64,000 nucleotides of DNA, from the NCBI GenBank assembly GCA_903910585.1, contig CAIWAH010000109.1:6511-70510 (forward strand), read 5' to 3'. Of this stretch, positions 1 through 64,000 are shown in pieces; within the stretch, counting starts at the first letter, position 1, and each line of letters opens with the position of its first letter. This DNA is from an uncultured Verrucomicrobiota bacterium (lineage in GTDB: Bacteria; Verrucomicrobiota; Verrucomicrobiia; Limisphaerales; UBA9464). The translations under genes and the position numbers were made by a program. The notes under the pieces were generated by a model that worked only from the letters and a program-made list of their open reading frames with translations, did not search any database and had not been told where the DNA came from.

Positions 1-3000
1 GGAAAGGCCACGATGAGGGCACCGCTGTCCGGATACCGGCCTTCGGTGATCCCGGAGACCTGGGGCAGGATTGTTACGGAATCCACCGTGACCCGGATGG
101 GATCGTAAACCCGGACTGTTTCCCCCAGTGCATCAATGCGGAAGTTCACGTGATCGGGCCCGTCCGCCCCATCGCCATCCGCGCGCAGCAGGAGGAAACC
201 CTGCGGCGGAACGAACGAGAGTGACGTCAGCACGGTGTTGGTGGCGCCGGCCAAGGACGGATCGTCGGTGAGAGTGAAACCGCCGAGGTCCACCGGCAGC
301 GCGTCGGGATTGTGCAGCTCAATCCAGTCGGCCGAATTCGTGCCGCCGTCCGCGAGCCACTCGTTGATGCGGACCAACGCCGGATTCCCCAGGGTCGCGC
401 GGGCGGAGTTCGCCGCGCCCGGCGTGGGCGCACTCAGGAGAGTCCATCCGGATTCTGTCCGGCCAATGGACCGGTTCGGCAACTGGGGCCCGAATGCGAT
501 TTGGTCGAGCAGCCGTTCCCGGTCATCGAAAAGGCTGAGGCGGGTGCCGCCGTTGCGCAGGGAGCGACCCAGATTGAGCGCCCCGGGGACCGCGTTGGTG
601 GTCGCCCAAATGCGGACTGTCTGTCCCGCACCCAGCTGGGTGCCGGCCGGGAAGGTCCATTCGCCCGGTTCCGGATCGCCCACGCTCAGGCTGTGACCGG
701 TGAGAATCACCGCATTGGCCGTGGGGTTCTGGAGCTCAATCCAGTCCGCCTCCCCGGCCGGTTCCGCCCAGGCGAGCACCTCGTTGAAGCGCAGTCCCGC
801 GCCGGGCTGCGCCAGGTAGTTGGAGGCACCCGGACTGGCACTGAACGGCAGTGACGTCCACGGGCCGCTTCCGTCCGGCAACCGCCCGGTGGTGACGGCG
901 GCGGTGGCGTTGCGCCACGAGGTGCGGTCCAGCTCCGTGCCGTTGGGATCAATGAGGAACAGCGCGTCGCCGGCCGCGGTGAGCCGGAAGTCCACGTGAT
1001 CCGGGCCCGGGTTCTCGTCCGCCTTCAGCACCGCAAATCCTCCGCCGGCCACAAAGACCGGGGCCGTGATCCGGAACAGCGCGTTGCTGGTGCCGAGCTG
1101 GGTTCCGGTCAGGGACACGGGCAACGGATCGAGGTTGTGCACTTCGATCCAGTCGTCCTCGGTGTCGCCGTTGGCGAGATACTCGTTCAGGCGGAGGTTG
1201 GCCGGATTGCCCAACGCGGCCGCCTCGTTGACCGCAGCCGGCGTGGATTCGCACAGGGTCCAGCCACCGGCGACGCGCCCGAGGGAGAAGCCGTCCACCG
1301 CCGGCCCGAAGGTCACCGCGTCCACCCGGTTGGTCTGCGAATCGAACAACGCCAGCGTGTCCCCCTGGCGGCTCAGGCCGAAGCCCGTGCGGGGCGTGCC
1401 GTTGGTGCCGCAGAACACGCGCAGATAACCGCCCGCAGCGACGGAAACACCCGGCGGGAAGACAAAGCGCCGGGGATTGTCATTGTCGGTCAGGCTCCAC
1501 CCGGCGAGGTCCACCGCCGCGTTGCCGCGGTTGCGCAGCTCGATCCAGTCGGTCGCCGGCGGCGCTACCGCCACAATCTCGTTGAACCGGACCAACGGCG
1601 TCGGCGCGACGGAGTTGGCGGCGCCCGGAGTGCCGTCGCCCGCAGCGCTCGGCTGCCAATTGGCCGGGTCGTTGGGGTCGCCGGCGGCGCTGATCAGCTC
1701 CAGCGAGGCCCCCTGCCCGTCCGGCTGCGCGGGCCACGGCGGGTCGTCGGAATAGGTCACCGAAGCGAGCGTGCGCCCGTCACGGTCAAGGAGTTCGAGC
1801 CGTTCCCCGCCATTGTTAAGCGAACCGCCAAACCAGCCGGCCACAACGACCCCGGTATAACGGGCCGCGAACGCCGTCGGGCTGCCGTCGTTGGCGAGCA
1901 CGATGCGCGCCCCGGGCGCCAGCACCGGGAAAGGACTGACAAACCGGAAGTTCACCCCAGTCAGGCTGCACTCGGACAGGTCCACCGGCAGTCCTCCGGA
2001 ATTTTGGAGCTCGATGAACTCGAACGCATCCCCCCCGACGGGATTATACATGAGCTCCGCAAAACGGACCGTCGGACCGCCTTCGGTGACGGTGAAGCTG
2101 GCATCGCTCAGGGCGCTCCAGTTCGTGCCGGCGAGGGAACGGGCCATGACCCGGGTCGAGGCGCTGAGGACGAGCGGCGCGGTGTAAGTGCGCGCCTCTG
2201 CGGTCGGCGTGCCAGTCCAGTAGGTGCGCGGATCGGTGCCGTTGGTCGTGTAGTAGATGGTGCCCGCGAGGTTGCTCATGCTGAGGCTGAATCCCGCCGG
2301 AACCGTCCCGCCGAACCGGGGAAACACCGGAGCGTTCGACGACAGGAGGAAGCCGGCCCGCTGAAAGATGTTGGTCACATGGCGCCGCCGGCCATTGATC
2401 CAGGTATTCACCACGTCCGAGAAGCCGGAGATGGACGGGGCCACCCGGGCCTTCACTTCGCCGTAGCGGGCACGGAGGCGTTCGTCGGTGAGCGGTCCGC
2501 CGTTGAAGAAGGCCCGGTGAACGCGGTCGGCGAACAGCAGCTTGAACTCGGGCGACCGCTTCAGCCCGTTGAAGAGGCGCTGGTAGTCGGTCGTGCCCCA
2601 CGGCGGCGACAGGGTCGAAAGCGTGTTGGCGATGGTGTCGTAGCTGACCGGATGGCCGGAGAATCCGAACGCAAACTCCGCGTCCCACGGATAAAACCGG
2701 AACTTGGCGCCCGGCTTCTTCTCCCGTGCAGCCCGCGTGTTGTTGTGCGGCCAGTCGTCGTTGTCCGCCCAGATGTGCGGCAGCAGGTAGTCCACGAAGT
2801 TGGCGAGATCCATCTTCGCCGCGACGCTCTCGAAGTTCGCCCGCACCGTGAGGTCCAACGCGGCGGCAGTGCGCAGCTGGCTCCACGCCACCGTGTCGCC
2901 GCGCACCGCCTGGCTGTTCGGGCCCATGACATCCCAGAGGTCGCCACCGCCGTGGTATTGCTGGAGGAAATCGTCGTCCACGCGTTCGGCGGGGTTGTAG

Positions 3001-5408
3001 ATGCCCCGGTAAACGCCGTTGAGGAACACGTTCACAAAGCTGCCGTGGCAGGCAACCAGCCCCATTTCGTCGCAGAGCGAGCGGACAAACTCGTCCTTCA
3101 GGAACGGATTCGAGTGATCGTTCATGCCCGCACGCAGATGCAGGCTGTTGAAGGAAGCCACCGTGGTGCCGGGGAACATCGGATACTCAAGTTTTCCCGG
3201 GCCGTATTCGCCGCGGAAATACAGGCGGAACGAGTATTTGCTCTCGGGCAACGCGGTGGAGCGGTAGTTGTAGAGCGAGCGGATGTAATCGCCGCCGGCC
3301 ACCCGCAGCCCCGCATCCATCTGGAACCCGCCGTTGTCCTCGGGCCGGATCAGCTCGACCGACACCGGACGTTCCCAGGCGGGCCCGTGTTTGTCGGTGT
3401 TGCGCGGGCTGTATTCCATGATGCCCGTGCGGCCGTAGAGATTGTTGGTGGCGGACACCAGCGACACCGCCGGCAGCAACCGCCGGGCGGCGGACAGATT
3501 GAACAGGTAGCTGTGGGTGCCCACGGACGAGGGCAGATGATTCTCCGCAAAGGCCGCCGCCCGGATCACGCGGCTCAGGGCGATCGTCACCGGGCCGGTG
3601 TAAACGATGCCATTGGTCAATGCCGGCGGACTGCCGTTCGTCGTGTAGCGGATCGTCGCGCCCGGAGTGGGCGTGCTGAGCGAGAGGTTGAAGGGGCGGT
3701 CGAAAAAGCCCCGCTGAACACTGAACCGGACCTCGCCGACCCGGCCCGTGATGGTGCTGGTGCCGTTCGCGGCGCCCGGAGTGGCCGGGTTGAAATAGCG
3801 CCAGCCCACCACCCCGCCCGCCTGCCAGCCGTAGGAATGGTCCGGGCTTTGCACCGGGTATTCCACCTCGGCGATCAGCGGCCGGGGAAGTTCCGGCCCG
3901 AACAGACGCAGCGTGTCGCCCGTGGCGTTCAGTTTGAAGTTGGTGTGCAGCCGAGTTCCCGGCGCGGTCGGCCGGCGGTCTTTTCCGGAAGCAAACAGGA
4001 CAAGGTAACCGCTGGGCGGCAGGCTCACCGCCGGGAACACCCACTGGCCTTCCTCGCTGGAATCATTGCTCAGGGACCAGCCTTCGAGATTCACCGCGGC
4101 GGCGCCCCGATTGCGCAGCTCGATCCAGTCTTCCGTGTCACCGTCCTCGTCCGTGAGACCGGCGGCGTTGTCGGCCATGAACTCGCTGATCTCGACCGGC
4201 GGTGCCGGCTGGGCCGAATCCACCGTCACCGTCCAGCCGCCGCCACGAAACGGATGCGGCTCGGGCTCGTCCGATTCGATGCCGTGGGGCTCGGCCCAGG
4301 TGAAGGTGGCGACCCCGTTCGCCGCGGCCGGAAACGTGAAACGATAGGGACCGGGACCGACGCCGGTCACCGCGGTGGCGGGAATTCCGTTCCGCCGCAG
4401 GTCGGCAGGATCCACGCCGGTGACCGTCCGGTTGAAGGTCACCTCGACGTCTGCCAATTGCCGGACCGTCAAACCGGCGACCGGCAGGCGCTGCGCGATG
4501 GCGGGGCCGACCGGATCCAGCAGTTCGTAGCTCCAGACCGAACCCGGCGCGCCGGCATCAAAGCGGTTGGCGGGGGTGTCCAAGTCGCGGATCTGGTGCA
4601 GTGTGCCCCAGCTGATCTGCACGCCGCCGAAGGCCGGTTTCGCAAAGCTGAAGGTGTAAGTGTTGCCGCCGCCGGCGGAGGCGAACGCCGGCACGCCGTT
4701 GACCAGGAAGTGCTGCGCCTCGACCCCGGTCACGGCCTCGGAAAACATCACCGTGATGCTGGTGAGATTCGTCAGCACTCCTGGCGGCGGCACAACCGAG
4801 ACCACCTTGGGCGCCGCCGCCGGCAGCTCCTGCGCGAGAAGCTGGGCATCGAAGACGAGGTCGCTGCTGCCCAACGAACCGTTCATCGCCACGATCGCCA
4901 GCACGTTTTCGCCCGGCACCAGGAGCGACGGCGCATTGGTGATCGTTTGGATGTTCCAGACAAATTCCTCGGCGGAGGTTGCCAGCGTGTTCTGGTCCGG
5001 ATCGGTGTCGGGAGCCCGGAATGACGCCACCCGGGTGCCGTTCAGGTAGGCAACGAACCCGTCGTCGCAGACCGTGGTCAATTCAAGTTCCTCGATGGCC
5101 GACGGGTTTGCGACGGTGAATTTCCGCCGCAGAAACACCGTGCCGTAGGAGTTGGCCATGTCGGCCAGTTCGGTGCCGGCGAACCCCGCCTCGCCGTAGA
5201 AAAAGGCTCCGTTGCCGGTCACCCAGCCGGCCTCATTGAAACCGGGTTGCCGCCACGCTGCCGAATCCGCGGGCGACGGATGGGCCGTGCCGCGGAAGTA
5301 ACGCCACGCACTGTTGGTCGTGATCAGCGTGAGCTCCGCCGCACCGAGACATGAAACCAGCAGGCTGGCGAACAGGGTCAGCCGAAACAACCGGGCAAAG
5401 GCGTGCAT
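1..5408 (-). CDS. Giant secreted CotH kinase-family protein with six lamin-tail (LTD) modules; 3' end lies beyond the window
   Basis: My own minus-strand translation from the ATG at 5408 gives the signal peptide MHAFARLFRLTLFASLLVSCLGAAEL. The frame stays open to position 1, checked at 5099, 2300 and 59. It is absent from the ORF track because no stop falls in the window. CotH-like core: RPVSVELIRPEDNGGFQMDAGLRVAGGDYIRS...YSFRLYFRGEYG...SFVNVFLNGVYRGIYNPAERVDDDF. Six LTD signatures are present (e.g. VRFNEIVAVAPPATDWIELRNRGNAAVDLAGWSLTDND). Two chitobiase-C-like motifs are present (ATIRYTTNGSPP, GTIYYTTNGTDP). Confidence 0.85.
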   Translation of the reverse strand, partial: MHAFARLFRLTLFASLLVSCLGAAELTLITTNSAWRYFRGTAHPSPADSAAWRQPGFNEAGWVTGNGAFFYGEAGFAGTELADMANSYGTVFLRRKFTVANPSAIEELELTTVCDDGFVAYLNGTRVASFRAPDTDPDQNTLATSAEEFVWNIQTITNAPSLLVPGENVLAIVAMNGSLGSSDLVFDAQLLAQELPAAAPKVVSVVPPPGVLTNLTSITVMFSEAVTGVEAQHFLVNGVPAFASAGGGNTYTFSFAKPAFGGVQISWGTLHQIRDLDTPANRFDAGAPGSVWSYELLDPVGPAIAQRLPVAGLTVRQLADVEVTFNRTVTGVDPADLRRNGIPATAVTGVGPGPYRFTFPAAANGVATFTWAEPHGIESDEPEPHPFRGGGWTVTVDSAQPAPPVEISEFMADNAAGLTDEDGDTEDWIELRNRGAAAVNLEGWSLSNDSSEEGQWVFPAVSLPPSGYLVLFASGKDRRPTAPGTRLHTNFKLNATGDTLRLFGPELPRPLIAEVEYPVQSPDHSYGWQAGGVVGWRYFNPATPGAANGTSTITGRVGEVRFSVQRGFFDRPFNLSLSTPTPGATIRYTTNGSPPALTNGIVYTGPVTIALSRVIRAAAFAENHLPSSVGTHSYLFNLSAARRLLPAVSLVSATNNLYGRTGIMEYSPRNTDKHGPAWERPVSVELIRPEDNGGFQMDAGLRVAGGDYIRSLYNYRSTALPESKYSFRLYFRGEYGPGKLEYPMFPGTTVASFNSLHLRAGMNDHSNPFLKDEFVRSLCDEMGLVACHGSFVNVFLNGVYRGIYNPAERVDDDFLQQYHGGGDLWDVMGPNSQAVRGDTVAWSQLRTAAALDLTVRANFESVAAKMDLANFVDYLLPHIWADNDDWPHNNTRAAREKKPGAKFRFYPWDAEFAFGFSGHPVSYDTIANTLSTLSPPWGTTDYQRLFNGLKRSPEFKLLFADRVHRAFFNGGPLTDERLRARYGEVKARVAPSISGFSDVVNTWINGRRRHVTNIFQRAGFLLSSNAPVFPRFGGTVPAGFSLSMSNLAGTIYYTTNGTDPRTYWTGTPTAEARTYTAPLVLSASTRVMARSLAGTNWSALSDASFTVTEGGPTVRFAELMYNPVGGDAFEFIELQNSGGLPVDLSECSLTGVNFRFVSPFPVLAPGARIVLANDGSPTAFAARYTGVVVAGWFGGSLNNGGERLELLDRDGRTLASVTYSDDPPWPAQPDGQGASLELISAAGDPNDPANWQPSAAGDGTPGAANSVAPTPLVRFNEIVAVAPPATDWIELRNRGNAAVDLAGWSLTDNDNPRRFVFPPGVSVAAGGYLRVFCGTNGTPRTGFGLSRQGDTLALFDSQTNRVDAVTFGPAVDGFSLGRVAGGWTLCESTPAAVNEAAALGNPANLRLNEYLANGDTEDDWIEVHNLDPLPVSLTGTQLGTSNALFRITAPVFVAGGGFAVLKADENPGPDHVDFRLTAAGDALFLIDPNGTELDRTSWRNATAAVTTGRLPDGSGPWTSLPFSASPGASNYLAQPGAGLRFNEVLAWAEPAGEADWIELQNPTANAVILTGHSLSVGDPEPGEWTFPAGTQLGAGQTVRIWATTNAVPGALNLGRSLRNGGTRLSLFDDRERLLDQIAFGPQLPNRSIGRTESGWTLLSAPTPGAANSARATLGNPALVRINEWLADGGTNSADWIELHNPDALPVDLGGFTLTDDPSLAGATNTVLTSLSFVPPQGFLLLRADGDGADGPDHVNFRIDALGETVRVYDPIRVTVDSVTILPQVSGITEGRYPDSGALIVAF

Positions 5409-5473
5409 GCGATGCGGCAACCTTGCCGGAGCGGGTCAGCCAGTCAAAGACGGCCTGCGTCGGTCGAACCGCA

Positions 5474-6106
5474 TCAGCGACTGCCCGACCAGAACCAATC
5501 CCAAAGTTCCCAGCCGCCCAACCCAACGGCCGTCAGAAAGGCGGCCGAGGCGACCAGCGCAGCCACGCCCAACAGCAGCGCCGCGCCGTCCCGGATCATC
5601 GTGCCGACCGACAGCAGCAGGATTGCGCTGGCCGGCAGGGAATTGCTCATCGGCACCGGAATCGGGAGCAGCAGCAGCCCACCCGCCAGCGCCAGCAGCA
5701 AACCGGTCACCGCCGGCCCCGCCAGCCATCGACAAACCCAATCCCACCGCGGCCGAAGGATGCGTTCGACCCAGTCCAGCACCCGGCTGGCGCCGTGCAG
5801 CAGCCGCGGCAGAAAACGAGCCGGCAACATCCGGGCGCCGAGCCTGGGCGGCAGCTGCGGCGGGCGTCCGAACGCGATTTGCAAACCGATCACCACGACC
5901 ACCAGTCCCGCGGGAGTGGCCAGCCCCAGCAAGGGCACCGGCGAGAGGAACGGCAGCGAGAGCACTGCCAGGAATGCAAAGCTGCCGTGGGCTCCAAAAA
6001 CCTCCGCCAACTCGGCCAGCCGGACCGGGCCATCCTGAAAACGCGCCGCCACCCGCGCCAATTCGCGGGATAACGAGACCGTGCGTTTCATTTCTGCCGG
6101 TTCCAT
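5474..6106 (-). CDS. exoD: Exopolysaccharide synthesis ExoD-family membrane protein
   Basis: This is the C-terminal 210 aa of track ORF 5474..7333, starting at MEPAEMKRTVSLSRELARVAARF (ATG at 6106). ExoD-like features: GAHGSFAFLAVLSLPFLSPVPLLG plus later TM helices. The upstream part of the track ORF is antisense to ald. Confidence 0.75.
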   Translation of the reverse strand: MEPAEMKRTVSLSRELARVAARFQDGPVRLAELAEVFGAHGSFAFLAVLSLPFLSPVPLLGLATPAGLVVVVIGLQIAFGRPPQLPPRLGARMLPARFLPRLLHGASRVLDWVERILRPRWDWVCRWLAGPAVTGLLLALAGGLLLLPIPVPMSNSLPASAILLLSVGTMIRDGAALLLGVAALVASAAFLTAVGLGGWELWDWFWSGSR

Positions 6107-6262
6107 GCGCTGCGAAGATGACGCCCCGGTGGCCGCCGCGCCATCGTCGGAAGCAAACTTCCTCGCCCAGGCGCCCGGGACCGCCCGGCTGGCCCGCTTG
6201 GGGCAGCGGCGGGAAAGCAACGAACGGTTGCGTCGGAACCCGCCCGGGAAAACCCTCCCGCC

Positions 6263-7363
6263 ATGACGATCGGCGTGCCGCGGGAGATCAAGGAACAGGA
6301 ACATCGGGTCGCCCTGCTGCCCTCGGCCGCCTACCAGCTCATCCGGCGCGGACACCGGGTCCTCGTGGAAACCGGCGCGGGGGCCGGCGCCGGCTATCCC
6401 GATGCCGACTACGCGGCGGCCGGGGCGCAACTGCTGGATTCCCATGCCGCGGTCTTCGCCGAGGCCGATTTGGTGGTGAAGGTGAAGGAGCCGCTGCCGT
6501 CCGAGTATCCCCTGCTCCGGCCCGGCCAACTGCTTTTCACTTACCTTCATCTGGCCGCCAACAAGTCCCTCACTGAAGCCCTGCTGAAGTCCGGCGCGAC
6601 CTGCCTCGCTTACGAAACCGTGGAGGTGAACCGCCGGCTGCCCCTGCTGGAACCGATGAGCGAGATCGCCGGCCGCATGAGCGTGCTGGTGGGCGGCTAC
6701 TTCCTCGCCAAGCATCACGGCGGCAGCGGGACGTTGCTTGGCGGCGTTCCCGGCGTGTTGCCGGGCAAGGTCGTCGTGCTCGGCGGTGGGGTGTCCGGCG
6801 TCAATGCCGCCCGCATGGCCCAGGGTCTGGGCGCCGACGTGACCATCCTGGAAGTGGACATCGAGCGGATGCGGTTCCTCGACATCACGCTGCACACCGC
6901 CCACACGCTGTATTCCAACGAGGCCCACCTGCTCGAACTGCTGCCCCAGGTGGATCTGCTGATTGGAGCCGTGCTGGTGCCGGGCGCCAAAGCGCCGAAA
7001 CTCATCAACCGCGCGATGCTCCGGAAGATGCGGCCGGGCAGCGTGCTGGTGGACATCGCCATTGACCAGGGCGGCTGCGCCGAAACCTCGCGGCCCACCA
7101 CGCATCACGATCCGGTGTTCGTGGAAGAAGGCGTGACCCACTACTGCGTCGCCAACATGCCCGGTGCCTATGCCCGCACTGCGACGCAGGCCCTGACCAA
7201 CGCGACGTTCCGCTACATCGAGACGCTGGCCGACCACGGGCTCGCAGAAGCGATCCGCCGCCAACCGGCCCTGCTCGGCGGCATCAACGTGATGGGCGGA
7301 AAGCTCACCAGCCGGCCCGTGGCGGAAGCGCACGGGCTGGAGTTCACGGAGGCGACACTTTAA
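6263..7363 (+). CDS. ald: Alanine dehydrogenase
   Basis: [22 protein letters not shown]-terminus. NAD-binding motif [28 protein letters not shown]. Length 366 aa. Confidence 0.93.
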
Positions 7364-7693
7364 GTGAATCTTGACTCAGAAAAGCTGAACGCGGCCTTGT
7401 GTGCATACGTGCAGACATTTCCTAACCGCACTAGGTTGGACGCATTTATCAGCCAGCAACACTGGAAGGATTGCGCCCAAGACATCTCGGCGGCGCTGGA
7501 TATGGCCATCGGAACGGCAGAAGAATTTCTCTACAACTATCCCGGCGGAGTCTCGTGGAACGCTGCGTTTGAAAGAGAATTCTCCAACACATTACGGCGA
7601 ACGAGCCCTTGGCTGGATGAAACCGGGATCGCCCTGATGCGAGATTTTGCGGGCTGGCTCTGCTGGCATGAAGGCTTAAACCGAACACGGTGA
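7364..7693 (+). CDS. Hypothetical protein, compositionally atypical (low GC)
   Basis: 109-aa ORF whose GTG start follows directly after the ald TAA stop. Hand count gives ~54% GC over 7381-7680, against ~65% in the next gene. No recognisable motif. Confidence 0.45.
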   Translation: MNLDSEKLNAALCAYVQTFPNRTRLDAFISQQHWKDCAQDISAALDMAIGTAEEFLYNYPGGVSWNAAFEREFSNTLRRTSPWLDETGIALMRDFAGWLCWHEGLNRTR

Positions 7694-7697
7694 GGTT

Positions 7698-8453
7698 ATG
7701 GATGTCGCTCAATCACTACTTCCCCCGCTCATCCCCGGCACGCTTTACCTCGTCGCCACACCGATCGGGAACCTGGAGGACATCACGCTGCGCGCGTTGC
7801 GGGTGCTCCGCGAATGCGACGTCGTGGCCGCCGAGGACACCCGCCACACCGGGCAGTTGCTGCGGCATTTCGAGATCAGCAAGCCGCTGCTGAGTTACTT
7901 CAAGTTCAACGAGGCGAAGCGCACCGAGGAATTCGTCGGCCGGCTGCGCCGCGGGGAGAAGATCGCGCTGGTCACCGACGCCGGTTCTCCGGGCATCAGC
8001 GATCCCGGCGAACGGATCGTTGCCGCCGCCGTCGCCGCCGGCTGCCGGGTCGAGGCCATTCCCGGAGCCTGCGCGTTGGTCGCCGGGCTGACCGCCAGCG
8101 GCTTGCCGACCGAGGAGTTTCACTTCGCGGGTTTCCTGCCGCACAAGTCGGGTCAGCGCGCCAATCGGCTGGCCGAACTCGCCCGGATTCCCGGCACGCT
8201 GGTGCTTTACGAATCACCCTTTCGCGTCGAACGACTGGCCGAGGAACTGCAGCTCGCGATGCCGGACCGCCGCGTGGTGTTCGCCCGCGAGCTGACCAAG
8301 AAGTTCGAGGAATGGCTGCGCGGCACACCGGCCGAACTGGCGACGCTCCTCAAGCAACGGCCGCGCAAGGGCGAGTTCGTCGTGCTCGTGGGCCCGGCTG
8401 ACACATCCCACTGCACCTCACCGCAGGCACCGACCGTAGGGCAGACTCCATGA
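7698..8453 (+). CDS. rsmI: 16S rRNA (cytidine1402-2'-O)-methyltransferase RsmI
   Basis: LYLVATPIGNLEDITLRALRVLRECDVVAAEDTRHTGQLL and LVTDAGSPGISDPG are tetrapyrrole-methylase-fold RsmI hallmarks. Confidence 0.9.
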   Translation: MDVAQSLLPPLIPGTLYLVATPIGNLEDITLRALRVLRECDVVAAEDTRHTGQLLRHFEISKPLLSYFKFNEAKRTEEFVGRLRRGEKIALVTDAGSPGISDPGERIVAAAVAAGCRVEAIPGACALVAGLTASGLPTEEFHFAGFLPHKSGQRANRLAELARIPGTLVLYESPFRVERLAEELQLAMPDRRVVFARELTKKFEEWLRGTPAELATLLKQRPRKGEFVVLVGPADTSHCTSPQAPTVGQTP

Positions 8454-8812
8454 AAGGATTCGGGTTTCAGCCGGCGACGGCGGTCGGGGTTGCGTTTCTG
8501 CTGCTGCAGCTCGCCCTGGTGGTCCGTGCGCGTTTTGTGGACGAGCGCTTTTTCTGCTGGGCTCCTTTTGATGAAGCGACCCGGTTTGAAACGCAGGTGG
8601 TGATCGGGGGCCGGACGCTGTCCCGGGAAGAAACCAACCGACGCTACCGTCATGGTTCAGCCGGCTGGGAAAATCACTCGGTTCACAATGTGCTCCGCAT
8701 GATTCGCCAGTATGAGTCCACTTATGGCCGAAGTGATCAGGCCCAGGTGACCGTGACCTATTCCATCAACGGCCACCCTTCCCGCATCTGGACCCGGCCA
8801 CCCCTCCCATGA
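8450..8812 (+). CDS. Hypothetical single-pass membrane protein
   Basis: The ATG overlaps the rsmI stop (ATGA at 8450-8453). N-terminal TM: AVGVAFLLLQLALVV. No known motif recognised. Confidence 0.55.
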   Translation: MKGFGFQPATAVGVAFLLLQLALVVRARFVDERFFCWAPFDEATRFETQVVIGGRTLSREETNRRYRHGSAGWENHSVHNVLRMIRQYESTYGRSDQAQVTVTYSINGHPSRIWTRPPLP

Positions 8813-9939
8813 AATCCACCTGGACCATCGGATGCCCGTGGCGCGTGGACGGGACGGGGATGTCACCGAACCTCCTGCTCATGGCCAAATTGCTGGTCCT
8901 CGTGTTTGCCCGGGGCGGTGCTTGGGCAAGGATGTCAGATCCGTTCCTCCCATTCTTTCCGTGGCTCGACCAGATGCGCAGCCAAGGAAGCTGGTTTGGC
9001 CATGGTTTGCACCTGATGTTCCTGGTGGGAGCGGCGGCGGTGCTCCTGAATGTCCGGCCGCGGATCGGCTGCCTTCTCACCGGGGCAGCGATTCTGCTCT
9101 GGCAGTTCGGGGTCATGCCGGAGTTCCGCAACCACATCTTCATCTGCGGCTGCCTGCTCTTCCTCGCCGGCTGCCATGGCAGAACCGCAGACCCGTGGCT
9201 GATCCGTTGGCAGTTCGCGCTGATTTATGCCGGGGCCGCGACCAACAAGCTGCTGCAGGCGGACTGGTGGACCGGCCAGTTCCTGGTCACCTGGCTGACG
9301 GCCGAGCTGCCGGCAGCGGGTTTCCGCCACGCATCCAAACTGGTCCCGCCCCTTCTCCTGGCCAAGCTCCTGTCGTGGTTCACGATGGTCGCCGAGGTCG
9401 CCTTGGCCGTCTGCTTTTGCCGGCGGCAGCGGGTTCGTCCGGCGGTCTGGATCGTTCTCCTCCTTCATGGCGGCATGTTCGTCTTCCTCGTCGGCAACCG
9501 GTTCGGCCACTTCATCGAAGACATCCTCGTGGGGTTGATCGCGTTCCTCTCCTGGCCACAGCAGCCGCTGGAGGTCCGGACGAAAGGTCCGGACGAAAGC
9601 CTGTTTTCCCGCCTGCTCCGGTTCCTGAATCCAGCCGCGTCTGTTCACCCGGCCGTTCCCCACAAATCGGCGGACTGGCTGGAAACCACAATCGGAGAGG
9701 CGCGCCTGACCAATGGCGCAGCCCTGCGGACCGTGCTTCTTTTCAGTCCGGGATTCTACTTCGTGCTGTTTGCCGGCGACTGGGCGCTGGAATCGTTGCT
9801 GGGCCAAGGGAACATCCATCGCTACCTCTCGGTGGCGGTCGCCGTGGTGCTCATGGCAAGTTTTGCCCCGGCACATTGGCACGGATGGCGGCATCTTGGG
9901 CGGCACTTTCGGCCGGAACGGCCCGGTGTCGGGCTTTGA
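8809..9939 (+). CDS. Polytopic membrane protein, HTTM (vitamin-K carboxylase-like) domain candidate with a degenerate DCC1/DUF393-like tail
   Basis: The ATG overlaps the upstream stop (ATGA at 8809-8812). There are 6-8 predicted TM helices. The pattern WQFALIYAGAATNKLLQADWWTGQFL resembles the HTTM core. In the C-terminal ~130 aa, DESLFSRLLRFL...GAALRTVLLFSPGFY resembles DUF393 but lacks the CxxC. The family call is tentative. Confidence 0.5.
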   Translation: MKSTWTIGCPWRVDGTGMSPNLLLMAKLLVLVFARGGAWARMSDPFLPFFPWLDQMRSQGSWFGHGLHLMFLVGAAAVLLNVRPRIGCLLTGAAILLWQFGVMPEFRNHIFICGCLLFLAGCHGRTADPWLIRWQFALIYAGAATNKLLQADWWTGQFLVTWLTAELPAAGFRHASKLVPPLLLAKLLSWFTMVAEVALAVCFCRRQRVRPAVWIVLLLHGGMFVFLVGNRFGHFIEDILVGLIAFLSWPQQPLEVRTKGPDESLFSRLLRFLNPAASVHPAVPHKSADWLETTIGEARLTNGAALRTVLLFSPGFYFVLFAGDWALESLLGQGNIHRYLSVAVAVVLMASFAPAHWHGWRHLGRHFRPERPGVGL

Positions 9940-9974
9940 CAGCGCCCCGGACCGTTCCCATCTTCGCCGCTCCA

Positions 9975-10733
9975 ATGAAGTTCGACATCACGCAATTGCT
10001 GGCCGACTGGGATTATCAGCCCGGCCAGGTCGTCGCCCGCCGGTTCATGGGCGAGGATGGCGCCGAAAAGGTGCAGTTGCGCGTGGATCTCGGCCTGCTC
10101 CAGATGAACGCGGAGGGTCGGCCGGACGGCAAACGACCGATGGGGCACGATTCCTGGTATGACTTCCACCTCGACCGCCTGGCCAAGCATCAGGAGGAGC
10201 ACGGCGACGACGAGTCGTTTGAGCTGGACGGGGAGTCGTGCGTCCGGCTGCAACAGGAGGCAATTCAGTTTCACCACCGATACATCTGCTTTTTTCAGCT
10301 GGAGGACTACACATCAGTCGAGCGCGACTGCGACCGGAACCTCGCGGTATTTGAGCTCGTGGCCCAATACGCCGCCAATGAGGAGCTCGCCTGGTCCCTG
10401 CTCCAGCTCGTGCCCCAGCTCCTCATGATGCGCACCCGGGCCCGGGGCACCGCCGCGCTCAAGCGCCGCAAGTTCGCCGCCGCCTGCAAGGCCATCGAGG
10501 AGGGCATCACCGAGATCGAGGAATTCTACCGCGACAACGAGCGCGAGGACCTGCTGGAGAACAGCGGCGAGGTCGCGTCGCTGCGGCACTGGCTCGGCGA
10601 GATCAAGGCCAAGCGTCCGCTCAGTGCGCTGGAAAAGCTGCAGCGGCAGCTGGATGAGGCCATCCGGGTCGAGGACTACGAGAAGGCCGCCAAGGTCCGC
10701 GACGAAATGAAGAAACTTCAGGCCTCCGAATAA
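9975..10733 (+). CDS. UVR (UvrB/UvrC motif) domain-containing protein
   Basis: Internal ATG at 9975 of track ORF 8832..10733 (MKFDITQLLADWDYQPG). C-terminal UVR motif: LEKLQRQLDEAIRVEDYEKAAKVRDEMKKL. The upstream part of the track ORF overlaps the HTTM-like gene out of frame. Confidence 0.7.
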   Translation: MKFDITQLLADWDYQPGQVVARRFMGEDGAEKVQLRVDLGLLQMNAEGRPDGKRPMGHDSWYDFHLDRLAKHQEEHGDDESFELDGESCVRLQQEAIQFHHRYICFFQLEDYTSVERDCDRNLAVFELVAQYAANEELAWSLLQLVPQLLMMRTRARGTAALKRRKFAAACKAIEEGITEIEEFYRDNEREDLLENSGEVASLRHWLGEIKAKRPLSALEKLQRQLDEAIRVEDYEKAAKVRDEMKKLQASE

Positions 10734-10742
10734 CGGCTTACC

Positions 10743-11189
10743 ATGACACTCACCGAAAAAATCACCGCCGAACTCAAGGCCTCCATGCTGGCCAAGGACG
10801 CCGACCGCACCGGGGCGCTGCGGATGCTCAAGTCGGCCATCGGCTACGCGCAGATCGAGAAGAAGGTGGAGCCTTTGCCGGATGCCGACGCGCTCACGGT
10901 CGTCCAGAAAGAAGCCAAGAAACGCCGCGACGCCATCGCTGAGTTCGAACGCGGCGGCCGGGCGGAACTTGCCGCCAAGGAAGCGGCGGAGCTCAAAGTG
11001 CTGGAGGAGTTCCTGCCGAAACAGCTTTCCGCCGAGGAGCTCGAAGCGCTGGTTAAGGCCGCCATCGCCGAAGTCGGGGCCACTTCCAAAAAGGACATGG
11101 GCGCGGTCATGAAGGCCGCCCAGGCCAAGGCGGCCGGACGGGCCGACGGCAAAACCCTGAGCGGTTTAGTCAACCGGCTGCTGCCGTAA
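10743..11189 (+). CDS. GatB/YqeY domain-containing protein
   Basis: MTLTEKITAELKASMLAKDADRTGALRMLKSAI...LSAEELEALVKAAIAEVGATSKKDMGAVMK is the typical YqeY layout. Confidence 0.85.
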   Translation: MTLTEKITAELKASMLAKDADRTGALRMLKSAIGYAQIEKKVEPLPDADALTVVQKEAKKRRDAIAEFERGGRAELAAKEAAELKVLEEFLPKQLSAEELEALVKAAIAEVGATSKKDMGAVMKAAQAKAAGRADGKTLSGLVNRLLP

Positions 11190-11262
11190 CCCCTTCGGCA
11201 CCACAACCGGCGCTGGCGCCCGGTCGCCGCTGCGGGCAGGCTGGGTCCGCTCCGAATCGCCG

Positions 11263-11850
11263 ATGAACCTGCCGAACCAGCTGACGGTTTCCCGTTTCGC
11301 CCTCACGGGCCTTTTCCTCGCCGTGATGTTCGCGGAATTCCGGGGGCATGAGACCGTGGCCCTCGTCCTGTTCAGCGTCGCGGGAATCACCGACTTTCTG
11401 GACGGCCGGATCGCCCGCCAGCGCAAACTGATCACCAATTTCGGCATCCTGATGGACCCGCTGGCCGACAAGATCCTGACCTGTTCGGCGTTCATCGCGT
11501 TCGTCGGCCGCGGCTACATGCCGGCCTGGATGGTGGTCATCATCGTCGCCCGGGAACTGGCCATCACCGGACTGCGCCTGCTGGCTGCCTCGAAGAATCT
11601 CGTGCTGGCGGCGGAGGGATTCGGCAAGCACAAGACCATTTCCCAGATCGTCACCATCGTCGCCGTGCTGACGGTGCTGAGTTACCCGCAATGGGGACCG
11701 GTCGGAGCCGTTTTCGGTTGGGAGATCGACGGCCGCGCGTGGGTTGCATGGGTCGCGGAGTTCTCGAAATGGACTTCGGTCGGGCTAACCCTGCTGAGCG
11801 GAGGCATCTACCTGTGGCGCAACCGGGAGATTTACCTGAGCGACATGTGA
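11263..11850 (+). CDS. pgsA: CDP-diacylglycerol--glycerol-3-phosphate 3-phosphatidyltransferase
   Basis: CDP-alcohol phosphatidyltransferase motif DFLDGRIARQRKLITNFGILMDPLADKIL. Multi-TM, 195 aa. Confidence 0.9.
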   Translation: MNLPNQLTVSRFALTGLFLAVMFAEFRGHETVALVLFSVAGITDFLDGRIARQRKLITNFGILMDPLADKILTCSAFIAFVGRGYMPAWMVVIIVARELAITGLRLLAASKNLVLAAEGFGKHKTISQIVTIVAVLTVLSYPQWGPVGAVFGWEIDGRAWVAWVAEFSKWTSVGLTLLSGGIYLWRNREIYLSDM

Positions 11851-11859
11851 GGTCCCGAA

Positions 11860-12627
11860 ATGCTGGCTGGGCTCTCAAACTCCGAACTGATCGCCGCCGC
11901 CGTGGTGGCGTTGCTGTTGTTTCTGGGGATTCGCAAGCTGGGTCAACTGGCCGACGGTGTTCGGACCGGAATGGACGAGTTCAAGCGCGCTGCCCGCGAA
12001 GTGAGCGACGAACTGAAGCCGCGGCAATTTGATCCCGTCGCCGAAGCACTGACGCCCGACAACCAAACCGGCGAATCCCCGGCACCGAAATCTCCGGATA
12101 CAACCGCGGCAATCATCGTCTGGGTCGCGCAGGGACTTGGCATCGGCCGAATTCCCTTTGCGCCGGGAACGTGGGGCTCGCTCCTTGGCCTTCTCTGGGC
12201 GCTGGTCCTGCTCTGGCCAGGGTCTCCGGGATTCTACCTGCTCGGTATTCTCGCGTCGGCCTTGGTGGCCGTCGAAATCTGCGACGCGGCAGAGCGGATT
12301 CTTGGGCAGCACGACCCGGGCTCAGTCGTGCTCGACGAGATCGTCGCCATGCCCATCGCCTTGGGCGGCTATGTGGGCCTCTGGTGGTGGCAGTCAGGCG
12401 AATTGCCCGAACCGGCGCGTTTTCCCAAATGGTGGCCGGCGGCGGCGGGCGCCTTTGCGCTGTTCCGCCTGTTCGACATCTGGAAGCCATGGCCCATCCG
12501 CCGGCTGCAATCGCTTCGCGGCGGCTGGGGGGTGGTGGCCGACGACTTGGCCGCCGGACTGGTGGCCGCAGCCGTGCTCTGGGCCGGCGCGCAGGCGGCG
12601 TTCGTGATCCAGTTGATCCGTGGATAG
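11860..12627 (+). CDS. pgpA: Phosphatidylglycerophosphatase A with an N-terminal TatA/E-like extension
   Basis: PgpA core: GRIPFAPGTWGSLLG...HDPGSVVLDEIVAMP...FRLFDIWKPWPIRRL. The first ~55 aa (MLAGLSNSELIAAAVVALLLFLGIRKLGQLADGVRTGMDEFKRAAREV) resemble the TatA TM plus amphipathic helix. There is no stop between the two parts. Confidence 0.8.
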   Translation: MLAGLSNSELIAAAVVALLLFLGIRKLGQLADGVRTGMDEFKRAAREVSDELKPRQFDPVAEALTPDNQTGESPAPKSPDTTAAIIVWVAQGLGIGRIPFAPGTWGSLLGLLWALVLLWPGSPGFYLLGILASALVAVEICDAAERILGQHDPGSVVLDEIVAMPIALGGYVGLWWWQSGELPEPARFPKWWPAAAGAFALFRLFDIWKPWPIRRLQSLRGGWGVVADDLAAGLVAAAVLWAGAQAAFVIQLIRG

Positions 12628-12660
12628 ACGCCGCCCGCGCTTTGCCGGTGTGGAGCGCAG

Positions 12661-13383
12661 TTACTGGAGCTTCTTTTTGGCGTCGTCCGGCGCCTCAATC
12701 TTGGTGGTGCCCACGTCCTTGATCTCGACGGTGGTGGTCCGGTTGATCTCCCGGTCATTGCCGTTGAAGCTCATCGTGCCCTGCACGGAGAACTGGTATT
12801 TGGCCAACGCGCCGTCCTTCACCCAGAATTTTGCGGAACCCTTGGCCCCGCTGATCTCGGGGCCGTTGCCGCCGCCGCGGCCCCCGAAGGACAGCAATGA
12901 CTTCGCACCGGCCTCGGTCAGCTCGCCACCCAGGCTATCACCGTCCTTCTTCAGCTCCTTGACCTGCTCGGCGAGATCCGCCGCCTGCACCGCCGGGGTT
13001 TTGTAATTGGCCAGCATGCGCGCGGCGAACCGGGCGGGATTCTGCCGGTCCTGGTCATTGGCCAGTTCATCGGCCGTCTGCCAGCCGTCCGCCGTCTTCA
13101 CGACGCCTTTGCCGCCTTTGAGGATGGCCACAATCGTGTTGTCGCCCCGCACCATCGAGAGGTGGGTAAAACCGCCCTTTTCCGTTTTCCCATCCGTCGG
13201 ACCACCACCCCGGCCGCCACCACCTCCACCGCCGGCATTTTCAATGCTCGATTTCCAGCTGTAGCTGGACTGGTCCGCGAGGGATTTGGCGGCGGCTTTG
13301 ACGTCGTCTTTGGTCGCGGCATCAGCCGCCAACAGGAGACCGGCGGTCGCAAAGAAACTGGCAAGTGTGGGCAGGGGCTTCAT
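12661..13383 (-). CDS. Secreted hypothetical protein with poly-Gly tracts
   Basis: Signal peptide MKPLPTLASFFATAGLLLAADA. GGGGGGGRGGG and GGRGGGNG tracts. 240 aa. Confidence 0.7.
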   Translation of the reverse strand: MKPLPTLASFFATAGLLLAADAATKDDVKAAAKSLADQSSYSWKSSIENAGGGGGGGRGGGPTDGKTEKGGFTHLSMVRGDNTIVAILKGGKGVVKTADGWQTADELANDQDRQNPARFAARMLANYKTPAVQAADLAEQVKELKKDGDSLGGELTEAGAKSLLSFGGRGGGNGPEISGAKGSAKFWVKDGALAKYQFSVQGTMSFNGNDREINRTTTVEIKDVGTTKIEAPDDAKKKLQ

Positions 13384-13531
13384 GGAACAATTGGACGAGG
13401 TGTTTGTTGCGTTAACGGGAACCCGACCAATGACGGTTCCTCCCGGGACTGGTTACAGGAGAATTGCCGGCTCAAAAGTCCGGTAAAGTTTTGACCGCTG
13501 AAACGGCGGCTGAAACCTTCCGGGGCGAAAC

Positions 13532-13942
13532 ATGACTCCGAATCGCATCATTCCCGATCTCCAGTGCTCCCTTTTGTGTGAAGACATCCGGCAGGAAGCT
13601 TCCGGCAATCTCATCCTGATTGGCGTGATCAACGTCATCCGTGTGCCGCAGGTGCCCATCACCGCCGCCCGGCTGCTGATCATGAACCGGTGGTGCTCGG
13701 GCATTGGCACCTTCACCGAAACCGTCCGCCTGATCGGACCGGACGGAACCGTCCTCCGGAAGAACTCGGCAAAGTTCCAACTGGGCGACCCGACGCAGAT
13801 CGCCGTGCTGGCCAACATGTTCAGCAACATTGAGTTCCCGGCCGGCGGGGTTTACCACATCGAGGTGCTGGTGGACGAGGTGATGAAGCTCCGCTACCCG
13901 GTGCCCGTGGTAGTCGTGCCCCAGCAGGGGCAGGCCGCCTGA
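13532..13942 (+). CDS. Hypothetical protein
   Basis: 136-aa ORF with protein-like composition (MTPNRIIPDLQCSLLCEDIRQEASGNLILIGV...), followed by a hairpin terminator. Confidence 0.6.
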   Translation: MTPNRIIPDLQCSLLCEDIRQEASGNLILIGVINVIRVPQVPITAARLLIMNRWCSGIGTFTETVRLIGPDGTVLRKNSAKFQLGDPTQIAVLANMFSNIEFPAGGVYHIEVLVDEVMKLRYPVPVVVVPQQGQAA

Positions 13943-13959
13943 ACTTGGCCCCCGTCTCT

Positions 13960-14002
13960 GAAGCCGGCCGCGAGTCGATCCTCCGGCCGGCTTCTTTCAT
14001 TT
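13960..14002 (+). terminator. Rho-independent terminator candidate
   Basis: An 11-bp stem gaagccggccg / cggccggcttc (13960-13994) is followed by tttcattt. Confidence 0.6.
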
Positions 14003-14888
14003 GCCCTGGTCTCCCGGGCGCGTTCGAATCAAATCCGTGACCGAAGCTGCCACAACTCCAACCCGCGGTTCCCGCATCCGGGCGTGGATCGGTCCTTGGC
14101 AGCCGCTTACCGGTGGTGGCGTGGCGGCATTTGGGGAAGCGACCTGGTCCCGGGTCTTGGTATTCCAGTTGGCCGGGGGTATGGCGGCGGCCTTCCTGAT
14201 GCTGATTTCCGCCAACGTTGCCTGGACGCCGACCGTGGAGCAGTCCCTCCAGCAGTTGCCGGATTCTGGCGGCGAAATCCGAGGCGGTCGGTTGGTGTGG
14301 CCCAATCGCGAAAGCCGAATTTGGGCTGAACGCCCCCAGCTCGCCTTGGGGATCGTTCCTACGGGCGGCGCGCCTCTTGGGTTGAGCAGCGACCTCCAGG
14401 TGGAATTTCGGTCGGATTCAATCTGGTTGCGCGGAGTCCTTGGGGTCGCGTCCCTGCCCTATCCGTCGGATTTGGAACTGACGCTTTCCCGCACGGCCGG
14501 ACCGGCCGCATGGGATGCATGGCGTCCCGCCCTGGCCACCGCGCTGGGGGCGGCGGCCATGTTGGTTCACCTCAGCGTCGCTTCGGCTCTGGGACTGGTG
14601 GTCCTGTTGCCGGCGTGGGCGGTATCGGCGCTGACCCGGCGGGCGGGTGGGTTTGGCGGTGCGGCGAAGGTCAGCTGCATGGCCGCTCAGGCACCGCTGC
14701 TAATGGGTTGGTTCGCAGTGGTGGCCTACGCAAGCCGAGCCGTTTCGCTATCCGCGTTGGGACTCGGGTTGGGGATGGTTCCGCTCCTGCACCTCGTCAT
14801 GTGCGGTTGGGCAATCGTCGCGCTTCCCGCCGCCGCCGGTTCGCCTCCCGGTTCCCGGAGTCGGAATCCCTTTACCGAGCAGAAGTAG
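14001..14888 (+). CDS. Hypothetical polytopic membrane protein (start uncertain; GTG at 14037 is an alternative)
   Basis: Hydrophobic helices: VLVFQLAGGMAAAFLMLISANVAW, AAMLVHLSVASALGLVVLLPAWAV, LLMGWFAVVAYA, GMVPLLHLVMCGWAIVALPAAA. The TTG at 14001 sits inside the upstream terminator tail, so the true start is probably later. Confidence 0.5.
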   Translation: MPWSPGRVRIKSVTEAATTPTRGSRIRAWIGPWQPLTGGGVAAFGEATWSRVLVFQLAGGMAAAFLMLISANVAWTPTVEQSLQQLPDSGGEIRGGRLVWPNRESRIWAERPQLALGIVPTGGAPLGLSSDLQVEFRSDSIWLRGVLGVASLPYPSDLELTLSRTAGPAAWDAWRPALATALGAAAMLVHLSVASALGLVVLLPAWAVSALTRRAGGFGGAAKVSCMAAQAPLLMGWFAVVAYASRAVSLSALGLGLGMVPLLHLVMCGWAIVALPAAAGSPPGSRSRNPFTEQK

Positions 14889-14901
14889 GCGCTGCCAAGC
14901 A

Positions 14902-14927
14902 AAACGGCCGCCCGAAGGCGGCCGTTT
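14902..14927 (-). terminator. Hairpin terminator after the cox cluster (also faces the convergent + gene)
   Basis: Perfect 11-bp stem aaacggccgcc-cgaa-ggcggccgttt. In the minus orientation it is followed by ttttgctt. Confidence 0.7.
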
Positions 14928-14949
14928 GTGTCCGGGGAAACGGGTCCGA

Positions 14950-15732
14950 TCACTCAAAGCTCTGGGCGCCTCCGGAGGCAGCCTTCTTGGCGAACCATTC
15001 GGCGTATTCCGCGTCGGCCACCACCTTGAATTCACCCTTCATGGTCGAGTGCAGGTTGCCACACAGCTGGGCGCAGATGATCATGTAATCACCGGGTTTG
15101 GTGGCCTTGAAGTGCACAGGGATGGTCATTCCGGGGATCGCATCCTGGGTCACGCGCATCCGGGGCAGCTTGAAGCAGTGGATGACGTCCATCGACGAGA
15201 TCCGGCAAATGACATCGCGGTTCAGCGGCACGTAAAACGGCTCACGCAGGCAGGTCACATCGTCCTTGGCGCCAGCATCTGCGGAGTCGAGACCGAACGG
15301 ATTCGTCGCACTGGCGTGCTGGATGCCCTGTTTGCCCCAGACTCCATCCGGACCGGCGTAGTGGGCGTTCCACGCAAACTGCTGACCTTGGATCGCGATC
15401 TCGATGGGATCGGTCTTCGCGTCGCCCTTCTTGGTGGGAAACTCATCAACCGCCTTGGCCCACAGCGGGATGGCGAAACCGAGCAGCAACAGCGCCTCGA
15501 TCGCGGCCACGCCGACTTCCGCATAGGAGCTGAAGTGGGACTTGGCGCCGGCGTAGTCGGCCTTGGGATTGGCCGAGCTGCGGAACCGGAACACGGTGTA
15601 TAGGAAGTAGCCCAGCCAGCCGACGAACAGCGCCGCCATCAGCAGGTGGATGTAAATGATGAACTGGTCAATGCCCGCCCCGTGGGCCGAAGCCACATCG
15701 GGAAGGTTCAAAATCTTAGAGAAGAATTCCAT
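14950..15732 (-). CDS. coxB: Cytochrome c oxidase subunit II (CuA domain, no fused cytochrome c)
   Basis: Internal ATG at 15732 (MEFFSKILNLPDV). Two N-terminal TM helices. CuA ligands: DVIHCFKLP ... CAQLCGNLHSTM. Confidence 0.88.
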   Translation of the reverse strand: MEFFSKILNLPDVASAHGAGIDQFIIYIHLLMAALFVGWLGYFLYTVFRFRSSANPKADYAGAKSHFSSYAEVGVAAIEALLLLGFAIPLWAKAVDEFPTKKGDAKTDPIEIAIQGQQFAWNAHYAGPDGVWGKQGIQHASATNPFGLDSADAGAKDDVTCLREPFYVPLNRDVICRISSMDVIHCFKLPRMRVTQDAIPGMTIPVHFKATKPGDYMIICAQLCGNLHSTMKGEFKVVADAEYAEWFAKKAASGGAQSFE

Positions 15733-15748
15733 GGCAGTGAGTCGGAGG

Positions 15749-16006
15749 TCAGGAAGCTGAAGGGGAGGATTGATCGGGCTGGGACGATTCTGTTTCCAGA
15801 CGGGATGCCCGGCGAACAATGAAGACGAAGAAGCTGGCGACCGCGGCCAGCATCGTGCCGATGACCGCCAGGAGGGTCAGGATTCCGGCGTTCATCCCGT
15901 AGGCCAGCGCCGAATCGCTGCGGCCAAAACACGCCGCACAGGCCGAGGCCTCATGGGCCGTCGCGCAGGCCACGAGGACAGCGAAGATGAATTGTGCCCG
16001 CCTCAT
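15749..16006 (-). CDS. Small signal-peptide/TM protein with a CAAC motif (cox-cluster accessory candidate)
   Basis: MRRAQFIFAVLVACATAHEASACAACFGRSD, followed by the TM helix ILTLLAVIGTMLAAVASFFVFIV. Packed between cox genes. Confidence 0.5.
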   Translation of the reverse strand: MRRAQFIFAVLVACATAHEASACAACFGRSDSALAYGMNAGILTLLAVIGTMLAAVASFFVFIVRRASRLETESSQPDQSSPSAS

Positions 16007-16008
16007 GT

Positions 16009-16215
16009 TCACAGGTAGCTGATGTTTTTGAATTTGCGGAGGAAATATCGGCCGTAGACCAGCATCCCACCGATAGCCACCAGACAAACCGAACCCCACA
16101 CGGCCTGCGAGATGGCACCGTCGGCGCGGAAGTTGCCGAAGCACCATCCGGACAGCACCAGCAACAGGAGCACGGAAGCCGTGACGAACGCAATATGAAA
16201 TGCTTTAAGGGACAT
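16009..16215 (-). CDS. Small two-TM membrane protein (cox-cluster accessory candidate)
   Basis: MSLKAFHIAFVTASVLLLLVLSGWCF...VWGSVCLVAIGGMLVYGRYF. Overlaps the coxIV stop by 11 nt. Confidence 0.5.
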   Translation of the reverse strand: MSLKAFHIAFVTASVLLLLVLSGWCFGNFRADGAISQAVWGSVCLVAIGGMLVYGRYFLRKFKNISYL

Positions 16216-16567
16216 AGTGGGTCTTCTTTGCCGAATCCCGGGGAAGATCACCGTCGCTCCAAAGGATCAGGCCAACCATTCCGACGAAAAACACCGCGGT
16301 CGTCACCAGAGTGAGGTAAACGGTCTTTTTTTCGGACATCAGGTGCATGAAATACCCGGCCACCAGAAATGCCTTGATGGAGGCGATGAACAGGGCGACC
16401 GCCACCGTCAGCGCGACACTGTGGAATTCCCATTCCCGGGCCAACACCGTCACGACGGTGCCCACCAGAAGGGCAATGCCGACCGCCCAATAGATTTTCT
16501 TGTGAGACGCCACGTCATGGTCGTGATCGTGACCGTGCGCGGAGGCTGAGTGAGAGGATTCGCTCAT
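16205..16567 (-). CDS. Cytochrome c oxidase subunit IV (bacterial CoxIV family)
   Basis: His-rich N-terminus and three TM helices. IASIKAFLVAGYFMHLMSEKK matches the prokaryotic Cox4 signature. Confidence 0.8.
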   Translation of the reverse strand: MSESSHSASAHGHDHDHDVASHKKIYWAVGIALLVGTVVTVLAREWEFHSVALTVAVALFIASIKAFLVAGYFMHLMSEKKTVYLTLVTTAVFFVGMVGLILWSDGDLPRDSAKKTHYVP

Positions 16568-16582
16568 GACAGGAATTGGAGA

Positions 16583-17446
16583 TCAGAGGAGGTAAACGAC
16601 GGGGAATAGGAAAATCCAAACCAAGTCAACGAAGTGCCAGAAAAGGCCGGCCACCTCGATGCGGTTGGTGAACTGCTCCGGGTGCTGTTGCCAGAACTTG
16701 CGACCGAGGAACGCGAAATATCCGAGCACAAGCGCTCCGGCGAGCACGTGCAGACCGTGCAGGAAGGTCATCGTGAAATAGATCGCAAAGAACGTGGCCG
16801 TGGACGGCACGAACGCCTTGAGACTCGCGATGTCAGCCACCTTGAATTCCTTTTCCTCGTGGTGTTTGCCGGCCTTGTGGGCTTCGTGCACCGCTTCCGG
16901 AATCTTCATTCCCACGGGGAACCGGAACTTGTTCGGAACATCGACTTCGACCTTGAGGGCCTCGATCTTTTTCTCCTCCACGTCCTGAAGGGTCCAGAAA
17001 CGCGGGCTGTGACCATCCACGTTCAAGTGCCCCGTAACGGCCGAACCGTCCTTCAGGCGAACCACGTAGTGAGTGAACTTCTCGTTATACTCAAAGGTCT
17101 TGATCGTCAGAAAGCCCAGCGCACAGGCCACGGTGAAGACCATGAACTTTTGAAATTTCGGGAAATTGTTCTCCTTCAACGCCGCCCACGCCATGACCAC
17201 CGTCACAGAGGAAGCGATCAGCACCGCGGTGTTGAACGTGCCGATGGGGATGTTGAGCAACCCGTGCGGCCAACCGGTCGCCACGTCGGGCCAAAAGCCC
17301 TCCGGGGCACCAACCCGCAACAGGATGTAAGCCGAAAAGAAGGCGCCAAACAGCATCACTTCGGACGCCAGAAACAGCCAGATACCGACCTTGGCGTTGT
17401 AGAGCCCCGTATCCGGGCGGGGCTTTACCGTGTAAGGAATTTCCAT
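16583..17446 (-). CDS. ctaE: Cytochrome c oxidase subunit III
   Basis: Internal ATG at 17446 (MEIPYTVKPRPDTGLYNAKVGIWLFLASEVMLFGAFFSAY). C-terminal FTMTFLHGLHVLAGALVLGYF...WHFVDLVWIFLFPVVYLL. Confidence 0.88.
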   Translation of the reverse strand: MEIPYTVKPRPDTGLYNAKVGIWLFLASEVMLFGAFFSAYILLRVGAPEGFWPDVATGWPHGLLNIPIGTFNTAVLIASSVTVVMAWAALKENNFPKFQKFMVFTVACALGFLTIKTFEYNEKFTHYVVRLKDGSAVTGHLNVDGHSPRFWTLQDVEEKKIEALKVEVDVPNKFRFPVGMKIPEAVHEAHKAGKHHEEKEFKVADIASLKAFVPSTATFFAIYFTMTFLHGLHVLAGALVLGYFAFLGRKFWQQHPEQFTNRIEVAGLFWHFVDLVWIFLFPVVYLL

Positions 17447-17487
17447 GTGGGAATGTAGGAGTGGTTCGTTTTGAAGGGATACCGTGT

Positions 17488-19305
17488 TCAGCCGGGCTGC
17501 CCCTGCGGAGTGAAGTCCTTCTTTGAGCCCGGCACGCTGTATTCGTAGGGTCCGCGGTGGGCCACAGGTTCCGTGGCAAAATTGCCGTGCGGGGGCGGCG
17601 TCGGGGTCTGCCAGTCCAGCGTCGTGGCTTCCCACGGATTGTCCGATTCGACCTTCTTGCCGTTCCAGATGCTCCAGAAGAAGTTGAAAATGAACGGCAA
17701 CTGGAACAGCGCCAGGGCGATCGCGGCGGCCGTGATCGCGTTGTTCAGCCTCAGCACACCAGGGTCGGCACCCACGCCCGAGCCGAAGTAGGTCGCGCCA
17801 CCGTCATACATGCGCCGGCTCATGCCCCGGAGTCCCTGGATGAACATCGGCATGAAGATGCCGTTCATGCAGATCAGCGAGCCGAACCAGTGAATTTTGC
17901 CGAGCGTTTCGCTCATCATCCGGCCCGTGGCCTTGGGGAACCAGAAGTAGATGCCCGCGAAAATGCCAAAGATCGTTCCCGGGGCCACCACGTAGTGGAA
18001 GTGGCCGATCACGTAGTAGGAATCGTGCAGATAGATGTCGGACGCATTGAAGCCCAGCGGGAGACCAGTCAGACCGCCGATGCCGAACATCGGCAAAAAC
18101 GACAGGGCGAACAGCATCGGGGTGTTGAACCGGATGGAACCGCCCCACAGCGAGATGAACAGCGCCGTCAGAATGATGACCGATGGGATCGAGATCATCA
18201 TCGTCGTGGTCTGGAAGAACGTGGCGATCTTGGTGCCCATGCCAGTCAGATACATGTGGTGAGCCCAAACGATGAACGCGAGGAAACCGATGGAAAGCAC
18301 CGCATAGACCAGGGACTTGTAGCCCCAAAGCGGCTTGCGGGTGTTGTTCGCGATGACTTCGGCCACGATGCCCATCGCCGGCAGAATGAGCACGTAAACC
18401 TCGGGATGGGCGAGGAACCAGAACAGGTGCTGCCAGAGCAGCGGGCTGCCGCCGCCGGAAACATCCGGCTTACTGCCGTTGACCACCAAGCCGGTCGGCA
18501 GGAAGAAGGAGGTGCCGAGAACGTTGTCGGCCAATTGCATCAAGCCGGCCGCTTCGAGCGGGGGAAACGCGAGCAGCAGCAGGAACGCGGTCACGAACTG
18601 CGCCCAGACAAAGAAGGGCAGCCGCATCCAGGTCATGCCCTTGGCCCGCAGCTGGATGATGGTGGCGATGAAGTTGACCGCACCCAGCAGCGACGAAGTG
18701 ATCAGCAGGACCATGCCCACCAGCCACAGCGTTTGACCGTTGATGAAATTGGAGTCAGCCATGGTGGCGAGCGGCGAGTAGCTCGTCCAACCGGACTTGG
18801 CCGCGCCGCCGGGAATGAAGAAGCTGGAGAGCATCACGGCGCCGCCCCAGAAAAACAGGTGGTAGCTGGCCATGTTCAGGCGGGGGAACGCCATGTCCGG
18901 CGCACCAATCTGCAGCGGCGTCACGTAGTTGCCGAACGCGCCGAACAGCAGCGGAACGATCGCCAAGAACACCATGATGGTGCCGTGCATGGCGCCGAAG
19001 GCGTTGTAAAGGTCAGCCTGCATCACACCGCCCTTCGCCATGTCCTCGCCCAGGGCCTTTTCCATCAGTCCGCCGACCAAGGGAATCGGTTGGCCCGGGT
19101 GAGCCAGCTGGTAGCGCATCGCCAGCATCAGCAGGAAGCCGAACAGCAGGAACAGCAGGGACGTGATTCCGTATTGGATGCCGATCATCTTGTGATCGGT
19201 GGAGAAAATGTATTTCTGCCAGAATCCCGGCTCGTGGTGAGCATGGGCATCTTCGTGGGCATGCCCTGGTGCGTGCGTCGTTGCAGTCTGCATAAGGTTG
19301 GTCAA
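17488..19305 (-). CDS. ctaD: Cytochrome c oxidase subunit I (heme-copper oxidase, A-family)
   Basis: LFWFLAHPEVYVLILPAMG, VWAHHMYLTGMG and HDSYYVIGHFHYVV are canonical heme a/a3-CuB ligand regions. 605 aa. Confidence 0.95.
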   Translation of the reverse strand: MTNLMQTATTHAPGHAHEDAHAHHEPGFWQKYIFSTDHKMIGIQYGITSLLFLLFGFLLMLAMRYQLAHPGQPIPLVGGLMEKALGEDMAKGGVMQADLYNAFGAMHGTIMVFLAIVPLLFGAFGNYVTPLQIGAPDMAFPRLNMASYHLFFWGGAVMLSSFFIPGGAAKSGWTSYSPLATMADSNFINGQTLWLVGMVLLITSSLLGAVNFIATIIQLRAKGMTWMRLPFFVWAQFVTAFLLLLAFPPLEAAGLMQLADNVLGTSFFLPTGLVVNGSKPDVSGGGSPLLWQHLFWFLAHPEVYVLILPAMGIVAEVIANNTRKPLWGYKSLVYAVLSIGFLAFIVWAHHMYLTGMGTKIATFFQTTTMMISIPSVIILTALFISLWGGSIRFNTPMLFALSFLPMFGIGGLTGLPLGFNASDIYLHDSYYVIGHFHYVVAPGTIFGIFAGIYFWFPKATGRMMSETLGKIHWFGSLICMNGIFMPMFIQGLRGMSRRMYDGGATYFGSGVGADPGVLRLNNAITAAAIALALFQLPFIFNFFWSIWNGKKVESDNPWEATTLDWQTPTPPPHGNFATEPVAHRGPYEYSVPGSKKDFTPQGQPG

Positions 19306-19317
19306 ATCAAGGACTGA

Positions 19318-20277
19318 TCAGCATTGATGTGCGTCGCCTCCGGAATTCAGGCGGGCGCCGATTACAGGCATCCCGGAAGGCTTCGTCAATTTTTTGGTGT
19401 TTTTGTCGGCGACCAGCATTCCCAGCATCAGGGGGAGATAGATGATGCTCGCCAAAAAGAGTCCGCGCGCGGTCCGCGGGGTCAGATGGTGGCCGAACCG
19501 AAAAGCCATTGCCGAGAACCCAAACCCCGCCAGCAGTGCCACGGCCAGATACCAATGTCCCACGATTCCCAGCAGGAACGGGAACAGGGACACGACCATT
19601 AGCCCAAATGAGTTGCGGATGGCCGAGGCCGCCGTGCGGTGGCCCTTCGGATCAACGCCGGACAGCATCTTGAAGCCAGCCCCCGCGTAGTCCTCGCGAT
19701 ACAGCCACGCGATGGCCATGAAGTGCGGCAACTGCCAAAAGAACAGCAGTCCAAAGAGGCTCCATCCGGGTGCCGCCAATCCGCCGGTTGCCGCGGTCCA
19801 TCCCATTAGCGGTGGAAGTGCCCCAGGAACCGCGCCCACGAGGGTGTTCAGCACGGTGATCCGCTTCAGCGGGGTGTAGATGAAAACATAGCACGCGTGG
19901 GTGGATGCCCCGAGCAATGCCGTGAGCGGGTTCACGGCCAGCAGGAGCCAAACCAAACCGGCCACACTCAGGGCAACTCCGAGCAGCAGGGCAGAATTGG
20001 GGGTCACCCTCCCGCTCGGCAGCGGCCGGTCCGCAGTCCGGCGCATTCGGGCGTCGTATTGGCGTTCCAACACTTGGTTGAGCACCGCCGCGCCGCTCGC
20101 GACCAACGCGGTCCCGAACACCGCGTGCACCATCAGCATGCCATCCACAACGGGTCCAGCGCCCAGATAGAATCCCACGAGGGTGGTCAGCACGACCAGC
20201 AGGGTCAGCCGTGCCTTGATCAACTCGGACAGCACGGAAACCGCCCCCTTTTCACGGGGAACGGCATCAGCGGTCAT
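19318..20277 (-). CDS. ctaB: Protoheme IX farnesyltransferase (heme O synthase)
   Basis: Internal ATG at 20277 (MTADAVPREKGAVSVLSELIKARLTLLVVLTT). UbiA-family motif: NQVLERQYDARMRRTADRPLPSGRV. The upstream 147 aa of the track ORF are Arg/Gly-rich and overlap ctaA. Confidence 0.88.
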   Translation of the reverse strand: MTADAVPREKGAVSVLSELIKARLTLLVVLTTLVGFYLGAGPVVDGMLMVHAVFGTALVASGAAVLNQVLERQYDARMRRTADRPLPSGRVTPNSALLLGVALSVAGLVWLLLAVNPLTALLGASTHACYVFIYTPLKRITVLNTLVGAVPGALPPLMGWTAATGGLAAPGWSLFGLLFFWQLPHFMAIAWLYREDYAGAGFKMLSGVDPKGHRTAASAIRNSFGLMVVSLFPFLLGIVGHWYLAVALLAGFGFSAMAFRFGHHLTPRTARGLFLASIIYLPLMLGMLVADKNTKKLTKPSGMPVIGARLNSGGDAHQC

Positions 20278-20297
20278 GGTGGTGGCCTTCAAAATGA

Positions 20298-21515
20298 TCA
20301 GGGAGTTCCCGCCGGAACGGCGGCCGGCATGGACGCCGGAATTCTTTCGACGGTAGCCCGGAGAGCCCGCTGATGCGCAATCAGAAACAGCAGCGAACCG
20401 GTCGCCAACGAGGCGGCGCCGATTGCCACATGGGCAGTGGCCACATCCGCCGGCTTGTTCATCAAAATGGTCAGCATCCCCAAGGTCGCCTGAGTCACCA
20501 CCAAGCCAAACCAGCCGGACGTCAGTTTGCCCCACGGAAATGCCAGGCTTCCGGCACGCCAGCACTTGAGCCACGCCCCGGAAATCGCCACCAGCGTCAG
20601 CACCGCCCCGATCCGATGCCACATCTGCAGCTGGATCTGGAACGCAGTCACTTCGACTTCTTCCGACCGGTGCTGGTTGTAAACCGACAACGAGGCGCTG
20701 TCCGTCGCGGGCCACCATTGTCCGTAGGCCAAGGGAAAATCATGGATGGCCAGGCCGGCATGCTGATGGCGCATGAGCGCCCCCAGGAGCAGCTGGCCAA
20801 TTGACAGAAGGAGGCCGGCGGTCAGCCAAGTCCGGAATCCCGTCGGAAATTCTCCGGCCCCGAATCCCCTTCTCCACAGGGGGGACAGCCGGAGCGCGAC
20901 CGCGCAAAGGAGCACCAGAAACGCCTGCCCCAAACAGCCGTGGAACACTCCAAACGCCGTTCCCAACGTGGTGCCGGCAAAAACATGCTTGTCCAACACC
21001 ACCCGAAGACCGCCGAGAAGACCCTGAAACTGCACCAGCCAGAACGCCAGCCATCCCCATGTCACCACCGGCCATTCCGCCGGCCCGTTCCGCACCCAAA
21101 CCACGCCGGCCAGCAGGACCACGCCGCCGATTCCCGCCAGAAAATGGCCGGCCCCGCGCCAGTCCGGACCCACGCCCAGCAGGCCGATTCCCATGAGGAT
21201 TTCCGCCCCGCCAATGGCCAAAAGCGGCTTCCGGGACGCGTTTCCGCCCAACCACCGGAGCAGAGCCACCACCAGCAGGCCGACCGTCGAGGCCCAGAGG
21301 CGATGGGTGTGTTCGTCAAACACGCCGCCGGTAAACCAAGTCGAGATCGGCAACGCGAACATGTTGTAGCCGTAACTGGTCGGCCAGTCCGGCACCGCCA
21401 TGCCCACGCCTTTGCTGGTCACCAATCCCCCCATGCAGATCAGCCCCCAAGTGCAGAGGGCCACCGCGACGGAAAACCGGAATAGCCACCGGTTGGACTG
21501 GTCGGAATTGCTCAT
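20298..21515 (-). CDS. ctaA: Heme A synthase (COX15/CtaA)
   Basis: MSNSDQSNRWLFRFSVAVALCTWGLICMGGLVTSKGVGMAVPDWPTSYG...DEHTHRLWA is the COX15 N-terminal signature. 8 TM helices. Confidence 0.85.
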   Translation of the reverse strand: MSNSDQSNRWLFRFSVAVALCTWGLICMGGLVTSKGVGMAVPDWPTSYGYNMFALPISTWFTGGVFDEHTHRLWASTVGLLVVALLRWLGGNASRKPLLAIGGAEILMGIGLLGVGPDWRGAGHFLAGIGGVVLLAGVVWVRNGPAEWPVVTWGWLAFWLVQFQGLLGGLRVVLDKHVFAGTTLGTAFGVFHGCLGQAFLVLLCAVALRLSPLWRRGFGAGEFPTGFRTWLTAGLLLSIGQLLLGALMRHQHAGLAIHDFPLAYGQWWPATDSASLSVYNQHRSEEVEVTAFQIQLQMWHRIGAVLTLVAISGAWLKCWRAGSLAFPWGKLTSGWFGLVVTQATLGMLTILMNKPADVATAHVAIGAASLATGSLLFLIAHQRALRATVERIPASMPAAVPAGTP

Positions 21516-21578
21516 GCTCACCAAACAAAAACCGGGGCAACCAACCACTGGTTACCCCGGCGTCAAATCAGTCCCGGA

Positions 21579-22298
21579 TCACTGGGCCTTCACTTCCAGC
21601 GTGAATGCGGCGGTCGCCTTGCCGCCCTTGACCTCGATCTCCTGCGTGACGGCCCCGGCCTTCATGTGGAACGCCTCGACGGTGTATTTGCCGTCCGGAA
21701 GATCGCCCTTGAAGGTGTAATTGCCATCCTTGTCGGTGACCGCGAAGAACGGATTCTCGAGCACGTGCACATAGGCGATCATCCAGGGATGGACGTTGCA
21801 GGCGAACCGCACACCCAGTTCGGCCTTGTCAAAGGCCTTCGTGTTGACCTGCCCGGCGTTCGCCTGGGCGAAATTGAACCCTTTGTTGCCAGCAGCCTTG
21901 GGGGTGGCATTGACGTTGTGCATGAAGGCATCCGAGTTCTTTACGTCGAACTGCTGCCCGGCCTGAACGGCACTGATGTAGGGCTCATACATGCAGCCCT
22001 TCTGATCAATCAGGGGCTTGTCGGCGGAAGGGGCGAACGTCTTCCCTTCCAAGCCCTTCTTGACGTAAACAAGCGTGTTCGCCAAGCCGCTGTCGGCGCC
22101 CACCACATACAGGCGGGTCTTCACTTCCGCGGCCGCGTTGGCCTTGCCGCAATTCGGATCCGCCTTGAGCGCGGCGATGGCCTTTTCCGGCGGCGGAGTG
22201 CCCTTCAGGGAGACCTTGCCGCTGACCTCGGCGGCGGACGCAGACACGGCGACGGCGGCCATGGCCGCAGCATAAGGGAGGACGTGTTTCATGAGCAT
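21579..22298 (-). CDS. Secreted cupredoxin (amicyanin-like type-1 Cu site) fused to a carboxypeptidase-regulatory-like beta-sandwich
   Basis: Signal peptide AAMAAVAVSASAAEV. Candidate type-1 Cu ligands: FMHNV ... FACNVHPWM (C-x2-H-P-W-M; compare amicyanin CTPHPFM). C-terminal FFAVTDKDGNYTFKGDLPDGKYTVEAFH. First gene of the cox cluster. Confidence 0.7.
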   Translation of the reverse strand: MLMKHVLPYAAAMAAVAVSASAAEVSGKVSLKGTPPPEKAIAALKADPNCGKANAAAEVKTRLYVVGADSGLANTLVYVKKGLEGKTFAPSADKPLIDQKGCMYEPYISAVQAGQQFDVKNSDAFMHNVNATPKAAGNKGFNFAQANAGQVNTKAFDKAELGVRFACNVHPWMIAYVHVLENPFFAVTDKDGNYTFKGDLPDGKYTVEAFHMKAGAVTQEIEVKGGKATAAFTLEVKAQ

Positions 22299-22360
22299 TT
22301 CTGACGTTTTCCTGTTAAAATCGGAGCCAAACTAACAACCGACCCTGCTCGGTCAAGCGA

Positions 22361-22380
22361 CTTGTGAAACATTTCACAAG
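22361..22380. promoter_or_regulatory. Perfect Crp/Fnr-family palindrome cTTGTGAaacatTTCACAAg
   Basis: A 9+2+9 perfect inverted repeat containing TGTGA-N6-TCACA. It lies 63-82 bp upstream of the cupredoxin/cox cluster start (22298), in a locally AT-richer intergenic region. Confidence 0.55.
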
Positions 22381-22419
22381 CCCCCGTTCGACGCTCCGCC
22401 GCAGCGCTCATTCACCGAA

Positions 22420-22887
22420 TCAAAGCCCGCGCAGGGCGGCAACCATGGCCAGCGCCGTATGGGCTCCTTCCGCACCCCGATTGGTCTTCGCAACCAGGCA
22501 GCGCGCTTTGGCCTGTTTCCGGTTCTTGACCGTGAGGACCTGGTGGATCACGGGCACCCCGGATTCCATGGCCAAATCCATGAGCGCAAACGAAACCGCT
22601 TCACCAATGTGCTGAGCGTGGGTCGTCTCCCCCTGCCAGATCAGGCCAAGGCAAATGATCGCTTCCGGACGGCGCTCCCGCCGCCGGGCCAAGGCGGCGG
22701 CCATCACCGGGACCTCGTAGGAACCGGGGACCCGATGGATCTCAGGCGTCGCTATCCCGGCCTTGCGCAGGACCCCCAGCGCAGCCGCCAGCAGTCCATT
22801 CACATATTCTTCGTTGTAGCGTGCGGCCACGATCGCGATCCGGCCATGGCTGACAGGCCGGACTTTCTTTTGCGTCGATTTGAGCAT
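22420..22887 (-). CDS. ribH: 6,7-dimethyl-8-ribityllumazine synthase
   Basis: RIAIVAARYNEEYVNGLLAAA...VPGSYEVPVMAAALA...ICLGLIWQGETTHAQHIGEAVS...NRGAEGAHTAL. Confidence 0.92.
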   Translation of the reverse strand: MLKSTQKKVRPVSHGRIAIVAARYNEEYVNGLLAAALGVLRKAGIATPEIHRVPGSYEVPVMAAALARRRERRPEAIICLGLIWQGETTHAQHIGEAVSFALMDLAMESGVPVIHQVLTVKNRKQAKARCLVAKTNRGAEGAHTALAMVAALRGL

Positions 22888-22954
22888 GAGCAGGAGGATG
22901 CCTCAGCGAATCCGGAAACCCAAACCGGGAGTTGTCGTCGGACTTCCGCCGGCG

Positions 22955-24313
22955 TCAGGCGGCTACGGGAACTTCGTTCGAGCGCGGCTTGAGCCCGGAT
23001 CGCGGGCTTCTTGAAGAAATTTCCGCTTCGACCGGCTCTTCGGGCCCCGGCGCAGCCGCGGGTGACCCGTCGAGCAAGCGCGAAAGGTGGAGTTGCATGG
23101 ACTTGGTCTCCGCCTCCAACTTTTGGGCAACCCCGGCCGCCTCCTCGGCGCTGGCGGTATTGCGCTGGGTCAGTTCGTCGATGCGCTTCATGGAACCCAC
23201 GGCCTGATCCAACCCCCGGGCCTGTTCGGCCGACGAATCGGCAATTCTCCCGATCAGCTCGTCCACCTGATGCGCGTCCTGAATGACCTTGCGCAATGAC
23301 TCCTCGACCCGCGCGGCAATCGCGGCCCCGCGAGTGCTCTTTTCCAACGCGTCGGCGATCTTGCCGGAAGTCTCGTGAGCGGCGGACGCGGAGCGTTGCG
23401 CGAGTTTCCTCACTTCGTCGGCCACGACTGCAAAACCCGCCCCTGCCGAACCCGCCCTCGCCGCCTCGACCGCCGCGTTCAGGGCCAGGATGTTCGTCTG
23501 AAAGGCAATCTCGTCGATCGAGTGGACGATCTTGGCGATGTTGGTGCTGGCCGCCGACATCTCCTGCATGGCGATTTGCAACTCGGCGACCTCGGAGGCG
23601 CTGCGATCCGCTTCGGTCCGGTTCTGATGCGACAGGGCCCGGGCATCGCGGGCATTGCCGGCGTTCGCCTTGACCAACGAATTCACCTCGACCAGCGCGG
23701 CTCCGGTCTCTTCGAGCGACGCGGCCTGCTGACTGGAGGCGACGGCCAACTGCTGGCTGGAGCCACTGACGAGGCCCACGGAATTCGCCACCCGGCCGGT
23801 TTCGTTCCAAATCTCCTCGGCCACCCCGCGCACGTGGCGGGTGACCGCAAGGCTGGTGACCACGCCAAAGCCGATGCCCAAAGCAATGCCCGCCAAGGTT
23901 CCGAGCCCCATCGTGAGATCAAGCCAGCGGTTTTCCCGGGCAACGACCTCGCCCCGTTCCTGAATCTTGGCTGCCACCCATCCCGGCACCGAATCCAGCC
24001 AAGCGGTCGCCGCGGCCCGGTCACTTTCGTTCAAGGATGCCGTGGGAATTCCCAAAGCTCCGGCGAGTTGACGAACCCGGTCAAATTCAGACCCGCCAGC
24101 GGTCAACTTTCCTGCCTGCGCCCGCGATGCCGCCCAATTCCGCTTCAAATCTTCCGCCACCAGCGAGAGTTCCACTCCCGCACGTTCAATGCGCCCCAAG
24201 TCCTCCGCCCTCCGCAAGGACCAGCGGTGGGAAAAGATGCCGATGGCCCCGCCCACCAAGGGGACACAAGCCACCATCGTAAAGGCGAGAATCAGCTTGG
24301 AGCGAAGCTTCAT
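22955..24313 (-). CDS. Methyl-accepting chemotaxis protein
   Basis: Internal ATG at 24313 ([25 protein letters not shown]). A second TM plus a HAMP-like region. Highly conserved signalling hairpin: [42 protein letters not shown]. No che genes nearby. Confidence 0.88.
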
Positions 24314-24429
24314 GGGCTCGGGGCAGGTTGCCGGACACACCAACACGACGGTTGATGACGTCTGGGCATCGGCAGGCCGGTAACCAAACTTGAGAACGCC
24401 GGCGATCTGCACCAACCGGCTTCCCGACG

Positions 24430-25005
24430 TTACGGCACTGTCCAACACCCCTGCCAGTGCCCAGCCTGCCACTCAAAACACGCCCGGCGATGTCCCGCCG
24501 GTGCCAGCCAGAGCCAGTCCAAGTGGCTGATGGTCGTGACGATGAGGGCAAAGTTCTCCGCGCCTCCCGGGGCGAATATGTGACCTTCCGCCGGGCCGGC
24601 GATCGCCGCGCCGGGAACTCCCATGGTCCGGTAGTTGGCCCGGTTGGCTTCGGGCACCAGTTCCCAAGCCCGACGGGAAAAATCGGTCTGATGCTCCACC
24701 AGCGAAACACCCCGGGCCCGGACCTGGACCCGGCTCCGGGTATCATAGAAGTGCCAGGCGGTCCGCGGATCCGTCCGCAGTTGGGCGATCTTGGTGGCCC
24801 TGGCATCGGAATAGGCCACCAGCCGGCGCCAGGTGCGGTCCACCTCCCGCAGCACCAACGTGCGCACGTCCGGCCCCTGCCCATCGGACGTCGCCACCGC
24901 GGGAAGACTCCACGGGTGACGGGTATCCGCGACACTGTGGCCGAGTTCCGACCAAATGCGCGATTCCAGCTCCTCCAGCGAGGCAGTGTCCCAAGGGGAG
25001 GTCAC
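24430..25005 (-). CDS. Pyridoxamine 5'-phosphate oxidase-family (FMN-binding split barrel) protein; start uncertain
   Basis: [57 protein letters not shown]...VQVRARG is PNPOx-like. I propose the GTG at 25005; the ORF-track start at 25167 adds an Arg-rich tail that overlaps the divergent gene. Confidence 0.65.
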
Positions 25006-25121
25006 CGCGCGGTTGTCCGCCAATCTCCGCCACCGTGCCAACCCTATTTGGCGAAATCCCGATTCCGCCCCAATTCCGCGTGCCAACGCCGGCCGTCGGC
25101 CCGATGTTTCCCGCCATCGCC

Positions 25122-26669
25122 ATGAATTGTTTCCGGCTTCCCTCGCCGTCGTTGGTTCCGGCCGCATTCCTCAGTCTGCTGCTGACCGGTGCCACCGGCG
25201 CCGCCGACCAACCCCAATACGGTCAGGCGTGGACCCGCAACCTCGCCTCGACCGAACGCAATCTGCCCGCGCGGTTCGACCCCAAGACCGGCGAGAACGT
25301 CCGCTGGACCGCGAAGCTGGGCACGGAATCCCACGCAACTCCGGTAATCGCCGGCGGCCGGGTTTACATCGGCACCAACAATGAGGAGCCCCGCGATCCC
25401 CTACGTCCCGGCGACCGCGGCGTGCTGCTTTGCCTGGCCGAATCCGACGGTCACCTCCTGTGGCAGCTGGCGGTGCCCAAGCGCGAGGAGGACATCTTTC
25501 ACGACTGGCCGAAAAGCGGCCTCTCCTCGCCGGTCACGGTCGAGGGCGACCGGGCCTACCTGGTGGACAACCGTGGGGTCGTGCTGTGTCTCGACGTGAA
25601 GGGCATGGCCAACGGCAACGATGGTCCGTTTCGGGACGAGGGCGCCTACCTGACACCGCGTGGCACCAATGCCCCCGCCAGCAAGCTGGTCCCGGGCGCA
25701 CTGGATGCGGACATTCTCTGGCAATTCGACCTGACCGCCCAGGCCGGCATCTGGTCACACGACGCGGCGCACAGTTCGATCCTCGTCCATGGCGATCACC
25801 TTTACCTCAACACCGGCACCGGCGTGGACAACACCCACAAGAAGATCCGGACGCCTGAGGCCCCGAGCCTCGTCGTGCTCGACAAACGGACCGGCCGTTA
25901 CCTCGCGCAGGATGGCCTCGGCATCGCTCCCAAGATCTTTCACTGCACCTGGTCCTCGCCATCGCTCGGGACGGTGGAGGGCAAGGAGCGCGTTTACCTC
26001 GCGGGCGGAGATGGTGTCCTTTACGGCTTCGAGCCGCTGTCCGCCTCGGAGCCGCCCCGGGAAGAATCCTTGGGCACCATCCGCAAACTGAAGCAGGTGT
26101 GGCGCTACGATCCCGATCCGCAGGCACCGAAGGACGAAGTCCACCGGTTCAATGGCAACCGGACGACCAGCCCCAGCAACATCTACGGCATGCCCGTGCT
26201 GCTGGACGGCTCGGTGTTCCTCGCAGGCGGCGGCGACTGGTTTTGGGGGAAGAACGAAGCCTGGCTGCAGCGGGTGCGCCTCGACGGCAGCGGCGATGTC
26301 ACCGCGACCCACCGGCAGTGGTCGTATCCCCTGGGCCGGCATACGATGTCCACCCCCACCGTCGCCAACGGCATGGTGTTCGCCGCGGACTCGATGCGGA
26401 AGTTTCACTGCGTGGACGCCCAGACCGGCCAGGAGGTCTGGACGCACGAACTGGGCGGAGAAGTCTGGGGTTCCGCCCTCGCGGCCGACGGAAAGGTTTA
26501 CGTCGGCACCCGCCGGGGAGACTTCTGGGCCTTCGCCCTCGCCCGCGAAAAACAGGTTCTCCACCGCCTTGAACTCGGCGCCCCGATCAGCGCCACCCCG
26601 GTGGCCGCCAACGGAACGCTTTACGTCGGCACGATGACGCACCTTTACGCCCTGCGAGTCAGCCGTTGA
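25122..26669 (+). CDS. Secreted PQQ-like beta-propeller repeat protein
   Basis: ATG at 25122 gives the signal peptide MNCFRLPSPSLVPAAFLSLLLTGATGAA. Repeated motifs include PVIAGGRVYIGT, LLWQLAVP, NGMVFAADSMRKFHCVDAQTGQEVW, DGKVYVGTRRGDFWAF and NGTLYVGTMTHLYAL. Confidence 0.82.
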   Translation: MNCFRLPSPSLVPAAFLSLLLTGATGAADQPQYGQAWTRNLASTERNLPARFDPKTGENVRWTAKLGTESHATPVIAGGRVYIGTNNEEPRDPLRPGDRGVLLCLAESDGHLLWQLAVPKREEDIFHDWPKSGLSSPVTVEGDRAYLVDNRGVVLCLDVKGMANGNDGPFRDEGAYLTPRGTNAPASKLVPGALDADILWQFDLTAQAGIWSHDAAHSSILVHGDHLYLNTGTGVDNTHKKIRTPEAPSLVVLDKRTGRYLAQDGLGIAPKIFHCTWSSPSLGTVEGKERVYLAGGDGVLYGFEPLSASEPPREESLGTIRKLKQVWRYDPDPQAPKDEVHRFNGNRTTSPSNIYGMPVLLDGSVFLAGGGDWFWGKNEAWLQRVRLDGSGDVTATHRQWSYPLGRHTMSTPTVANGMVFAADSMRKFHCVDAQTGQEVWTHELGGEVWGSALAADGKVYVGTRRGDFWAFALAREKQVLHRLELGAPISATPVAANGTLYVGTMTHLYALRVSR

Positions 26670-26687
26670 TCGGAAACGAAAACAAAA

Positions 26688-26713
26688 GGGCCGGACGGCG
26701 AACCGTCCGGCCC
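26688..26713 (-). terminator. Hairpin terminator between convergent genes
   Basis: gggccggacgg-cgaa-ccgtccggccc. In the minus orientation it is followed by ttttgttttcgttt. Confidence 0.7.
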
Positions 26714-26741
26714 GTGACATTAACCCTTCCGTCGAACGGGC

Positions 26742-29700
26742 TTACTGGTAAGTGATCACCAATTTGCCGTTCTCGATCTTGCTGCCCGTGATCACCACCG
26801 CGGGGGTGATGGTCAGGTAGCCTTGGGTGCCATCCGCCGGAATGTCAGCGGTGATGGTCTTGGTGGCGGTGTTGACGGACGCATTGGTCAGCGGCGAACC
26901 GCCCAGACCGGCCGGCACCGTGGTGACGACAGTCGGCCCTTCGATGACCGGCGGTGCCACGCTTAGGAACACCGGGATGCCAGTGGCGGTGGGTTTACCG
27001 AGGGATTCCAGCTCGGGCTTGCTCAGGGCGCCTTCGCGGATCTGGATCGAGCTCACATACATCACCCGGCGTTCGTCCTGGTCTCCGTCACCGAAGAGAA
27101 TGGCGACGTCCTGCAGTGCGCGGCGGGGATTGTCCAAGGACTGGTTGGCCGTCCAGTCGTCCTGGAAGATGCCGTCCACATACTTGGTCACCACGGGCGG
27201 AGTGGCCGCCATGTTGTAGGCCGCCGCGACGCGGTGCCATTCGCCCGCGGTGAAGGCGCCGGTGCCGTTGTAGCCGCCGCCGCCCTGGCCGAAGTTGCTG
27301 CCCTGCCAGAACAGGTCGCCGTCATCGGTGTTGCCCTTGGAGCTGATCTGGAGGAGCGACGCCGCGCCCGGTCCGGAGGTGTCCACGAGGATGTCGAAGA
27401 TGACCGTGTATTGATTCACCAACGTGCCGCCGCCGTTCGGCGAGATGCGGTGGGTCATCAGGTAGCCGACGTTACGGTCGAGGTCGCCCGGAACCTTCAT
27501 GATCTTGACCGCCTGATCGTCGATCTTCGGGACCTCGGCGAAGTCGCCTTCTCCCGCGGCGCCGAACACCGTGCCGGTCTTGGTCGTCCCGGCCGCACCG
27601 TCGAGATACGCCAACGGCGCACCGATGGTCGCACCCAGGTCACCGAACTCGAAGTCCCACTGGCCCTTGACCGTGCTGGACTGCAACACCACCGGAATGC
27701 CGGCTGCGTCAGGTCCGCCAAGGGCCACGATCTGGGCGTCCGACAGGCGGCCGGAGCGGATCTGGACCGCGTTGACATACATCACGCGGCGTTCGTCCTG
27801 ATCGCCGTCGCCGAACAGGATCGCCGTGTCGGCCAGCGAACGGCGGGTATTGTCGAGCGACTGATTGGCCGTCCACTCGTCCTGCTTGATGCCGTCCACA
27901 TACTTCACGACCACCGGAGGAGTGGCCGCCATGTCGTAGGCCGCCACGACGCGGTGCCAGGCACCGGCGGTGAAGGTGCCGCGACCGTTGTAGCCGCCGC
28001 CGCCCTGGCCGAAGTTGCTGCCCTGCCAGAACAGGTCGCCGTCGTCCGTGTTGCCCGCGGAGCTGGTCTGCCACAGGGAGGCCGCGCCGGGGCCGGAGGT
28101 CTCAACATAGACATCCATCACGAGCGTGTATTGGTTGACGCGCGAACCGCCGCCGTTGGGGGCGATGCGGTGGGTCATGACGTAGCCGATGTTGCGGTCT
28201 AGGTCGCCGGGGACCTTCATGACCTTGGCGGGCTGGCCATTGATGCCGGGAACTTCGACGAGGTTCTCGTCGCCCGTGCTGCCGAACACGGTGCCGGTCT
28301 TGGTCAGGCCTTCGGCGCCGTCGAGGTAGGTCAGCGGAGCGCCGATGCTGGCGCCGAGGTCGCCGTAGTTGAAGTCCCACATGCCCGTGACGTTGGACTG
28401 CGGAATCGACTGCGGAATGCCGGCGGCGCTGGGTCCACCGAGGGCGAACGCCTCGGCATCGCTGATTTTGCCGGAACGGATCTGCACCGAGTTCACCCAC
28501 ATCTTGCGGCGCTCATCCTGGTCGCCGTCGGCGAAGAGGATCGCGGTCGCCGCCAGGGAGCGGCGGGCATTGTCGAGGGACTGGTTGGCCGTCCAATCAT
28601 CCTGCTTGATGCCGTCCACATACTTGGTGACGACCGGCGGATTGGCCGCCATGTCATAGGCTGCCACCACCCGATGCCATTCCCCGGCGGTGAAGGTGCC
28701 GCGACCGTTGTAGCCGCCGCCGCCCTGGCCGAAGTTGCTGCCCTGCCAGAACAGGTCGCCGTCATCGGTGTTGCTGGCCGAACTGGTCTGCCACAGCGAG
28801 GCCGCCCCGGGACCCGAGGTGTCCACCAGCACGTCCATGATCAGCGTGTATTGGTTGACCCGCGTGCCGCCGCCGTTCGGGGCGATGCCGTGGGTCATCA
28901 CATAACCGATGTCGCGGGTGACGTCGCCGGGCACTTCCATCACCTTCGCGGCCACGCCGCCGATGTTGGGGACCGCGGCCAGATCGCCCGCACCGGTGGT
29001 GCCGAATTTCGTGCCCGTCTGGGCGGCGGCCGTGAAATAGGCCAGAGGCTGACCCACCGTGGCGTTCAGGTTGCCCGCGTCGAAATCCCACTGGCCGGCG
29101 ACCGTCGTGGCGGAACCGCCGGTGGTGATGATGCCGAAGGACCACGAGTTGGTCCGGCTCACGCCGGTCGAGTCCGTGTATTCCAAGCGCACCAGATTGT
29201 CCTTCGTGGTGCGGGAGGCATTCGGGCTGTAGGCCAGCGAGAGAACGCCACCGTTCTTGGCCAGCTTCTGCGGCACCACCGCGGTGCCGTTCAGATAGAG
29301 CTTCACCGCCGACGTTGCCACGGTTGCCGCACCATCCACGATCACGGCCTCGATCGGCGCCGCCGCACTGTTGCCGTCCGAACCGCCGGCGGGGCTCACT
29401 TCGCCCACGTAAGGACCGTCCGTTCCGGCGGTCGCGTTGTTCCGGTAGGCCTTCACCGCCCGGGCATCGTTCGGATCGTTCACCAGGATGCGCTCACCGG
29501 TATCCGCGACGATGGTGTAGAGCTGCAGGTTCGCACCGAGACCGGTCTGCCAATACACTAGCCGCACCGGGTAAAGCCCGGCCTGGCTGACCACGAGCGT
29601 GAAGGTGGATTCGTTGCGCTGGTTGCCCACAAACGGCTTGGTCGCCGCGTTGCGCTCGAATTCACCGAGTTTGGTCGCGAAGAAATCGCGCGGGTTCAGG

Positions 29701-30224
29701 GCGGTCAGCACCTGGAAACCGTCGTCGTTGTTCACGTCGGTGCGGTCGGCCCCGGCATTCACGCCGAAGGTGTAGGTGCCGGGCGCCAGCTCCAGGAAAG
29801 TGACCGCCTCGACCACGAAGTTGTCCGTGTGCTCGCCGGTTCCGGGAATCCCGGGGAAAAACTCCGGGAAAAACGAGGCGATGACATTGCCGTCCGCATC
29901 GGACACGTCCACCTGGGCGCCTTCGCGCTCAAAGTTGAGGCCGTCCTTGGCCCAGACCGAGCCGGAATCGGGCGGGAACGCCTGATTGGGCACGGCCACA
30001 CCGTTCGTGTCGGTCAACGTTCCATTCAGCTGGCGCAAGGCCCGGAGAATGTTGTTGGCGAGCGCCGGCTCAGCCGGGCCCTGGAGGGTCCGCACGGCAA
30101 AGCCGCGGGTGCTGGAGGATCCCAACGGCAACGCTGCGGATGCCGGGAGGGAGTTGGTCGCAGCCTGAAGCTGCAGGGCAAGCGCCGCAGAAACGCCCGC
30201 CATAAGGAAGGGGGATACCTTCAT
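26742..30224 (-). CDS. Secreted 1160-aa protein: PA14-like N-terminal domain + three tandem LamG/concanavalin-like modules
   Basis: Signal peptide MKVSPFLMAGVSAALALQLQAA. PA14-like region: TFLELAPGTYTFGVNAGADR...GLYPVRLVYWQTGLGANLQLY. Three ~237-240-aa repeats each contain DDGDLFWQGSNFGQGGGGYNG.GTFTAG.WHRV.AAY...KYVDGI.QD.WTANQSLDN.RR. Confidence 0.85.
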   Translation of the reverse strand: MKVSPFLMAGVSAALALQLQAATNSLPASAALPLGSSSTRGFAVRTLQGPAEPALANNILRALRQLNGTLTDTNGVAVPNQAFPPDSGSVWAKDGLNFEREGAQVDVSDADGNVIASFFPEFFPGIPGTGEHTDNFVVEAVTFLELAPGTYTFGVNAGADRTDVNNDDGFQVLTALNPRDFFATKLGEFERNAATKPFVGNQRNESTFTLVVSQAGLYPVRLVYWQTGLGANLQLYTIVADTGERILVNDPNDARAVKAYRNNATAGTDGPYVGEVSPAGGSDGNSAAAPIEAVIVDGAATVATSAVKLYLNGTAVVPQKLAKNGGVLSLAYSPNASRTTKDNLVRLEYTDSTGVSRTNSWSFGIITTGGSATTVAGQWDFDAGNLNATVGQPLAYFTAAAQTGTKFGTTGAGDLAAVPNIGGVAAKVMEVPGDVTRDIGYVMTHGIAPNGGGTRVNQYTLIMDVLVDTSGPGAASLWQTSSASNTDDGDLFWQGSNFGQGGGGYNGRGTFTAGEWHRVVAAYDMAANPPVVTKYVDGIKQDDWTANQSLDNARRSLAATAILFADGDQDERRKMWVNSVQIRSGKISDAEAFALGGPSAAGIPQSIPQSNVTGMWDFNYGDLGASIGAPLTYLDGAEGLTKTGTVFGSTGDENLVEVPGINGQPAKVMKVPGDLDRNIGYVMTHRIAPNGGGSRVNQYTLVMDVYVETSGPGAASLWQTSSAGNTDDGDLFWQGSNFGQGGGGYNGRGTFTAGAWHRVVAAYDMAATPPVVVKYVDGIKQDEWTANQSLDNTRRSLADTAILFGDGDQDERRVMYVNAVQIRSGRLSDAQIVALGGPDAAGIPVVLQSSTVKGQWDFEFGDLGATIGAPLAYLDGAAGTTKTGTVFGAAGEGDFAEVPKIDDQAVKIMKVPGDLDRNVGYLMTHRISPNGGGTLVNQYTVIFDILVDTSGPGAASLLQISSKGNTDDGDLFWQGSNFGQGGGGYNGTGAFTAGEWHRVAAAYNMAATPPVVTKYVDGIFQDDWTANQSLDNPRRALQDVAILFGDGDQDERRVMYVSSIQIREGALSKPELESLGKPTATGIPVFLSVAPPVIEGPTVVTTVPAGLGGSPLTNASVNTATKTITADIPADGTQGYLTITPAVVITGSKIENGKLVITYQ
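26960..29102 (-). repeat. Intragenic tandem repeat, 3 units of ~711-720 bp
   Basis: Repeat units start at about aa 375, 612 and 852. An 80-nt stretch is identical at 27964-28043 and 28684-28763, exactly 720 bp apart. A 57-nt core of that stretch recurs near 27267. Confidence 0.85.
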
Positions 30225-30392
30225 AAGAGGGCGACAGTGAACCCCAGCCGCCAGCCCGGTGTCGAGTCGCCGTTAAGGGGCAGGGCAACAGGAATTTGCC
30301 GGCTTCTGTCCCGGCATCTCGAACAGGATTCATGGCCCCGGAAAAAACGCTTTGCCCCGCGGAGCGACCTGCCTAGGTTCCGCGCGCTTCGT

Positions 30393-30466
30393 TGGCCGAT
30401 GGTGTAACGGCAGCACAGGTGACTTTGACTCACCTAGTCATGGTTCGAATCCATGTCGGCCAGCCA
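30393..30466 (+). tRNA. tRNA-Gln (anticodon TTG), CCA encoded
   Basis: Manual cloverleaf. Acceptor stem: TGGCCGA/TCGGCCA. D stem: GTGT/GCAC. Anticodon stem GGTGA/TCACC with loop CTTTGAC. T arm: CATGG-TTCGAAT-CCATG. Discriminator G followed by CCA. Confidence 0.9.
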
Positions 30467-30493
30467 GCTTCCCAGCCCGCCCCAGCCCCCGAC

Positions 30494-31717
30494 TCAGCGG
30501 GCACGCCGATTCCGGAGCCCGGCTTCCAAGGCGGCAAGTTCCTGCTCCGCCACCGCCCGATAGTCATACCGTTCCACAAACGCCCGTCCCCGCACCGCCT
30601 GTGCCCGGGCGGCTTCCGGATGCTCCAGCCAGTGCAGCACCCGGGCGGCGGCCGCCGCGGCGTCGCCCTGATCCACGAGGTCCAGTTGCCCCGGAAACAC
30701 CTGGTCAAACACCGGCAGCCGCATCGCTACCACGGGCAATCCGAACGCCAGATACTCGGTGACCGACAGGCCCCAGCCCTCCTCGCGCGACAGGCTCAGC
30801 CCGACCCGGCACTGCGGGAGCAGGGCATCCTTTTCCGCGTCCGGTATGCCGCCGGTGAAGGTCACCGCACCCGTTTCCTGCCCCATGCCGGCCGCGGCAA
30901 ACCGGCGTTGCAATTCAGCCCGGTGAGCCCCTTCCCCGATGACCAGCAGTTTGGCCTCCGGTCGTCGGGCCCGCACCGCGCGCCACAGCTCCGGGGCATC
31001 GAACACGCCCTTGTGTTCATGCACCCGGCCGAGCAGCACGGCATCAAAGCGTTTCGGCGCATCCGGAGAGAAAGCCAGCTTCTGAAGATCCAGCCCGTAA
31101 CCGATGGTCACCGGCTGCCGAGGCTCCAGGCCGAGGCGGCGCTGCAGTTCGAGGAAATCCGCGGTGATGGGTGGCGTGCTGGTGATGATGACGTCCGCGT
31201 GCCGGTGCAGCAGGCGGGTGCTGCGCCGTTCGGCGATGAGGTAAAGATGGTCAAACAGCCCCTTGGGCGGACGTTGGGTGGCCAGCACATGATGCACTTT
31301 CACCGCCAAGGCCGCCCGCAGACGCCGCGCCAACACCAATGCCGGATAGGTCTCAAAAATCGCCTGACTGGACGCATAGACGACGTCGTAACCGCCGGGC
31401 ACGCCCGAAAAATGACAGGTCGTCATCCGCCACGCGTAGGCGGGAAAGTTTCTCCAAGTCTGCGCCAGTTTGCCGGTCGCATCGAACCGGTTGTCGCTGC
31501 TGATCAGCGCGGACTGCGGGTAAAGTTCCCCGAACACCGGCCAGGCCGCCCGCGCCACCAGGAAGTCCACCGTATGCCCCGACCGAATCCAGTCCGCGGT
31601 CACGCCCGCGAAATGCCGCTGCACTCCCGACACGGAGCGGGCGTCATTGACGGTGTTGTAAACGATCAGGATGCGCACAGCGGAATGAACGTCGCCGGCC
31701 GGAGTGCCGGGCGGCAA
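30494..31717 (-). CDS. Glycosyltransferase, GT4 (GT-B) family
   Basis: C-terminal domain motif LSREEGWGLSVTEYLAFGLPVVAMRLPVF (the E-x7-E type). N-terminal ILIVYNTVNDARSVSGVQRHF. Confidence 0.8.
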   Translation of the reverse strand: MPPGTPAGDVHSAVRILIVYNTVNDARSVSGVQRHFAGVTADWIRSGHTVDFLVARAAWPVFGELYPQSALISSDNRFDATGKLAQTWRNFPAYAWRMTTCHFSGVPGGYDVVYASSQAIFETYPALVLARRLRAALAVKVHHVLATQRPPKGLFDHLYLIAERRSTRLLHRHADVIITSTPPITADFLELQRRLGLEPRQPVTIGYGLDLQKLAFSPDAPKRFDAVLLGRVHEHKGVFDAPELWRAVRARRPEAKLLVIGEGAHRAELQRRFAAAGMGQETGAVTFTGGIPDAEKDALLPQCRVGLSLSREEGWGLSVTEYLAFGLPVVAMRLPVFDQVFPGQLDLVDQGDAAAAAARVLHWLEHPEAARAQAVRGRAFVERYDYRAVAEQELAALEAGLRNRRAR

Positions 31718-31799
31718 GGGCTGAAAACCTACCGGTCATGGATCGCCCACTTTGGCATCCGGCTTGGAATCCGGCGCGCGTTTCCCCAACCTTTCCCCG

Positions 31800-32396
31800 A
31801 TGAACGTCCCGTCCGCCCCGCCCGAACCCCGCCGGCTCAACGTCGGCTGCGGCCTCGATATCCGCCCCGGCTGGGTCAACCTCGACGTGGTGGACTACGG
31901 CGGGAACACGATCACGGACCTGAACCGGTATCCCTGGCCATTTCCGGACAATCACTTCGACGAGGTGTATGCAAGCCACATCCTGGAACACCTGCCGAAC
32001 TTCAACGCGGTGGTTACCGAGCTCTGGCGCATCTCGAAGCCGGGAGCCCTGTTCACGGTGAAGGTGCCTTTTTTCCTGAGCACCAAGTATTTCTCGGAAC
32101 CTGACCACCGGACCCCGTTCGGCATCCGCTCGTTCGACAACTACGAGGACGTCACCGGCCGCGAGCTGAAGTTCTACGAGCAGTGGAAGCTGGGGCACCG
32201 GACCAATTACAACTCACCGGCGCGGTTCCGGGTGGAGGAGAAGCGCTTTCACATGTCGAACTTCGCCGCGCTGCGCTGGCTGAATGCGGTGATCAACCTG
32301 GAACCCGTGATCTACGAGCGGTTCTTCGCCACCTGGCTCACGCCGGAGGAGGTGTGGTTCCGCCTGCGTGTGTCCAAGCCGGAGGTGAAGGCGTGA
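31800..32396 (+). CDS. Class I SAM-dependent methyltransferase
   Basis: ATG at 31800 (MNVPSAPPEPRRLNVGCGLDIRPGWVNLD). DEVYASHILEHL...ELWRISKPGALF is Methyltransf_11/23-like. Confidence 0.75.
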   Translation: MNVPSAPPEPRRLNVGCGLDIRPGWVNLDVVDYGGNTITDLNRYPWPFPDNHFDEVYASHILEHLPNFNAVVTELWRISKPGALFTVKVPFFLSTKYFSEPDHRTPFGIRSFDNYEDVTGRELKFYEQWKLGHRTNYNSPARFRVEEKRFHMSNFAALRWLNAVINLEPVIYERFFATWLTPEEVWFRLRVSKPEVKA

Positions 32397-33094
32397 TCCT
32401 GCACAGGTTGCTCTGGCGTTTTGCCCGCCATCGGGACGATGCGGAATTCTACCGGCTCCAGGCCGAGGACGCCGTCCGCTGGCTGCGTGCCGCTGGCGTG
32501 GCGATCGGGCCCGGCTTCCGGGCCTTGGACGTGGGCTGCGGCCACGGAGTCTTCGGCGGGCTGCTGAAAAGCGCCGGCTGCACGGTGACGTTTGCCGACG
32601 AGCAGAACTACCTCCTGCCCGAACACCGGACGGCCCCGTTTCTGCCGATCAACCTGGATTCCGAACCGGTGGACAAACTGGGACGCCATGACCTCGTCGT
32701 GTGCTCCAACGTGCTCGAACATCTTGCGCGCCCGACGGATTTCCTCCGGGCCGCCGATCAGCTTTTGACCGAAGGCGGCAGCCTTTATCTGAGCTGGACC
32801 AACTGGCTTTCGCCCTGGGGCGGACACGAATTTTCCCCGTGGCATTACCTGGGCACGGAACTCGGTCCGGCAATCTACGACCACCTGAGCAAGCGTCCAC
32901 GTTTCCACTATCCCGGCCGCAATCTTTTCCCGACCTACGTCGGCGACATCCTCGCCACGATCGAGGAGGAAACACCGCTGAAAGTGCGTGCCATGGCGCC
33001 TCGCTACTACACGGAACTGGCTCCCCTGATGACGCTGCCGCTGATCCGCGAGTTCCTCGCCTGGAACTGCGCGCTGCTGCTCACGCGCCGGTAA
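32393..33094 (+). CDS. Class I SAM-dependent methyltransferase
   Basis: GTG at 32393 overlaps the upstream stop (GTGA). Motif I: ALDVGCGHGVFGG. Also DLVVCSNVLEHL...LLTEGGSLYLSW. The upstream part of the track ORF overlaps the previous gene. Confidence 0.72.
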   Translation: MILHRLLWRFARHRDDAEFYRLQAEDAVRWLRAAGVAIGPGFRALDVGCGHGVFGGLLKSAGCTVTFADEQNYLLPEHRTAPFLPINLDSEPVDKLGRHDLVVCSNVLEHLARPTDFLRAADQLLTEGGSLYLSWTNWLSPWGGHEFSPWHYLGTELGPAIYDHLSKRPRFHYPGRNLFPTYVGDILATIEEETPLKVRAMAPRYYTELAPLMTLPLIREFLAWNCALLLTRR

Positions 33095-33152
33095 GCGTTC
33101 CCGCGAGATTCCGGTTGCCTTGGCGGGACAGTTTACGAATGTCGGCATCCGC

Positions 33153-35111
33153 ATGACTCCGCTCCCGACTTCCGGCCGCCTGCTCCGGGCCATCGGCACC
33201 CTGCTCGGTTCATCCGCGCTCGCATGCACTCCGATCGCAGCCGCCGCGGTGACCAACCTGCTGAACGTCCAATTCGGAGTGGACAGCTCGACTCCCAAGG
33301 TGGGCGCCGCCGCCGTCGGCATGTCCGCAGGCGACATCTGGAATCTCTACAGCCGGGACGACGGCCAGGGCGGGTTCCGCCCGACGGGGATTCTCACCAA
33401 TCTGGTGTGGGCCGACGGCACGCCCATCCCGGCATCCCTGCAGGTGGACAACGCCCCGGGTGCGTGGGGCAACGAACATCCGGACCCGATGTTCGGCGTG
33501 TATCTGTATCCGTTCAACGGGGGCCCCATCACCCTCACCCTTTCGAGCCTGCCTCCGGGAACCTACGACCTCTACGCCTACGGGCACGGCGGTCCGCCGG
33601 ATGTCCAAAACACGCTGTTCGAGGTCCGCTCCGGCGGAATCAGTTTCGGCGCCAAACGGACCTCGACCCGGCCGGGCTGGAGCTCCACGAACTGGCAGGA
33701 AAACGTTCAGTATGCCCGTTTCGAATCGGTCGCCGTTTTCGCCGGCCATCCGCTCCTCATCCTGTCCAAGCCGGACGCGATTCCCCAGGCCGTCATCAAC
33801 GGCCTGCAGCTGGTCCGGGTGAACGACACGCCCGTGGGAACCCCGGTTGAACCGCCCGTGGAACCTCCCGCCACCAACCAACCGCCCGTGGTGACGAATC
33901 AGCCGCCGGTCATCGCTGGCCAGGTGGCCGGTCTGTTGAACGTCCAGTTCGGCACCGACGGTTCGGCCCTAAAAGTCGGTCCGGCAGCAATCGGTCAGAG
34001 CCCGGAGGACTTCTGGAACCGCTACAGCCGCGATGACGGTGGCGGCGGATTCAAGCCAATCGGATCTCTGGCTCCGCTCTACTGGGCCAATGGCCAGCCA
34101 AGCGGCGCCGGCCTGACGATTGAAAATGCGCCCGGGGCCTGGCCCAACGGCAACCCGGACCCGATGTTCGGCATCTTCCTCTACCCGCTCTCTGCCAACC
34201 CGGTGGTCACGGTCACCGTCACCAACCTGCCGGCCGGAATCTACAGCGTCTATGCCTATGGCCACGGCGGACCGCCGGACAATCACAACACGGTGTTCGA
34301 ACTGCTCGCGGGCGGAGTCTCCCTCGGCGACCGGGTGACGCCTTCCGTTCCCGGCTGGAACACCACCAACTGGACCGAAGGGCAGCAGTTCGTGCTCTAC
34401 ACCAATGTGCCGGTCGAGGCGGATTCCCCGCTGGTGCTGCTTGCCAAGCCGGGAACGTATTCCTTCGGCATGATCAACGGCCTGCAGCTCCGGCAGGAAG
34501 CGCCGCTGGGGATCCGCGTCGCGCCCGAAGGCGGCCTCTTCACCAACTCCGTCGTCGTCCGGCTGCTCGGGGGCGGCATCGGCCGCGAGATCCGTTACAC
34601 GCTCGACGGCTCCGCCCCCGGAGCCAACTCCCTACTCTATCGGAAGCCTTTCGGTCTCAGTGCCGCCGCGGTGATCAAAGCCCAGGCCTTCAGCGACGGC
34701 GTGGCGGCGGGAGACATCGTCACCGCGTCCTTCCAGAGGGTCTATGCGCTCGGTGACGGCATCAGCGCCGAATGGCGGCGGCAACATTTTGGTGATGGCT
34801 ACCTCACCGATCCCCGGGTGGAAGCCGAAGCGGACCCGGACGGCGACGGGGCGACCAACCTGCAGGAGTTCGTGGCGGGCAGCAGCCCGGTGGATGCCTT
34901 GTCGGGGTTCCTCGTGAAAACCCGGCTGGTGCCTTCGATCTCCTGGCGAAGCGAACCCGGAAAAACCTATCGCATACTCCGCAAGGCCCAGCTGGCCGAC
35001 TCCGATTGGACGTTGGTCAAGGAAGTCACCGCATCCGGGCCATTCTCCCGCTACACGGATGAGGACGTCGAGAACACCGACTCGTTTTACACTGTGGAGC
35101 CCGTCCGGTAG
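33153..35111 (+). CDS. Secreted protein with a duplicated ~210-aa domain of unknown family, a chitobiase-C/FN3-associated-like module and a TSP3-like DPDGDG motif
   Basis: ATG at 33153 (MTPLPTSGRLLRAIGTLLGSSALA). Two copies of NLLNVQFG...GDIWN.YSRDDG.GGF.P...NAPGAW.N..PDPMFG.(Y/F)LYP...YAYGHGGPPD..NT.FE...INGLQL. Then IRYTLDGSAPGANSLLY and EADPDGDGATNLQEF. Confidence 0.78.
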   Translation: MTPLPTSGRLLRAIGTLLGSSALACTPIAAAAVTNLLNVQFGVDSSTPKVGAAAVGMSAGDIWNLYSRDDGQGGFRPTGILTNLVWADGTPIPASLQVDNAPGAWGNEHPDPMFGVYLYPFNGGPITLTLSSLPPGTYDLYAYGHGGPPDVQNTLFEVRSGGISFGAKRTSTRPGWSSTNWQENVQYARFESVAVFAGHPLLILSKPDAIPQAVINGLQLVRVNDTPVGTPVEPPVEPPATNQPPVVTNQPPVIAGQVAGLLNVQFGTDGSALKVGPAAIGQSPEDFWNRYSRDDGGGGFKPIGSLAPLYWANGQPSGAGLTIENAPGAWPNGNPDPMFGIFLYPLSANPVVTVTVTNLPAGIYSVYAYGHGGPPDNHNTVFELLAGGVSLGDRVTPSVPGWNTTNWTEGQQFVLYTNVPVEADSPLVLLAKPGTYSFGMINGLQLRQEAPLGIRVAPEGGLFTNSVVVRLLGGGIGREIRYTLDGSAPGANSLLYRKPFGLSAAAVIKAQAFSDGVAAGDIVTASFQRVYALGDGISAEWRRQHFGDGYLTDPRVEAEADPDGDGATNLQEFVAGSSPVDALSGFLVKTRLVPSISWRSEPGKTYRILRKAQLADSDWTLVKEVTASGPFSRYTDEDVENTDSFYTVEPVR

Positions 35112-35127
35112 TTCGGCAAACCAAACG

Positions 35128-35156
35128 AAAGGCGCGGACGGAACGTCCGCGCCTTT
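35128..35156. terminator. Bidirectional hairpin terminator
   Basis: aaaggcgcggacg-gaa-cgtccgcgccttt. T-rich runs follow in both orientations (tttgtcgttttc and tttcgtttggttt). Confidence 0.75.
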
Positions 35157-35217
35157 GTCGTTTTCATCCGGCAGTGGGGAACTTTTGCCCACCGGCAAAT
35201 CCGGCCCCAGGACCGGC

Positions 35218-36839
35218 TCAGCGGACGTTCGCGCCCATCGCGAGCAGGAACATGATGTTGTTCGGCGTCTTCTTGAGCTTGCCGAGCAGCAGTTCCATGC
35301 CTTCCACGGGCGGCACACCGACCAGCGCCCGGCGCAGCACCGAGATGCGCGGGTATTCGTCGGGATGGTAGAGCAGCTCCTCCTTGCGGGTGCCGGAGCG
35401 CTCGATGTTGACCGAGGGGAAGATGCGGCGGTCCACCAGCGAACGGTCGAGGTGGATCTCCATGTTGCCCGTGCCCTTGAACTCCTCGAAAATCACCTCG
35501 TCCATCCGGCTGCCGGTATCAATCAGCGCCGTGGCCATGATCGTCAGGGAGCCGCCTTCCTCGATGTTGCGGGCGGCGCCGAAGAAGCGCTTGGGCTTGT
35601 GCAGCGCGTTGGCATCCACGCCGCCGGACAGGATCTTGCCGGAATGGGGCTGGACCGTGTTGTAGGCACGGGCCAGGCGGGTGATCGAGTCGAGCAGGAT
35701 GACGACATCCTTCTTGTGCTCGACCATGCGCCGGGCCTTTTCGATGACCATTTCGGCCACCTGCACATGCCGCTCGGGCGGCTCGTCGAAGGTCGAGCTG
35801 ACGACTTCCGCCCCGCGGCAGGAACGCTCCATGTCGGTGACCTCCTCGGGGCGCTCGTCAATCAGCAGGATGATGAGGTGGCTCTCCGGGTTGTTCTTCA
35901 GGACGGCGTTGGCCAGCTTCTGCATCAGCACGGTCTTGCCCGTGCGCGGCGGCGCGACGATCAGGCCGCGGGTGCCCTTGCCGATGGGGCAGACGATGTC
36001 CACCACGCGGGTGCTCAGCTCGTCGGGCGTCGTCTCGAGGATGAACCGCTTGTTCGGGAACAGCGGCGTGAGGTTCTCGAAGTGGGTCTTCTCCTTCGCG
36101 ATGTCCGGATCCACGCCGGCGACCTTTTCGACGCGCAGGAGGGCATAAAACTTCTCCTTGTCCTTGGGCGGGCGGACCTGGCCCTCAATGTCATCGCCGG
36201 TCTGGAGATCGAACCGGCGGATCTGCGACGGCGAGACGTAGATGTCTTCCGGACACGGCAGATAGTTGAACGCCGGCGAGCGCAGGAAGCCGAAGCCCTC
36301 CTTCATCACCTCAAGCGTGCCGCGGATGAAGATCTGGCCGCCTGCCTTCAAGTTGCGCTGCACGATCTGGAACAGGATTTCCTGCCGCTTGAGCGTGCCG
36401 TAGTTCTCGATGCCGAAGTCCTTGGCGATCTCCGCCAACTGCGTGATCGGCATCGGCTGCAGGTCATGCAGGTTGAGCGAGCGCGGCTTGACGATGAATT
36501 CCGGCTTCGGCGGCTCGATCACCTCATCCTCCGGCTGCGGTTCCGGATCAGGTTCGGGCGGACGTTGCCGGCGGACCACCGGGGCCGGTTCCGGCTCGGG
36601 TTCGGGCGCCGGCTCGGGCGTCGGGCGCAGTGAAAATTCTTCCGGCTCGTCCGCGTGCACCGGGGAGACCGGGGCCGAGGCTTCGTTTTCCGGTGCCTCG
36701 GCGACCGGGGTGATGATTTCGGCCGGTTCGGCCGCCATCGGAGCGGCTTCGGATTCGACGATCTCAGGCGCGGCCTTGGCGGCCTTCTTTTTGGCCGTTT
36801 TTTTCTTGGGAGCCGCGGGATCTTTGGGAGCGCGTGCCA
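35218..36839 (-). CDS. rho: Transcription termination factor Rho with a ~130-aa low-complexity N-terminal extension
   Basis: Canonical Rho begins at [28 protein letters not shown]-binding region: [14 protein letters not shown]. Walker A: [19 protein letters not shown]. Start taken as the ATG at 36839 ([14 protein letters not shown]); the GTG at 36864 is the ORF-track alternative. Confidence 0.92.
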
Positions 36840-37083
36840 TAGTCAAAAGCTGATTGAGCGACACGCCGGAAAGGCCCGAATTCCTGACAATGGAAAGCGC
36901 CGTTGCGCATCAAAAACACCAGGGGAGAGAAGTCGGCGTTTTCGTGGGGAAGTCCCGGACGTGCTGCGGCGTCAACATGGCGGGGAAGCGTCCATGTGCA
37001 AGGCCGATTTTCGCGGAAGTGACCGCCGGCTGCACAAGTTCGTCTGGCTTCCGCCGCCGACCGTGGCAGAACCTCCGCCCGAC

Positions 37084-38508
37084 ATGGAATACGAAGCGGT
37101 CATCGGCCTCGAAACGCACGTCCAGCTCAAGACGAAGTCGAAGATGTGGTGCGGCTGCGCCAACGCGTTCGGCTCCGAGCCCAACACCAACGTCTGCCCG
37201 GTCTGCTTGGGCATGCCCGGCGTGCTTCCCGTCGCCAACGCCGAGGCCATGCGCCTCACGGTGCTCACCGGCTACCTGCTGAATTGCGAGATCCCCCGCT
37301 TCGCGAAGTTCGACCGCAAAAACTACTTCTATCCGGATTCCGCGAAGAACTACCAGGTCACCCAATACGACCGGCCCAGCACCGCCAACGGTTCGGTCGA
37401 GTTCGAGTTCGAGGGCCAGCTCGCCCGTGTGCGCATCACCCGCGCGCACCTCGAGGAGGACGTCGGCAAGAACAACCACTTCGACCGGCACAGCGGCGTG
37501 GACTTCAACCGCGCCGGCGTGCCGTTGCTGGAGATCGTTTCCGAGCCCGACCTGCGCGGCCCCGAACACGCTTACACCTATCTCAAGGCGCTCACCGACA
37601 TCCTCGTGCGCGGCGGCATCAGCGATTGCGACATGGAAAAGGGCATGGTCCGCTGCGACGTGAACGTGTCCGTGCGTCCCAAGGGCAGCGACACGCTGGG
37701 CGCGAAAATCGAGATCAAGAACATGAACTCGTTCTCCGGCGTGCGGCGGGCGCTGGAATACGAGATTCCGCGCCAGATCGAGGCCGTCGCGCGCGGCGAA
37801 AAGCTCCGGCAGGAAACCCGCCGCTGGGACGACGTCGCCGGCATCACCGAGCCGATGCGTTCCAAGGAGGACGCCCACGACTACCGCTATTTCCCGGAGC
37901 CGGACCTCATGCCCTTCTGTCCGACCGACGATTGGCTCGCCGATATCCGCGCCGCGGTTCCCGAACTGCCGCTCCAGCGCAAGCAGCGCCTCATGACCGC
38001 GTTCGGCCTGCCGGCCGGCGACGCGCAGGTGCTCACCGACAACCTGCCGCTCGGACACTTCTTCGAACAGGCCGCCGCCGGCTTCAAGAATCCCAAAGCC
38101 ATCGCCAACTGGGTCATCAACAACCTCGCCGCGAAACTTTCCGAAGCCTTCGCCGAAGTGGGCGATGTGAAGTTCGCGCCCGAGTCGCTCCGCGAACTGG
38201 TCGAGCTCGTGGACGGCGGCAAGATCAGCAGCAAGATCGCCCAGGAGGTCTTCGCCGAGATGTTCGAGAGCGGCGCGAAGCCTGGTGAGATCGTCGAGAA
38301 ACGCGGCCTCGCGCAGGTCAGCGACACCGGCGCCATCGAGAAACTCGCCGACGACGTCATCGCGGCCAATCCGGGTCCCGCGGCCGATTTCCGCGCCGGC
38401 AAGGTGGCCGCGCTCAACTTCCTCAAGGGCCAGCTCATGAAGCTGTCCAAGGGCAAGGCCAACCCCGCGCTGGCCGGCGAAATCCTCGAGAAGAAGCTGA
38501 AGGCGTAG
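37084..38508 (+). CDS. gatB: Asp-tRNA(Asn)/Glu-tRNA(Gln) amidotransferase subunit B
   Basis: ATG at 37084: MEYEAVIGLETHVQLKTKSKMWCGCANAFGSEPNTNVCPVCLGMPGVLPV. C-terminal YqeY-like tail. The upstream part of the track ORF is antisense to rho. Confidence 0.93.
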   Translation: MEYEAVIGLETHVQLKTKSKMWCGCANAFGSEPNTNVCPVCLGMPGVLPVANAEAMRLTVLTGYLLNCEIPRFAKFDRKNYFYPDSAKNYQVTQYDRPSTANGSVEFEFEGQLARVRITRAHLEEDVGKNNHFDRHSGVDFNRAGVPLLEIVSEPDLRGPEHAYTYLKALTDILVRGGISDCDMEKGMVRCDVNVSVRPKGSDTLGAKIEIKNMNSFSGVRRALEYEIPRQIEAVARGEKLRQETRRWDDVAGITEPMRSKEDAHDYRYFPEPDLMPFCPTDDWLADIRAAVPELPLQRKQRLMTAFGLPAGDAQVLTDNLPLGHFFEQAAAGFKNPKAIANWVINNLAAKLSEAFAEVGDVKFAPESLRELVELVDGGKISSKIAQEVFAEMFESGAKPGEIVEKRGLAQVSDTGAIEKLADDVIAANPGPAADFRAGKVAALNFLKGQLMKLSKGKANPALAGEILEKKLKA

Positions 38509-38665
38509 CGTTCCAGTCTGACGCGTGCGCCGGAACTCGGCCAAGCGATGGTCTGGATCGTGGCTTCACGCCGTTCGGCGAGACGACGCCGGGAACCACG
38601 GATTGAACTTGGTCGGGGCGCAGGGTGGCTGGTGTCTTGCCTGTGACCCGCTTAGGCTGCCGGCC

Positions 38666-39394
38666 ATGCCTGCATCTGACTCCGACTTCCGCCAGGCGGT
38701 GATCCTCAGCACCCTGCGATCGTGCCAGCTTTTCAGCGGGCTGCCCCAGCCGGACCTTGAGGCGGTCGCCGGTCTGGTGACGGTGAAGGGCTTGGGCAAG
38801 GGGGACTACCTGTTCCATGAGGGTGAGCCGGCCCAAGGCTGCTATCTGGTGCAGACCGGAGCGATCAATGTCCACCGGGTCACCGCGACCGGCAAAGAAC
38901 AGACGATCCATGTCTTTCGCGCCGGGGAGTCCTTCGCCGAAGCCACGCTCGCCACCGACCGCGGCTATCCGGCCGATGCCCGGGCGGTCGAATCCTCGCA
39001 GGTGCTGCTGATTCAGAAGCACGGCTTCGTCGAACTCCTTCGCCAGCGCCCGGAACTGGCGCTGCGGATGCTTTCCGCCATGAGCGTCCACCTGCGGGTG
39101 TTGGTCGGCCAGATCGAGGAAATGACCCTTCGGGATGTCGAGACGCGCCTCGCCAACTGGCTGCTCAAGCGCTGCCCTGATCCCACCGCAACCGATGCGT
39201 GCGCCGTGGAACTCCGCGGCACCAAGCGCGACCTCGCCACGGAGTTGGGCACCATCAGCGAAACGCGGTCCCGCACCCTCGCCAAGTTCCGGGAACGCCG
39301 GCTGCTCGAGGTCGAAGGGCGACGGATCACCCTGCTGTGCCCCCGGGAGCTGACCGCCCTGCTGGCCCGCAATCTCGGCGAGGCGACGACCTGA
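38666..39394 (+). CDS. Crp/Fnr-family transcriptional regulator (no Fnr-type Cys cluster)
   Basis: ATG at 38666. cNMP-binding-like barrel: LFSGLPQPDLEAVAGLVTVKGLGKGDYLFHEGEPAQGCYLVQTGAINVHR. C-terminal HTH: TKRDLATELGTISETRSRTLAKFRERRLL. Confidence 0.85.
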   Translation: MPASDSDFRQAVILSTLRSCQLFSGLPQPDLEAVAGLVTVKGLGKGDYLFHEGEPAQGCYLVQTGAINVHRVTATGKEQTIHVFRAGESFAEATLATDRGYPADARAVESSQVLLIQKHGFVELLRQRPELALRMLSAMSVHLRVLVGQIEEMTLRDVETRLANWLLKRCPDPTATDACAVELRGTKRDLATELGTISETRSRTLAKFRERRLLEVEGRRITLLCPRELTALLARNLGEATT

Positions 39395-39425
39395 TCCCGG
39401 CAGATGGTCCTGCCCGGCGACGGAC

Positions 39426-40907
39426 TCAGTATTGCTGGGTGGATTCGTTCTCGCGGATGACCTGCTCGAACTGGTCGCTCGCGAGTTCGACCTCAAACCG
39501 GGCGTCGTCCTCGGCGGCGGCCTTCACCACCAGCTTCCATGAAGCCACGCCTTTCGCTTCCAGGCTGGCCAGCGGCTCCATCGTGATCCTCCGGCCCTCC
39601 GCCTTCACCGCCGTGATGCCGGCACCGGAGACGAACTCCTGGCTGGCCGGCAGCGTGCAGGTCATCCGCACGTTGGTGCCGGTGGCGCTGCCCTGGTTGG
39701 TGACCTTGATCTCGTAGGTGACTTCCTTGCCCACTTGGACGGGGTCTTCGAGATCCACGACCTCCAGCAGGATCGCGGCGATGCCCGCCACCTTCGTCGC
39801 GCAGGCACTGCTCACCAGCGGTCCGCAGCTTCCCTGAACGGTCGGAGCGAAATCCACTGCTCCCAATTCCCGCCGGCTCAGCCGGGCGCACAGTTCCCGT
39901 GCGGCGCCGCCCGCCAGGGAGGCCACTTCCCAAACGACGGCTCCGTCCACCAGGGCGCCCCCCTCGGTGGCACTCACCAGCGTGGCGCCCGGAGGCAACG
40001 GCAATCGGGCCACTGCCCGGTTCTCGACGCCGTCACCGGTGTTGCGGACGGTGAGGCAGACGTTGAGCGGGCGACCGGCAAACACCTGCGCCGGCGCAGA
40101 ACAGTCGAGCGCCAGCGTCGCCGAGTGCACCGTCGTCACCGCCGCAGCCTCCACGGCGATGCCCTCGGCACAGCTGAGGCGGGCGACGTTGGTAAACGTC
40201 CCCGAACGGGTCGCCATGACGGGCAGCTTCACTTCCTTCCCCTGCCCCGGCGCGAGGGTGCCCAGGTCCAAGTTCACCGTGGAATCACCCGCGGCGGTCT
40301 TCATGCCGTCCGGAAGCGTGTCCACGAGCTTCACCTGAGTGGCGGGAACCGCACCCACATTGCGGTAGATCAGCTTCAGCTCAAACGGCGCGCAGGTTCC
40401 CGCCTCGGGCGGGGCGCTCTTTACCAGCAACAGCTCCGGTTTGTCGGGACCGAGATCTTCGAGGAAGAAGTTGCTGCACGGCTTCGGCGTCACACAGCGG
40501 TAGCGCCGGCCTTTCGACGAAAAGTGGAAGGCGTAGGCCTCGACCGGTTCCTTGCCGACCCAGACCACGTCCTTGAGGCAGACCGGCTTGCCGTTCTCCC
40601 GCGACGACATGAACGGCATCCGGGTGCCATAGGGCAGCCGGATGTCGGCGATGTCCGCCCGTTGCGCGGCGGCATGAAGGTCCGCGAGGTCGCCGGTCCA
40701 CCCCCATTGCCGCAGGATCTCGGCGATGTCGGGCCGGAGCTTTTCGCTCCGAAAGCGGTCCCGCAGGTCGTCGGGCCGGGTAAGCGGCGGCGCAAAGCGG
40801 AAGGCGGGATTGCCCAACCGGGTCGCCCGGTGCTCGGCGCGCACCGGGACCACCCATAGCAAGCAGGCGAGGGTCAGCAGCAGCCGCATCGGGACCGTGA
40901 ACTTCAT
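39426..40907 (-). CDS. Secreted DUF11 (conserved repeat domain) protein
   Basis: ATG at 40907 (MKFTVPMRLLLTLACLLWVVPVRA). Three DUF11/CARDB-like units, e.g. VGKEVTYEIKVTNQGSATGTNVRMTCTLPASQEFV. Confidence 0.72.
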   Translation of the reverse strand: MKFTVPMRLLLTLACLLWVVPVRAEHRATRLGNPAFRFAPPLTRPDDLRDRFRSEKLRPDIAEILRQWGWTGDLADLHAAAQRADIADIRLPYGTRMPFMSSRENGKPVCLKDVVWVGKEPVEAYAFHFSSKGRRYRCVTPKPCSNFFLEDLGPDKPELLLVKSAPPEAGTCAPFELKLIYRNVGAVPATQVKLVDTLPDGMKTAAGDSTVNLDLGTLAPGQGKEVKLPVMATRSGTFTNVARLSCAEGIAVEAAAVTTVHSATLALDCSAPAQVFAGRPLNVCLTVRNTGDGVENRAVARLPLPPGATLVSATEGGALVDGAVVWEVASLAGGAARELCARLSRRELGAVDFAPTVQGSCGPLVSSACATKVAGIAAILLEVVDLEDPVQVGKEVTYEIKVTNQGSATGTNVRMTCTLPASQEFVSGAGITAVKAEGRRITMEPLASLEAKGVASWKLVVKAAAEDDARFEVELASDQFEQVIRENESTQQY

Positions 40908-40977
40908 GGGGCAAGGTTCCGGAACCGCGAAACTCCCGGCCAGCGAATTGTTGGCGGCCATCGCTCCGGCCGGAACG

Positions 40978-41982
40978 TCAGAAGTCGAACTGGTCGATGT
41001 TTTCTCGGGTGAACTTGAACGGTTCGCCCAGCAGGAGGTTGTCCCCGGCGATCCGGATCTCGCCAAGTTTGCCCGCGGTGAACGCCGTTGCGCCCGGCTT
41101 GAGCTCACCCTTGGCCAGCGCGGTCGCGGCCTGGATGGTCAGGTAGCCGAGGTCGAGCGTCTTCCACAGGATGACCGTGTCCGTGACGCCATCCTTGACG
41201 TAGCGCTTGTTCTCATTGGGCAGCCCGAGGCCGATGAGTTTCACCTGCCCGGCTTTGCCGGCCTGCTTGATGGCCTCGGCCGCTCCCGGGACCGCCGGCG
41301 AGCAGATCGCCATGATGAGCTTGAGATTGGGATTTGCGCTGAGCAGCGCCGTGGCTTCGCTCTGGGCCTTGTCCTTGAGGTCATCACAGGGACGCAGGGC
41401 CACGCGCTTCAGGTTGGGATGCTTCTCGGCGTTGCGTTTCTCGATGGCCTGCTGCCAGGCGATCATGTTTCCCGCCGTCAGGCTGGCGGTGATGATGGCG
41501 TATTCGCCGCTCCCGTTCAGCAACCGCGCGGCCTCGTCCGTCAGCGCGTTGCCGATGCCCTCCACCGTGGCCTGGTTCACGAAGAACTCCCGGGCGTCGG
41601 GCTGGGCGTCGGCGTCGTAGGTGACGACCTTGATGCCCTTGGCGCGCGCCTTGCGCAGGGCCGTGGAAATGCCGTCGCGGTTCTCGCAGGCCACGGCGAT
41701 CGCATCCACGCCGAGATTGATCCACTGCTCGACGATCTCATTCTGCTTGGCGGGATCGGGATCGGTCGGGCCGTCGAAGATCATCTCGATGCCCAACTCC
41801 TTGGCCGCGGCCTCGGCCCCCTGCCGGCAGGACATGAAGTAGGCGTTGCCCTTGGATTTCGGCATGAATGCCACCGTGATTTTCCTGCCGCCAGTCCCGC
41901 CGGATTCGGGAGCGGAGGCGGGCTTGCAGCCCAGGAACAGCGACACCAAGGCCAGCGCGAAGGCGGAGAGGAAGCGGTGCAT
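40978..41982 (-). CDS. Periplasmic sugar-type (LsrB/RbsB-like) ABC substrate-binding lipoprotein, orphan
   Basis: Lipobox LFLGC. Also KITVAFMPKSKGNAYFMSCRQGAEAAAKELG...GVDAIAVACENRDG...VVTYDADA. No permease or ATPase gene is adjacent. Confidence 0.78.
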   Translation of the reverse strand: MHRFLSAFALALVSLFLGCKPASAPESGGTGGRKITVAFMPKSKGNAYFMSCRQGAEAAAKELGIEMIFDGPTDPDPAKQNEIVEQWINLGVDAIAVACENRDGISTALRKARAKGIKVVTYDADAQPDAREFFVNQATVEGIGNALTDEAARLLNGSGEYAIITASLTAGNMIAWQQAIEKRNAEKHPNLKRVALRPCDDLKDKAQSEATALLSANPNLKLIMAICSPAVPGAAEAIKQAGKAGQVKLIGLGLPNENKRYVKDGVTDTVILWKTLDLGYLTIQAATALAKGELKPGATAFTAGKLGEIRIAGDNLLLGEPFKFTRENIDQFDF

Positions 41983-42072
41983 GGGCGCAGCCTAGGCGAT
42001 GGCCGCGGGCGGTTCTAGTCCCGGTTTCGCCGGCCGGAAACTCGCTGCCGCCGGAGGGCCGGATCGGGCGGT

Positions 42073-42702
42073 TCAGCCGGCAAATCCCGCCGTCAGCCGC
42101 CCGCGCACCCTCACTTCGCCCCGGGCGATGGCCGCCACCGCGGCGGGATACAGCTCACGTTCGGCCACCTGGATGCGGGCATGGAGCGATTCCGCGGTGT
42201 CGCCGTCCAGCACCGGCACGGCGCGCTGGCCGATGATCGGGCCGGTGTCCACGCCCTGGTCCACGTAGTGCACGGTGCAGCCGGTGAACTTCACGCCGTA
42301 ATCCAGCGCCTGCTTCCACGCGGCCAAGCCGGGAAAGGACGGCAGCAACGACGGATGGATGTTCACCACCCGGCCCTCAAACGCGCGCAGGAACTCGCCC
42401 TTCAGGATGCGCATGAACCCCGCCAACACGACCAACTCAACGCCGGCGTCGCGCAGGGCGCCGAGGTAGGCCGCCTCGGCCGCCTCGTCGAGTTTGGTGC
42501 GGAATTTCCCGGGCCGCAGAAATCGCGCCGGCAGCCCACGCTCGCGGGCATGGGCAAGGATGCCCGCGTCCTCGACATCGCTCACCACAAGGGCGACCTC
42601 CGCCGGAACGCTTCCCGCCGCAATCGCATCGGCGATGGCGACGAAGTTGGAACCTTTGCCGGAGCCGAGAACTCCGAGACGCAGCGGGCGGATTGCAGGC
42701 AC
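42073..42702 (-). CDS. purN: Phosphoribosylglycinamide formyltransferase (start uncertain; ATG at 42783 is an alternative)
   Basis: [20 protein letters not shown]...VLAGFMRIL...[13 protein letters not shown]...[17 protein letters not shown]. The GTG at 42702 gives a typical ~209-aa length. Confidence 0.85.
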
Positions 42703-42800
42703 GGGGCGATTAGGAAAGCCGCGGGGCCGGAACACAAGCCGGCGGAAGGGCGGGGAAACCTGGAATTGAAACCGTTCCAGCATGCACGACTGCCCGCCCT

Positions 42801-44108
42801 TCACCACACCCGCGCCCAGAGCACCTTGAGGTAACGGCTTTCGAGGCAGTTCGACATGACCGGGTGATCCGGTCCGGCGCCGGTGCGGTCAAGGAATTGG
42901 AGTTTCCGTCCTACCCGGTGGGCACTCCGGATCGCCATCTGCTCGAATTCGCCGGAACCCAGTTGACCCGAACACGAACAGGTCGCCAGCAGTCCGCCGG
43001 GCTTCGTGATGACCATTCCGAGCGAGTTGAGGTCCTCGTATTTCAGCATGCCCTCGGCGAAGACCGCCTCGTCGCGTCCGTCAATCAGCTTGGGCGGGTC
43101 CAGGATCACGACGTCGAACTTCTTGCCGTCCTTCCGCATCTGGCGCGCGTAGCTGTAGGCGTCGCAATGCACCCAGTCCACGCGGGCCTGGTTCAGGTTG
43201 GCATTGCGCTTTGCCTGCGCGATGGCGTTCTCGTCGAGGTCCACCGCGGTGACTTCGGCGGCCTTGCCCAGGAGCTTCGCGGCGAGCGCAAACCCGCCGG
43301 TGTAACAGCAGAGGTCGAGCACCGTGGCGTCGGGACACCAGCGGGCGATGGCGCGGCGGTTTTCGCGCTGGTCGCAGAAGAACCCGGTCTTGTGGCCGGT
43401 GGCGAAGTTCACTTCGTAACGGATGCCGTGCTCGCGGATCTTCACATTGCGCACCTCGTCCGAGGGCACTTCCGCGACGCGGATGCTTTCGTGCTTCGCG
43501 ACGGGATGATCCACCTCGATGACGGTCTTCGTCGTGCCCAGTCGGGCCCGAAGATGGTCGAGGAACTTCGGGAGGCGCTGCCAGATGCCGAGGCTGTGCA
43601 CCTGCACGCTCAGCACGTCGGCGAACTTGTCCACCACAAGCCCGCTCAGGCCGTCGCCGTCGGAATGGATGACCCGGAACGCATCGGTCTGCGCGGGCAG
43701 GTCGAGCACCTTCAGGCGCAGGTCCACGGCCCGGTCAATGAGCGCAAGGAAGTCGGCCTCAAGAAATGCGTCATCGCCGTGGTGGATGACCCGGAGCGGC
43801 ACCCGCGCCAGCGGATTGAACAGCCCGTGCCCGAACAGCCGGCCGTTCTTGTCCATCACATTGACCAGGCCGCCCGGTTGGGCGTCGGGTGACACGGCGC
43901 CCACCATCGCGGGGTAGATGGCCGGGGCGTAGCTGAAGGTCTTGAGCTGCACCCACGGCTTCGGCCAGTGCTCGCTGCCTTCCGGGGCCTGCTTCGGGCG
44001 GATGCCGGGCGGGCGCGCGGCCGGCCGCGACCACGCGCCCGCCGGTGCTCCGGCCCGGGGACGCGGGGCGTAACGGGAGGAGGGAGGCCGCTGATAACCG
44101 TCGTTCAT
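42801..44108 (-). CDS. Class I SAM-dependent rRNA (cytosine-C5) methyltransferase, RlmI-like
   Basis: ATG at 44108. [20 protein letters not shown]...[15 protein letters not shown]...[11 protein letters not shown]...[11 protein letters not shown]. Confidence 0.78.
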
Positions 44109-44248
44109 CCGCGAGGCGTAGCGGCATCGGCCGGTGCGGAGCAATGCGGAAGTCGCCCCGCCGCACACGACATTGAAGTTGCCATGGCGGCAGCGATTGC
44201 GAGCGTTGCCGGAATGCACACCGAATTCGGGCCGCAGGAGGCGACAAA

Positions 44249-45994
44249 ATGACCGGGCAACGGGTAGCACAAACTTCAGTTGTGGGGATCACCACGGGCT
44301 GCTTCGGCGGCGTCCGCGCCGGATTGCTGGTGCTCGCGTGCCTGCAAGCTGGACCCGCCGCGCTCGGAGCCGACGGCAAACCCACGTTTGCCCGCGACAT
44401 CGCCCCCCTGCTCTACCGCCACTGCGCTCCCTGCCACCGGCCGGGCGAGGCCGGACCATTTTCGCTGCTGACGCTGGCGGACGCCCGGAAGCACGCAGCG
44501 GACATCGTCGAGGTGACCGCGGCAAGGCGGATGCCGCCGTGGCTCCCCGACGAGGGGGTGGAAGTCTTTCCGGAAGCACGCCGGCTGACGGCGACGGAGA
44601 TTGAATTGCTGAAGACGTGGGTGGCCTCCGGCACGCCGGAAGGCGATCCCGCGGACCTGCCGCCGCCACCGCAATTCACTCCCGGTTGGCAATTGGGGAC
44701 GCCGGATCTCGTGGTCACCTTTCCGAAGCCCTTTGAACTGGGTGCGGACGGCGCGGACGTGTTCCGCATCCTCGTGGCCCCGCTGGCGGTTACGTCCAAC
44801 CGGCACGTGCGCACCATCGAGTTTCGGCCCGGAAACCGCGCGGTGCACCATGCCCGCCTGGTTCTCGACACCACGGGCAAGGCCCGGAAGCGGGATGGCA
44901 AAGACGGCCAGCCGGGCTTTCCGGGGAAGATGCTGCCGGGCCAGGATCCTCCCGGGTTCTTGCTGGCTTGGGCACCTGGACGGGCTCCCTTGGCGGGCAA
45001 TGACGGCCTGTCATGGCCTTTGCAGCCGGGCACAGACCTCATCGTGGGTCTGCACCTGCAGCGCACGGGCAAAAAGGAACTGGTGCAGCCCACGGTCGGA
45101 TTCCACTTCACCGACCGGCCACCGACCAACACTCCGGTCATCGTGGGACTGGACGCGATGTCCCTCGACATCGAACCGGGCGCGACCAACTACGCCGTCG
45201 AATCCTCGCTGACGCTGCCCGTGGCGTCCGATCTGTTGTCCGCGCTTCCCCACGCCCATTACCTCGGCAAGGAGTTCGTTTTCCGGACCACGGAGCCGGG
45301 CGGCCAGCCGGTCACGCGGCTGCACATCCGCGACTGGGATTTCAACTGGCAGCTCGACTACCGCTACGGTCCGGCCATTTCGCTCGCAGCCGGCACCCGG
45401 CTGGATTTCCGGTGGACGTTCGACAACTCGGCGACCAATCCGCGGAATCCCAGCCGACCTCCCCGCCGCGTCCTCGACGGCTGGGAAACGACCGAGGAGA
45501 TGGCGCAACTCTGGCTCCAGCTGCTGCCCGGAGACGAGGCCGGCGGTATCGCGCTGCAGCGGGCCTTCGACAGCTCATACCGCGAGCAGAGTGTCGCGTT
45601 CTTCCGCGAACGGATCCGTCGCAACGCCAAGAATGCCGTGGCCCATTTTGACCTCGGCAAGACCCTGCTGGAACTCAACCGCGTGGACGAGGCTTTCGAG
45701 CCCCTCGCAACCGCGGACGAACTGCAGCCGAACGACGCGGAGTTCCTCCACCACCTCGGGCTGTATTTCCTCCGGCAGAAGCAGTTCGCCGCGGCAAGGG
45801 ACACCTTGGAGCGCGCGTTGGCGGCAGACCGGACCTTCTTCCGCAGCCAACTCCTGCTCGCGCAGATCGCGTTGGCACAGGAAGAGCCGGCCGAAGCGGC
45901 GGCCCGATTCCGGCAGACGCTCGAACTGGATCCGGGCAACGCAGACGCCCAGAAGGGCCTGAAATCGCTGGAGGCACGGGCCAACGGCAGGTAG
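44249..45994 (+). CDS. Heme-c motif + copper type II monooxygenase (PHM/DBH)-like + TPR fusion protein
   Basis: PSCyt-like FARDIAPLLYRHCAPCHRPGEAGPFSL (CxxCH). Candidate Cu ligands: AVHHARL ... LPHAHYLGKEF. C-terminal TPR-like helices (NAVAHFDLGKTLLELNRVDEA..., DAEFLHHLGLYFLRQKQFAAA...). The exact start is uncertain. Confidence 0.65.
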   Translation: MTGQRVAQTSVVGITTGCFGGVRAGLLVLACLQAGPAALGADGKPTFARDIAPLLYRHCAPCHRPGEAGPFSLLTLADARKHAADIVEVTAARRMPPWLPDEGVEVFPEARRLTATEIELLKTWVASGTPEGDPADLPPPPQFTPGWQLGTPDLVVTFPKPFELGADGADVFRILVAPLAVTSNRHVRTIEFRPGNRAVHHARLVLDTTGKARKRDGKDGQPGFPGKMLPGQDPPGFLLAWAPGRAPLAGNDGLSWPLQPGTDLIVGLHLQRTGKKELVQPTVGFHFTDRPPTNTPVIVGLDAMSLDIEPGATNYAVESSLTLPVASDLLSALPHAHYLGKEFVFRTTEPGGQPVTRLHIRDWDFNWQLDYRYGPAISLAAGTRLDFRWTFDNSATNPRNPSRPPRRVLDGWETTEEMAQLWLQLLPGDEAGGIALQRAFDSSYREQSVAFFRERIRRNAKNAVAHFDLGKTLLELNRVDEAFEPLATADELQPNDAEFLHHLGLYFLRQKQFAAARDTLERALAADRTFFRSQLLLAQIALAQEEPAEAAARFRQTLELDPGNADAQKGLKSLEARANGR

Positions 45995-46035
45995 GCGACG
46001 GCCTGGGAAGGTCCGCCGCCCCGCCGACAGACAGG

Positions 46036-49000
46036 TCACGATGCGGCCGCCGGGCGTCGGGCCGCGAGCCAGGCAAAGCCCGCGAGCACCGCGAACAACC
46101 CCGCAAGCAACACCACCCGGAAGCCCCACGGAGCCGTCTGGGCACTGGTGGCCTTCAGGCGGAGGTCCAGGTCCGCGTCGTGGTCCACCTGCACTGTGCG
46201 GCGGAACGTCAGCAGTTTGCCCTGCGACGGCACCGTGGCCCGGATCGCCGAAGGGACGGGCACCGCGGCGTCCTGCTGCTGCACGATGCGCTCGGCCAGC
46301 TTCATCAGCGTGGCGTTGTCCTCCGCGCTGTTGGCGTCGATGAGCTGCTTCGCCTCCTGCTGCGTGTAGGTCGCGTCCCGCCGGTTGCGGAGTTCCTTCA
46401 GGTTGCCGGGCGCGGGCGCGGCATCGCCGGCGGCGAGGTTCTGCCGCACGTTGAGGCCGACCAGCGCCTGCTGGAGCTTGAGGTTGTGCAACTGCACCCG
46501 GGCATCCTCGTTGAACGCGCTGTCGTGCGTGCTGAGGCCGAAGGCGCTGTTGAAGGCCCGCCGCGCCTGCGCCGGATCCCCCTGCTGGAGCAGCGAATTG
46601 CCGAAGGAAAGCATCTCCTCGGCGGCCTTGGTCTTGGCCCGGTTGGAGACCAGCTCGTTGTCGAGGTAGGATTTCACGTCCGTCACCAGCGGACGCACCT
46701 CGTAACTCTGGTCCTGCAACTGGAGTGAGCCGGACCAGTCGGCGAGCTGCCACTTTTCGTTGAGATAGACCTGCCAGGTGATGTTTTCGAGCGGCAGGTC
46801 GAACTTCGGTCCGTGCAGAGCGAGGTTGAGCTTGCGGGCACCGGCCTGCCCGATGCGGCTGGAGTAAAACACCTCGACGGTCGTGGCCTGATCCACCTTC
46901 GACTGCTGCTCCAGGGGCAGGAGAATCTGGTTGGTGCCCCGCCACGGCCAAACGCCGTTCTGGTTCACGAAGGCGAACCAGAATTCGGCGTCGCCCGGCA
47001 GCCCGAGGCTGAGCAGGCGTTTGTCGCCGGGAATCAGCTCGAGCCGGACCTGTGTGAGCATCACGCCCTCGTCGGAGATGACCGAGGTGAGCGTCACGTT
47101 GTTGACGCGCGCCGGCAGGAGCTTGGTCGCCTCGTGGCGATCAAGCGCGAGCGGCAGCGTGAAGGCCGGCTCCACCACACGGTAGGTGAAGCTCGCGGAG
47201 GCGTTCGCCAAATCCTGCAAAAGCGTCCGGGGAATGCCCTGCCACTCCGCCGGCTGGAGCGCGGCCGCCGGCGGCTCGGCGCGCACCTGCAACCGGCCGC
47301 CGGACTGCACGGTCACGAATCCGCGCTGAAGGTTCGCATCAGCCGCCAGCACGCCTTGGACGACCGCGTTGGTCGCGGCGTTCGCGAGCGGCGTCTGCCA
47401 GGTCACCTGGAGCATCTGCCGCCCAATGATCCGGCGATGCAGCTTCACGTCCCAGAGCTGGGTGCCGTTCGTCACCGAACCAGCCACCACCACGAAGTCC
47501 GCCACCTGGTCGCCCCGGAACCGCACGCCCTCGGCGTTCGCCGGCACGCGCACGCGCAGCGACTTCAGGCCGGTGTTCTCGATCTGGTATTGCAGGTTGG
47601 CGAGCACCTTGAGCTGAGCTTCACCGACCGTGACGTGCTGGAGGCACGTCACCTGCACCCACGCGTCCACCTGTTCGAGGCCCAGCGTGAGCGACCACTG
47701 CGGCTGCAGCAGGCGAAACGCGAGCACGCCCTTCTGCCGGATGCCGGCCTTCTCGGGATCGAGCTGCGTCACGCCGTCGCGGGCACCGACCTGGAAGCGC
47801 ATTCCCTGTTCCGGCACGATGACCAGTTGCCCGCGCTGTTTGGCCGCCTCGCGAAAGGTCAGCCGCGGCACGGCGTAACCGTTGGTCGCGCGCACACCCG
47901 GTCCGGCAAGGCTCACCTGAAACTGCTGCTGCCCCTCGGTCTTGCCCTTGAGATGCAGCGTGATCACGCGGCCGTCGTTGCCGCGCAGTTCGGTCCAGTG
48001 GCTCAGCGCCGCCCCGCTGATCGTTTCGACATCCAGCCCGGCGGGCAGGACGAAGCTCAGCCGGAAGATGCCCGCACGCGTCACGGTCACCGCGGCGTTC
48101 ACCGCCAGCAGCGTGCGGTCCTCGCTCAGCGACAGCGTCTCCTGCGTCTCCACTCGCACGTCGGGCTCAACCGCGGACGCCTTGAGCGTGATCGCGCCCT
48201 TCGCGTCGCCCTGCCGGAACGCCCGCCGCAGCGTGAGCCCGGCGATCTGGTTCCGCAGCGGCTCCAGCACGCCACCGGGAAAATCCTCGAGGTTCAGCGC
48301 CGTGAAGCCGTCCGCCGTCACGGTGTCGAGCTGCACCTCGTTGCCCGTGGCCACGCCAACGGAACCCACCTGCCCCGCCGCGCCGACCACGTTGAGCAGT
48401 CCCGCGGCCTGTTCGACCGGCAATGGTCCCGTCGCGATCTGCGAACGCACAATCAGCGTGAAGAGTTTTGACTGAGGTGCGGACAGCGTGACGCGCAGCC
48501 GCCGGGTGTCGGGATCGAAGCGCCAGAACAGCCCGGGACCAGCCGTGACCGGTTTGCCGATGATCACCTTCGTGGGATCCACGACGTCCGTGATGGTCGC
48601 GCCAATCGGCACCTCGAAGCTCACCTCGGTCAACTCACCTTGGGCCGGCCGGACCTGCACCGAATGCACGCCCTCGATGACGCCGGCTGCCGGCACGTAG
48701 AGCTGCGTGAAGTCGGCGTAGAAGACCGCGGCCTCGTTCTTCAGATCGCGACTGCGTGGTTTCCAGCCAATCCATGTCTCGGACGCCGGGGCGAGCACGA
48801 GACTGGCGACCGTCATGTTCGTCGGACCGGATTCACGGCGCACGGATACCGCGCTGGGCGAACTCACCTCCACGTCGAGGCCGGCGAGCGTGAGCTTGAG
48901 TCGGTTAACGAGCCCGTGGTGGGTGGGCAGAACGAAGCCCGGATGGCCGTCACGGCTGGCGACCTGCAGCTGATAGGTCAGTTCCACGTCGAACGTGCCC

Positions 49001-52000
49001 GACTGGAGCGCGAGCAACTGCTGGCCGGCCTTGTCAACCGCGCCAGTGCGGGCCAAGCGGAGTGCGTTGGTCGGATACTGGATACGCGTGAGCACCGCGG
49101 GCTCCGACAGAATCGGCAACGACTGGTCCTTCTGCGCGTGCCAGCGGATTTTCGCCGTCGCAAACACGAACCGTTCCTCCACGCGGATGTCCTGGACCAC
49201 GGACTCGGCCAAGGCCGGTTCCTTGGCCGTCGCAGTCACGGCTTGGGCGACCGCAGGCGCCGTCCCCACATCACTGAACCACAGCAGCGATCCCAACAAC
49301 AGCGCCGCCGCGGCGGGTGCGGCCGGAGCCGACGGTGCGGAAGGTGGCGAAGCCGATTTCGGCGGAACTTTGGTCAGTGCCCGCAGCGCCGGCCCGATCA
49401 CCTTGAACAACAGGAACGCGAGCAACACGGCGAGGCCCAGCCGTTCCCCGTTCGGCTGCCGCAGCGCGGCCCACGCGAGCAGCGTCCAACCCAGCGCGGA
49501 GCCGGACGAGCGCACGAAGCCCGGTTCCCTCAGCCACGCCCACACCCACACGGCCAGCGCAAGCACCGCCGGCCAGGCGGCCAGCACCGAGAACCCAACT
49601 CCGTAGGATTCCGGATTGTTGCCCACCTCCACCGTGAGGGCGCTGCCGGCTTGCTGAACCGGCGCGAGGAAATGGATTCCTCGCGGCAGTTCCAACGAAC
49701 CTCCGAGGCGTTCCGCGAACTGCAACCACGCCACCACCGACAGCACCAGCGCGAGGCAGCCGACAACGGTTCCGCCCGCGTGCCGGACTCCGAAGCGATG
49801 CGCGCCCTCCCGGGACGCCCAGCGCCACGCGGCCACAGCGCCAGCCGTCAGCACGAGCGCGAACAGGAGATTGAACACGGCCGAATCGTCGTGCAGCCGG
49901 CGAGCGAGCCCGGCGAAGCCCGAGTTGTCGGGCACGCCGTTTGCAGGGGCGAGCGAGCCGCGCCGATAGGTCAACCGGCGGCCGGTGTCAGGTTCGAGCC
50001 GCCATTCGGCCAGCATCACCGGCGCGGCCACGATGGGCGCGGCGGCCAGCACGCGGGCGGCGTTCGCGGATTTGGAAGCGAGCTTCAGGTCGAGGCGTTG
50101 GACGGTGTTGGGATCGGCCTTCTGCGGCAGCGGAATCAGGTTGGCGTCACCGTCCTTCACCGGCACGACGGTCGCGCCGTTCACCGTGGCCGACCACAGC
50201 GTGGTGCCCGCCGGCAGACTCAGCCGCAGGTGCGGATTGCCGCGGTTCTTCACGAAGTATTGCGCGTCGGTAATCACCTCGCCGTCCTGGGAGATGCGCG
50301 TGGTGAGCGCGGCTCGGTCCACGACCAGGCTGAGCGTGTTGGCCTGGGCCAGCGGGCTGAGTGCGAGCTGAAGGTTGAACGGCCGCGCGGAGTAGCGGTA
50401 GGCCTTGAGGATGGGCGCGTCGAAGAACAGGCGGTATTCCGCGGGCACCTCGGCGGTCTCCAGTTCGAGCAGGCTGGCGGAGACGTTCGCGGGCGTGACC
50501 TGGAACTGATATGCGCTGACCACGAGCGTGTGCCCCTGCTCCGCCTGCGCGTCCACCGGCCGGGCACCGGTGAAGGTGAGCGTGTCGCCCTGCGGCTTGA
50601 ACGGCCGCTCGTAGGTCGCGAGCAGCGTGTAGGCGCCGGCCACCGGCGTGTTCAGCGTGACGACATAGCCGTTGGTCGTGCGCTGCCAGTTGTTCCGCAC
50701 GTCCTTCCCGGTGAACTCCACGTTGAAATACTCGTCGGACAACGCCACGAGGAACGACGACACCGGCGCGCCGGCGATGAAGAAGTTCATCGTGCTGCTG
50801 CCGTAGGCGATGCCTTCGCCGATGGAGAACAGGTGGAACACGTCGGCCTGCACGGACTGCGGCAGCCGCTCGACGCGCAGCGCGGCGGACCACGCCGGAT
50901 CGGTCAGGCGGAAGGCGGCCTGAATGCCGGCGACCTTGCGCGGGAAGAACGCCGTGGCGATGTCGGTCAGCGCCTGCGTGCGGTCGGGCGTGAGACGGAA
51001 GCCCGCGTCGGCCGACACGGCGACGTGGCCGCGGGTGGACTTCGCCCGGAACACTTCGAGGCGCGGCAACGCCCAATTGGTTCCGCCCAGGGCGGCGTTG
51101 CGCTCGAGCCGCAACTGGATGAGCTGGCGGTCGCCGACAGGCTGGCCATAGACCACGCGCAATTCCGCGTCGGCGGAATCCGGCAGGTCGCGCAGGAAAT
51201 AGTCGTTCATGCCGGCCGCGTTCAGGCGGGCGACCACGAAGCCCCGCGGCACGCGCAGCAGCACCTCGCGCAGGGGCGCCTCGCGGATGTCCAATTCGAA
51301 CTCCGCGTCCACCGCGAGCTCGGTCTCGCCCAGGTGATAGGTGAGCACCTGCGAGACGCCGACCTCGGGCAGCACGTTGTCGGCGTTGATCCGCAGGGCA
51401 AAGTCGGCGCTGGAGAACCGAAACGCGAAGCGCGAACCGGCCGGATTGCCGAACAGCGCCTTGGTCGCGTCGGACTCGGGAAACTGCTCCGGCGAAATTT
51501 GCGACAGGCCGCTCGCCTGCACGACTTCGAGCCGGACCGCGCCCTCGTTGACCACGCGCACATGGCCGGCGAACCGCGTCGCGCCGTCCGGGCGCAGTTG
51601 CATCGCCTCCACCGCCTGCGGGAAGGCGCCCAACTCGGACTGCATCTGCACCTGGAGCGCGAAGGCGTCCTTCTGCGGGCGGTTGAACTGCACCACGAGC
51701 CGCCGTTCGCCGTTGGCCGCGGCCGGCTCCACCTTCCACGACAGCAGGTCGGCCCCCTGCACGGCGGTGACGTTGCCGGTGCCGCGGACGGCGAGGTCAA
51801 GGCGGCTGAGTTCGCCCTGCATCACCCGGCCCTCGACCAGCGCCACCTGGCGCATGAGGCCGGGGCTCACGCTGATCTGTGCCTGCATTTCGGCCGCGTA
51901 GAAGAGCCGGCCCTCGGCTTCGGGACGCGCCTCCTTCCAGCCGAGCTTCACCGTGCCATCGGGCGGCAGGAAACTGCGGAAGACATCCCCGTCGCGTTCG

Positions 52001-53229
52001 GGCCGCGCCGCGCCGGCGAACTCGAACTGCGTGTCGGCGGCGAGCCCCAGCAGTTTCACGGGCGACAACACGCCGGGCGCGAGCCGGAACTCCACCGCCC
52101 GCCAGCCGGCGTTCTGCCGGACAGCGGCATGGAACTTCAGGCGGAGCGGGAAGGTGCCGGGACGGTCGAAGACGAGTTCAAAGCGGCCGTCGTGGAAGCG
52201 CAGCCGCACGTCGGGATTCCGTTCCAGATCGGCCAATGCCACGGCGCCCGACAGCAATGCCAGCGTGCCGCCCTTGGGGTTTTTCACCTGCGCGGTGGCG
52301 ACGAGCGTGAACGCGGCTTCCTCCCCGCCGAGCTGACCTTCGAGCGCGAAGTCGCGCAGCACGACCCGCGTGCTGTCGGGATCACCGACCGCAACAACCA
52401 GCGGCAACGCGTAGGCGCTGCCCTGGAAGCGGAAGCCCAGCGGCTCGGGCGCGTCGGGCTTGGGTTCGGTGCGGAGTCCTTCGGGCAGGAACTTCAGCGG
52501 CACGGGAGCGAGCCCCACGGTGTTGGTTGGCTGGAGGTCGAGGCCGGGCGCCGCGTCGAGCCGCAGGTAACCGGACGACAGCACGGCGGGCGTGGTGGTC
52601 AGCGTCAGGAGGGAAAGCGGCTGGTTCCAGTCCCGGACCTCGTGGTCGGCAGTAATGGTGAGATTGAAGCCGGTCGGCGGCTGGTCAGCCTTGCGCGGCC
52701 GGATGACCAAAGTGCGGACACCGTTGGTGCCCTGGCGCACGGCCCAGTCGAGGATCCCGTCGCCAGTCACGCTGCGGATCTCGCCCTCGCCGCCGAGCGT
52801 GAAGGGCAGCTCCGCCGGTTCGCCCTGCAGCACCTCGATCTTCGCGCGGATGACATGGCTGACCTTGTCCGGCCCAACGGTGACCGCCTGCTCGGTGGCG
52901 GTGGAGAACAGCGCCTTGTCCGCGCCCAGTCCGCCGCCCGCCAGCAACGCCTCGATCACCAGGCGCGCCTTGCCATCCTGGATGCCGCCGTTCAGGGAGA
53001 GGTCCTTGATCTCCGCAGTGGCGGCGCGAGCGGGGAGGAGAAAGGACAGCAGGAACGCGACAAGGAAGGCGAAGGCGGCCCAGCGAGTAGGCCGGGCCGC
53101 TGGCCCGGCATCGTAGTTCAGGCTGCCAGCCTGAACGAAGCCGCGGCCAAGCTGGCAGCTTGGCCTACGAGTCGGGCTGGCAGCCCGACCTACTAGGGGG
53201 CAGTGCCGTTTCACGCGGTCGGTGTCCAT
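46036..53229 (-). CDS. Giant (~2400 aa) internally duplicated membrane protein of unknown family
   Basis: Single uninterrupted ORF. N-terminal hydrophobic anchor: WAAFAFLVAFLLSFLLPARAATA. A central cluster of TM helices is encoded at about 49270-49885. C-terminal TM: VVLLAGLFAVLAGFAWLAA. Two ~1100-aa beta-rich modules are alignable by eye. Candidate starts are the ATG at 53229 (MDTDR) or at 53259; no canonical start lies closer to the anchor. Confidence 0.8.
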   Translation of the reverse strand: MDTDRVKRHCPLVGRAASPTRRPSCQLGRGFVQAGSLNYDAGPAARPTRWAAFAFLVAFLLSFLLPARAATAEIKDLSLNGGIQDGKARLVIEALLAGGGLGADKALFSTATEQAVTVGPDKVSHVIRAKIEVLQGEPAELPFTLGGEGEIRSVTGDGILDWAVRQGTNGVRTLVIRPRKADQPPTGFNLTITADHEVRDWNQPLSLLTLTTTPAVLSSGYLRLDAAPGLDLQPTNTVGLAPVPLKFLPEGLRTEPKPDAPEPLGFRFQGSAYALPLVVAVGDPDSTRVVLRDFALEGQLGGEEAAFTLVATAQVKNPKGGTLALLSGAVALADLERNPDVRLRFHDGRFELVFDRPGTFPLRLKFHAAVRQNAGWRAVEFRLAPGVLSPVKLLGLAADTQFEFAGAARPERDGDVFRSFLPPDGTVKLGWKEARPEAEGRLFYAAEMQAQISVSPGLMRQVALVEGRVMQGELSRLDLAVRGTGNVTAVQGADLLSWKVEPAAANGERRLVVQFNRPQKDAFALQVQMQSELGAFPQAVEAMQLRPDGATRFAGHVRVVNEGAVRLEVVQASGLSQISPEQFPESDATKALFGNPAGSRFAFRFSSADFALRINADNVLPEVGVSQVLTYHLGETELAVDAEFELDIREAPLREVLLRVPRGFVVARLNAAGMNDYFLRDLPDSADAELRVVYGQPVGDRQLIQLRLERNAALGGTNWALPRLEVFRAKSTRGHVAVSADAGFRLTPDRTQALTDIATAFFPRKVAGIQAAFRLTDPAWSAALRVERLPQSVQADVFHLFSIGEGIAYGSSTMNFFIAGAPVSSFLVALSDEYFNVEFTGKDVRNNWQRTTNGYVVTLNTPVAGAYTLLATYERPFKPQGDTLTFTGARPVDAQAEQGHTLVVSAYQFQVTPANVSASLLELETAEVPAEYRLFFDAPILKAYRYSARPFNLQLALSPLAQANTLSLVVDRAALTTRISQDGEVITDAQYFVKNRGNPHLRLSLPAGTTLWSATVNGATVVPVKDGDANLIPLPQKADPNTVQRLDLKLASKSANAARVLAAAPIVAAPVMLAEWRLEPDTGRRLTYRRGSLAPANGVPDNSGFAGLARRLHDDSAVFNLLFALVLTAGAVAAWRWASREGAHRFGVRHAGGTVVGCLALVLSVVAWLQFAERLGGSLELPRGIHFLAPVQQAGSALTVEVGNNPESYGVGFSVLAAWPAVLALAVWVWAWLREPGFVRSSGSALGWTLLAWAALRQPNGERLGLAVLLAFLLFKVIGPALRALTKVPPKSASPPSAPSAPAAPAAAALLLGSLLWFSDVGTAPAVAQAVTATAKEPALAESVVQDIRVEERFVFATAKIRWHAQKDQSLPILSEPAVLTRIQYPTNALRLARTGAVDKAGQQLLALQSGTFDVELTYQLQVASRDGHPGFVLPTHHGLVNRLKLTLAGLDVEVSSPSAVSVRRESGPTNMTVASLVLAPASETWIGWKPRSRDLKNEAAVFYADFTQLYVPAAGVIEGVHSVQVRPAQGELTEVSFEVPIGATITDVVDPTKVIIGKPVTAGPGLFWRFDPDTRRLRVTLSAPQSKLFTLIVRSQIATGPLPVEQAAGLLNVVGAAGQVGSVGVATGNEVQLDTVTADGFTALNLEDFPGGVLEPLRNQIAGLTLRRAFRQGDAKGAITLKASAVEPDVRVETQETLSLSEDRTLLAVNAAVTVTRAGIFRLSFVLPAGLDVETISGAALSHWTELRGNDGRVITLHLKGKTEGQQQFQVSLAGPGVRATNGYAVPRLTFREAAKQRGQLVIVPEQGMRFQVGARDGVTQLDPEKAGIRQKGVLAFRLLQPQWSLTLGLEQVDAWVQVTCLQHVTVGEAQLKVLANLQYQIENTGLKSLRVRVPANAEGVRFRGDQVADFVVVAGSVTNGTQLWDVKLHRRIIGRQMLQVTWQTPLANAATNAVVQGVLAADANLQRGFVTVQSGGRLQVRAEPPAAALQPAEWQGIPRTLLQDLANASASFTYRVVEPAFTLPLALDRHEATKLLPARVNNVTLTSVISDEGVMLTQVRLELIPGDKRLLSLGLPGDAEFWFAFVNQNGVWPWRGTNQILLPLEQQSKVDQATTVEVFYSSRIGQAGARKLNLALHGPKFDLPLENITWQVYLNEKWQLADWSGSLQLQDQSYEVRPLVTDVKSYLDNELVSNRAKTKAAEEMLSFGNSLLQQGDPAQARRAFNSAFGLSTHDSAFNEDARVQLHNLKLQQALVGLNVRQNLAAGDAAPAPGNLKELRNRRDATYTQQEAKQLIDANSAEDNATLMKLAERIVQQQDAAVPVPSAIRATVPSQGKLLTFRRTVQVDHDADLDLRLKATSAQTAPWGFRVVLLAGLFAVLAGFAWLAARRPAAAS
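53111..53195. repeat. Cluster of three perfect palindromic REP-like units
   Basis: gttcaggctg-c-cagcctgaac (53116-53136), ggccaagctg-g-cagcttggcc (53145-53165) and gtcgggctg-g-cagcccgac (53171-53189). They share a gctgSCagc core and are flanked by tcgtag/ctacga. Confidence 0.8.
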
Positions 53230-53302
53230 CGCGTCCGACACACTGGGTTCATTTCGCATAACTCAAGATTCCTTCTGAAAGACTCCTCACCCTTCCCGCC
53301 GC

Positions 53303-56300
53303 TCACTTCCCGCTCACGCTCTTGGCCTGTTGCAGCATCTGGAGGAACTGCTTCGGGCGCGGGTCGGCGGCGTAGGTGTCGGTCACGCCGTTCAGCAGGC
53401 CGAGCAGGCGGTCGGGCGTGACCTCGGCGGCGTAGGGACTCGACACCAGCCACTCGCTGAAGGCCGAAGCGCTGGCCGCCAGCCGCAACGCCGGACCGGC
53501 CTGATCCAGGGGACGCGCCGTGCCGTCGTAGAGCAGCCGCCATTCGTGCTCGCGGTAATCGTCCGTGCCGGGCACGCGGAAGCGCACCCGCACCGTGCCG
53601 AGCGGGCCTTCGCCGGCCGGGTTCACCTGCACCGTGTAAAGCGCGTTGCCTGCCTCGGCCGCCCCGATCTCGGCGGCATCCACCGTGTTGTCGCGGAACT
53701 GCTCCTTCTTCAGCTGATGCTTCGCGTAGCCGAGCTGCCGGTAGGCGGTGACGCGCCGCGGGTTCCACTCGACCTGCACCTTCACGTCGGACGCGGCGAT
53801 CTGGAGGGCGCCGACGAGTTGTCCGGCGAACTCACTTTGCGCGGCTTCGGGTGTGTTCACGAAGCCGTAGCGGCCGTCGCCGTTGCGCGAAAGGCTCTCA
53901 AGCAATTCGTCGTTCAGCCCCTCCCAGCCGATGCCGAAGCAGTCGAGCGCAATGCCCTGCTTCCGGTTCGCCTCCACCTGCCGGCGAAGCGACTCTGGCT
54001 CCACGTCGCCGAGGTTGGCCGCGCCGTCGGTGAGCAGCACGACGCGGTTCACGCCGTTCGCGGCGAAGTGCCGGGAGGCCGTCTGGTAGGCGGTGCGGAG
54101 CGCCTCCTCCAAATTCGTGCCGCCATCGGGCGTGAGTTCGCCGACGCGCCCGGGCAGTTCCGCGGCCTGGGCACCGTCGAGGCCATCCACCCACAGGCGC
54201 GACGTGCGGGCAAACGCGACCACGCTCACGCGGTCCTGCGGCTGCAACTGCCCGGTGAGCACGCGCAGGCACTCCTGCCGGATGCGGACGCGGTCGGCGC
54301 GTTCCATCGAGCCGGAGTTGTCGAGCAACAGCACGAGGTTCAGCGGACGGCCCGGCTGCCGACCGCTCGCGGCGGTCTTCACGGAGAAGCGGACGAGGTC
54401 GCGGTCGTGGGCGAAGGGATAACGGGCGCGTTCCCACGCAAAGGCCACCGGCGCGCCGCCCACGGGCTCGGGATCACGGTAGTCGAAAGCGTTGATGAAC
54501 TCCTCGGTGCGAACCGTCGCCGGCTCGGGCATCTGGCCCTTCTCCAAGGCGGCGGCGGCGAGCTTGAACGACACGTCGCTGACGTTGAGCGAAAAGGTGG
54601 AGAAGGCGTTGTCGGTGGTTGAGACCTCGGCCTGCGGTTCGGGCGCGCCGGGGGCGAGCTTGGGAAGCGGGGCGTCGCCATCAGAAGCGAGTCTCTCCAC
54701 AGGAACCGCCATCTGCGACCGGATGCGGACCCGCGGATACGGGTTTCCAGCATTTCCTGAGTTCTCAGCCGCAAACATCCGCCCTAGCACCGGCACGTCA
54801 CCCAGCGCCGGTGTGGCGGCATTTGTGGCCAGACCGAAGTAGAAAGCCACCGGCTCCGCCGGCTTGCCCAAAGCCACCTGCTGCCGCAGCTCCTCGCCTT
54901 CCGCGAGGCGGTCCAACTGGACGAATCCCTTGTCAGCCGTATCGGCTTTCGCCTTGGCCCGGACGAAGCGGGAAACATCGGCCGGAGCGTCCGCTGCCTC
55001 AACGACCTGCGCCGGCACACCGAGGATGGCTAGGGGCTGGGATCTCTCTTTGGCCTCAGCTTGCGACTGCGCTTCCTCAGTCGGGGGGGGCTCCTGTGCC
55101 GTAACGCGGGGTGTCGCCAGGCCATTCTGCTGGAACAGTGCAAACTTTCCCTGATCGGCTTCGGCCAGTCGTTCTTGCACCCTAATCGCGTTGGGGCTGC
55201 CCCCGTCCTTGGCTACGTCGAAGCCGATGCCTACTGCGGACTCCGCCTTGCCTGACTGGCTGGCATCGTCCAAGTAGCCCCGCGGCGCCCCGGCGAGCCC
55301 GCCGCGGGTGCCTCCATCAACTCCGCGGCCACGCTCCAAGCTGCGGGCCAGCACATCACGACGATTGGCCGGCGGGACTGCGGCCTGATCCGCCAACTCC
55401 GTCTTCTTTTCGGAGGCAACTCGGGATCGCAATTCGCTGGAGAGAACCGTTGGACCTTTGACCTCCACCGCGAATGCAACCGTGTCGGCCGTGGCGGCAG
55501 CAAACCCTTCCTGCGGCGCCGGCACCGGAGCCGGGGCCGCGGAGTTGATCGGAGCGCCGGCAACCGCAACGCCCGCGCCGCCGGCAAACCCGCCCCCGGC
55601 AGTGCCGCCGATGCCGGTGGAGGTCCGGAACTCCCAGGTCTGTTGCCTGCGGGCATTACCAGCAGCCACTTGAAAGCCGTCCGCGAGCGCGGTTTCACCA
55701 ACGGTGTTTTCGCCGCGCGTCGGCTGATTGACAGAGCCGAAGAACTCGGTCGTCGTCGCCCCGCGGCTATCGTTCGCGGCCAGTGACTTCCCTGCGGGCA
55801 GCGCGCCGGCGTTTCGCGCTAGCACCTGTTCGTTCAGCAACTTTGTGTCCCCATCTGAATCCGCCCGCTGCTTGCTGAGCACTTCCAGTGAATCGCCCCC
55901 ACTGGAAGAATTGTCGGCCACGGGCGCCGGCATCGGAGCGCCACCCGCTGGTGCGAGTCCGTAGCGCCGGGCCAAGACCGGCTCCATTGAGCGTGGCGGC
56001 GCCGAGGCCCCCGAAGCGTCCCATTTTGGTTTGACCGCTTCTTCCCGCTCCATGCGCTCTCCGAGTTCCGCCATGCGGGCGGTTTGGGCCGCCGATACTC
56101 GCTGCGCCTTGGACTTCGCCTTCGCCAGAGCCGGCATGCACATGCCCGCGGCAGTCACCACCGCCACCAGCATTGCCGCCAAGGCAAGCAGCTCGTGCCG
56201 GTCCGCCCACGCCTTCCGGGCAAAGGCAGGCACGCGCACCACGTTGGCGGGCGGCTTCCTGAATTTGGCCAGCAGGGCGGCGCGGCGTTCCGGCGCGAGC

Positions 56301-56524
56301 TGCAGGGGTTCCGGTTTGCTCAGTTCCTTGGGTTCAGGCGAGCAGACGGTTTCACGCGCCAGGCTGTCGGCCAGGCTAAGGCGGCGGAAAAGGGAGGCGA
56401 GGGCGGCATCCGCGGCGATCTCGGCGCGCAGGGACTCGGCCTCGGCGGCGGGCAGTTCGCCGTGAAGCAGCGCGGTCAGACGCGCCTCGCGGGCATCGGG
56501 CGGCAGGGAAGCGTCAGGGTTCAT
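53303..56524 (-). CDS. Anti-sigma-like N-terminus + TM + low-complexity linker + YfbK-type VWA module (vWA-N / VWA / DUF3520-like)
   Basis: N-terminus EARLTALLHGELPAAEAESLRAEIAADAALASLFRRL. TM: LLALAAMLVAVVTAAGMCM. vWA-N-like region: AFSTFSLNVSDVSFKLAAAALEKGQMPEPATVRTEEFINAF. MIDAS: LVLLLDNSGSM...DGGTNLEEAL...VVLLTDGAANLG. Tail: VKVQVEWNPRRVTAYRQLGY. Confidence 0.85.
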   Translation of the reverse strand: MNPDASLPPDAREARLTALLHGELPAAEAESLRAEIAADAALASLFRRLSLADSLARETVCSPEPKELSKPEPLQLAPERRAALLAKFRKPPANVVRVPAFARKAWADRHELLALAAMLVAVVTAAGMCMPALAKAKSKAQRVSAAQTARMAELGERMEREEAVKPKWDASGASAPPRSMEPVLARRYGLAPAGGAPMPAPVADNSSSGGDSLEVLSKQRADSDGDTKLLNEQVLARNAGALPAGKSLAANDSRGATTTEFFGSVNQPTRGENTVGETALADGFQVAAGNARRQQTWEFRTSTGIGGTAGGGFAGGAGVAVAGAPINSAAPAPVPAPQEGFAAATADTVAFAVEVKGPTVLSSELRSRVASEKKTELADQAAVPPANRRDVLARSLERGRGVDGGTRGGLAGAPRGYLDDASQSGKAESAVGIGFDVAKDGGSPNAIRVQERLAEADQGKFALFQQNGLATPRVTAQEPPPTEEAQSQAEAKERSQPLAILGVPAQVVEAADAPADVSRFVRAKAKADTADKGFVQLDRLAEGEELRQQVALGKPAEPVAFYFGLATNAATPALGDVPVLGRMFAAENSGNAGNPYPRVRIRSQMAVPVERLASDGDAPLPKLAPGAPEPQAEVSTTDNAFSTFSLNVSDVSFKLAAAALEKGQMPEPATVRTEEFINAFDYRDPEPVGGAPVAFAWERARYPFAHDRDLVRFSVKTAASGRQPGRPLNLVLLLDNSGSMERADRVRIRQECLRVLTGQLQPQDRVSVVAFARTSRLWVDGLDGAQAAELPGRVGELTPDGGTNLEEALRTAYQTASRHFAANGVNRVVLLTDGAANLGDVEPESLRRQVEANRKQGIALDCFGIGWEGLNDELLESLSRNGDGRYGFVNTPEAAQSEFAGQLVGALQIAASDVKVQVEWNPRRVTAYRQLGYAKHQLKKEQFRDNTVDAAEIGAAEAGNALYTVQVNPAGEGPLGTVRVRFRVPGTDDYREHEWRLLYDGTARPLDQAGPALRLAASASAFSEWLVSSPYAAEVTPDRLLGLLNGVTDTYAADPRPKQFLQMLQQAKSVSGK

Positions 56525-56543
56525 CGGTGGGAAGTGGGGTTAT

Positions 56544-56784
56544 CCGCAGATGACGCAGATTTCGCAGAAGAAGGAAGCAGGCTCGCCAACGTGCTGCCGG
56601 CGTCCCGCCGGCAGGGCGTGGCTACGGACGGGGCGTGAGCACTTCCAACTCCTGCCACCGCGACGGGGCTGAATGACGATTCCCGGTTACGGGTGAGGCC
56701 TGCCGGCGAGACGCCGGCAGCACGTTGCTGGCAACTCTCGCCAGCCATCTGCGTCCATCTGCGTTCATCTGCGGTTTGAAGCGG
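56544..56784. repeat. MITE/REP-like element with ~72-86-nt imperfect terminal inverted repeats
   Basis: The left arm begins ccgcagatgacgcagat and ends gtgctgccggcgtcccgccggcagg (56544-56615). The right arm, cctgccggcgagacgccggcagcac...atctgcgttcatctgcgg (56699-56784), is its imperfect reverse complement. Each arm carries its own 9-bp hairpin, ctgccggcg-N3-cgccggcag. The element fills the gap between the sigma and anti-sigma genes. Confidence 0.75.
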
Positions 56785-56789
56785 AAAGT

Positions 56790-57341
56790 TCATGGCACAA
56801 GTCCGGTGCGGGCGAGTTCGGCGGCGAGGGTTTTCAGCGCGTGGTGCAGCAGGTAACCGACGTGGCCGGCTTCGAGCCCGGTGCGCTCACCGATCTCGCG
56901 GTAGGAGAGGTCCTCGGCGTATTTTAGCCGGACGACTTCGCGGCTGCGTTCGTCCAGCGCGGCCAGGCTCAGCCTGACCAACCCGATGCCTTCCCAGCGC
57001 AGCAGTTGCTCATCCGGCAGCAGCCCCGGATCGGGCCCTTCGGTGGCGGGATTCGGCGTGTCTTCGGCGGCCGGCTGGAAGGGCACGATCTTGTCGGCGT
57101 CGCGGCGGTGGTTGAGGGCGAGATTGTGCACGGTGCGGTAAAGCCAGCGGCGCGGCTCGCGGACTTCACCGAACTGGGCGTGCAATCTCATGAAGGCTTC
57201 CTGGGTGATGTCCTCGGCCGGCCCCCGTTCGCCGACCAACCGGAGCGCGTAGGCGAGCAGGGGCGATTCGAGGGCGGCGAACAGCTCCTCGATCGTTCCG
57301 GCCGGCTCGGGCTCGGGTTGGGCGGTTGCGGGGCAGACCAC
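56790..57341 (-). CDS. ECF (sigma-70 family group 4) RNA polymerase sigma factor
   Basis: Region 2: LLAYALRLVGERGPAEDITQEAFMRLHAQF...RWLYRTVHNLALNHRR. Region 4: REVVRLKYAEDLSYREIGERTGLEAGHVGYLLHHALKTL. GTG start. Confidence 0.9.
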   Translation of the reverse strand: MVCPATAQPEPEPAGTIEELFAALESPLLAYALRLVGERGPAEDITQEAFMRLHAQFGEVREPRRWLYRTVHNLALNHRRDADKIVPFQPAAEDTPNPATEGPDPGLLPDEQLLRWEGIGLVRLSLAALDERSREVVRLKYAEDLSYREIGERTGLEAGHVGYLLHHALKTLAAELARTGLVP

Positions 57342-57407
57342 GGCGCGGGCGGCGTCAGTGTTGGCGGAATCGTGTCATCGGCGGGCGGCCAACGGGGCCA
57401 CCCTCCG

Positions 57408-57434
57408 ATTACGACACGGCCGCGGGAAGTTTCT
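57408..57434 (-). promoter_or_regulatory. Weak candidate ECF-type promoter upstream of the sigma gene
   Basis: The minus strand reads AGAAACTT-CCCGCGGCCGTGT-CGTAAT. The AAC and CGT elements are 15 nt apart, about one nt shorter than many ECF promoters. It is embedded in an unusually AT-rich patch (57430-57460). Confidence 0.25.
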
Positions 57435-57524
57435 TAGAAAATAGTTTCAGGAAACATTCCCAACCGCCACCAGCCGCCCTGAGGAACGCCGGAAACTTCG
57501 CTTCCGCCCCGCCGGGAGCGCAGT

Positions 57525-57755
57525 TCAGGCCTTCGCGGGGACGGTCAAATCCTTCCGGAGCATAACGCCCAGGAGGCCGTCCACGAGGTTCCCGCCGCCC
57601 GCGGAGCCCGTGACCGAGACGTAGGGCACGATGCGGACATTGCGTTCGCCGACGATCTGCATGAGCTGCATGACGGTGTAGCTTTGGGCGCCCACCGCCT
57701 CGACGCCGGCGCGGTAGGCCTCGGCCTTGGCGGTGCCAGTGGCGCGGATGGCCTG
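57525..57755 (-). pseudogene. 3' remnant of a flotillin/SPFH (YqiK-like) gene
   Basis: The last ~76 codons read [70 protein letters not shown], a typical flotillin C-terminus. Upstream in that frame the sequence becomes antisense to the Nudix gene. No SPFH domain is present. Confidence 0.6.
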
Positions 57756-58388
57756 GGCTTCGACGAGGGCGACCTCAAGGTGCTGCTCATCCAGCGCGAC
57801 CTGGAACCCTTCGCCGGCAAATGGGCGCTCCCCGGCGGCTTCGTCCGCGTGGAGGAATCGCTGGAAGACGCCGCCCGCCGCGAACTCGCGGAAGAGACCG
57901 GCCTGCAGGACATCTTCCTGGAGCAGCTCTACACCTTCGGCACGCCCGACCGCGACCCGCGCGAACGCGTCGTCAGCGTCGCCCACTACGCGCTCGTCTC
58001 GCTCGCCGACCACAAGCCGCAGGCCGCCACCGACTCCCGCCAGGCCGCGTGGTTCAGCGTGGACGACGCCCCCGACCTCGCCTTCGACCACGAACACGTT
58101 CTCGCCACCGCGCTGGCCCGATTGCGCGGCAAGGTCCGCTACGAACCCATCGGCTTCGAGCTGCTGCCGGCCAAGTTTACCCTCGGCCAGCTCCAGCACC
58201 TCTACGAAGTCGTGCTGGAGGAGCGCCTCGATAAACGCAATTTCCGGAAGAAGATCCTCGGCATGGGCCTGCTGGTGGACACCGGCGAGATCCAGCAGGA
58301 CGTGGCCCACCGCGCCGCCCGCCTCCACCGCTTCGACGAACGCAAATACCAGCAGCTCCGCAAACGCGGCTTCAGCTTCTGGCTGTAA
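57684..58388 (+). CDS. NrtR-like Nudix hydrolase / winged-helix regulator (5' end ambiguous, possibly truncated)
   Basis: Nudix box: [29 protein letters not shown]. NrtR-type C-terminal wHTH: [38 protein letters not shown]. The first ~25 codons are Gly/Ala-rich and antisense to the flotillin remnant. Confidence 0.72.
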
Positions 58389-58414
58389 TCTGACAAAACG
58401 AGCCAGCCAACCCC

Positions 58415-58765
58415 ATGCGTGACGACCGCCTCATCACCCTCCCCGGCTTCCTTGACGCCTTCGCAAGCCAAGATCGCGGTCGGAAAGACCGACCATTCTG
58501 CTTCACCCGGCAAGATGTGCTGGCGGAACTCGCTTTCTTTCAGGCGGCACACGTTAGAACCAAATGGCCAGCCATCCTTGCCCACCTTAAAGAGTTGTTA
58601 GCTGCGGGTGCCCGTTCTCCGGGCTGGAACCTTTCCTCCAATATCAATGTCGCCTCCAAAGCGGGCCATCCTAACGTCCCGCTGCTGGAAGCCCTCGCCG
58701 CGGTCATCGCCGAGGGCGCGGATCCCGCCACGCTGGAGGCCTTTCCGGAGTGGCAGGCCGCCTAA
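58415..58765 (+). CDS. Hypothetical protein
   Basis: 116-aa ORF (MRDDRLITLPGFLDAFASQDRGRKDRPFCF...) in a locally lower-GC stretch. No motif recognised. Confidence 0.45.
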   Translation: MRDDRLITLPGFLDAFASQDRGRKDRPFCFTRQDVLAELAFFQAAHVRTKWPAILAHLKELLAAGARSPGWNLSSNINVASKAGHPNVPLLEALAAVIAEGADPATLEAFPEWQAA

Positions 58766-58966
58766 GCTGTCACCCATGTCCCTCCTCGACTGCTGCCATC
58801 TTTGTTCTGGAGCACAACGTCCAAAGCATCGCGCCATTGTTTTCGGCATTCCTACCGACTGACCGAGTGCCTGGGAAAGCACTCGCTTCCCCGCATAGAC
58901 CGGTGCCACCCACGTTCAGCCGCTCACACCATTGACCGGGCACCGGTTTTGCCGTGCCCTCGGTCC

Positions 58967-60274
58967 ATGCGCCGCCGATTCCTGCTGCCAGGTTTGCTGC
59001 TGCTGCTTGCGTGGCTGGCGCGCGCCGAGCCGGCCAGGGTGATCTCCCTCGTTCCGACCAACGGCGCGGTCGAGGTGCCGGTCGGGCTCACCCACCTCGT
59101 CATCGAGTTCGACCAGGACATGCGGTCCGGATTCTCGGTGACCGGCGGCGGGCCGAGCTTTCCGAAGATCACGGGCAAACTTCAGTGGGTCACGCCGCGA
59201 CGCCTGGTCGTGCCGGTGGAACTGCGGCCGGGTCACGACTACCGCTTCGGCATCAACTCCCGGTCAGCGCGGAACTTTCGCAATCTCGCGGGTGAAGCCA
59301 CGGAACCCGTGTCCGTCACGTTCCGCACGGCGGGCCAGGCCGGCACGCCGCTGACCAACGCGCCCGCGATGGCGGCGGAACTGCGGCGCGTGATCCGCGA
59401 GCACTATTCCTATCGCGACCGCGTGGTGACCGACTGGGAAGCGCGCTTCGCGGAGGCCGCTTCCGCCCTGACGAATGCACCCACCGACGTGGCGTTTGCG
59501 GCGGCGGCGGTGACGCTGCTCGCGGCCGCGGACGATCCCCACCTGACCGTGCTGGTCGAGGATCAGCGGCTGGGCACCACCTCGCGTTCGTTGCGCCCCA
59601 ACGCGGACTTCCGCAAACTCGCGCGACGGGTCCCCGAATGGCGCGAAGTCAACCGCACGGTCGCCACCGGCCGGTTCCCGGACGGCCTCGGCTACGTGCT
59701 GCTCTCGACCTGGGGCGGACCGGAAGCGGACCTCGCGCCCGCCCTCGCGGCGTTGGACGCCTTCACGGCCACGGGCGCCAAGGGCGTGGTGGTGGACGTG
59801 CGTTTCAACGGCGGCGGCGACGAAACGCAGGCGCGGACCGTGGCGGGCCGGTTCACGGCGACGAACGTGGTGTATGCCCGGCATCGCATCCGCGACCCCG
59901 CGGAAACGGACGGTTGGTCACCGGTCCGCACGCGGGTGCTGCGTGCCGAACGCGACCCGGCCCGGCGTTTTTCCGGCAAGGTGGCGGTGCTCATGGGGCC
60001 GAAGTGCATGAGCAGCAACGAGGCGTTTCTCCTGATGGCGCGGGCGACCGGCGCGCGCCTGTTCGGGGAGCGTTCGGCCGGATCGTCGGGCAATCCGCGG
60101 CGCATTGAGCTGGGCGGCGGCGTCACCGTGAGCGTGCCGTCGTGGGAAGCGCAGGACACCGCGGGCAACGTCGTCGAGGGTCGGGGAATCGCACCGGACG
60201 AAACGGTGGTGTTCGAGCCGGCTTCCGCGGATGACGCGGTGCTGGCGGCGGCGCTGAAGTGGCTGCGGGAGTGA
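58967..60274 (+). CDS. Secreted S41-family peptidase with an N-terminal Ig-like (SbsA/BIg-like) domain
   Basis: ATG at 58967 gives the signal peptide MRRRFLLPGLLLLLAWLARA. S41 core: GVVVDVRFNGGGDE...VAVLMGPKCMSSNEAFLL...GERSAGSSGNP...GRGIAPD. Confidence 0.78.
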   Translation: MRRRFLLPGLLLLLAWLARAEPARVISLVPTNGAVEVPVGLTHLVIEFDQDMRSGFSVTGGGPSFPKITGKLQWVTPRRLVVPVELRPGHDYRFGINSRSARNFRNLAGEATEPVSVTFRTAGQAGTPLTNAPAMAAELRRVIREHYSYRDRVVTDWEARFAEAASALTNAPTDVAFAAAAVTLLAAADDPHLTVLVEDQRLGTTSRSLRPNADFRKLARRVPEWREVNRTVATGRFPDGLGYVLLSTWGGPEADLAPALAALDAFTATGAKGVVVDVRFNGGGDETQARTVAGRFTATNVVYARHRIRDPAETDGWSPVRTRVLRAERDPARRFSGKVAVLMGPKCMSSNEAFLLMARATGARLFGERSAGSSGNPRRIELGGGVTVSVPSWEAQDTAGNVVEGRGIAPDETVVFEPASADDAVLAAALKWLRE

Positions 60275-60465
60275 GGTGGGATTACGGAACTGGCCCATCT
60301 GGAGCTGTCCCTCGGGAGTGGCACCGGCGCCTCGCCGGTGGCGGGTCCACCAGGCGCCCTCGCCTGGTGTTCGGCAGACACGGGCGGGTGTCCCACGGAG
60401 GCTGTGTCCGGAGGCGCGCCTGGCGCCGGGCAGCGCCAACACCGGCGTTTACCGCGCCAGTCATC

Positions 60466-61137
<672 letters not shown>

Positions 61138-61183
61138 GCGCTGCGGCTTGCGGTGGCGCGCGGACCGGGAACACGCTCGCGCC

Positions 61184-62419
61184 ATGACTTCCCGCCGCTG
61201 GTTCCGCCTCGTGCCGTTGCTGCCGTTGCTGCTGGCCAGTCCGAAGGTCCGCGCCGCGGACGGCTTCCGGCAGGACCGTTTTGCCATCGGCCTGTGGGTG
61301 CCGCCGCAGACGAAGACCGACCTCGAATTCCGCTACCGCGAACTGGCCGAGGCGAACTTCAACCTCGTCATCGGCAACTCGCCGGTGCCGGTCGCCGAAC
61401 AGCTCCGCGTCTGCGACCGGCTTGGTCTGAAGACGCTCGTCCATGTCCCCGGCCCCGTCGCCGGTTGGCCGACCAACGAATCCTGCTGGGGCTATCTCCT
61501 GCGGGACGAACCGGGCGTGGCGGACTTTCCCGGACTGGCCCAGTCGGTGGCCGAGATCCGGCGGCTGCGGCCGGACCGGCTGGCCTACATCAACCTCTTC
61601 CCCAACTACGCCAACGCCACCCAACTGGGCGTTGCGACCTACGAGGAGCACGTCGCCCGCTTCATGGCCGAGGTGAAGCCGGCCGTCCTCTCGATGGACC
61701 ATTACCCGCTCATGAAACCCGGAGCCGACCGGCGCGACGCGTATTGCGACAACCTGGAGACGTTCCGCCGTCATTCGGTCGCCGCCGGGGTGCCGTTCTG
61801 GAACTTCTTCCATTCGATGCCCTTCGCCGACCGGATGGACCCCACCGAGGCGCAGATCCGCTGGCAGATCTTCACCGCCATCGCGTATGGCGCGAAGGGT
61901 GTGCTGCACTTCTGTTACTGGACTCCCGGCCAGGGCAACGCCGGCACCGGTGAATTCCCCAAGGGCGGCGCGATCCTCACCGCCGAAGGACGCCGCACGC
62001 GGCATTACGACGAGGCGCGCCGGATCAACGCCGAGGTGAAGCACTTGGGGCCGACCCTGATGCAGCTCACCGGCGAAGGCGTGCTCCGGGTGAACACCGG
62101 CAAGGATCCCGCCGCCGTCCTGACGAACGGCCCCGTGCGCGACCTCCAACGTGTCGGCCACGATCCGCACGCGGAACTGGTGGTCGGCCGCCTGCGCCAC
62201 GCCGACGGCCGGCGGGCGGTGGTGCTGGTGAACCATGACCATGCCTACACCGCCTGGCCCACGGTGACCTTCGACGCCGAGCTTGGCGACGTCCGCGAAG
62301 TGGACAAGGCCACCGGCGCGGAAGTTCCCCTCGTGGACGACAGCCCGGAACTGCCAGGAATCCAGCTCAGCTTCGGTGCCGGCGACGGCCGCCTGTTCCT
62401 GCTGCCGGCGAAACGGTAG
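61184..62419 (+). CDS. Secreted TIM-barrel glycoside-hydrolase-like protein (family not assigned)
   Basis: ATG at 61184 gives the signal peptide MTSRRWFRLVPLLPLLLASPKVRA. WGYLLRDEPG...YINLFPNYA...LSMDHYP...AYGAKGVLHFCYW resembles GH42/GH-A clan hypothetical hydrolases. The function is tentative. Confidence 0.6.
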   Translation: MTSRRWFRLVPLLPLLLASPKVRAADGFRQDRFAIGLWVPPQTKTDLEFRYRELAEANFNLVIGNSPVPVAEQLRVCDRLGLKTLVHVPGPVAGWPTNESCWGYLLRDEPGVADFPGLAQSVAEIRRLRPDRLAYINLFPNYANATQLGVATYEEHVARFMAEVKPAVLSMDHYPLMKPGADRRDAYCDNLETFRRHSVAAGVPFWNFFHSMPFADRMDPTEAQIRWQIFTAIAYGAKGVLHFCYWTPGQGNAGTGEFPKGGAILTAEGRRTRHYDEARRINAEVKHLGPTLMQLTGEGVLRVNTGKDPAAVLTNGPVRDLQRVGHDPHAELVVGRLRHADGRRAVVLVNHDHAYTAWPTVTFDAELGDVREVDKATGAEVPLVDDSPELPGIQLSFGAGDGRLFLLPAKR

Positions 62420-62535
62420 GCGTCACTGCGCCATCGCCTCGACCAGGTCGCGGAGTTCACGGCGGGTCATCAGGTCGCCGACCGGGCCGAGGCGACGCGG
62501 AAAACGGGTGAAACACCGGACCGGTTTCGCCCCGC

Positions 62536-64000
62536 TCAAGGCAGATCGAAGTCGAACTTGGAAACGTTGGGATCAACCCCGGCCGGCGGAGTCAGCATCT
62601 TGAACGTCTCACCCGGGCTGACGGAAATACTCCCGCCTCCCGGAAGGTCGGGGGTGGTGAAGGGCAGCGTCTTCGTGGGATAGCTGGAGGAGAAATCGAG
62701 GTTTTTGACCTCATAATTCACGGAGATGTTTCCGCTGACACTGGCCTTGATGGTCTGAGTCGATCCGTCGTAGTTGGCCGATGCGTTCCAATCGAGCCAA
62801 GCGTAGGGATGGCCTGGTTCGGTTGACTCGCCGGGCCGAAATTTCAGCCCGAACGCCTTACGCGGGGTCGTGCCGGTCAGGGATCCCGACAACGAAACTA
62901 CCAGACTGGTGGACACCTTCGCCGTGCTGGTGAAGGTGAAATCTCCGTAAGCGAGCGAACCCGTCGCCTCGAACCCCGACTTGGACAGCTTGGCCGGTGT
63001 GGAATAGGTCAGCGTCCGGTCACCAACGGTCAGTGAGCCGGCGGCTTCGGATTCCAGCGTATAGTTGCCGCTGGCCGGCACGGTGCCGGCAACATACAGG
63101 CTGCCGAGCGGGGTTGAGACGGTGCCGCCGAGCACCGCGTTGACGCTGCCGGCGGCGGTTCGGGTCACCGACATCACCGCAGATCCCAGGGTGAATCCGG
63201 TCAGCGGAATGGTGCTGCCGGCCGCAGCCTGCACGCTCATCGCTCCGGAGGGATGCAGCACCCCGGTGGTGTCCACGCCGCCGAGCCCCGGCAACGCATA
63301 ACGGAGGGACACATCGAGCCCCGCGCCACCGCCGGCGCGGAAATGATCGAGCACTTCCAGGGGCGAGAGCGCCCGGTCGTAAATGGCGACCTCGTCGAGT
63401 TGGCCCCGGAAGTAGCGGCCGGTGGCCTGGGCATTCTCGCCCAGGCGGACAGGGAAGTCGTTCTGCAGGAGCGTCTGCCGATACGGCGCGAAGGCTTCGA
63501 GGATGCCGTCCACGTAGAGATATTTGGCCACGCCGTCATAGACGCCCACCACGTGGTGCCAGCGGTTGTCGTCGAGGTTGCTGGTGCCGATCAGGCTATG
63601 GGCGCCGGCGGCGCTGCTGGTATCGAACGATACCTGCCGGGAGTTGTTGTAACGGCTGAGGCGCCACGAAGAGTCGCCCTTGCTCACCAAGGTTTCCCAG
63701 GTCCGGGACCAACCGGCGGTTTTCACCCAGGCCTCAACCGTGAGCCGGGTTGTGAGCCCGTCGAAGGCCGACTCGTTGGCGATCTCCACGTAGTCGTTCA
63801 CCCCATCGAAGCCGGCCGAGAGATTGGCGTCGCCCGCGAGGGCGCCGGACTGCCCGAGCGTCACGCCGCCGACATACGTTCCGGCCAGACCCGGGTCCAA
63901 GAAGCGGTCTTTCTTGGTGGAGTCTGCCGCGGTGGTGCCGGTCGTTTCGCCGAGGCGCCAATATGCGAGGGGATTGTCCCCGCGATCGATGGAGACCAGC
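62536..64000 (-). CDS. LamG (Laminin_G_3) domain protein; 5' end lies beyond the window
   Basis: The frame stays open to position 64000 upstream of the ORF-track TTG start (LVSIDRGDNPLAYWRLGETTGTTAADSTKKDRFLDPGLAGTY...). LamG core: FDGVNDYVEIANESAFDGLTTRLTVEAWVK...DDNRWHHVVGVYDG...YLYVDG...FRGQLDEVAIYDRALS. Confidence 0.85.
   Translation of the reverse strand, partial: LVSIDRGDNPLAYWRLGETTGTTAADSTKKDRFLDPGLAGTYVGGVTLGQSGALAGDANLSAGFDGVNDYVEIANESAFDGLTTRLTVEAWVKTAGWSRTWETLVSKGDSSWRLSRYNNSRQVSFDTSSAAGAHSLIGTSNLDDNRWHHVVGVYDGVAKYLYVDGILEAFAPYRQTLLQNDFPVRLGENAQATGRYFRGQLDEVAIYDRALSPLEVLDHFRAGGGAGLDVSLRYALPGLGGVDTTGVLHPSGAMSVQAAAGSTIPLTGFTLGSAVMSVTRTAAGSVNAVLGGTVSTPLGSLYVAGTVPASGNYTLESEAAGSLTVGDRTLTYSTPAKLSKSGFEATGSLAYGDFTFTSTAKVSTSLVVSLSGSLTGTTPRKAFGLKFRPGESTEPGHPYAWLDWNASANYDGSTQTIKASVSGNISVNYEVKNLDFSSSYPTKTLPFTTPDLPGGGSISVSPGETFKMLTPPAGVDPNVSKFDFDLP

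What the first reader, a model, noticed from the sequence alone, without database searches (positions are those of the whole stretch)
46036..53229. Giant protein is an internal duplication with an unusual anchor-ectodomain-TM cluster-ectodomain-anchor layout
Hydrophobic segments occur at the N-terminus (WAAFAFLVAFLLSFLL), in a central cluster of about 5-6 helices (encoded at ~49270-49885) and at the extreme C-terminus. The two ~1100-aa stretches between them align by eye. For example LTTRISQDGEVITDAQYFVKNRGNPHLRLSLPAGTTLWSATVNGATVVPVKDGDANLIPLP aligns with LTSVISDEGVMLTQVRLELIPGDKRLLSLGLPGDAEFWFAFVNQNGVWPWRGTNQILLPLE. Module 2 begins with its own signal-like segment (AAALLLGSLLWFSDVGTAPAVAQA). 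This suggests a fusion of two paralogous genes. The C-terminal ~250 aa add a coiled-coil/TPR-like region before the last TM.
Basis: seen in the sequence. Interest (0 to 1): 0.55.

Follow-up and report, generated by a model that had tools for sequence, protein, structure and literature searches.

The report
Duplicated giant envelope protein, sigma-factor linked
The 2,407-residue protein really is an ancient internal duplication: two beta-sandwich domains outside the inner membrane, joined by a cluster of membrane helices and an internal signal peptide. It belongs to an unnamed family found across Verrucomicrobia and their relatives, and it always sits behind an ECF sigma factor and a VWA-domain anti-sigma factor, so its function is unknown but can now be tested.

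Summary
ORF 46036-53259 (-) encodes 2,407 aa. Residues 361-1103 align with residues 1414-2179 at 26% identity over 781 columns (BLASTP E=6e-34; profile-profile probability 99.8%). Residues 94-359 are a third, partial copy. Hydrophobic segments lie at the N-terminus, at 1125-1331 and at the C-terminus. AlphaFold models (pLDDT 87-89) show tandem beta-sandwich arrays, five confident TM helices, a short signal-like helix, and a helical tail before the last TM.

The duplication is ancestral and always fused. About 100 full-length representatives and more than 50 genome loci carry one ORF. The apparent split genes are frameshifts, in-frame stops or contig ends.

The N-terminal "anchor" is a cleavable-type signal peptide in homologues. 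The internal one carries AxA motifs, or a lipobox in one subfamily, which suggests processing into two chains.

The family has no Pfam, NCBIfam or PDB match. It gives 2,233 clusters at 50% identity and occurs in at least 595 species genomes, nearly all Verrucomicrobiota or Planctomycetota. In 52 of 53 loci the gene follows an ECF sigma gene and a zf-HC2/VWA/YfbK_C anti-sigma gene with an invariant MIDAS site. A conserved promoter motif precedes the operon.

The most likely role is a non-enzymatic periplasmic scaffold or sensor coupled to that sigma/anti-sigma pair. This is inferred, not shown.

The parts
46036..53259 (-). Giant ORF, 2,407 aa plus stop. It is one uninterrupted reading frame.
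   Evidence: GC3 0.88. Full-length homologues of 2,100-2,450 aa.
53026..53082 (-). N-terminal hydrophobic segment (aa 60-78) followed by ARA|ATAE. It is a signal peptide of the cleavable type. In this genome it is preceded by an unusually long n-region of 44-59 aa.
   Evidence: Homologues start MRF..LLPAHA|ATAELKD.
52183..52980 (-). N-terminal extension (aa 94-359). It is a third, partial copy of the module core. It is absent from the ~2,100-aa subfamily.
   Evidence: hhalign of the extension against the A core: probability 98.1%, E=8e-14, 261 columns. Architectures.
49951..52179 (-). Module A core (aa 361-1103), a tandem beta-sandwich array predicted to be periplasmic.
   Evidence: AlphaFold model m85ccf34bd8fb, pLDDT 88.8. 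Foldseek results.
49372..49887 (-). Central TM cluster. It has five confident helices (aa 1125-1148, 1158-1185, 1229-1243, 1248-1267, 1272-1296). A conserved periplasmic beta-hairpin (aa 1195-1216) lies between TM2 and TM3.
   Evidence: It is conserved across the family, with 4-6 segments by crude hydropathy. It is less conserved (0.41-0.53 identity) than the ectodomains (0.65-0.83).
49240..49371 (-). Lys/Pro-rich cytoplasmic linker (aa 1297-1314) plus an internal signal-peptide-like segment (aa 1315-1331) and an AVAQA c-region (to aa 1340).
   Evidence: At the best-scoring site, position -1 is Ala in 61/82 representatives and -3 is Ala or Val in 64/82. About 9 of 62 short-subfamily members have a lipobox-like [GAS]C.
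46723..49020 (-). Module B core (aa 1414-2179), paralogous to module A core. It is a tandem beta-sandwich array.
   Evidence: AlphaFold model m8ceefd463b53, pLDDT 87.2. Foldseek results.
46264..46677 (-). Helical tail (aa 2195-2332). It holds one TPR-like hairpin and the family's most conserved motif, NEDARVQL (aa 2250-2257, nt 46489-46512).
   Evidence: The genome scan chose this motif as the most conserved peptide pattern.
46060..46128 (-). C-terminal TM anchor (aa 2378-2400), followed by the cytoplasmic RRPAAAS.
   Evidence: Present in nearly all full-length homologues.
53303..56524 (-). Upstream gene of 1,073 aa. It has an anti-sigma N-domain and one TM. A poorly conserved linker of about 470 aa follows. 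It ends in vWF_A, VWA and YfbK_C (DUF3520) domains with an intact MIDAS site (D735, S737, S739, T803, D833).
   Evidence: Pfam. zf-HC2 in homologues. MIDAS invariant in 52/52 homologues, T in 51/52. Directly upstream in 52/53 loci.
56790..57341 (-). ECF sigma factor, 183 aa (sigma-70 regions 2 and 4).
   Evidence: Upstream on the same strand in 49/53 loci by tblastn; in L086, one of the four missed, precomputed Pfam hits show a sigma gene.
57413..57438 (-). Promoter-like bipartite motif TCTAAGAAA-N12-GTGTC, 72-97 nt upstream of the sigma start codon.
   Evidence: It is unique in the window, with 0 expected by chance. The same motif lies upstream of the sigma gene in 30 loci by the strict pattern, and a looser pair occurs in 31/46 loci against 3-4 in shuffles. 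A second copy lies directly upstream of the giant gene in L043 and L045.

Best explanation
Anatomy (well supported). The gene encodes a conserved inner-membrane envelope protein specific to the PVC superphylum. Each of two paralogous ectodomains of about 750 aa is a chain of beta-sandwich domains. A partial third copy sits at the N-terminus. Both ectodomains are placed in the periplasm. The order is:
- an N-terminal signal peptide;
- module A;
- five TM helices;
- a short positively charged cytoplasmic linker;
- an internal signal-peptide-like sixth hydrophobic segment that re-exports the chain;
- module B;
- a helical tail;
- a final TM anchor.

Origin. An ancient tandem duplication and fusion became fixed before the family diversified.

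Function (inferred). The protein is non-enzymatic. It works together with the ECF sigma factor and the VWA-containing anti-sigma factor that always precede it. It is co-transcribed from the sigma-type promoter. It most likely acts as the periplasmic scaffold or sensor that the anti-sigma factor's MIDAS-bearing VWA domain binds. In that case changes in the envelope would be relayed to sigma-factor release. This is analogous to the third component of FecI/FecR/FecA-type signalling cassettes.

Possible processing (inferred). The internal signal peptide may be cut by signal peptidase I, or by signal peptidase II in the lipobox subfamily. One ORF would then yield two stoichiometric chains.
For: Shown:
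- Duplication.
- TM helices, and charge distribution consistent with both modules outside: cytoplasmic loops and linker carry net K/R, the TM2-TM3 loop is net acidic, and the C-tail is RR.
- Models: high-confidence all-beta modules and a helical tail. Foldseek hits go only to non-catalytic beta-sandwich ectodomains: ribophorin I/Ost1, integrin alpha legs, A2M and complement MG domains, PIG-T.
- Invariant residues are mostly G, W, P and F, and no catalytic signature was noticed (by inspection).
- A LysM domain is inserted in module A of two members, which fits a periplasmic, peptidoglycan-proximal location.
- The fused architecture is universal.
- The cassette sigma / VWA anti-sigma / giant is present in 52/53 loci. 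It persists in members only 24-26% identical, including a MAG labelled Planctomycetes.
- MIDAS is invariant in 52/52 homologues.
- The conserved promoter motif lies upstream of sigma, and in two loci also upstream of the giant gene.
- Only 43 nt separate the anti-sigma stop from the giant start in the window.
- Internal AxA and lipobox motifs, and classical N-terminal signal peptides in homologues.
Against: - No experiment and no homologue of known function exists. Pfam, NCBIfam, PADLOC and PDB sequence searches were all empty.
- Binding between the VWA domain and the giant protein is pure inference from gene linkage.
- AxA enrichment over other TM flanks is moderate in this Ala-rich proteome (74% against 49% of control TM flanks reaching score >=5).
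- Cleavage of internal signal peptides is rare in bacteria, as far as I know.
- Model pTM is only about 0.46, so the arrangement of domains is unknown.
- Fold matches have low TM-scores (0.13-0.35) and reflect generic beta-sandwich tandems.
- The topology comes from hydropathy, charge and AlphaFold, not from a dedicated predictor.
Confidence: 0.5

Rival explanations
1. The giant protein is only an output of the ECF sigma factor. It would be an envelope-protecting, adhesive or structural periplasmic protein induced under stress, with no part in sensing or in controlling the anti-sigma factor.
For: Many ECF operons carry effector genes behind the sigma/anti-sigma pair (general knowledge). The gene is co-transcribed and in two loci has its own copy of the sigma-type promoter. 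The beta-sandwich arrays and an occasional LysM insert would fit a structural role.
Against: The three genes stay strictly adjacent across very deep divergence (24% identity). That is more typical of physically interacting partners. The invariant MIDAS site needs a ligand, and the giant protein is the only other conserved periplasmic protein in the cassette.
Confidence: 0.3
2. The protein is a pseudo-symmetric transporter or channel. The central TM cluster would be the functional core and the two ectodomains accessory. This would resemble RND or MmpL proteins, which also arose by internal duplication and carry two large periplasmic domains.
For: There is an internal duplication with large periplasmic domains and several TM helices.
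Against: The duplication covers the ectodomains only. The TM helices are not duplicated and are the least conserved part (0.41-0.53 against 0.65-0.83 identity). The family consensus shows no obvious conserved charged or polar residue inside the helices. There are only 5-6 central helices plus one terminal helix. No transporter family matches.
Confidence: 0.07
3. The long ORF is an artefact or a recent accident. It would be two neighbouring paralogous genes merged by a sequencing or assembly error, or fused only in this lineage, with the separate-gene form being the norm elsewhere.
For: Some database entries of 1,075-1,260 aa contain only module B. Locus L003 has two adjacent gene calls. L004 shows a module-B gene with non-coding-looking DNA upstream.
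Against: Of the 57 loci whose module-B-containing ORF does not run off the upstream contig end, 53 have a single open frame of more than 2,100 codons. About 100 representatives at 50% identity contain both modules. L003 keeps the module-B frame open and homologous upstream of the called start, so it is a frameshift in a 2x-coverage contig. L007 has an in-frame stop and L072 a frameshift. L004 starts 118 nt from a contig end and cannot be judged.
Confidence: 0.03

Closest known systems
Ribophorin I / Ost1 subunit of eukaryotic oligosaccharyltransferase (PDB 8b6l_O, 6s7o_E, 6ezn_A, 6c26_1). The chain identities come from my knowledge of these entries and from chain lengths, not from a tool.
   Same: It is the best Foldseek match for both modules (E 4e-11 to 4e-7, probability 1.0). 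Both are non-catalytic tandem beta-sandwich ectodomains on the non-cytoplasmic side of the membrane, followed by a TM helix.
   Different: TM-scores are only 0.13-0.35, identity is 8-12%, and there is no sequence or Pfam match. The modules here are about twice as long and are duplicated. The protein is bacterial, and no oligosaccharyltransferase-type gene appears among the called neighbours of the cassette. This is fold-level resemblance only.
ECF sigma group ECF289 (Casas-Pastor et al. 2021, PMC7826278), defined by an anti-sigma factor with DUF3520 (YfbK_C) fused to a von Willebrand domain
   Same: The upstream pair here is an ECF sigma factor plus an anti-sigma factor with vWF_A, VWA and YfbK_C domains.
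   Different: Membership of this sigma factor in ECF289 could not be tested because no group HMM was available. The main text of the paper does not mention a giant duplicated protein as a conserved neighbour. Its supplementary files were not held.
FecI/FecR/FecA-type cell-surface signalling cassettes (general knowledge)
   Same: The gene order is sigma, then a single-pass anti-sigma with a periplasmic sensor domain, then a large envelope protein that would supply the signal. The operon looks autoregulated.
   Different: The third component here is an inner-membrane beta-sandwich protein, not a TonB-dependent outer-membrane transducer. The anti-sigma periplasmic domain is VWA/YfbK_C, not FecR/STN-binding. 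There is no homology. This is an analogy of logic only.
Integrin alpha/beta ectodomains (PDB 8t2v_A, 4g1m_A, 3fcs_A and others)
   Same: The second tier of Foldseek hits goes to integrin alpha leg domains (thigh and calf beta-sandwiches). The partner gene carries a MIDAS-type VWA domain, as integrin beta subunits do.
   Different: The integrin matches have low TM-scores (0.09-0.16) and 7-10% identity, so no integrin-specific architecture is supported. The VWA domain is on a separate anti-sigma protein. This is convergent or generic domain use.
Bat aerotolerance-type operons (VWA proteins BatA/BatB plus the beta-sandwich membrane protein BatD). This is recalled from memory.
   Same: VWA-domain membrane proteins are encoded next to a large secreted or TM-anchored beta-rich protein of unknown function.
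   Different: No BatD or other Bat family matched the giant protein in Pfam or NCBIfam. Only a weak BatA-type VWA match was seen for the anti-sigma (E 7e-6, far below cut-off). No MoxR or DUF58 genes are in the cassette.

Membership tests
Any curated protein family (Pfam-A, NCBIfam, PADLOC) for the giant protein | A match to a family HMM at or above its curated threshold | tested here: not met
   Pfam gave only sub-threshold noise (CBM_35 18.6 bits against a cut-off of 28). Twenty-one diverse members gave nothing shared. NCBIfam gave 0 and PADLOC 0.
Ribophorin I / Ost1 (PF04597) | Sequence-level membership (Pfam Ribophorin_I) | tested here: not met
   No Pfam hit even at E<=1. PDB sequence and profile searches found no OST subunit.
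Ribophorin I / Ost1 (PF04597) | Global fold match of the luminal double beta-sandwich | tested here: inconclusive
ECF sigma / anti-sigma module with a VWA-YfbK_C anti-sigma (ECF289-like) | An ECF sigma factor with regions 2 and 4 only | tested here: met
   Sigma70_r2 and r4_2 hits; TIGR02937 at 78.7 bits against a cut-off of 42.9.
ECF sigma / anti-sigma module with a VWA-YfbK_C anti-sigma (ECF289-like) | A downstream (+1) membrane protein with an anti-sigma N-domain fused to vWF/VWA and DUF3520 | tested here: met
   vWF_A, VWA and YfbK_C are above threshold. zf-HC2 appears in homologues L085 and L086. A hydrophobic stretch at about aa 111-133 looks like a single TM by inspection.
ECF sigma / anti-sigma module with a VWA-YfbK_C anti-sigma (ECF289-like) | Phylogenetic placement of the sigma factor inside group ECF289 | not testable with these tools
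   No ECF-group HMMs or tree were available. The supplementary files of PMC7826278 were not held.
VWA domain with a functional MIDAS (anti-sigma partner) | DxSxS…T…D metal-coordinating residues | tested here: met
   D735, S737, S739 and D833 are invariant in 52/52 cassette homologues, and T803 in 51/52.
Sec-type cleavable signal peptide at the start of module B (internal) | An n-region with positive charge, a short h-region, and small residues at -3 and -1 (or a lipobox Cys) | tested here: inconclusive
   At the best-scoring site, position -1 is Ala in 61/82 representatives and -3 is Ala or Val in 64/82. The score threshold is passed by 74% against 49% for control TM flanks. A lipobox-like [GAS]C occurs in about 9 of 62 short-subfamily members, against a Cys frequency of 0.25%. 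No SignalP or DeepTMHMM was available, and there is no cleavage evidence.
RND/MmpL-type pseudo-symmetric transporters | Duplicated TM bundles (6+6) with conserved intramembrane charged residues | tested here: not met
   The TM cluster has 5-6 helices and is not duplicated. It is not homologous to the tail. It is weakly conserved. No transporter family matched.

The most novel reading that the evidence does not exclude
One ORF would act as a bacterial membrane 'polyprotein'. The conserved internal signal peptide is cleaved by signal peptidase I, or lipidated and cleaved by Lgt/LspA in the lipobox subfamily. This releases module B as a separate chain that pairs with its paralogue module A in fixed 1:1 stoichiometry. 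The resulting pseudo-heterodimer is the MIDAS ligand of the VWA anti-sigma factor, possibly through the invariant acidic NEDARVQL motif. The whole would be an integrin-like, metal-dependent envelope-sensing switch controlling an ECF sigma factor across the PVC superphylum.
Probability: 0.15. Interest if true: 0.75.

Novelty: new variant of a known kind. Interest (0 to 1): 0.5.

Why it matters
This is one of the largest conserved genes in Verrucomicrobiota and related phyla. It is present in at least 595 species-level genomes and forms 2,233 clusters at 50% identity. It has no name, no domain annotation and no literature that I could find.

Tying it to a specific ECF sigma / VWA anti-sigma pair and a conserved promoter turns a 'hypothetical protein' into a three-gene signalling cassette that can be tested in cultivable PVC bacteria.

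If the internal signal peptide is really processed, it would be a rare bacterial example of two envelope proteins made from one membrane-inserted precursor. If the VWA-MIDAS domain binds the giant protein, it would define the input mechanism for a class of ECF anti-sigma factors whose signal is unknown.

Tried and rejected
- Pfam, NCBIfam and PADLOC scans of the giant protein, and Pfam on 21 diverse members, found no family.
- PDB sequence and profile searches found only sub-significant TPR-like matches in the tail and spurious GPCR matches in the TM cluster.
- Whole-protein BLASTP against itself returned only the identity HSP, so the two modules were compared separately.
- I searched for genuinely separate A and B genes among the 1,075-1,260-aa hits. 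They were fragments, frameshifts or stop-interrupted genes. L004 remains ambiguous.
- I searched for paralogues elsewhere in the window and in about 1.5 Mb of related loci and found none.
- I tested whether the TM cluster is a hydrophobic version of module B's helical tail. It is not (hhalign probability 0.3%).
- I tested whether the convergent downstream TPR gene (44249-45994) or the upstream 267-aa ORF belongs to the cassette. Neither is conserved.
- My first crude locator for the internal h-region mis-hit a hydrophobic beta-strand, so I redid it.
- My first promoter pattern used the wrong spacer length and found nothing. I corrected it.
- Literature searches for the cassette returned only the ECF classification paper.
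Full report

The window has one long ORF at 46036..53259 on the minus strand, 2,407 codons, with GC3 of 0.88.

Hydropathy and AlphaFold helices place hydrophobic segments at these residues:
- 60-78 (N-terminal);
- 1125-1148, 1158-1185, 1229-1243, 1248-1267 and 1272-1296 (central cluster);
- 1315-1331, which is short and signal-like and is followed by APAVAQA;
- 2378-2400 (C-terminal).

BLASTP of aa 81-1125 against aa 1336-2375 gives a single co-linear HSP. It joins aa 361-1103 to aa 1414-2179, with 26% identity over 781 columns and E=6e-34. Profiles built from 38 family members align with probability 99.8% and E=4e-28.

2. FINER ANATOMY

The N-terminal 280 aa of module A (aa 94-359) are a third, partial copy of the core region aa 433-706 (hhalign probability 98.1%, E=8e-14). 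A subfamily of about 2,100-2,250 aa lacks this extension.

Module B has a helical tail of about 200 aa that module A lacks. The TM cluster is not a diverged copy of that tail (probability 0.3%).

AlphaFold2 with family alignments gave confident models. Module B plus tail has pLDDT 87.2. Module A core plus the TM cluster has pLDDT 88.8. Both cores are uninterrupted chains of beta-sandwich domains.

After module A come, in order:
- five TM helices;
- a structured beta-hairpin in the TM2-TM3 loop;
- a low-confidence Lys/Pro-rich linker;
- a 12-residue helix, which is the signal-like segment.

After module B come long helices (aa 2195-2332), a small beta-hairpin and the last TM helix. pTM is about 0.46, so the mutual arrangement of domains is not known.

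The charge distribution fits both modules lying outside the cytoplasm:
- Cytoplasmic side: the SREGAHRFG loop, REPG, the KVPPK linker and the C-terminal RR.
- Periplasmic side: the TM2-TM3 loop, which is net acidic.

The tail contains one TPR-like hairpin, but the match is only weak (E 0.03-0.3 against consensus-TPR chains). The tail also holds the most conserved motif of the whole family, NEDARVQL.

3. FAMILY AND DISTRIBUTION

The word-indexed search returned 519 proteins. The best 120 listed are about 2,080-2,610 aa (mostly 2,300-2,450). Those that carry a name are called 'hypothetical' and come from Verrucomicrobiota or Chthoniobacter. None has a Pfam domain.

An exhaustive phmmer search of module B against 1.84 billion cluster representatives found 2,233 hits at E<=1e-3 and 510 at E<=1e-30.

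HMMs for each segment show that almost every full-length representative has the same order: A core, TM cluster, B core, tail. The N-terminal, central and C-terminal hydrophobic pattern is conserved as well.

The 80 best are nearly all labelled Verrucomicrobiota: Chthoniobacterales, Limisphaerales and Verrucomicrobiales, including Prosthecobacter. A few MAG labels are obviously wrong. Distant members (24-28% identity) include a MAG labelled Planctomycetes and genomes of 8.6-8.8 Mb.

4. IS IT A FUSION OF TWO GENES THAT EXIST SEPARATELY ELSEWHERE?

I found no evidence for that.
- Fifty-seven loci have a module-B-containing ORF that does not run off the upstream contig end. In 53 of them the reading frame is a single open stretch of more than 2,100 codons.
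- Database entries of 1,075-1,260 aa with only module B are fragments.
- In L003 two adjacent genes are called. However, the module-B frame stays open and homologous upstream of the called GTG, reading '…LAKVAVAKKPKPENES…' against '…LRALTKVPPKSASPP…' in the window. The tail of the upstream gene is out-of-frame nonsense, and the contig has 2x coverage. This is a frameshift.
- L007 has an in-frame stop and L072 a frameshift.
- L004 starts 118 nt from a contig end and is ambiguous.
- No paralogue occurs elsewhere in the window or in the flanks of the fetched loci.

So the duplication-fusion is ancient and fixed. Both modules are under comparable purifying selection, with 0.65-0.83 identity in the cores among relatives at least 58% identical. 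The TM cluster is the least conserved part at 0.41-0.53.

Single-module relatives among the roughly 1,700 weaker hits could not be inspected, because only the best 150 are listed.

5. THE TWO SIGNAL PEPTIDES

Homologues begin with textbook signal peptides, for example MRFNLSGLFAALFTFLFALLPAHA|ATAELKD. The window protein shares the h-region and the ARA|ATAE site. Its only possible start codons are codons 1, 7, 11 and 16, so its n-region is 44-59 aa long.

The segment before module B is not conserved in sequence across 82 diverse representatives, but it is conserved in form. It has a polar or positive stretch, a 12-14-residue hydrophobic core, and then small-x-small. Examples are …SNRA|AAE, …DAFA|AAN, …QPARA|DS and …FSANA|DN.

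With a simple -3/-1 score, position -1 is Ala in 61/82 and position -3 is Ala or Val in 64/82. In total, 74% reach the strict threshold, against 49% of control TM flanks from the same proteins. The enrichment is real but moderate in this Ala-rich proteome.

More telling, about 9 of 62 members of the short subfamily have a lipobox-like …[GAS]C at exactly this place, such as AVGC, ALSC, PLGC and LSGC. Cysteine makes up only 0.25% of residues in the family.

I infer that the internal segment works as a real export signal and may be cleaved. This is not shown.

6. FOLD COMPARISON

Foldseek against the PDB gave the same ranking for both models:
- first, chains that I recognise as ribophorin I/Ost1 of oligosaccharyltransferase (8b6l_O, 6s7o_E, 6ezn_A, 6c26_1; E 4e-11 to 4e-7);
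- then integrin alpha legs;
- then alpha-2-macroglobulin and complement MG arrays, PIG-T, and the N-domain of M1 peptidases.

TM-scores are 0.1-0.35 and identities 7-13%. This says 'tandem beta-sandwich ectodomain of the non-catalytic, scaffolding or binding type' and nothing more specific.

Invariant residues are mostly Gly, Trp, Pro and Phe. Two members carry a LysM domain inserted between the extension and the A core (Pfam E 3.8e-14). That fits a periplasmic location near peptidoglycan.

7. GENOMIC CONTEXT, THE MAIN NEW FINDING

The upstream gene ends 43 nt before the giant gene, on the same strand. It encodes a 1,073-aa protein with these parts:
- an anti-sigma-like N-terminus;
- one TM helix;
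- a poorly conserved linker of about 470 aa;
- vWF_A, VWA and YfbK_C (DUF3520) domains.

Upstream of that gene lies an ECF sigma factor.

The same three genes, in the same order, occur in L001, L002 and L003. Of the 53 loci with at least 5 kb of upstream sequence, 52 have the VWA gene and 49 have the sigma gene by tblastn. In L086, one of the four where tblastn missed the sigma gene, the precomputed Pfam hits show it. The order also holds in the most distant members examined, L085 and L086, where the anti-sigma also shows zf-HC2.

The MIDAS residues of the VWA domain are invariant in 52/52 cassette homologues.

A bipartite motif, (TTTCG)TCTAAGAAA-N12-GTGTC, lies 72-97 nt upstream of the sigma start codon (window 57413-57438, minus strand). 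It is unique in the 64-kb window, with 0 expected by chance. By the strict pattern it is found upstream of the sigma gene in 30 loci. A looser pair occurs in 31/46 loci, against 3-4 in shuffles. In L043 and L045 a second copy sits directly upstream of the giant gene.

I read this as the autoregulated promoter of the ECF sigma factor. That puts the giant gene in the sigma factor's regulon. The promoter function is inferred.

Casas-Pastor et al. (PMC7826278) describe group ECF289 as having an anti-sigma factor with DUF3520 fused to a von Willebrand domain. I could not test whether this sigma factor belongs to that group.

8. HOW IT MOST LIKELY WORKS

Shown:
- the duplicated beta-sandwich ectodomains;
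- the membrane segments;
- the conserved fusion;
- the conserved cassette, MIDAS site and promoter motif.

Inferred:
- Both ectodomains are periplasmic.
- The protein is non-enzymatic.
- It is made together with the sigma/anti-sigma pair.
- It is the periplasmic partner (ligand or scaffold) of the anti-sigma VWA domain. The long flexible linker of the anti-sigma would let the VWA domain reach along the ectodomain.
- Disturbance of that contact would trigger sigma release, as in FecI/FecR/FecA-type three-gene logic.

The main rival is that the protein is merely a stress-induced structural output. A transporter role is unlikely, and an assembly artefact is excluded.

9. NOVELTY

The family is unannotated, and I found no paper on it.

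The building blocks are familiar: an ECF module, a VWA domain and beta-sandwich arrays. The combination is not, nor is the architecture of signal peptide, ectodomain, 5 TM helices, internal signal peptide, paralogous ectodomain, tail and TM anchor. I therefore rate it a new variant of a known kind, of moderate interest. Interest would rise if internal processing or VWA binding is confirmed.

Noticed in passing
window 57413-57438 (-), and upstream of the sigma gene in 30 related loci: A conserved bipartite promoter-like motif, TTTCGTCTAAGAAA-N12-GTGTC(A/G)T, lies about 75-100 nt upstream of the ECF sigma gene. It is unique in the window. Its -35-like part (TCTAAGAAA) looks different from the GGAAC-type ECF -35 consensus I recall from memory.
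   Followed up: partly
P0123 aa ~312-355 and P0153 aa ~298-345 (family members, not the window): A LysM (peptidoglycan-binding) domain is inserted between the N-terminal extension and the module A core in two divergent family members.
   Followed up: partly
L016 4426-6113, L021 5157-6456, L022 4802-6608, L077 3790-5891, L002 9508-9996: In some lineages one to three extra genes for small secreted proteins sit between the VWA anti-sigma gene and the giant gene. Two types recur: about 198 aa in L016 and L021, and about 230-240 aa in L021 and L077. A 480-557-aa protein is shared by L022 and L077. They may be lineage-specific accessory components.
   Followed up: partly
L004 1-3631 (GCA_028280355.1, contig JANQMB010000170.1): A module-B-only gene (P0188, 1,095 aa) is preceded by one TM segment, a Lys/Arg-rich linker and the signal-like segment. 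Upstream of that, about 115 nt have stops in all frames, right at the contig start. It could be a genuine stand-alone module B or a broken or chimeric contig end. BlaI/BlaR1-like genes lie downstream.
   Followed up: partly
loci L024, L029, L043, L045, L050, L052, L064, L072, L074, L075, L080, L082: Contigs carrying this typically verrucomicrobial cassette at 58-64% identity are labelled Bifidobacteriaceae, Bifidobacterium, Candidatus Acidoferrum, Acidiferrales, Sulfotelmatobacter or Limnocylindrales. These are probably mis-binned or mislabelled MAGs.
   Followed up: no
window 53303-56524 (-), aa ~150-600 of the anti-sigma factor: A linker of about 470 aa, Ala/Gly/Pro-rich and almost unconserved (0.06-0.17 identity), joins the TM helix to the conserved VWA/YfbK_C part. 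Some homologues carry PATR (autotransporter-associated) repeats there (L001, L002).
   Followed up: no
window 53083-53259 (-), aa 1-59 of the giant protein: This genome and its 94%-identical relative P0001 have a 44-59-aa basic N-terminal extension before the signal-peptide core. Other homologues start 5-25 aa before the core. No start codon exists after codon 16, so the extension is probably translated.
   Followed up: partly
window 39426-41108 (-), 62536-63900 (-), 44249-45994 (+): Neighbouring genes encode other surface-type proteins: a 560-aa DUF11-repeat protein, a 454-aa LamG/Laminin_G_3 protein, and a convergent 581-aa TPR protein. None is conserved next to the cassette in other genomes. 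A TPR gene is also convergent downstream in L085.
   Followed up: partly
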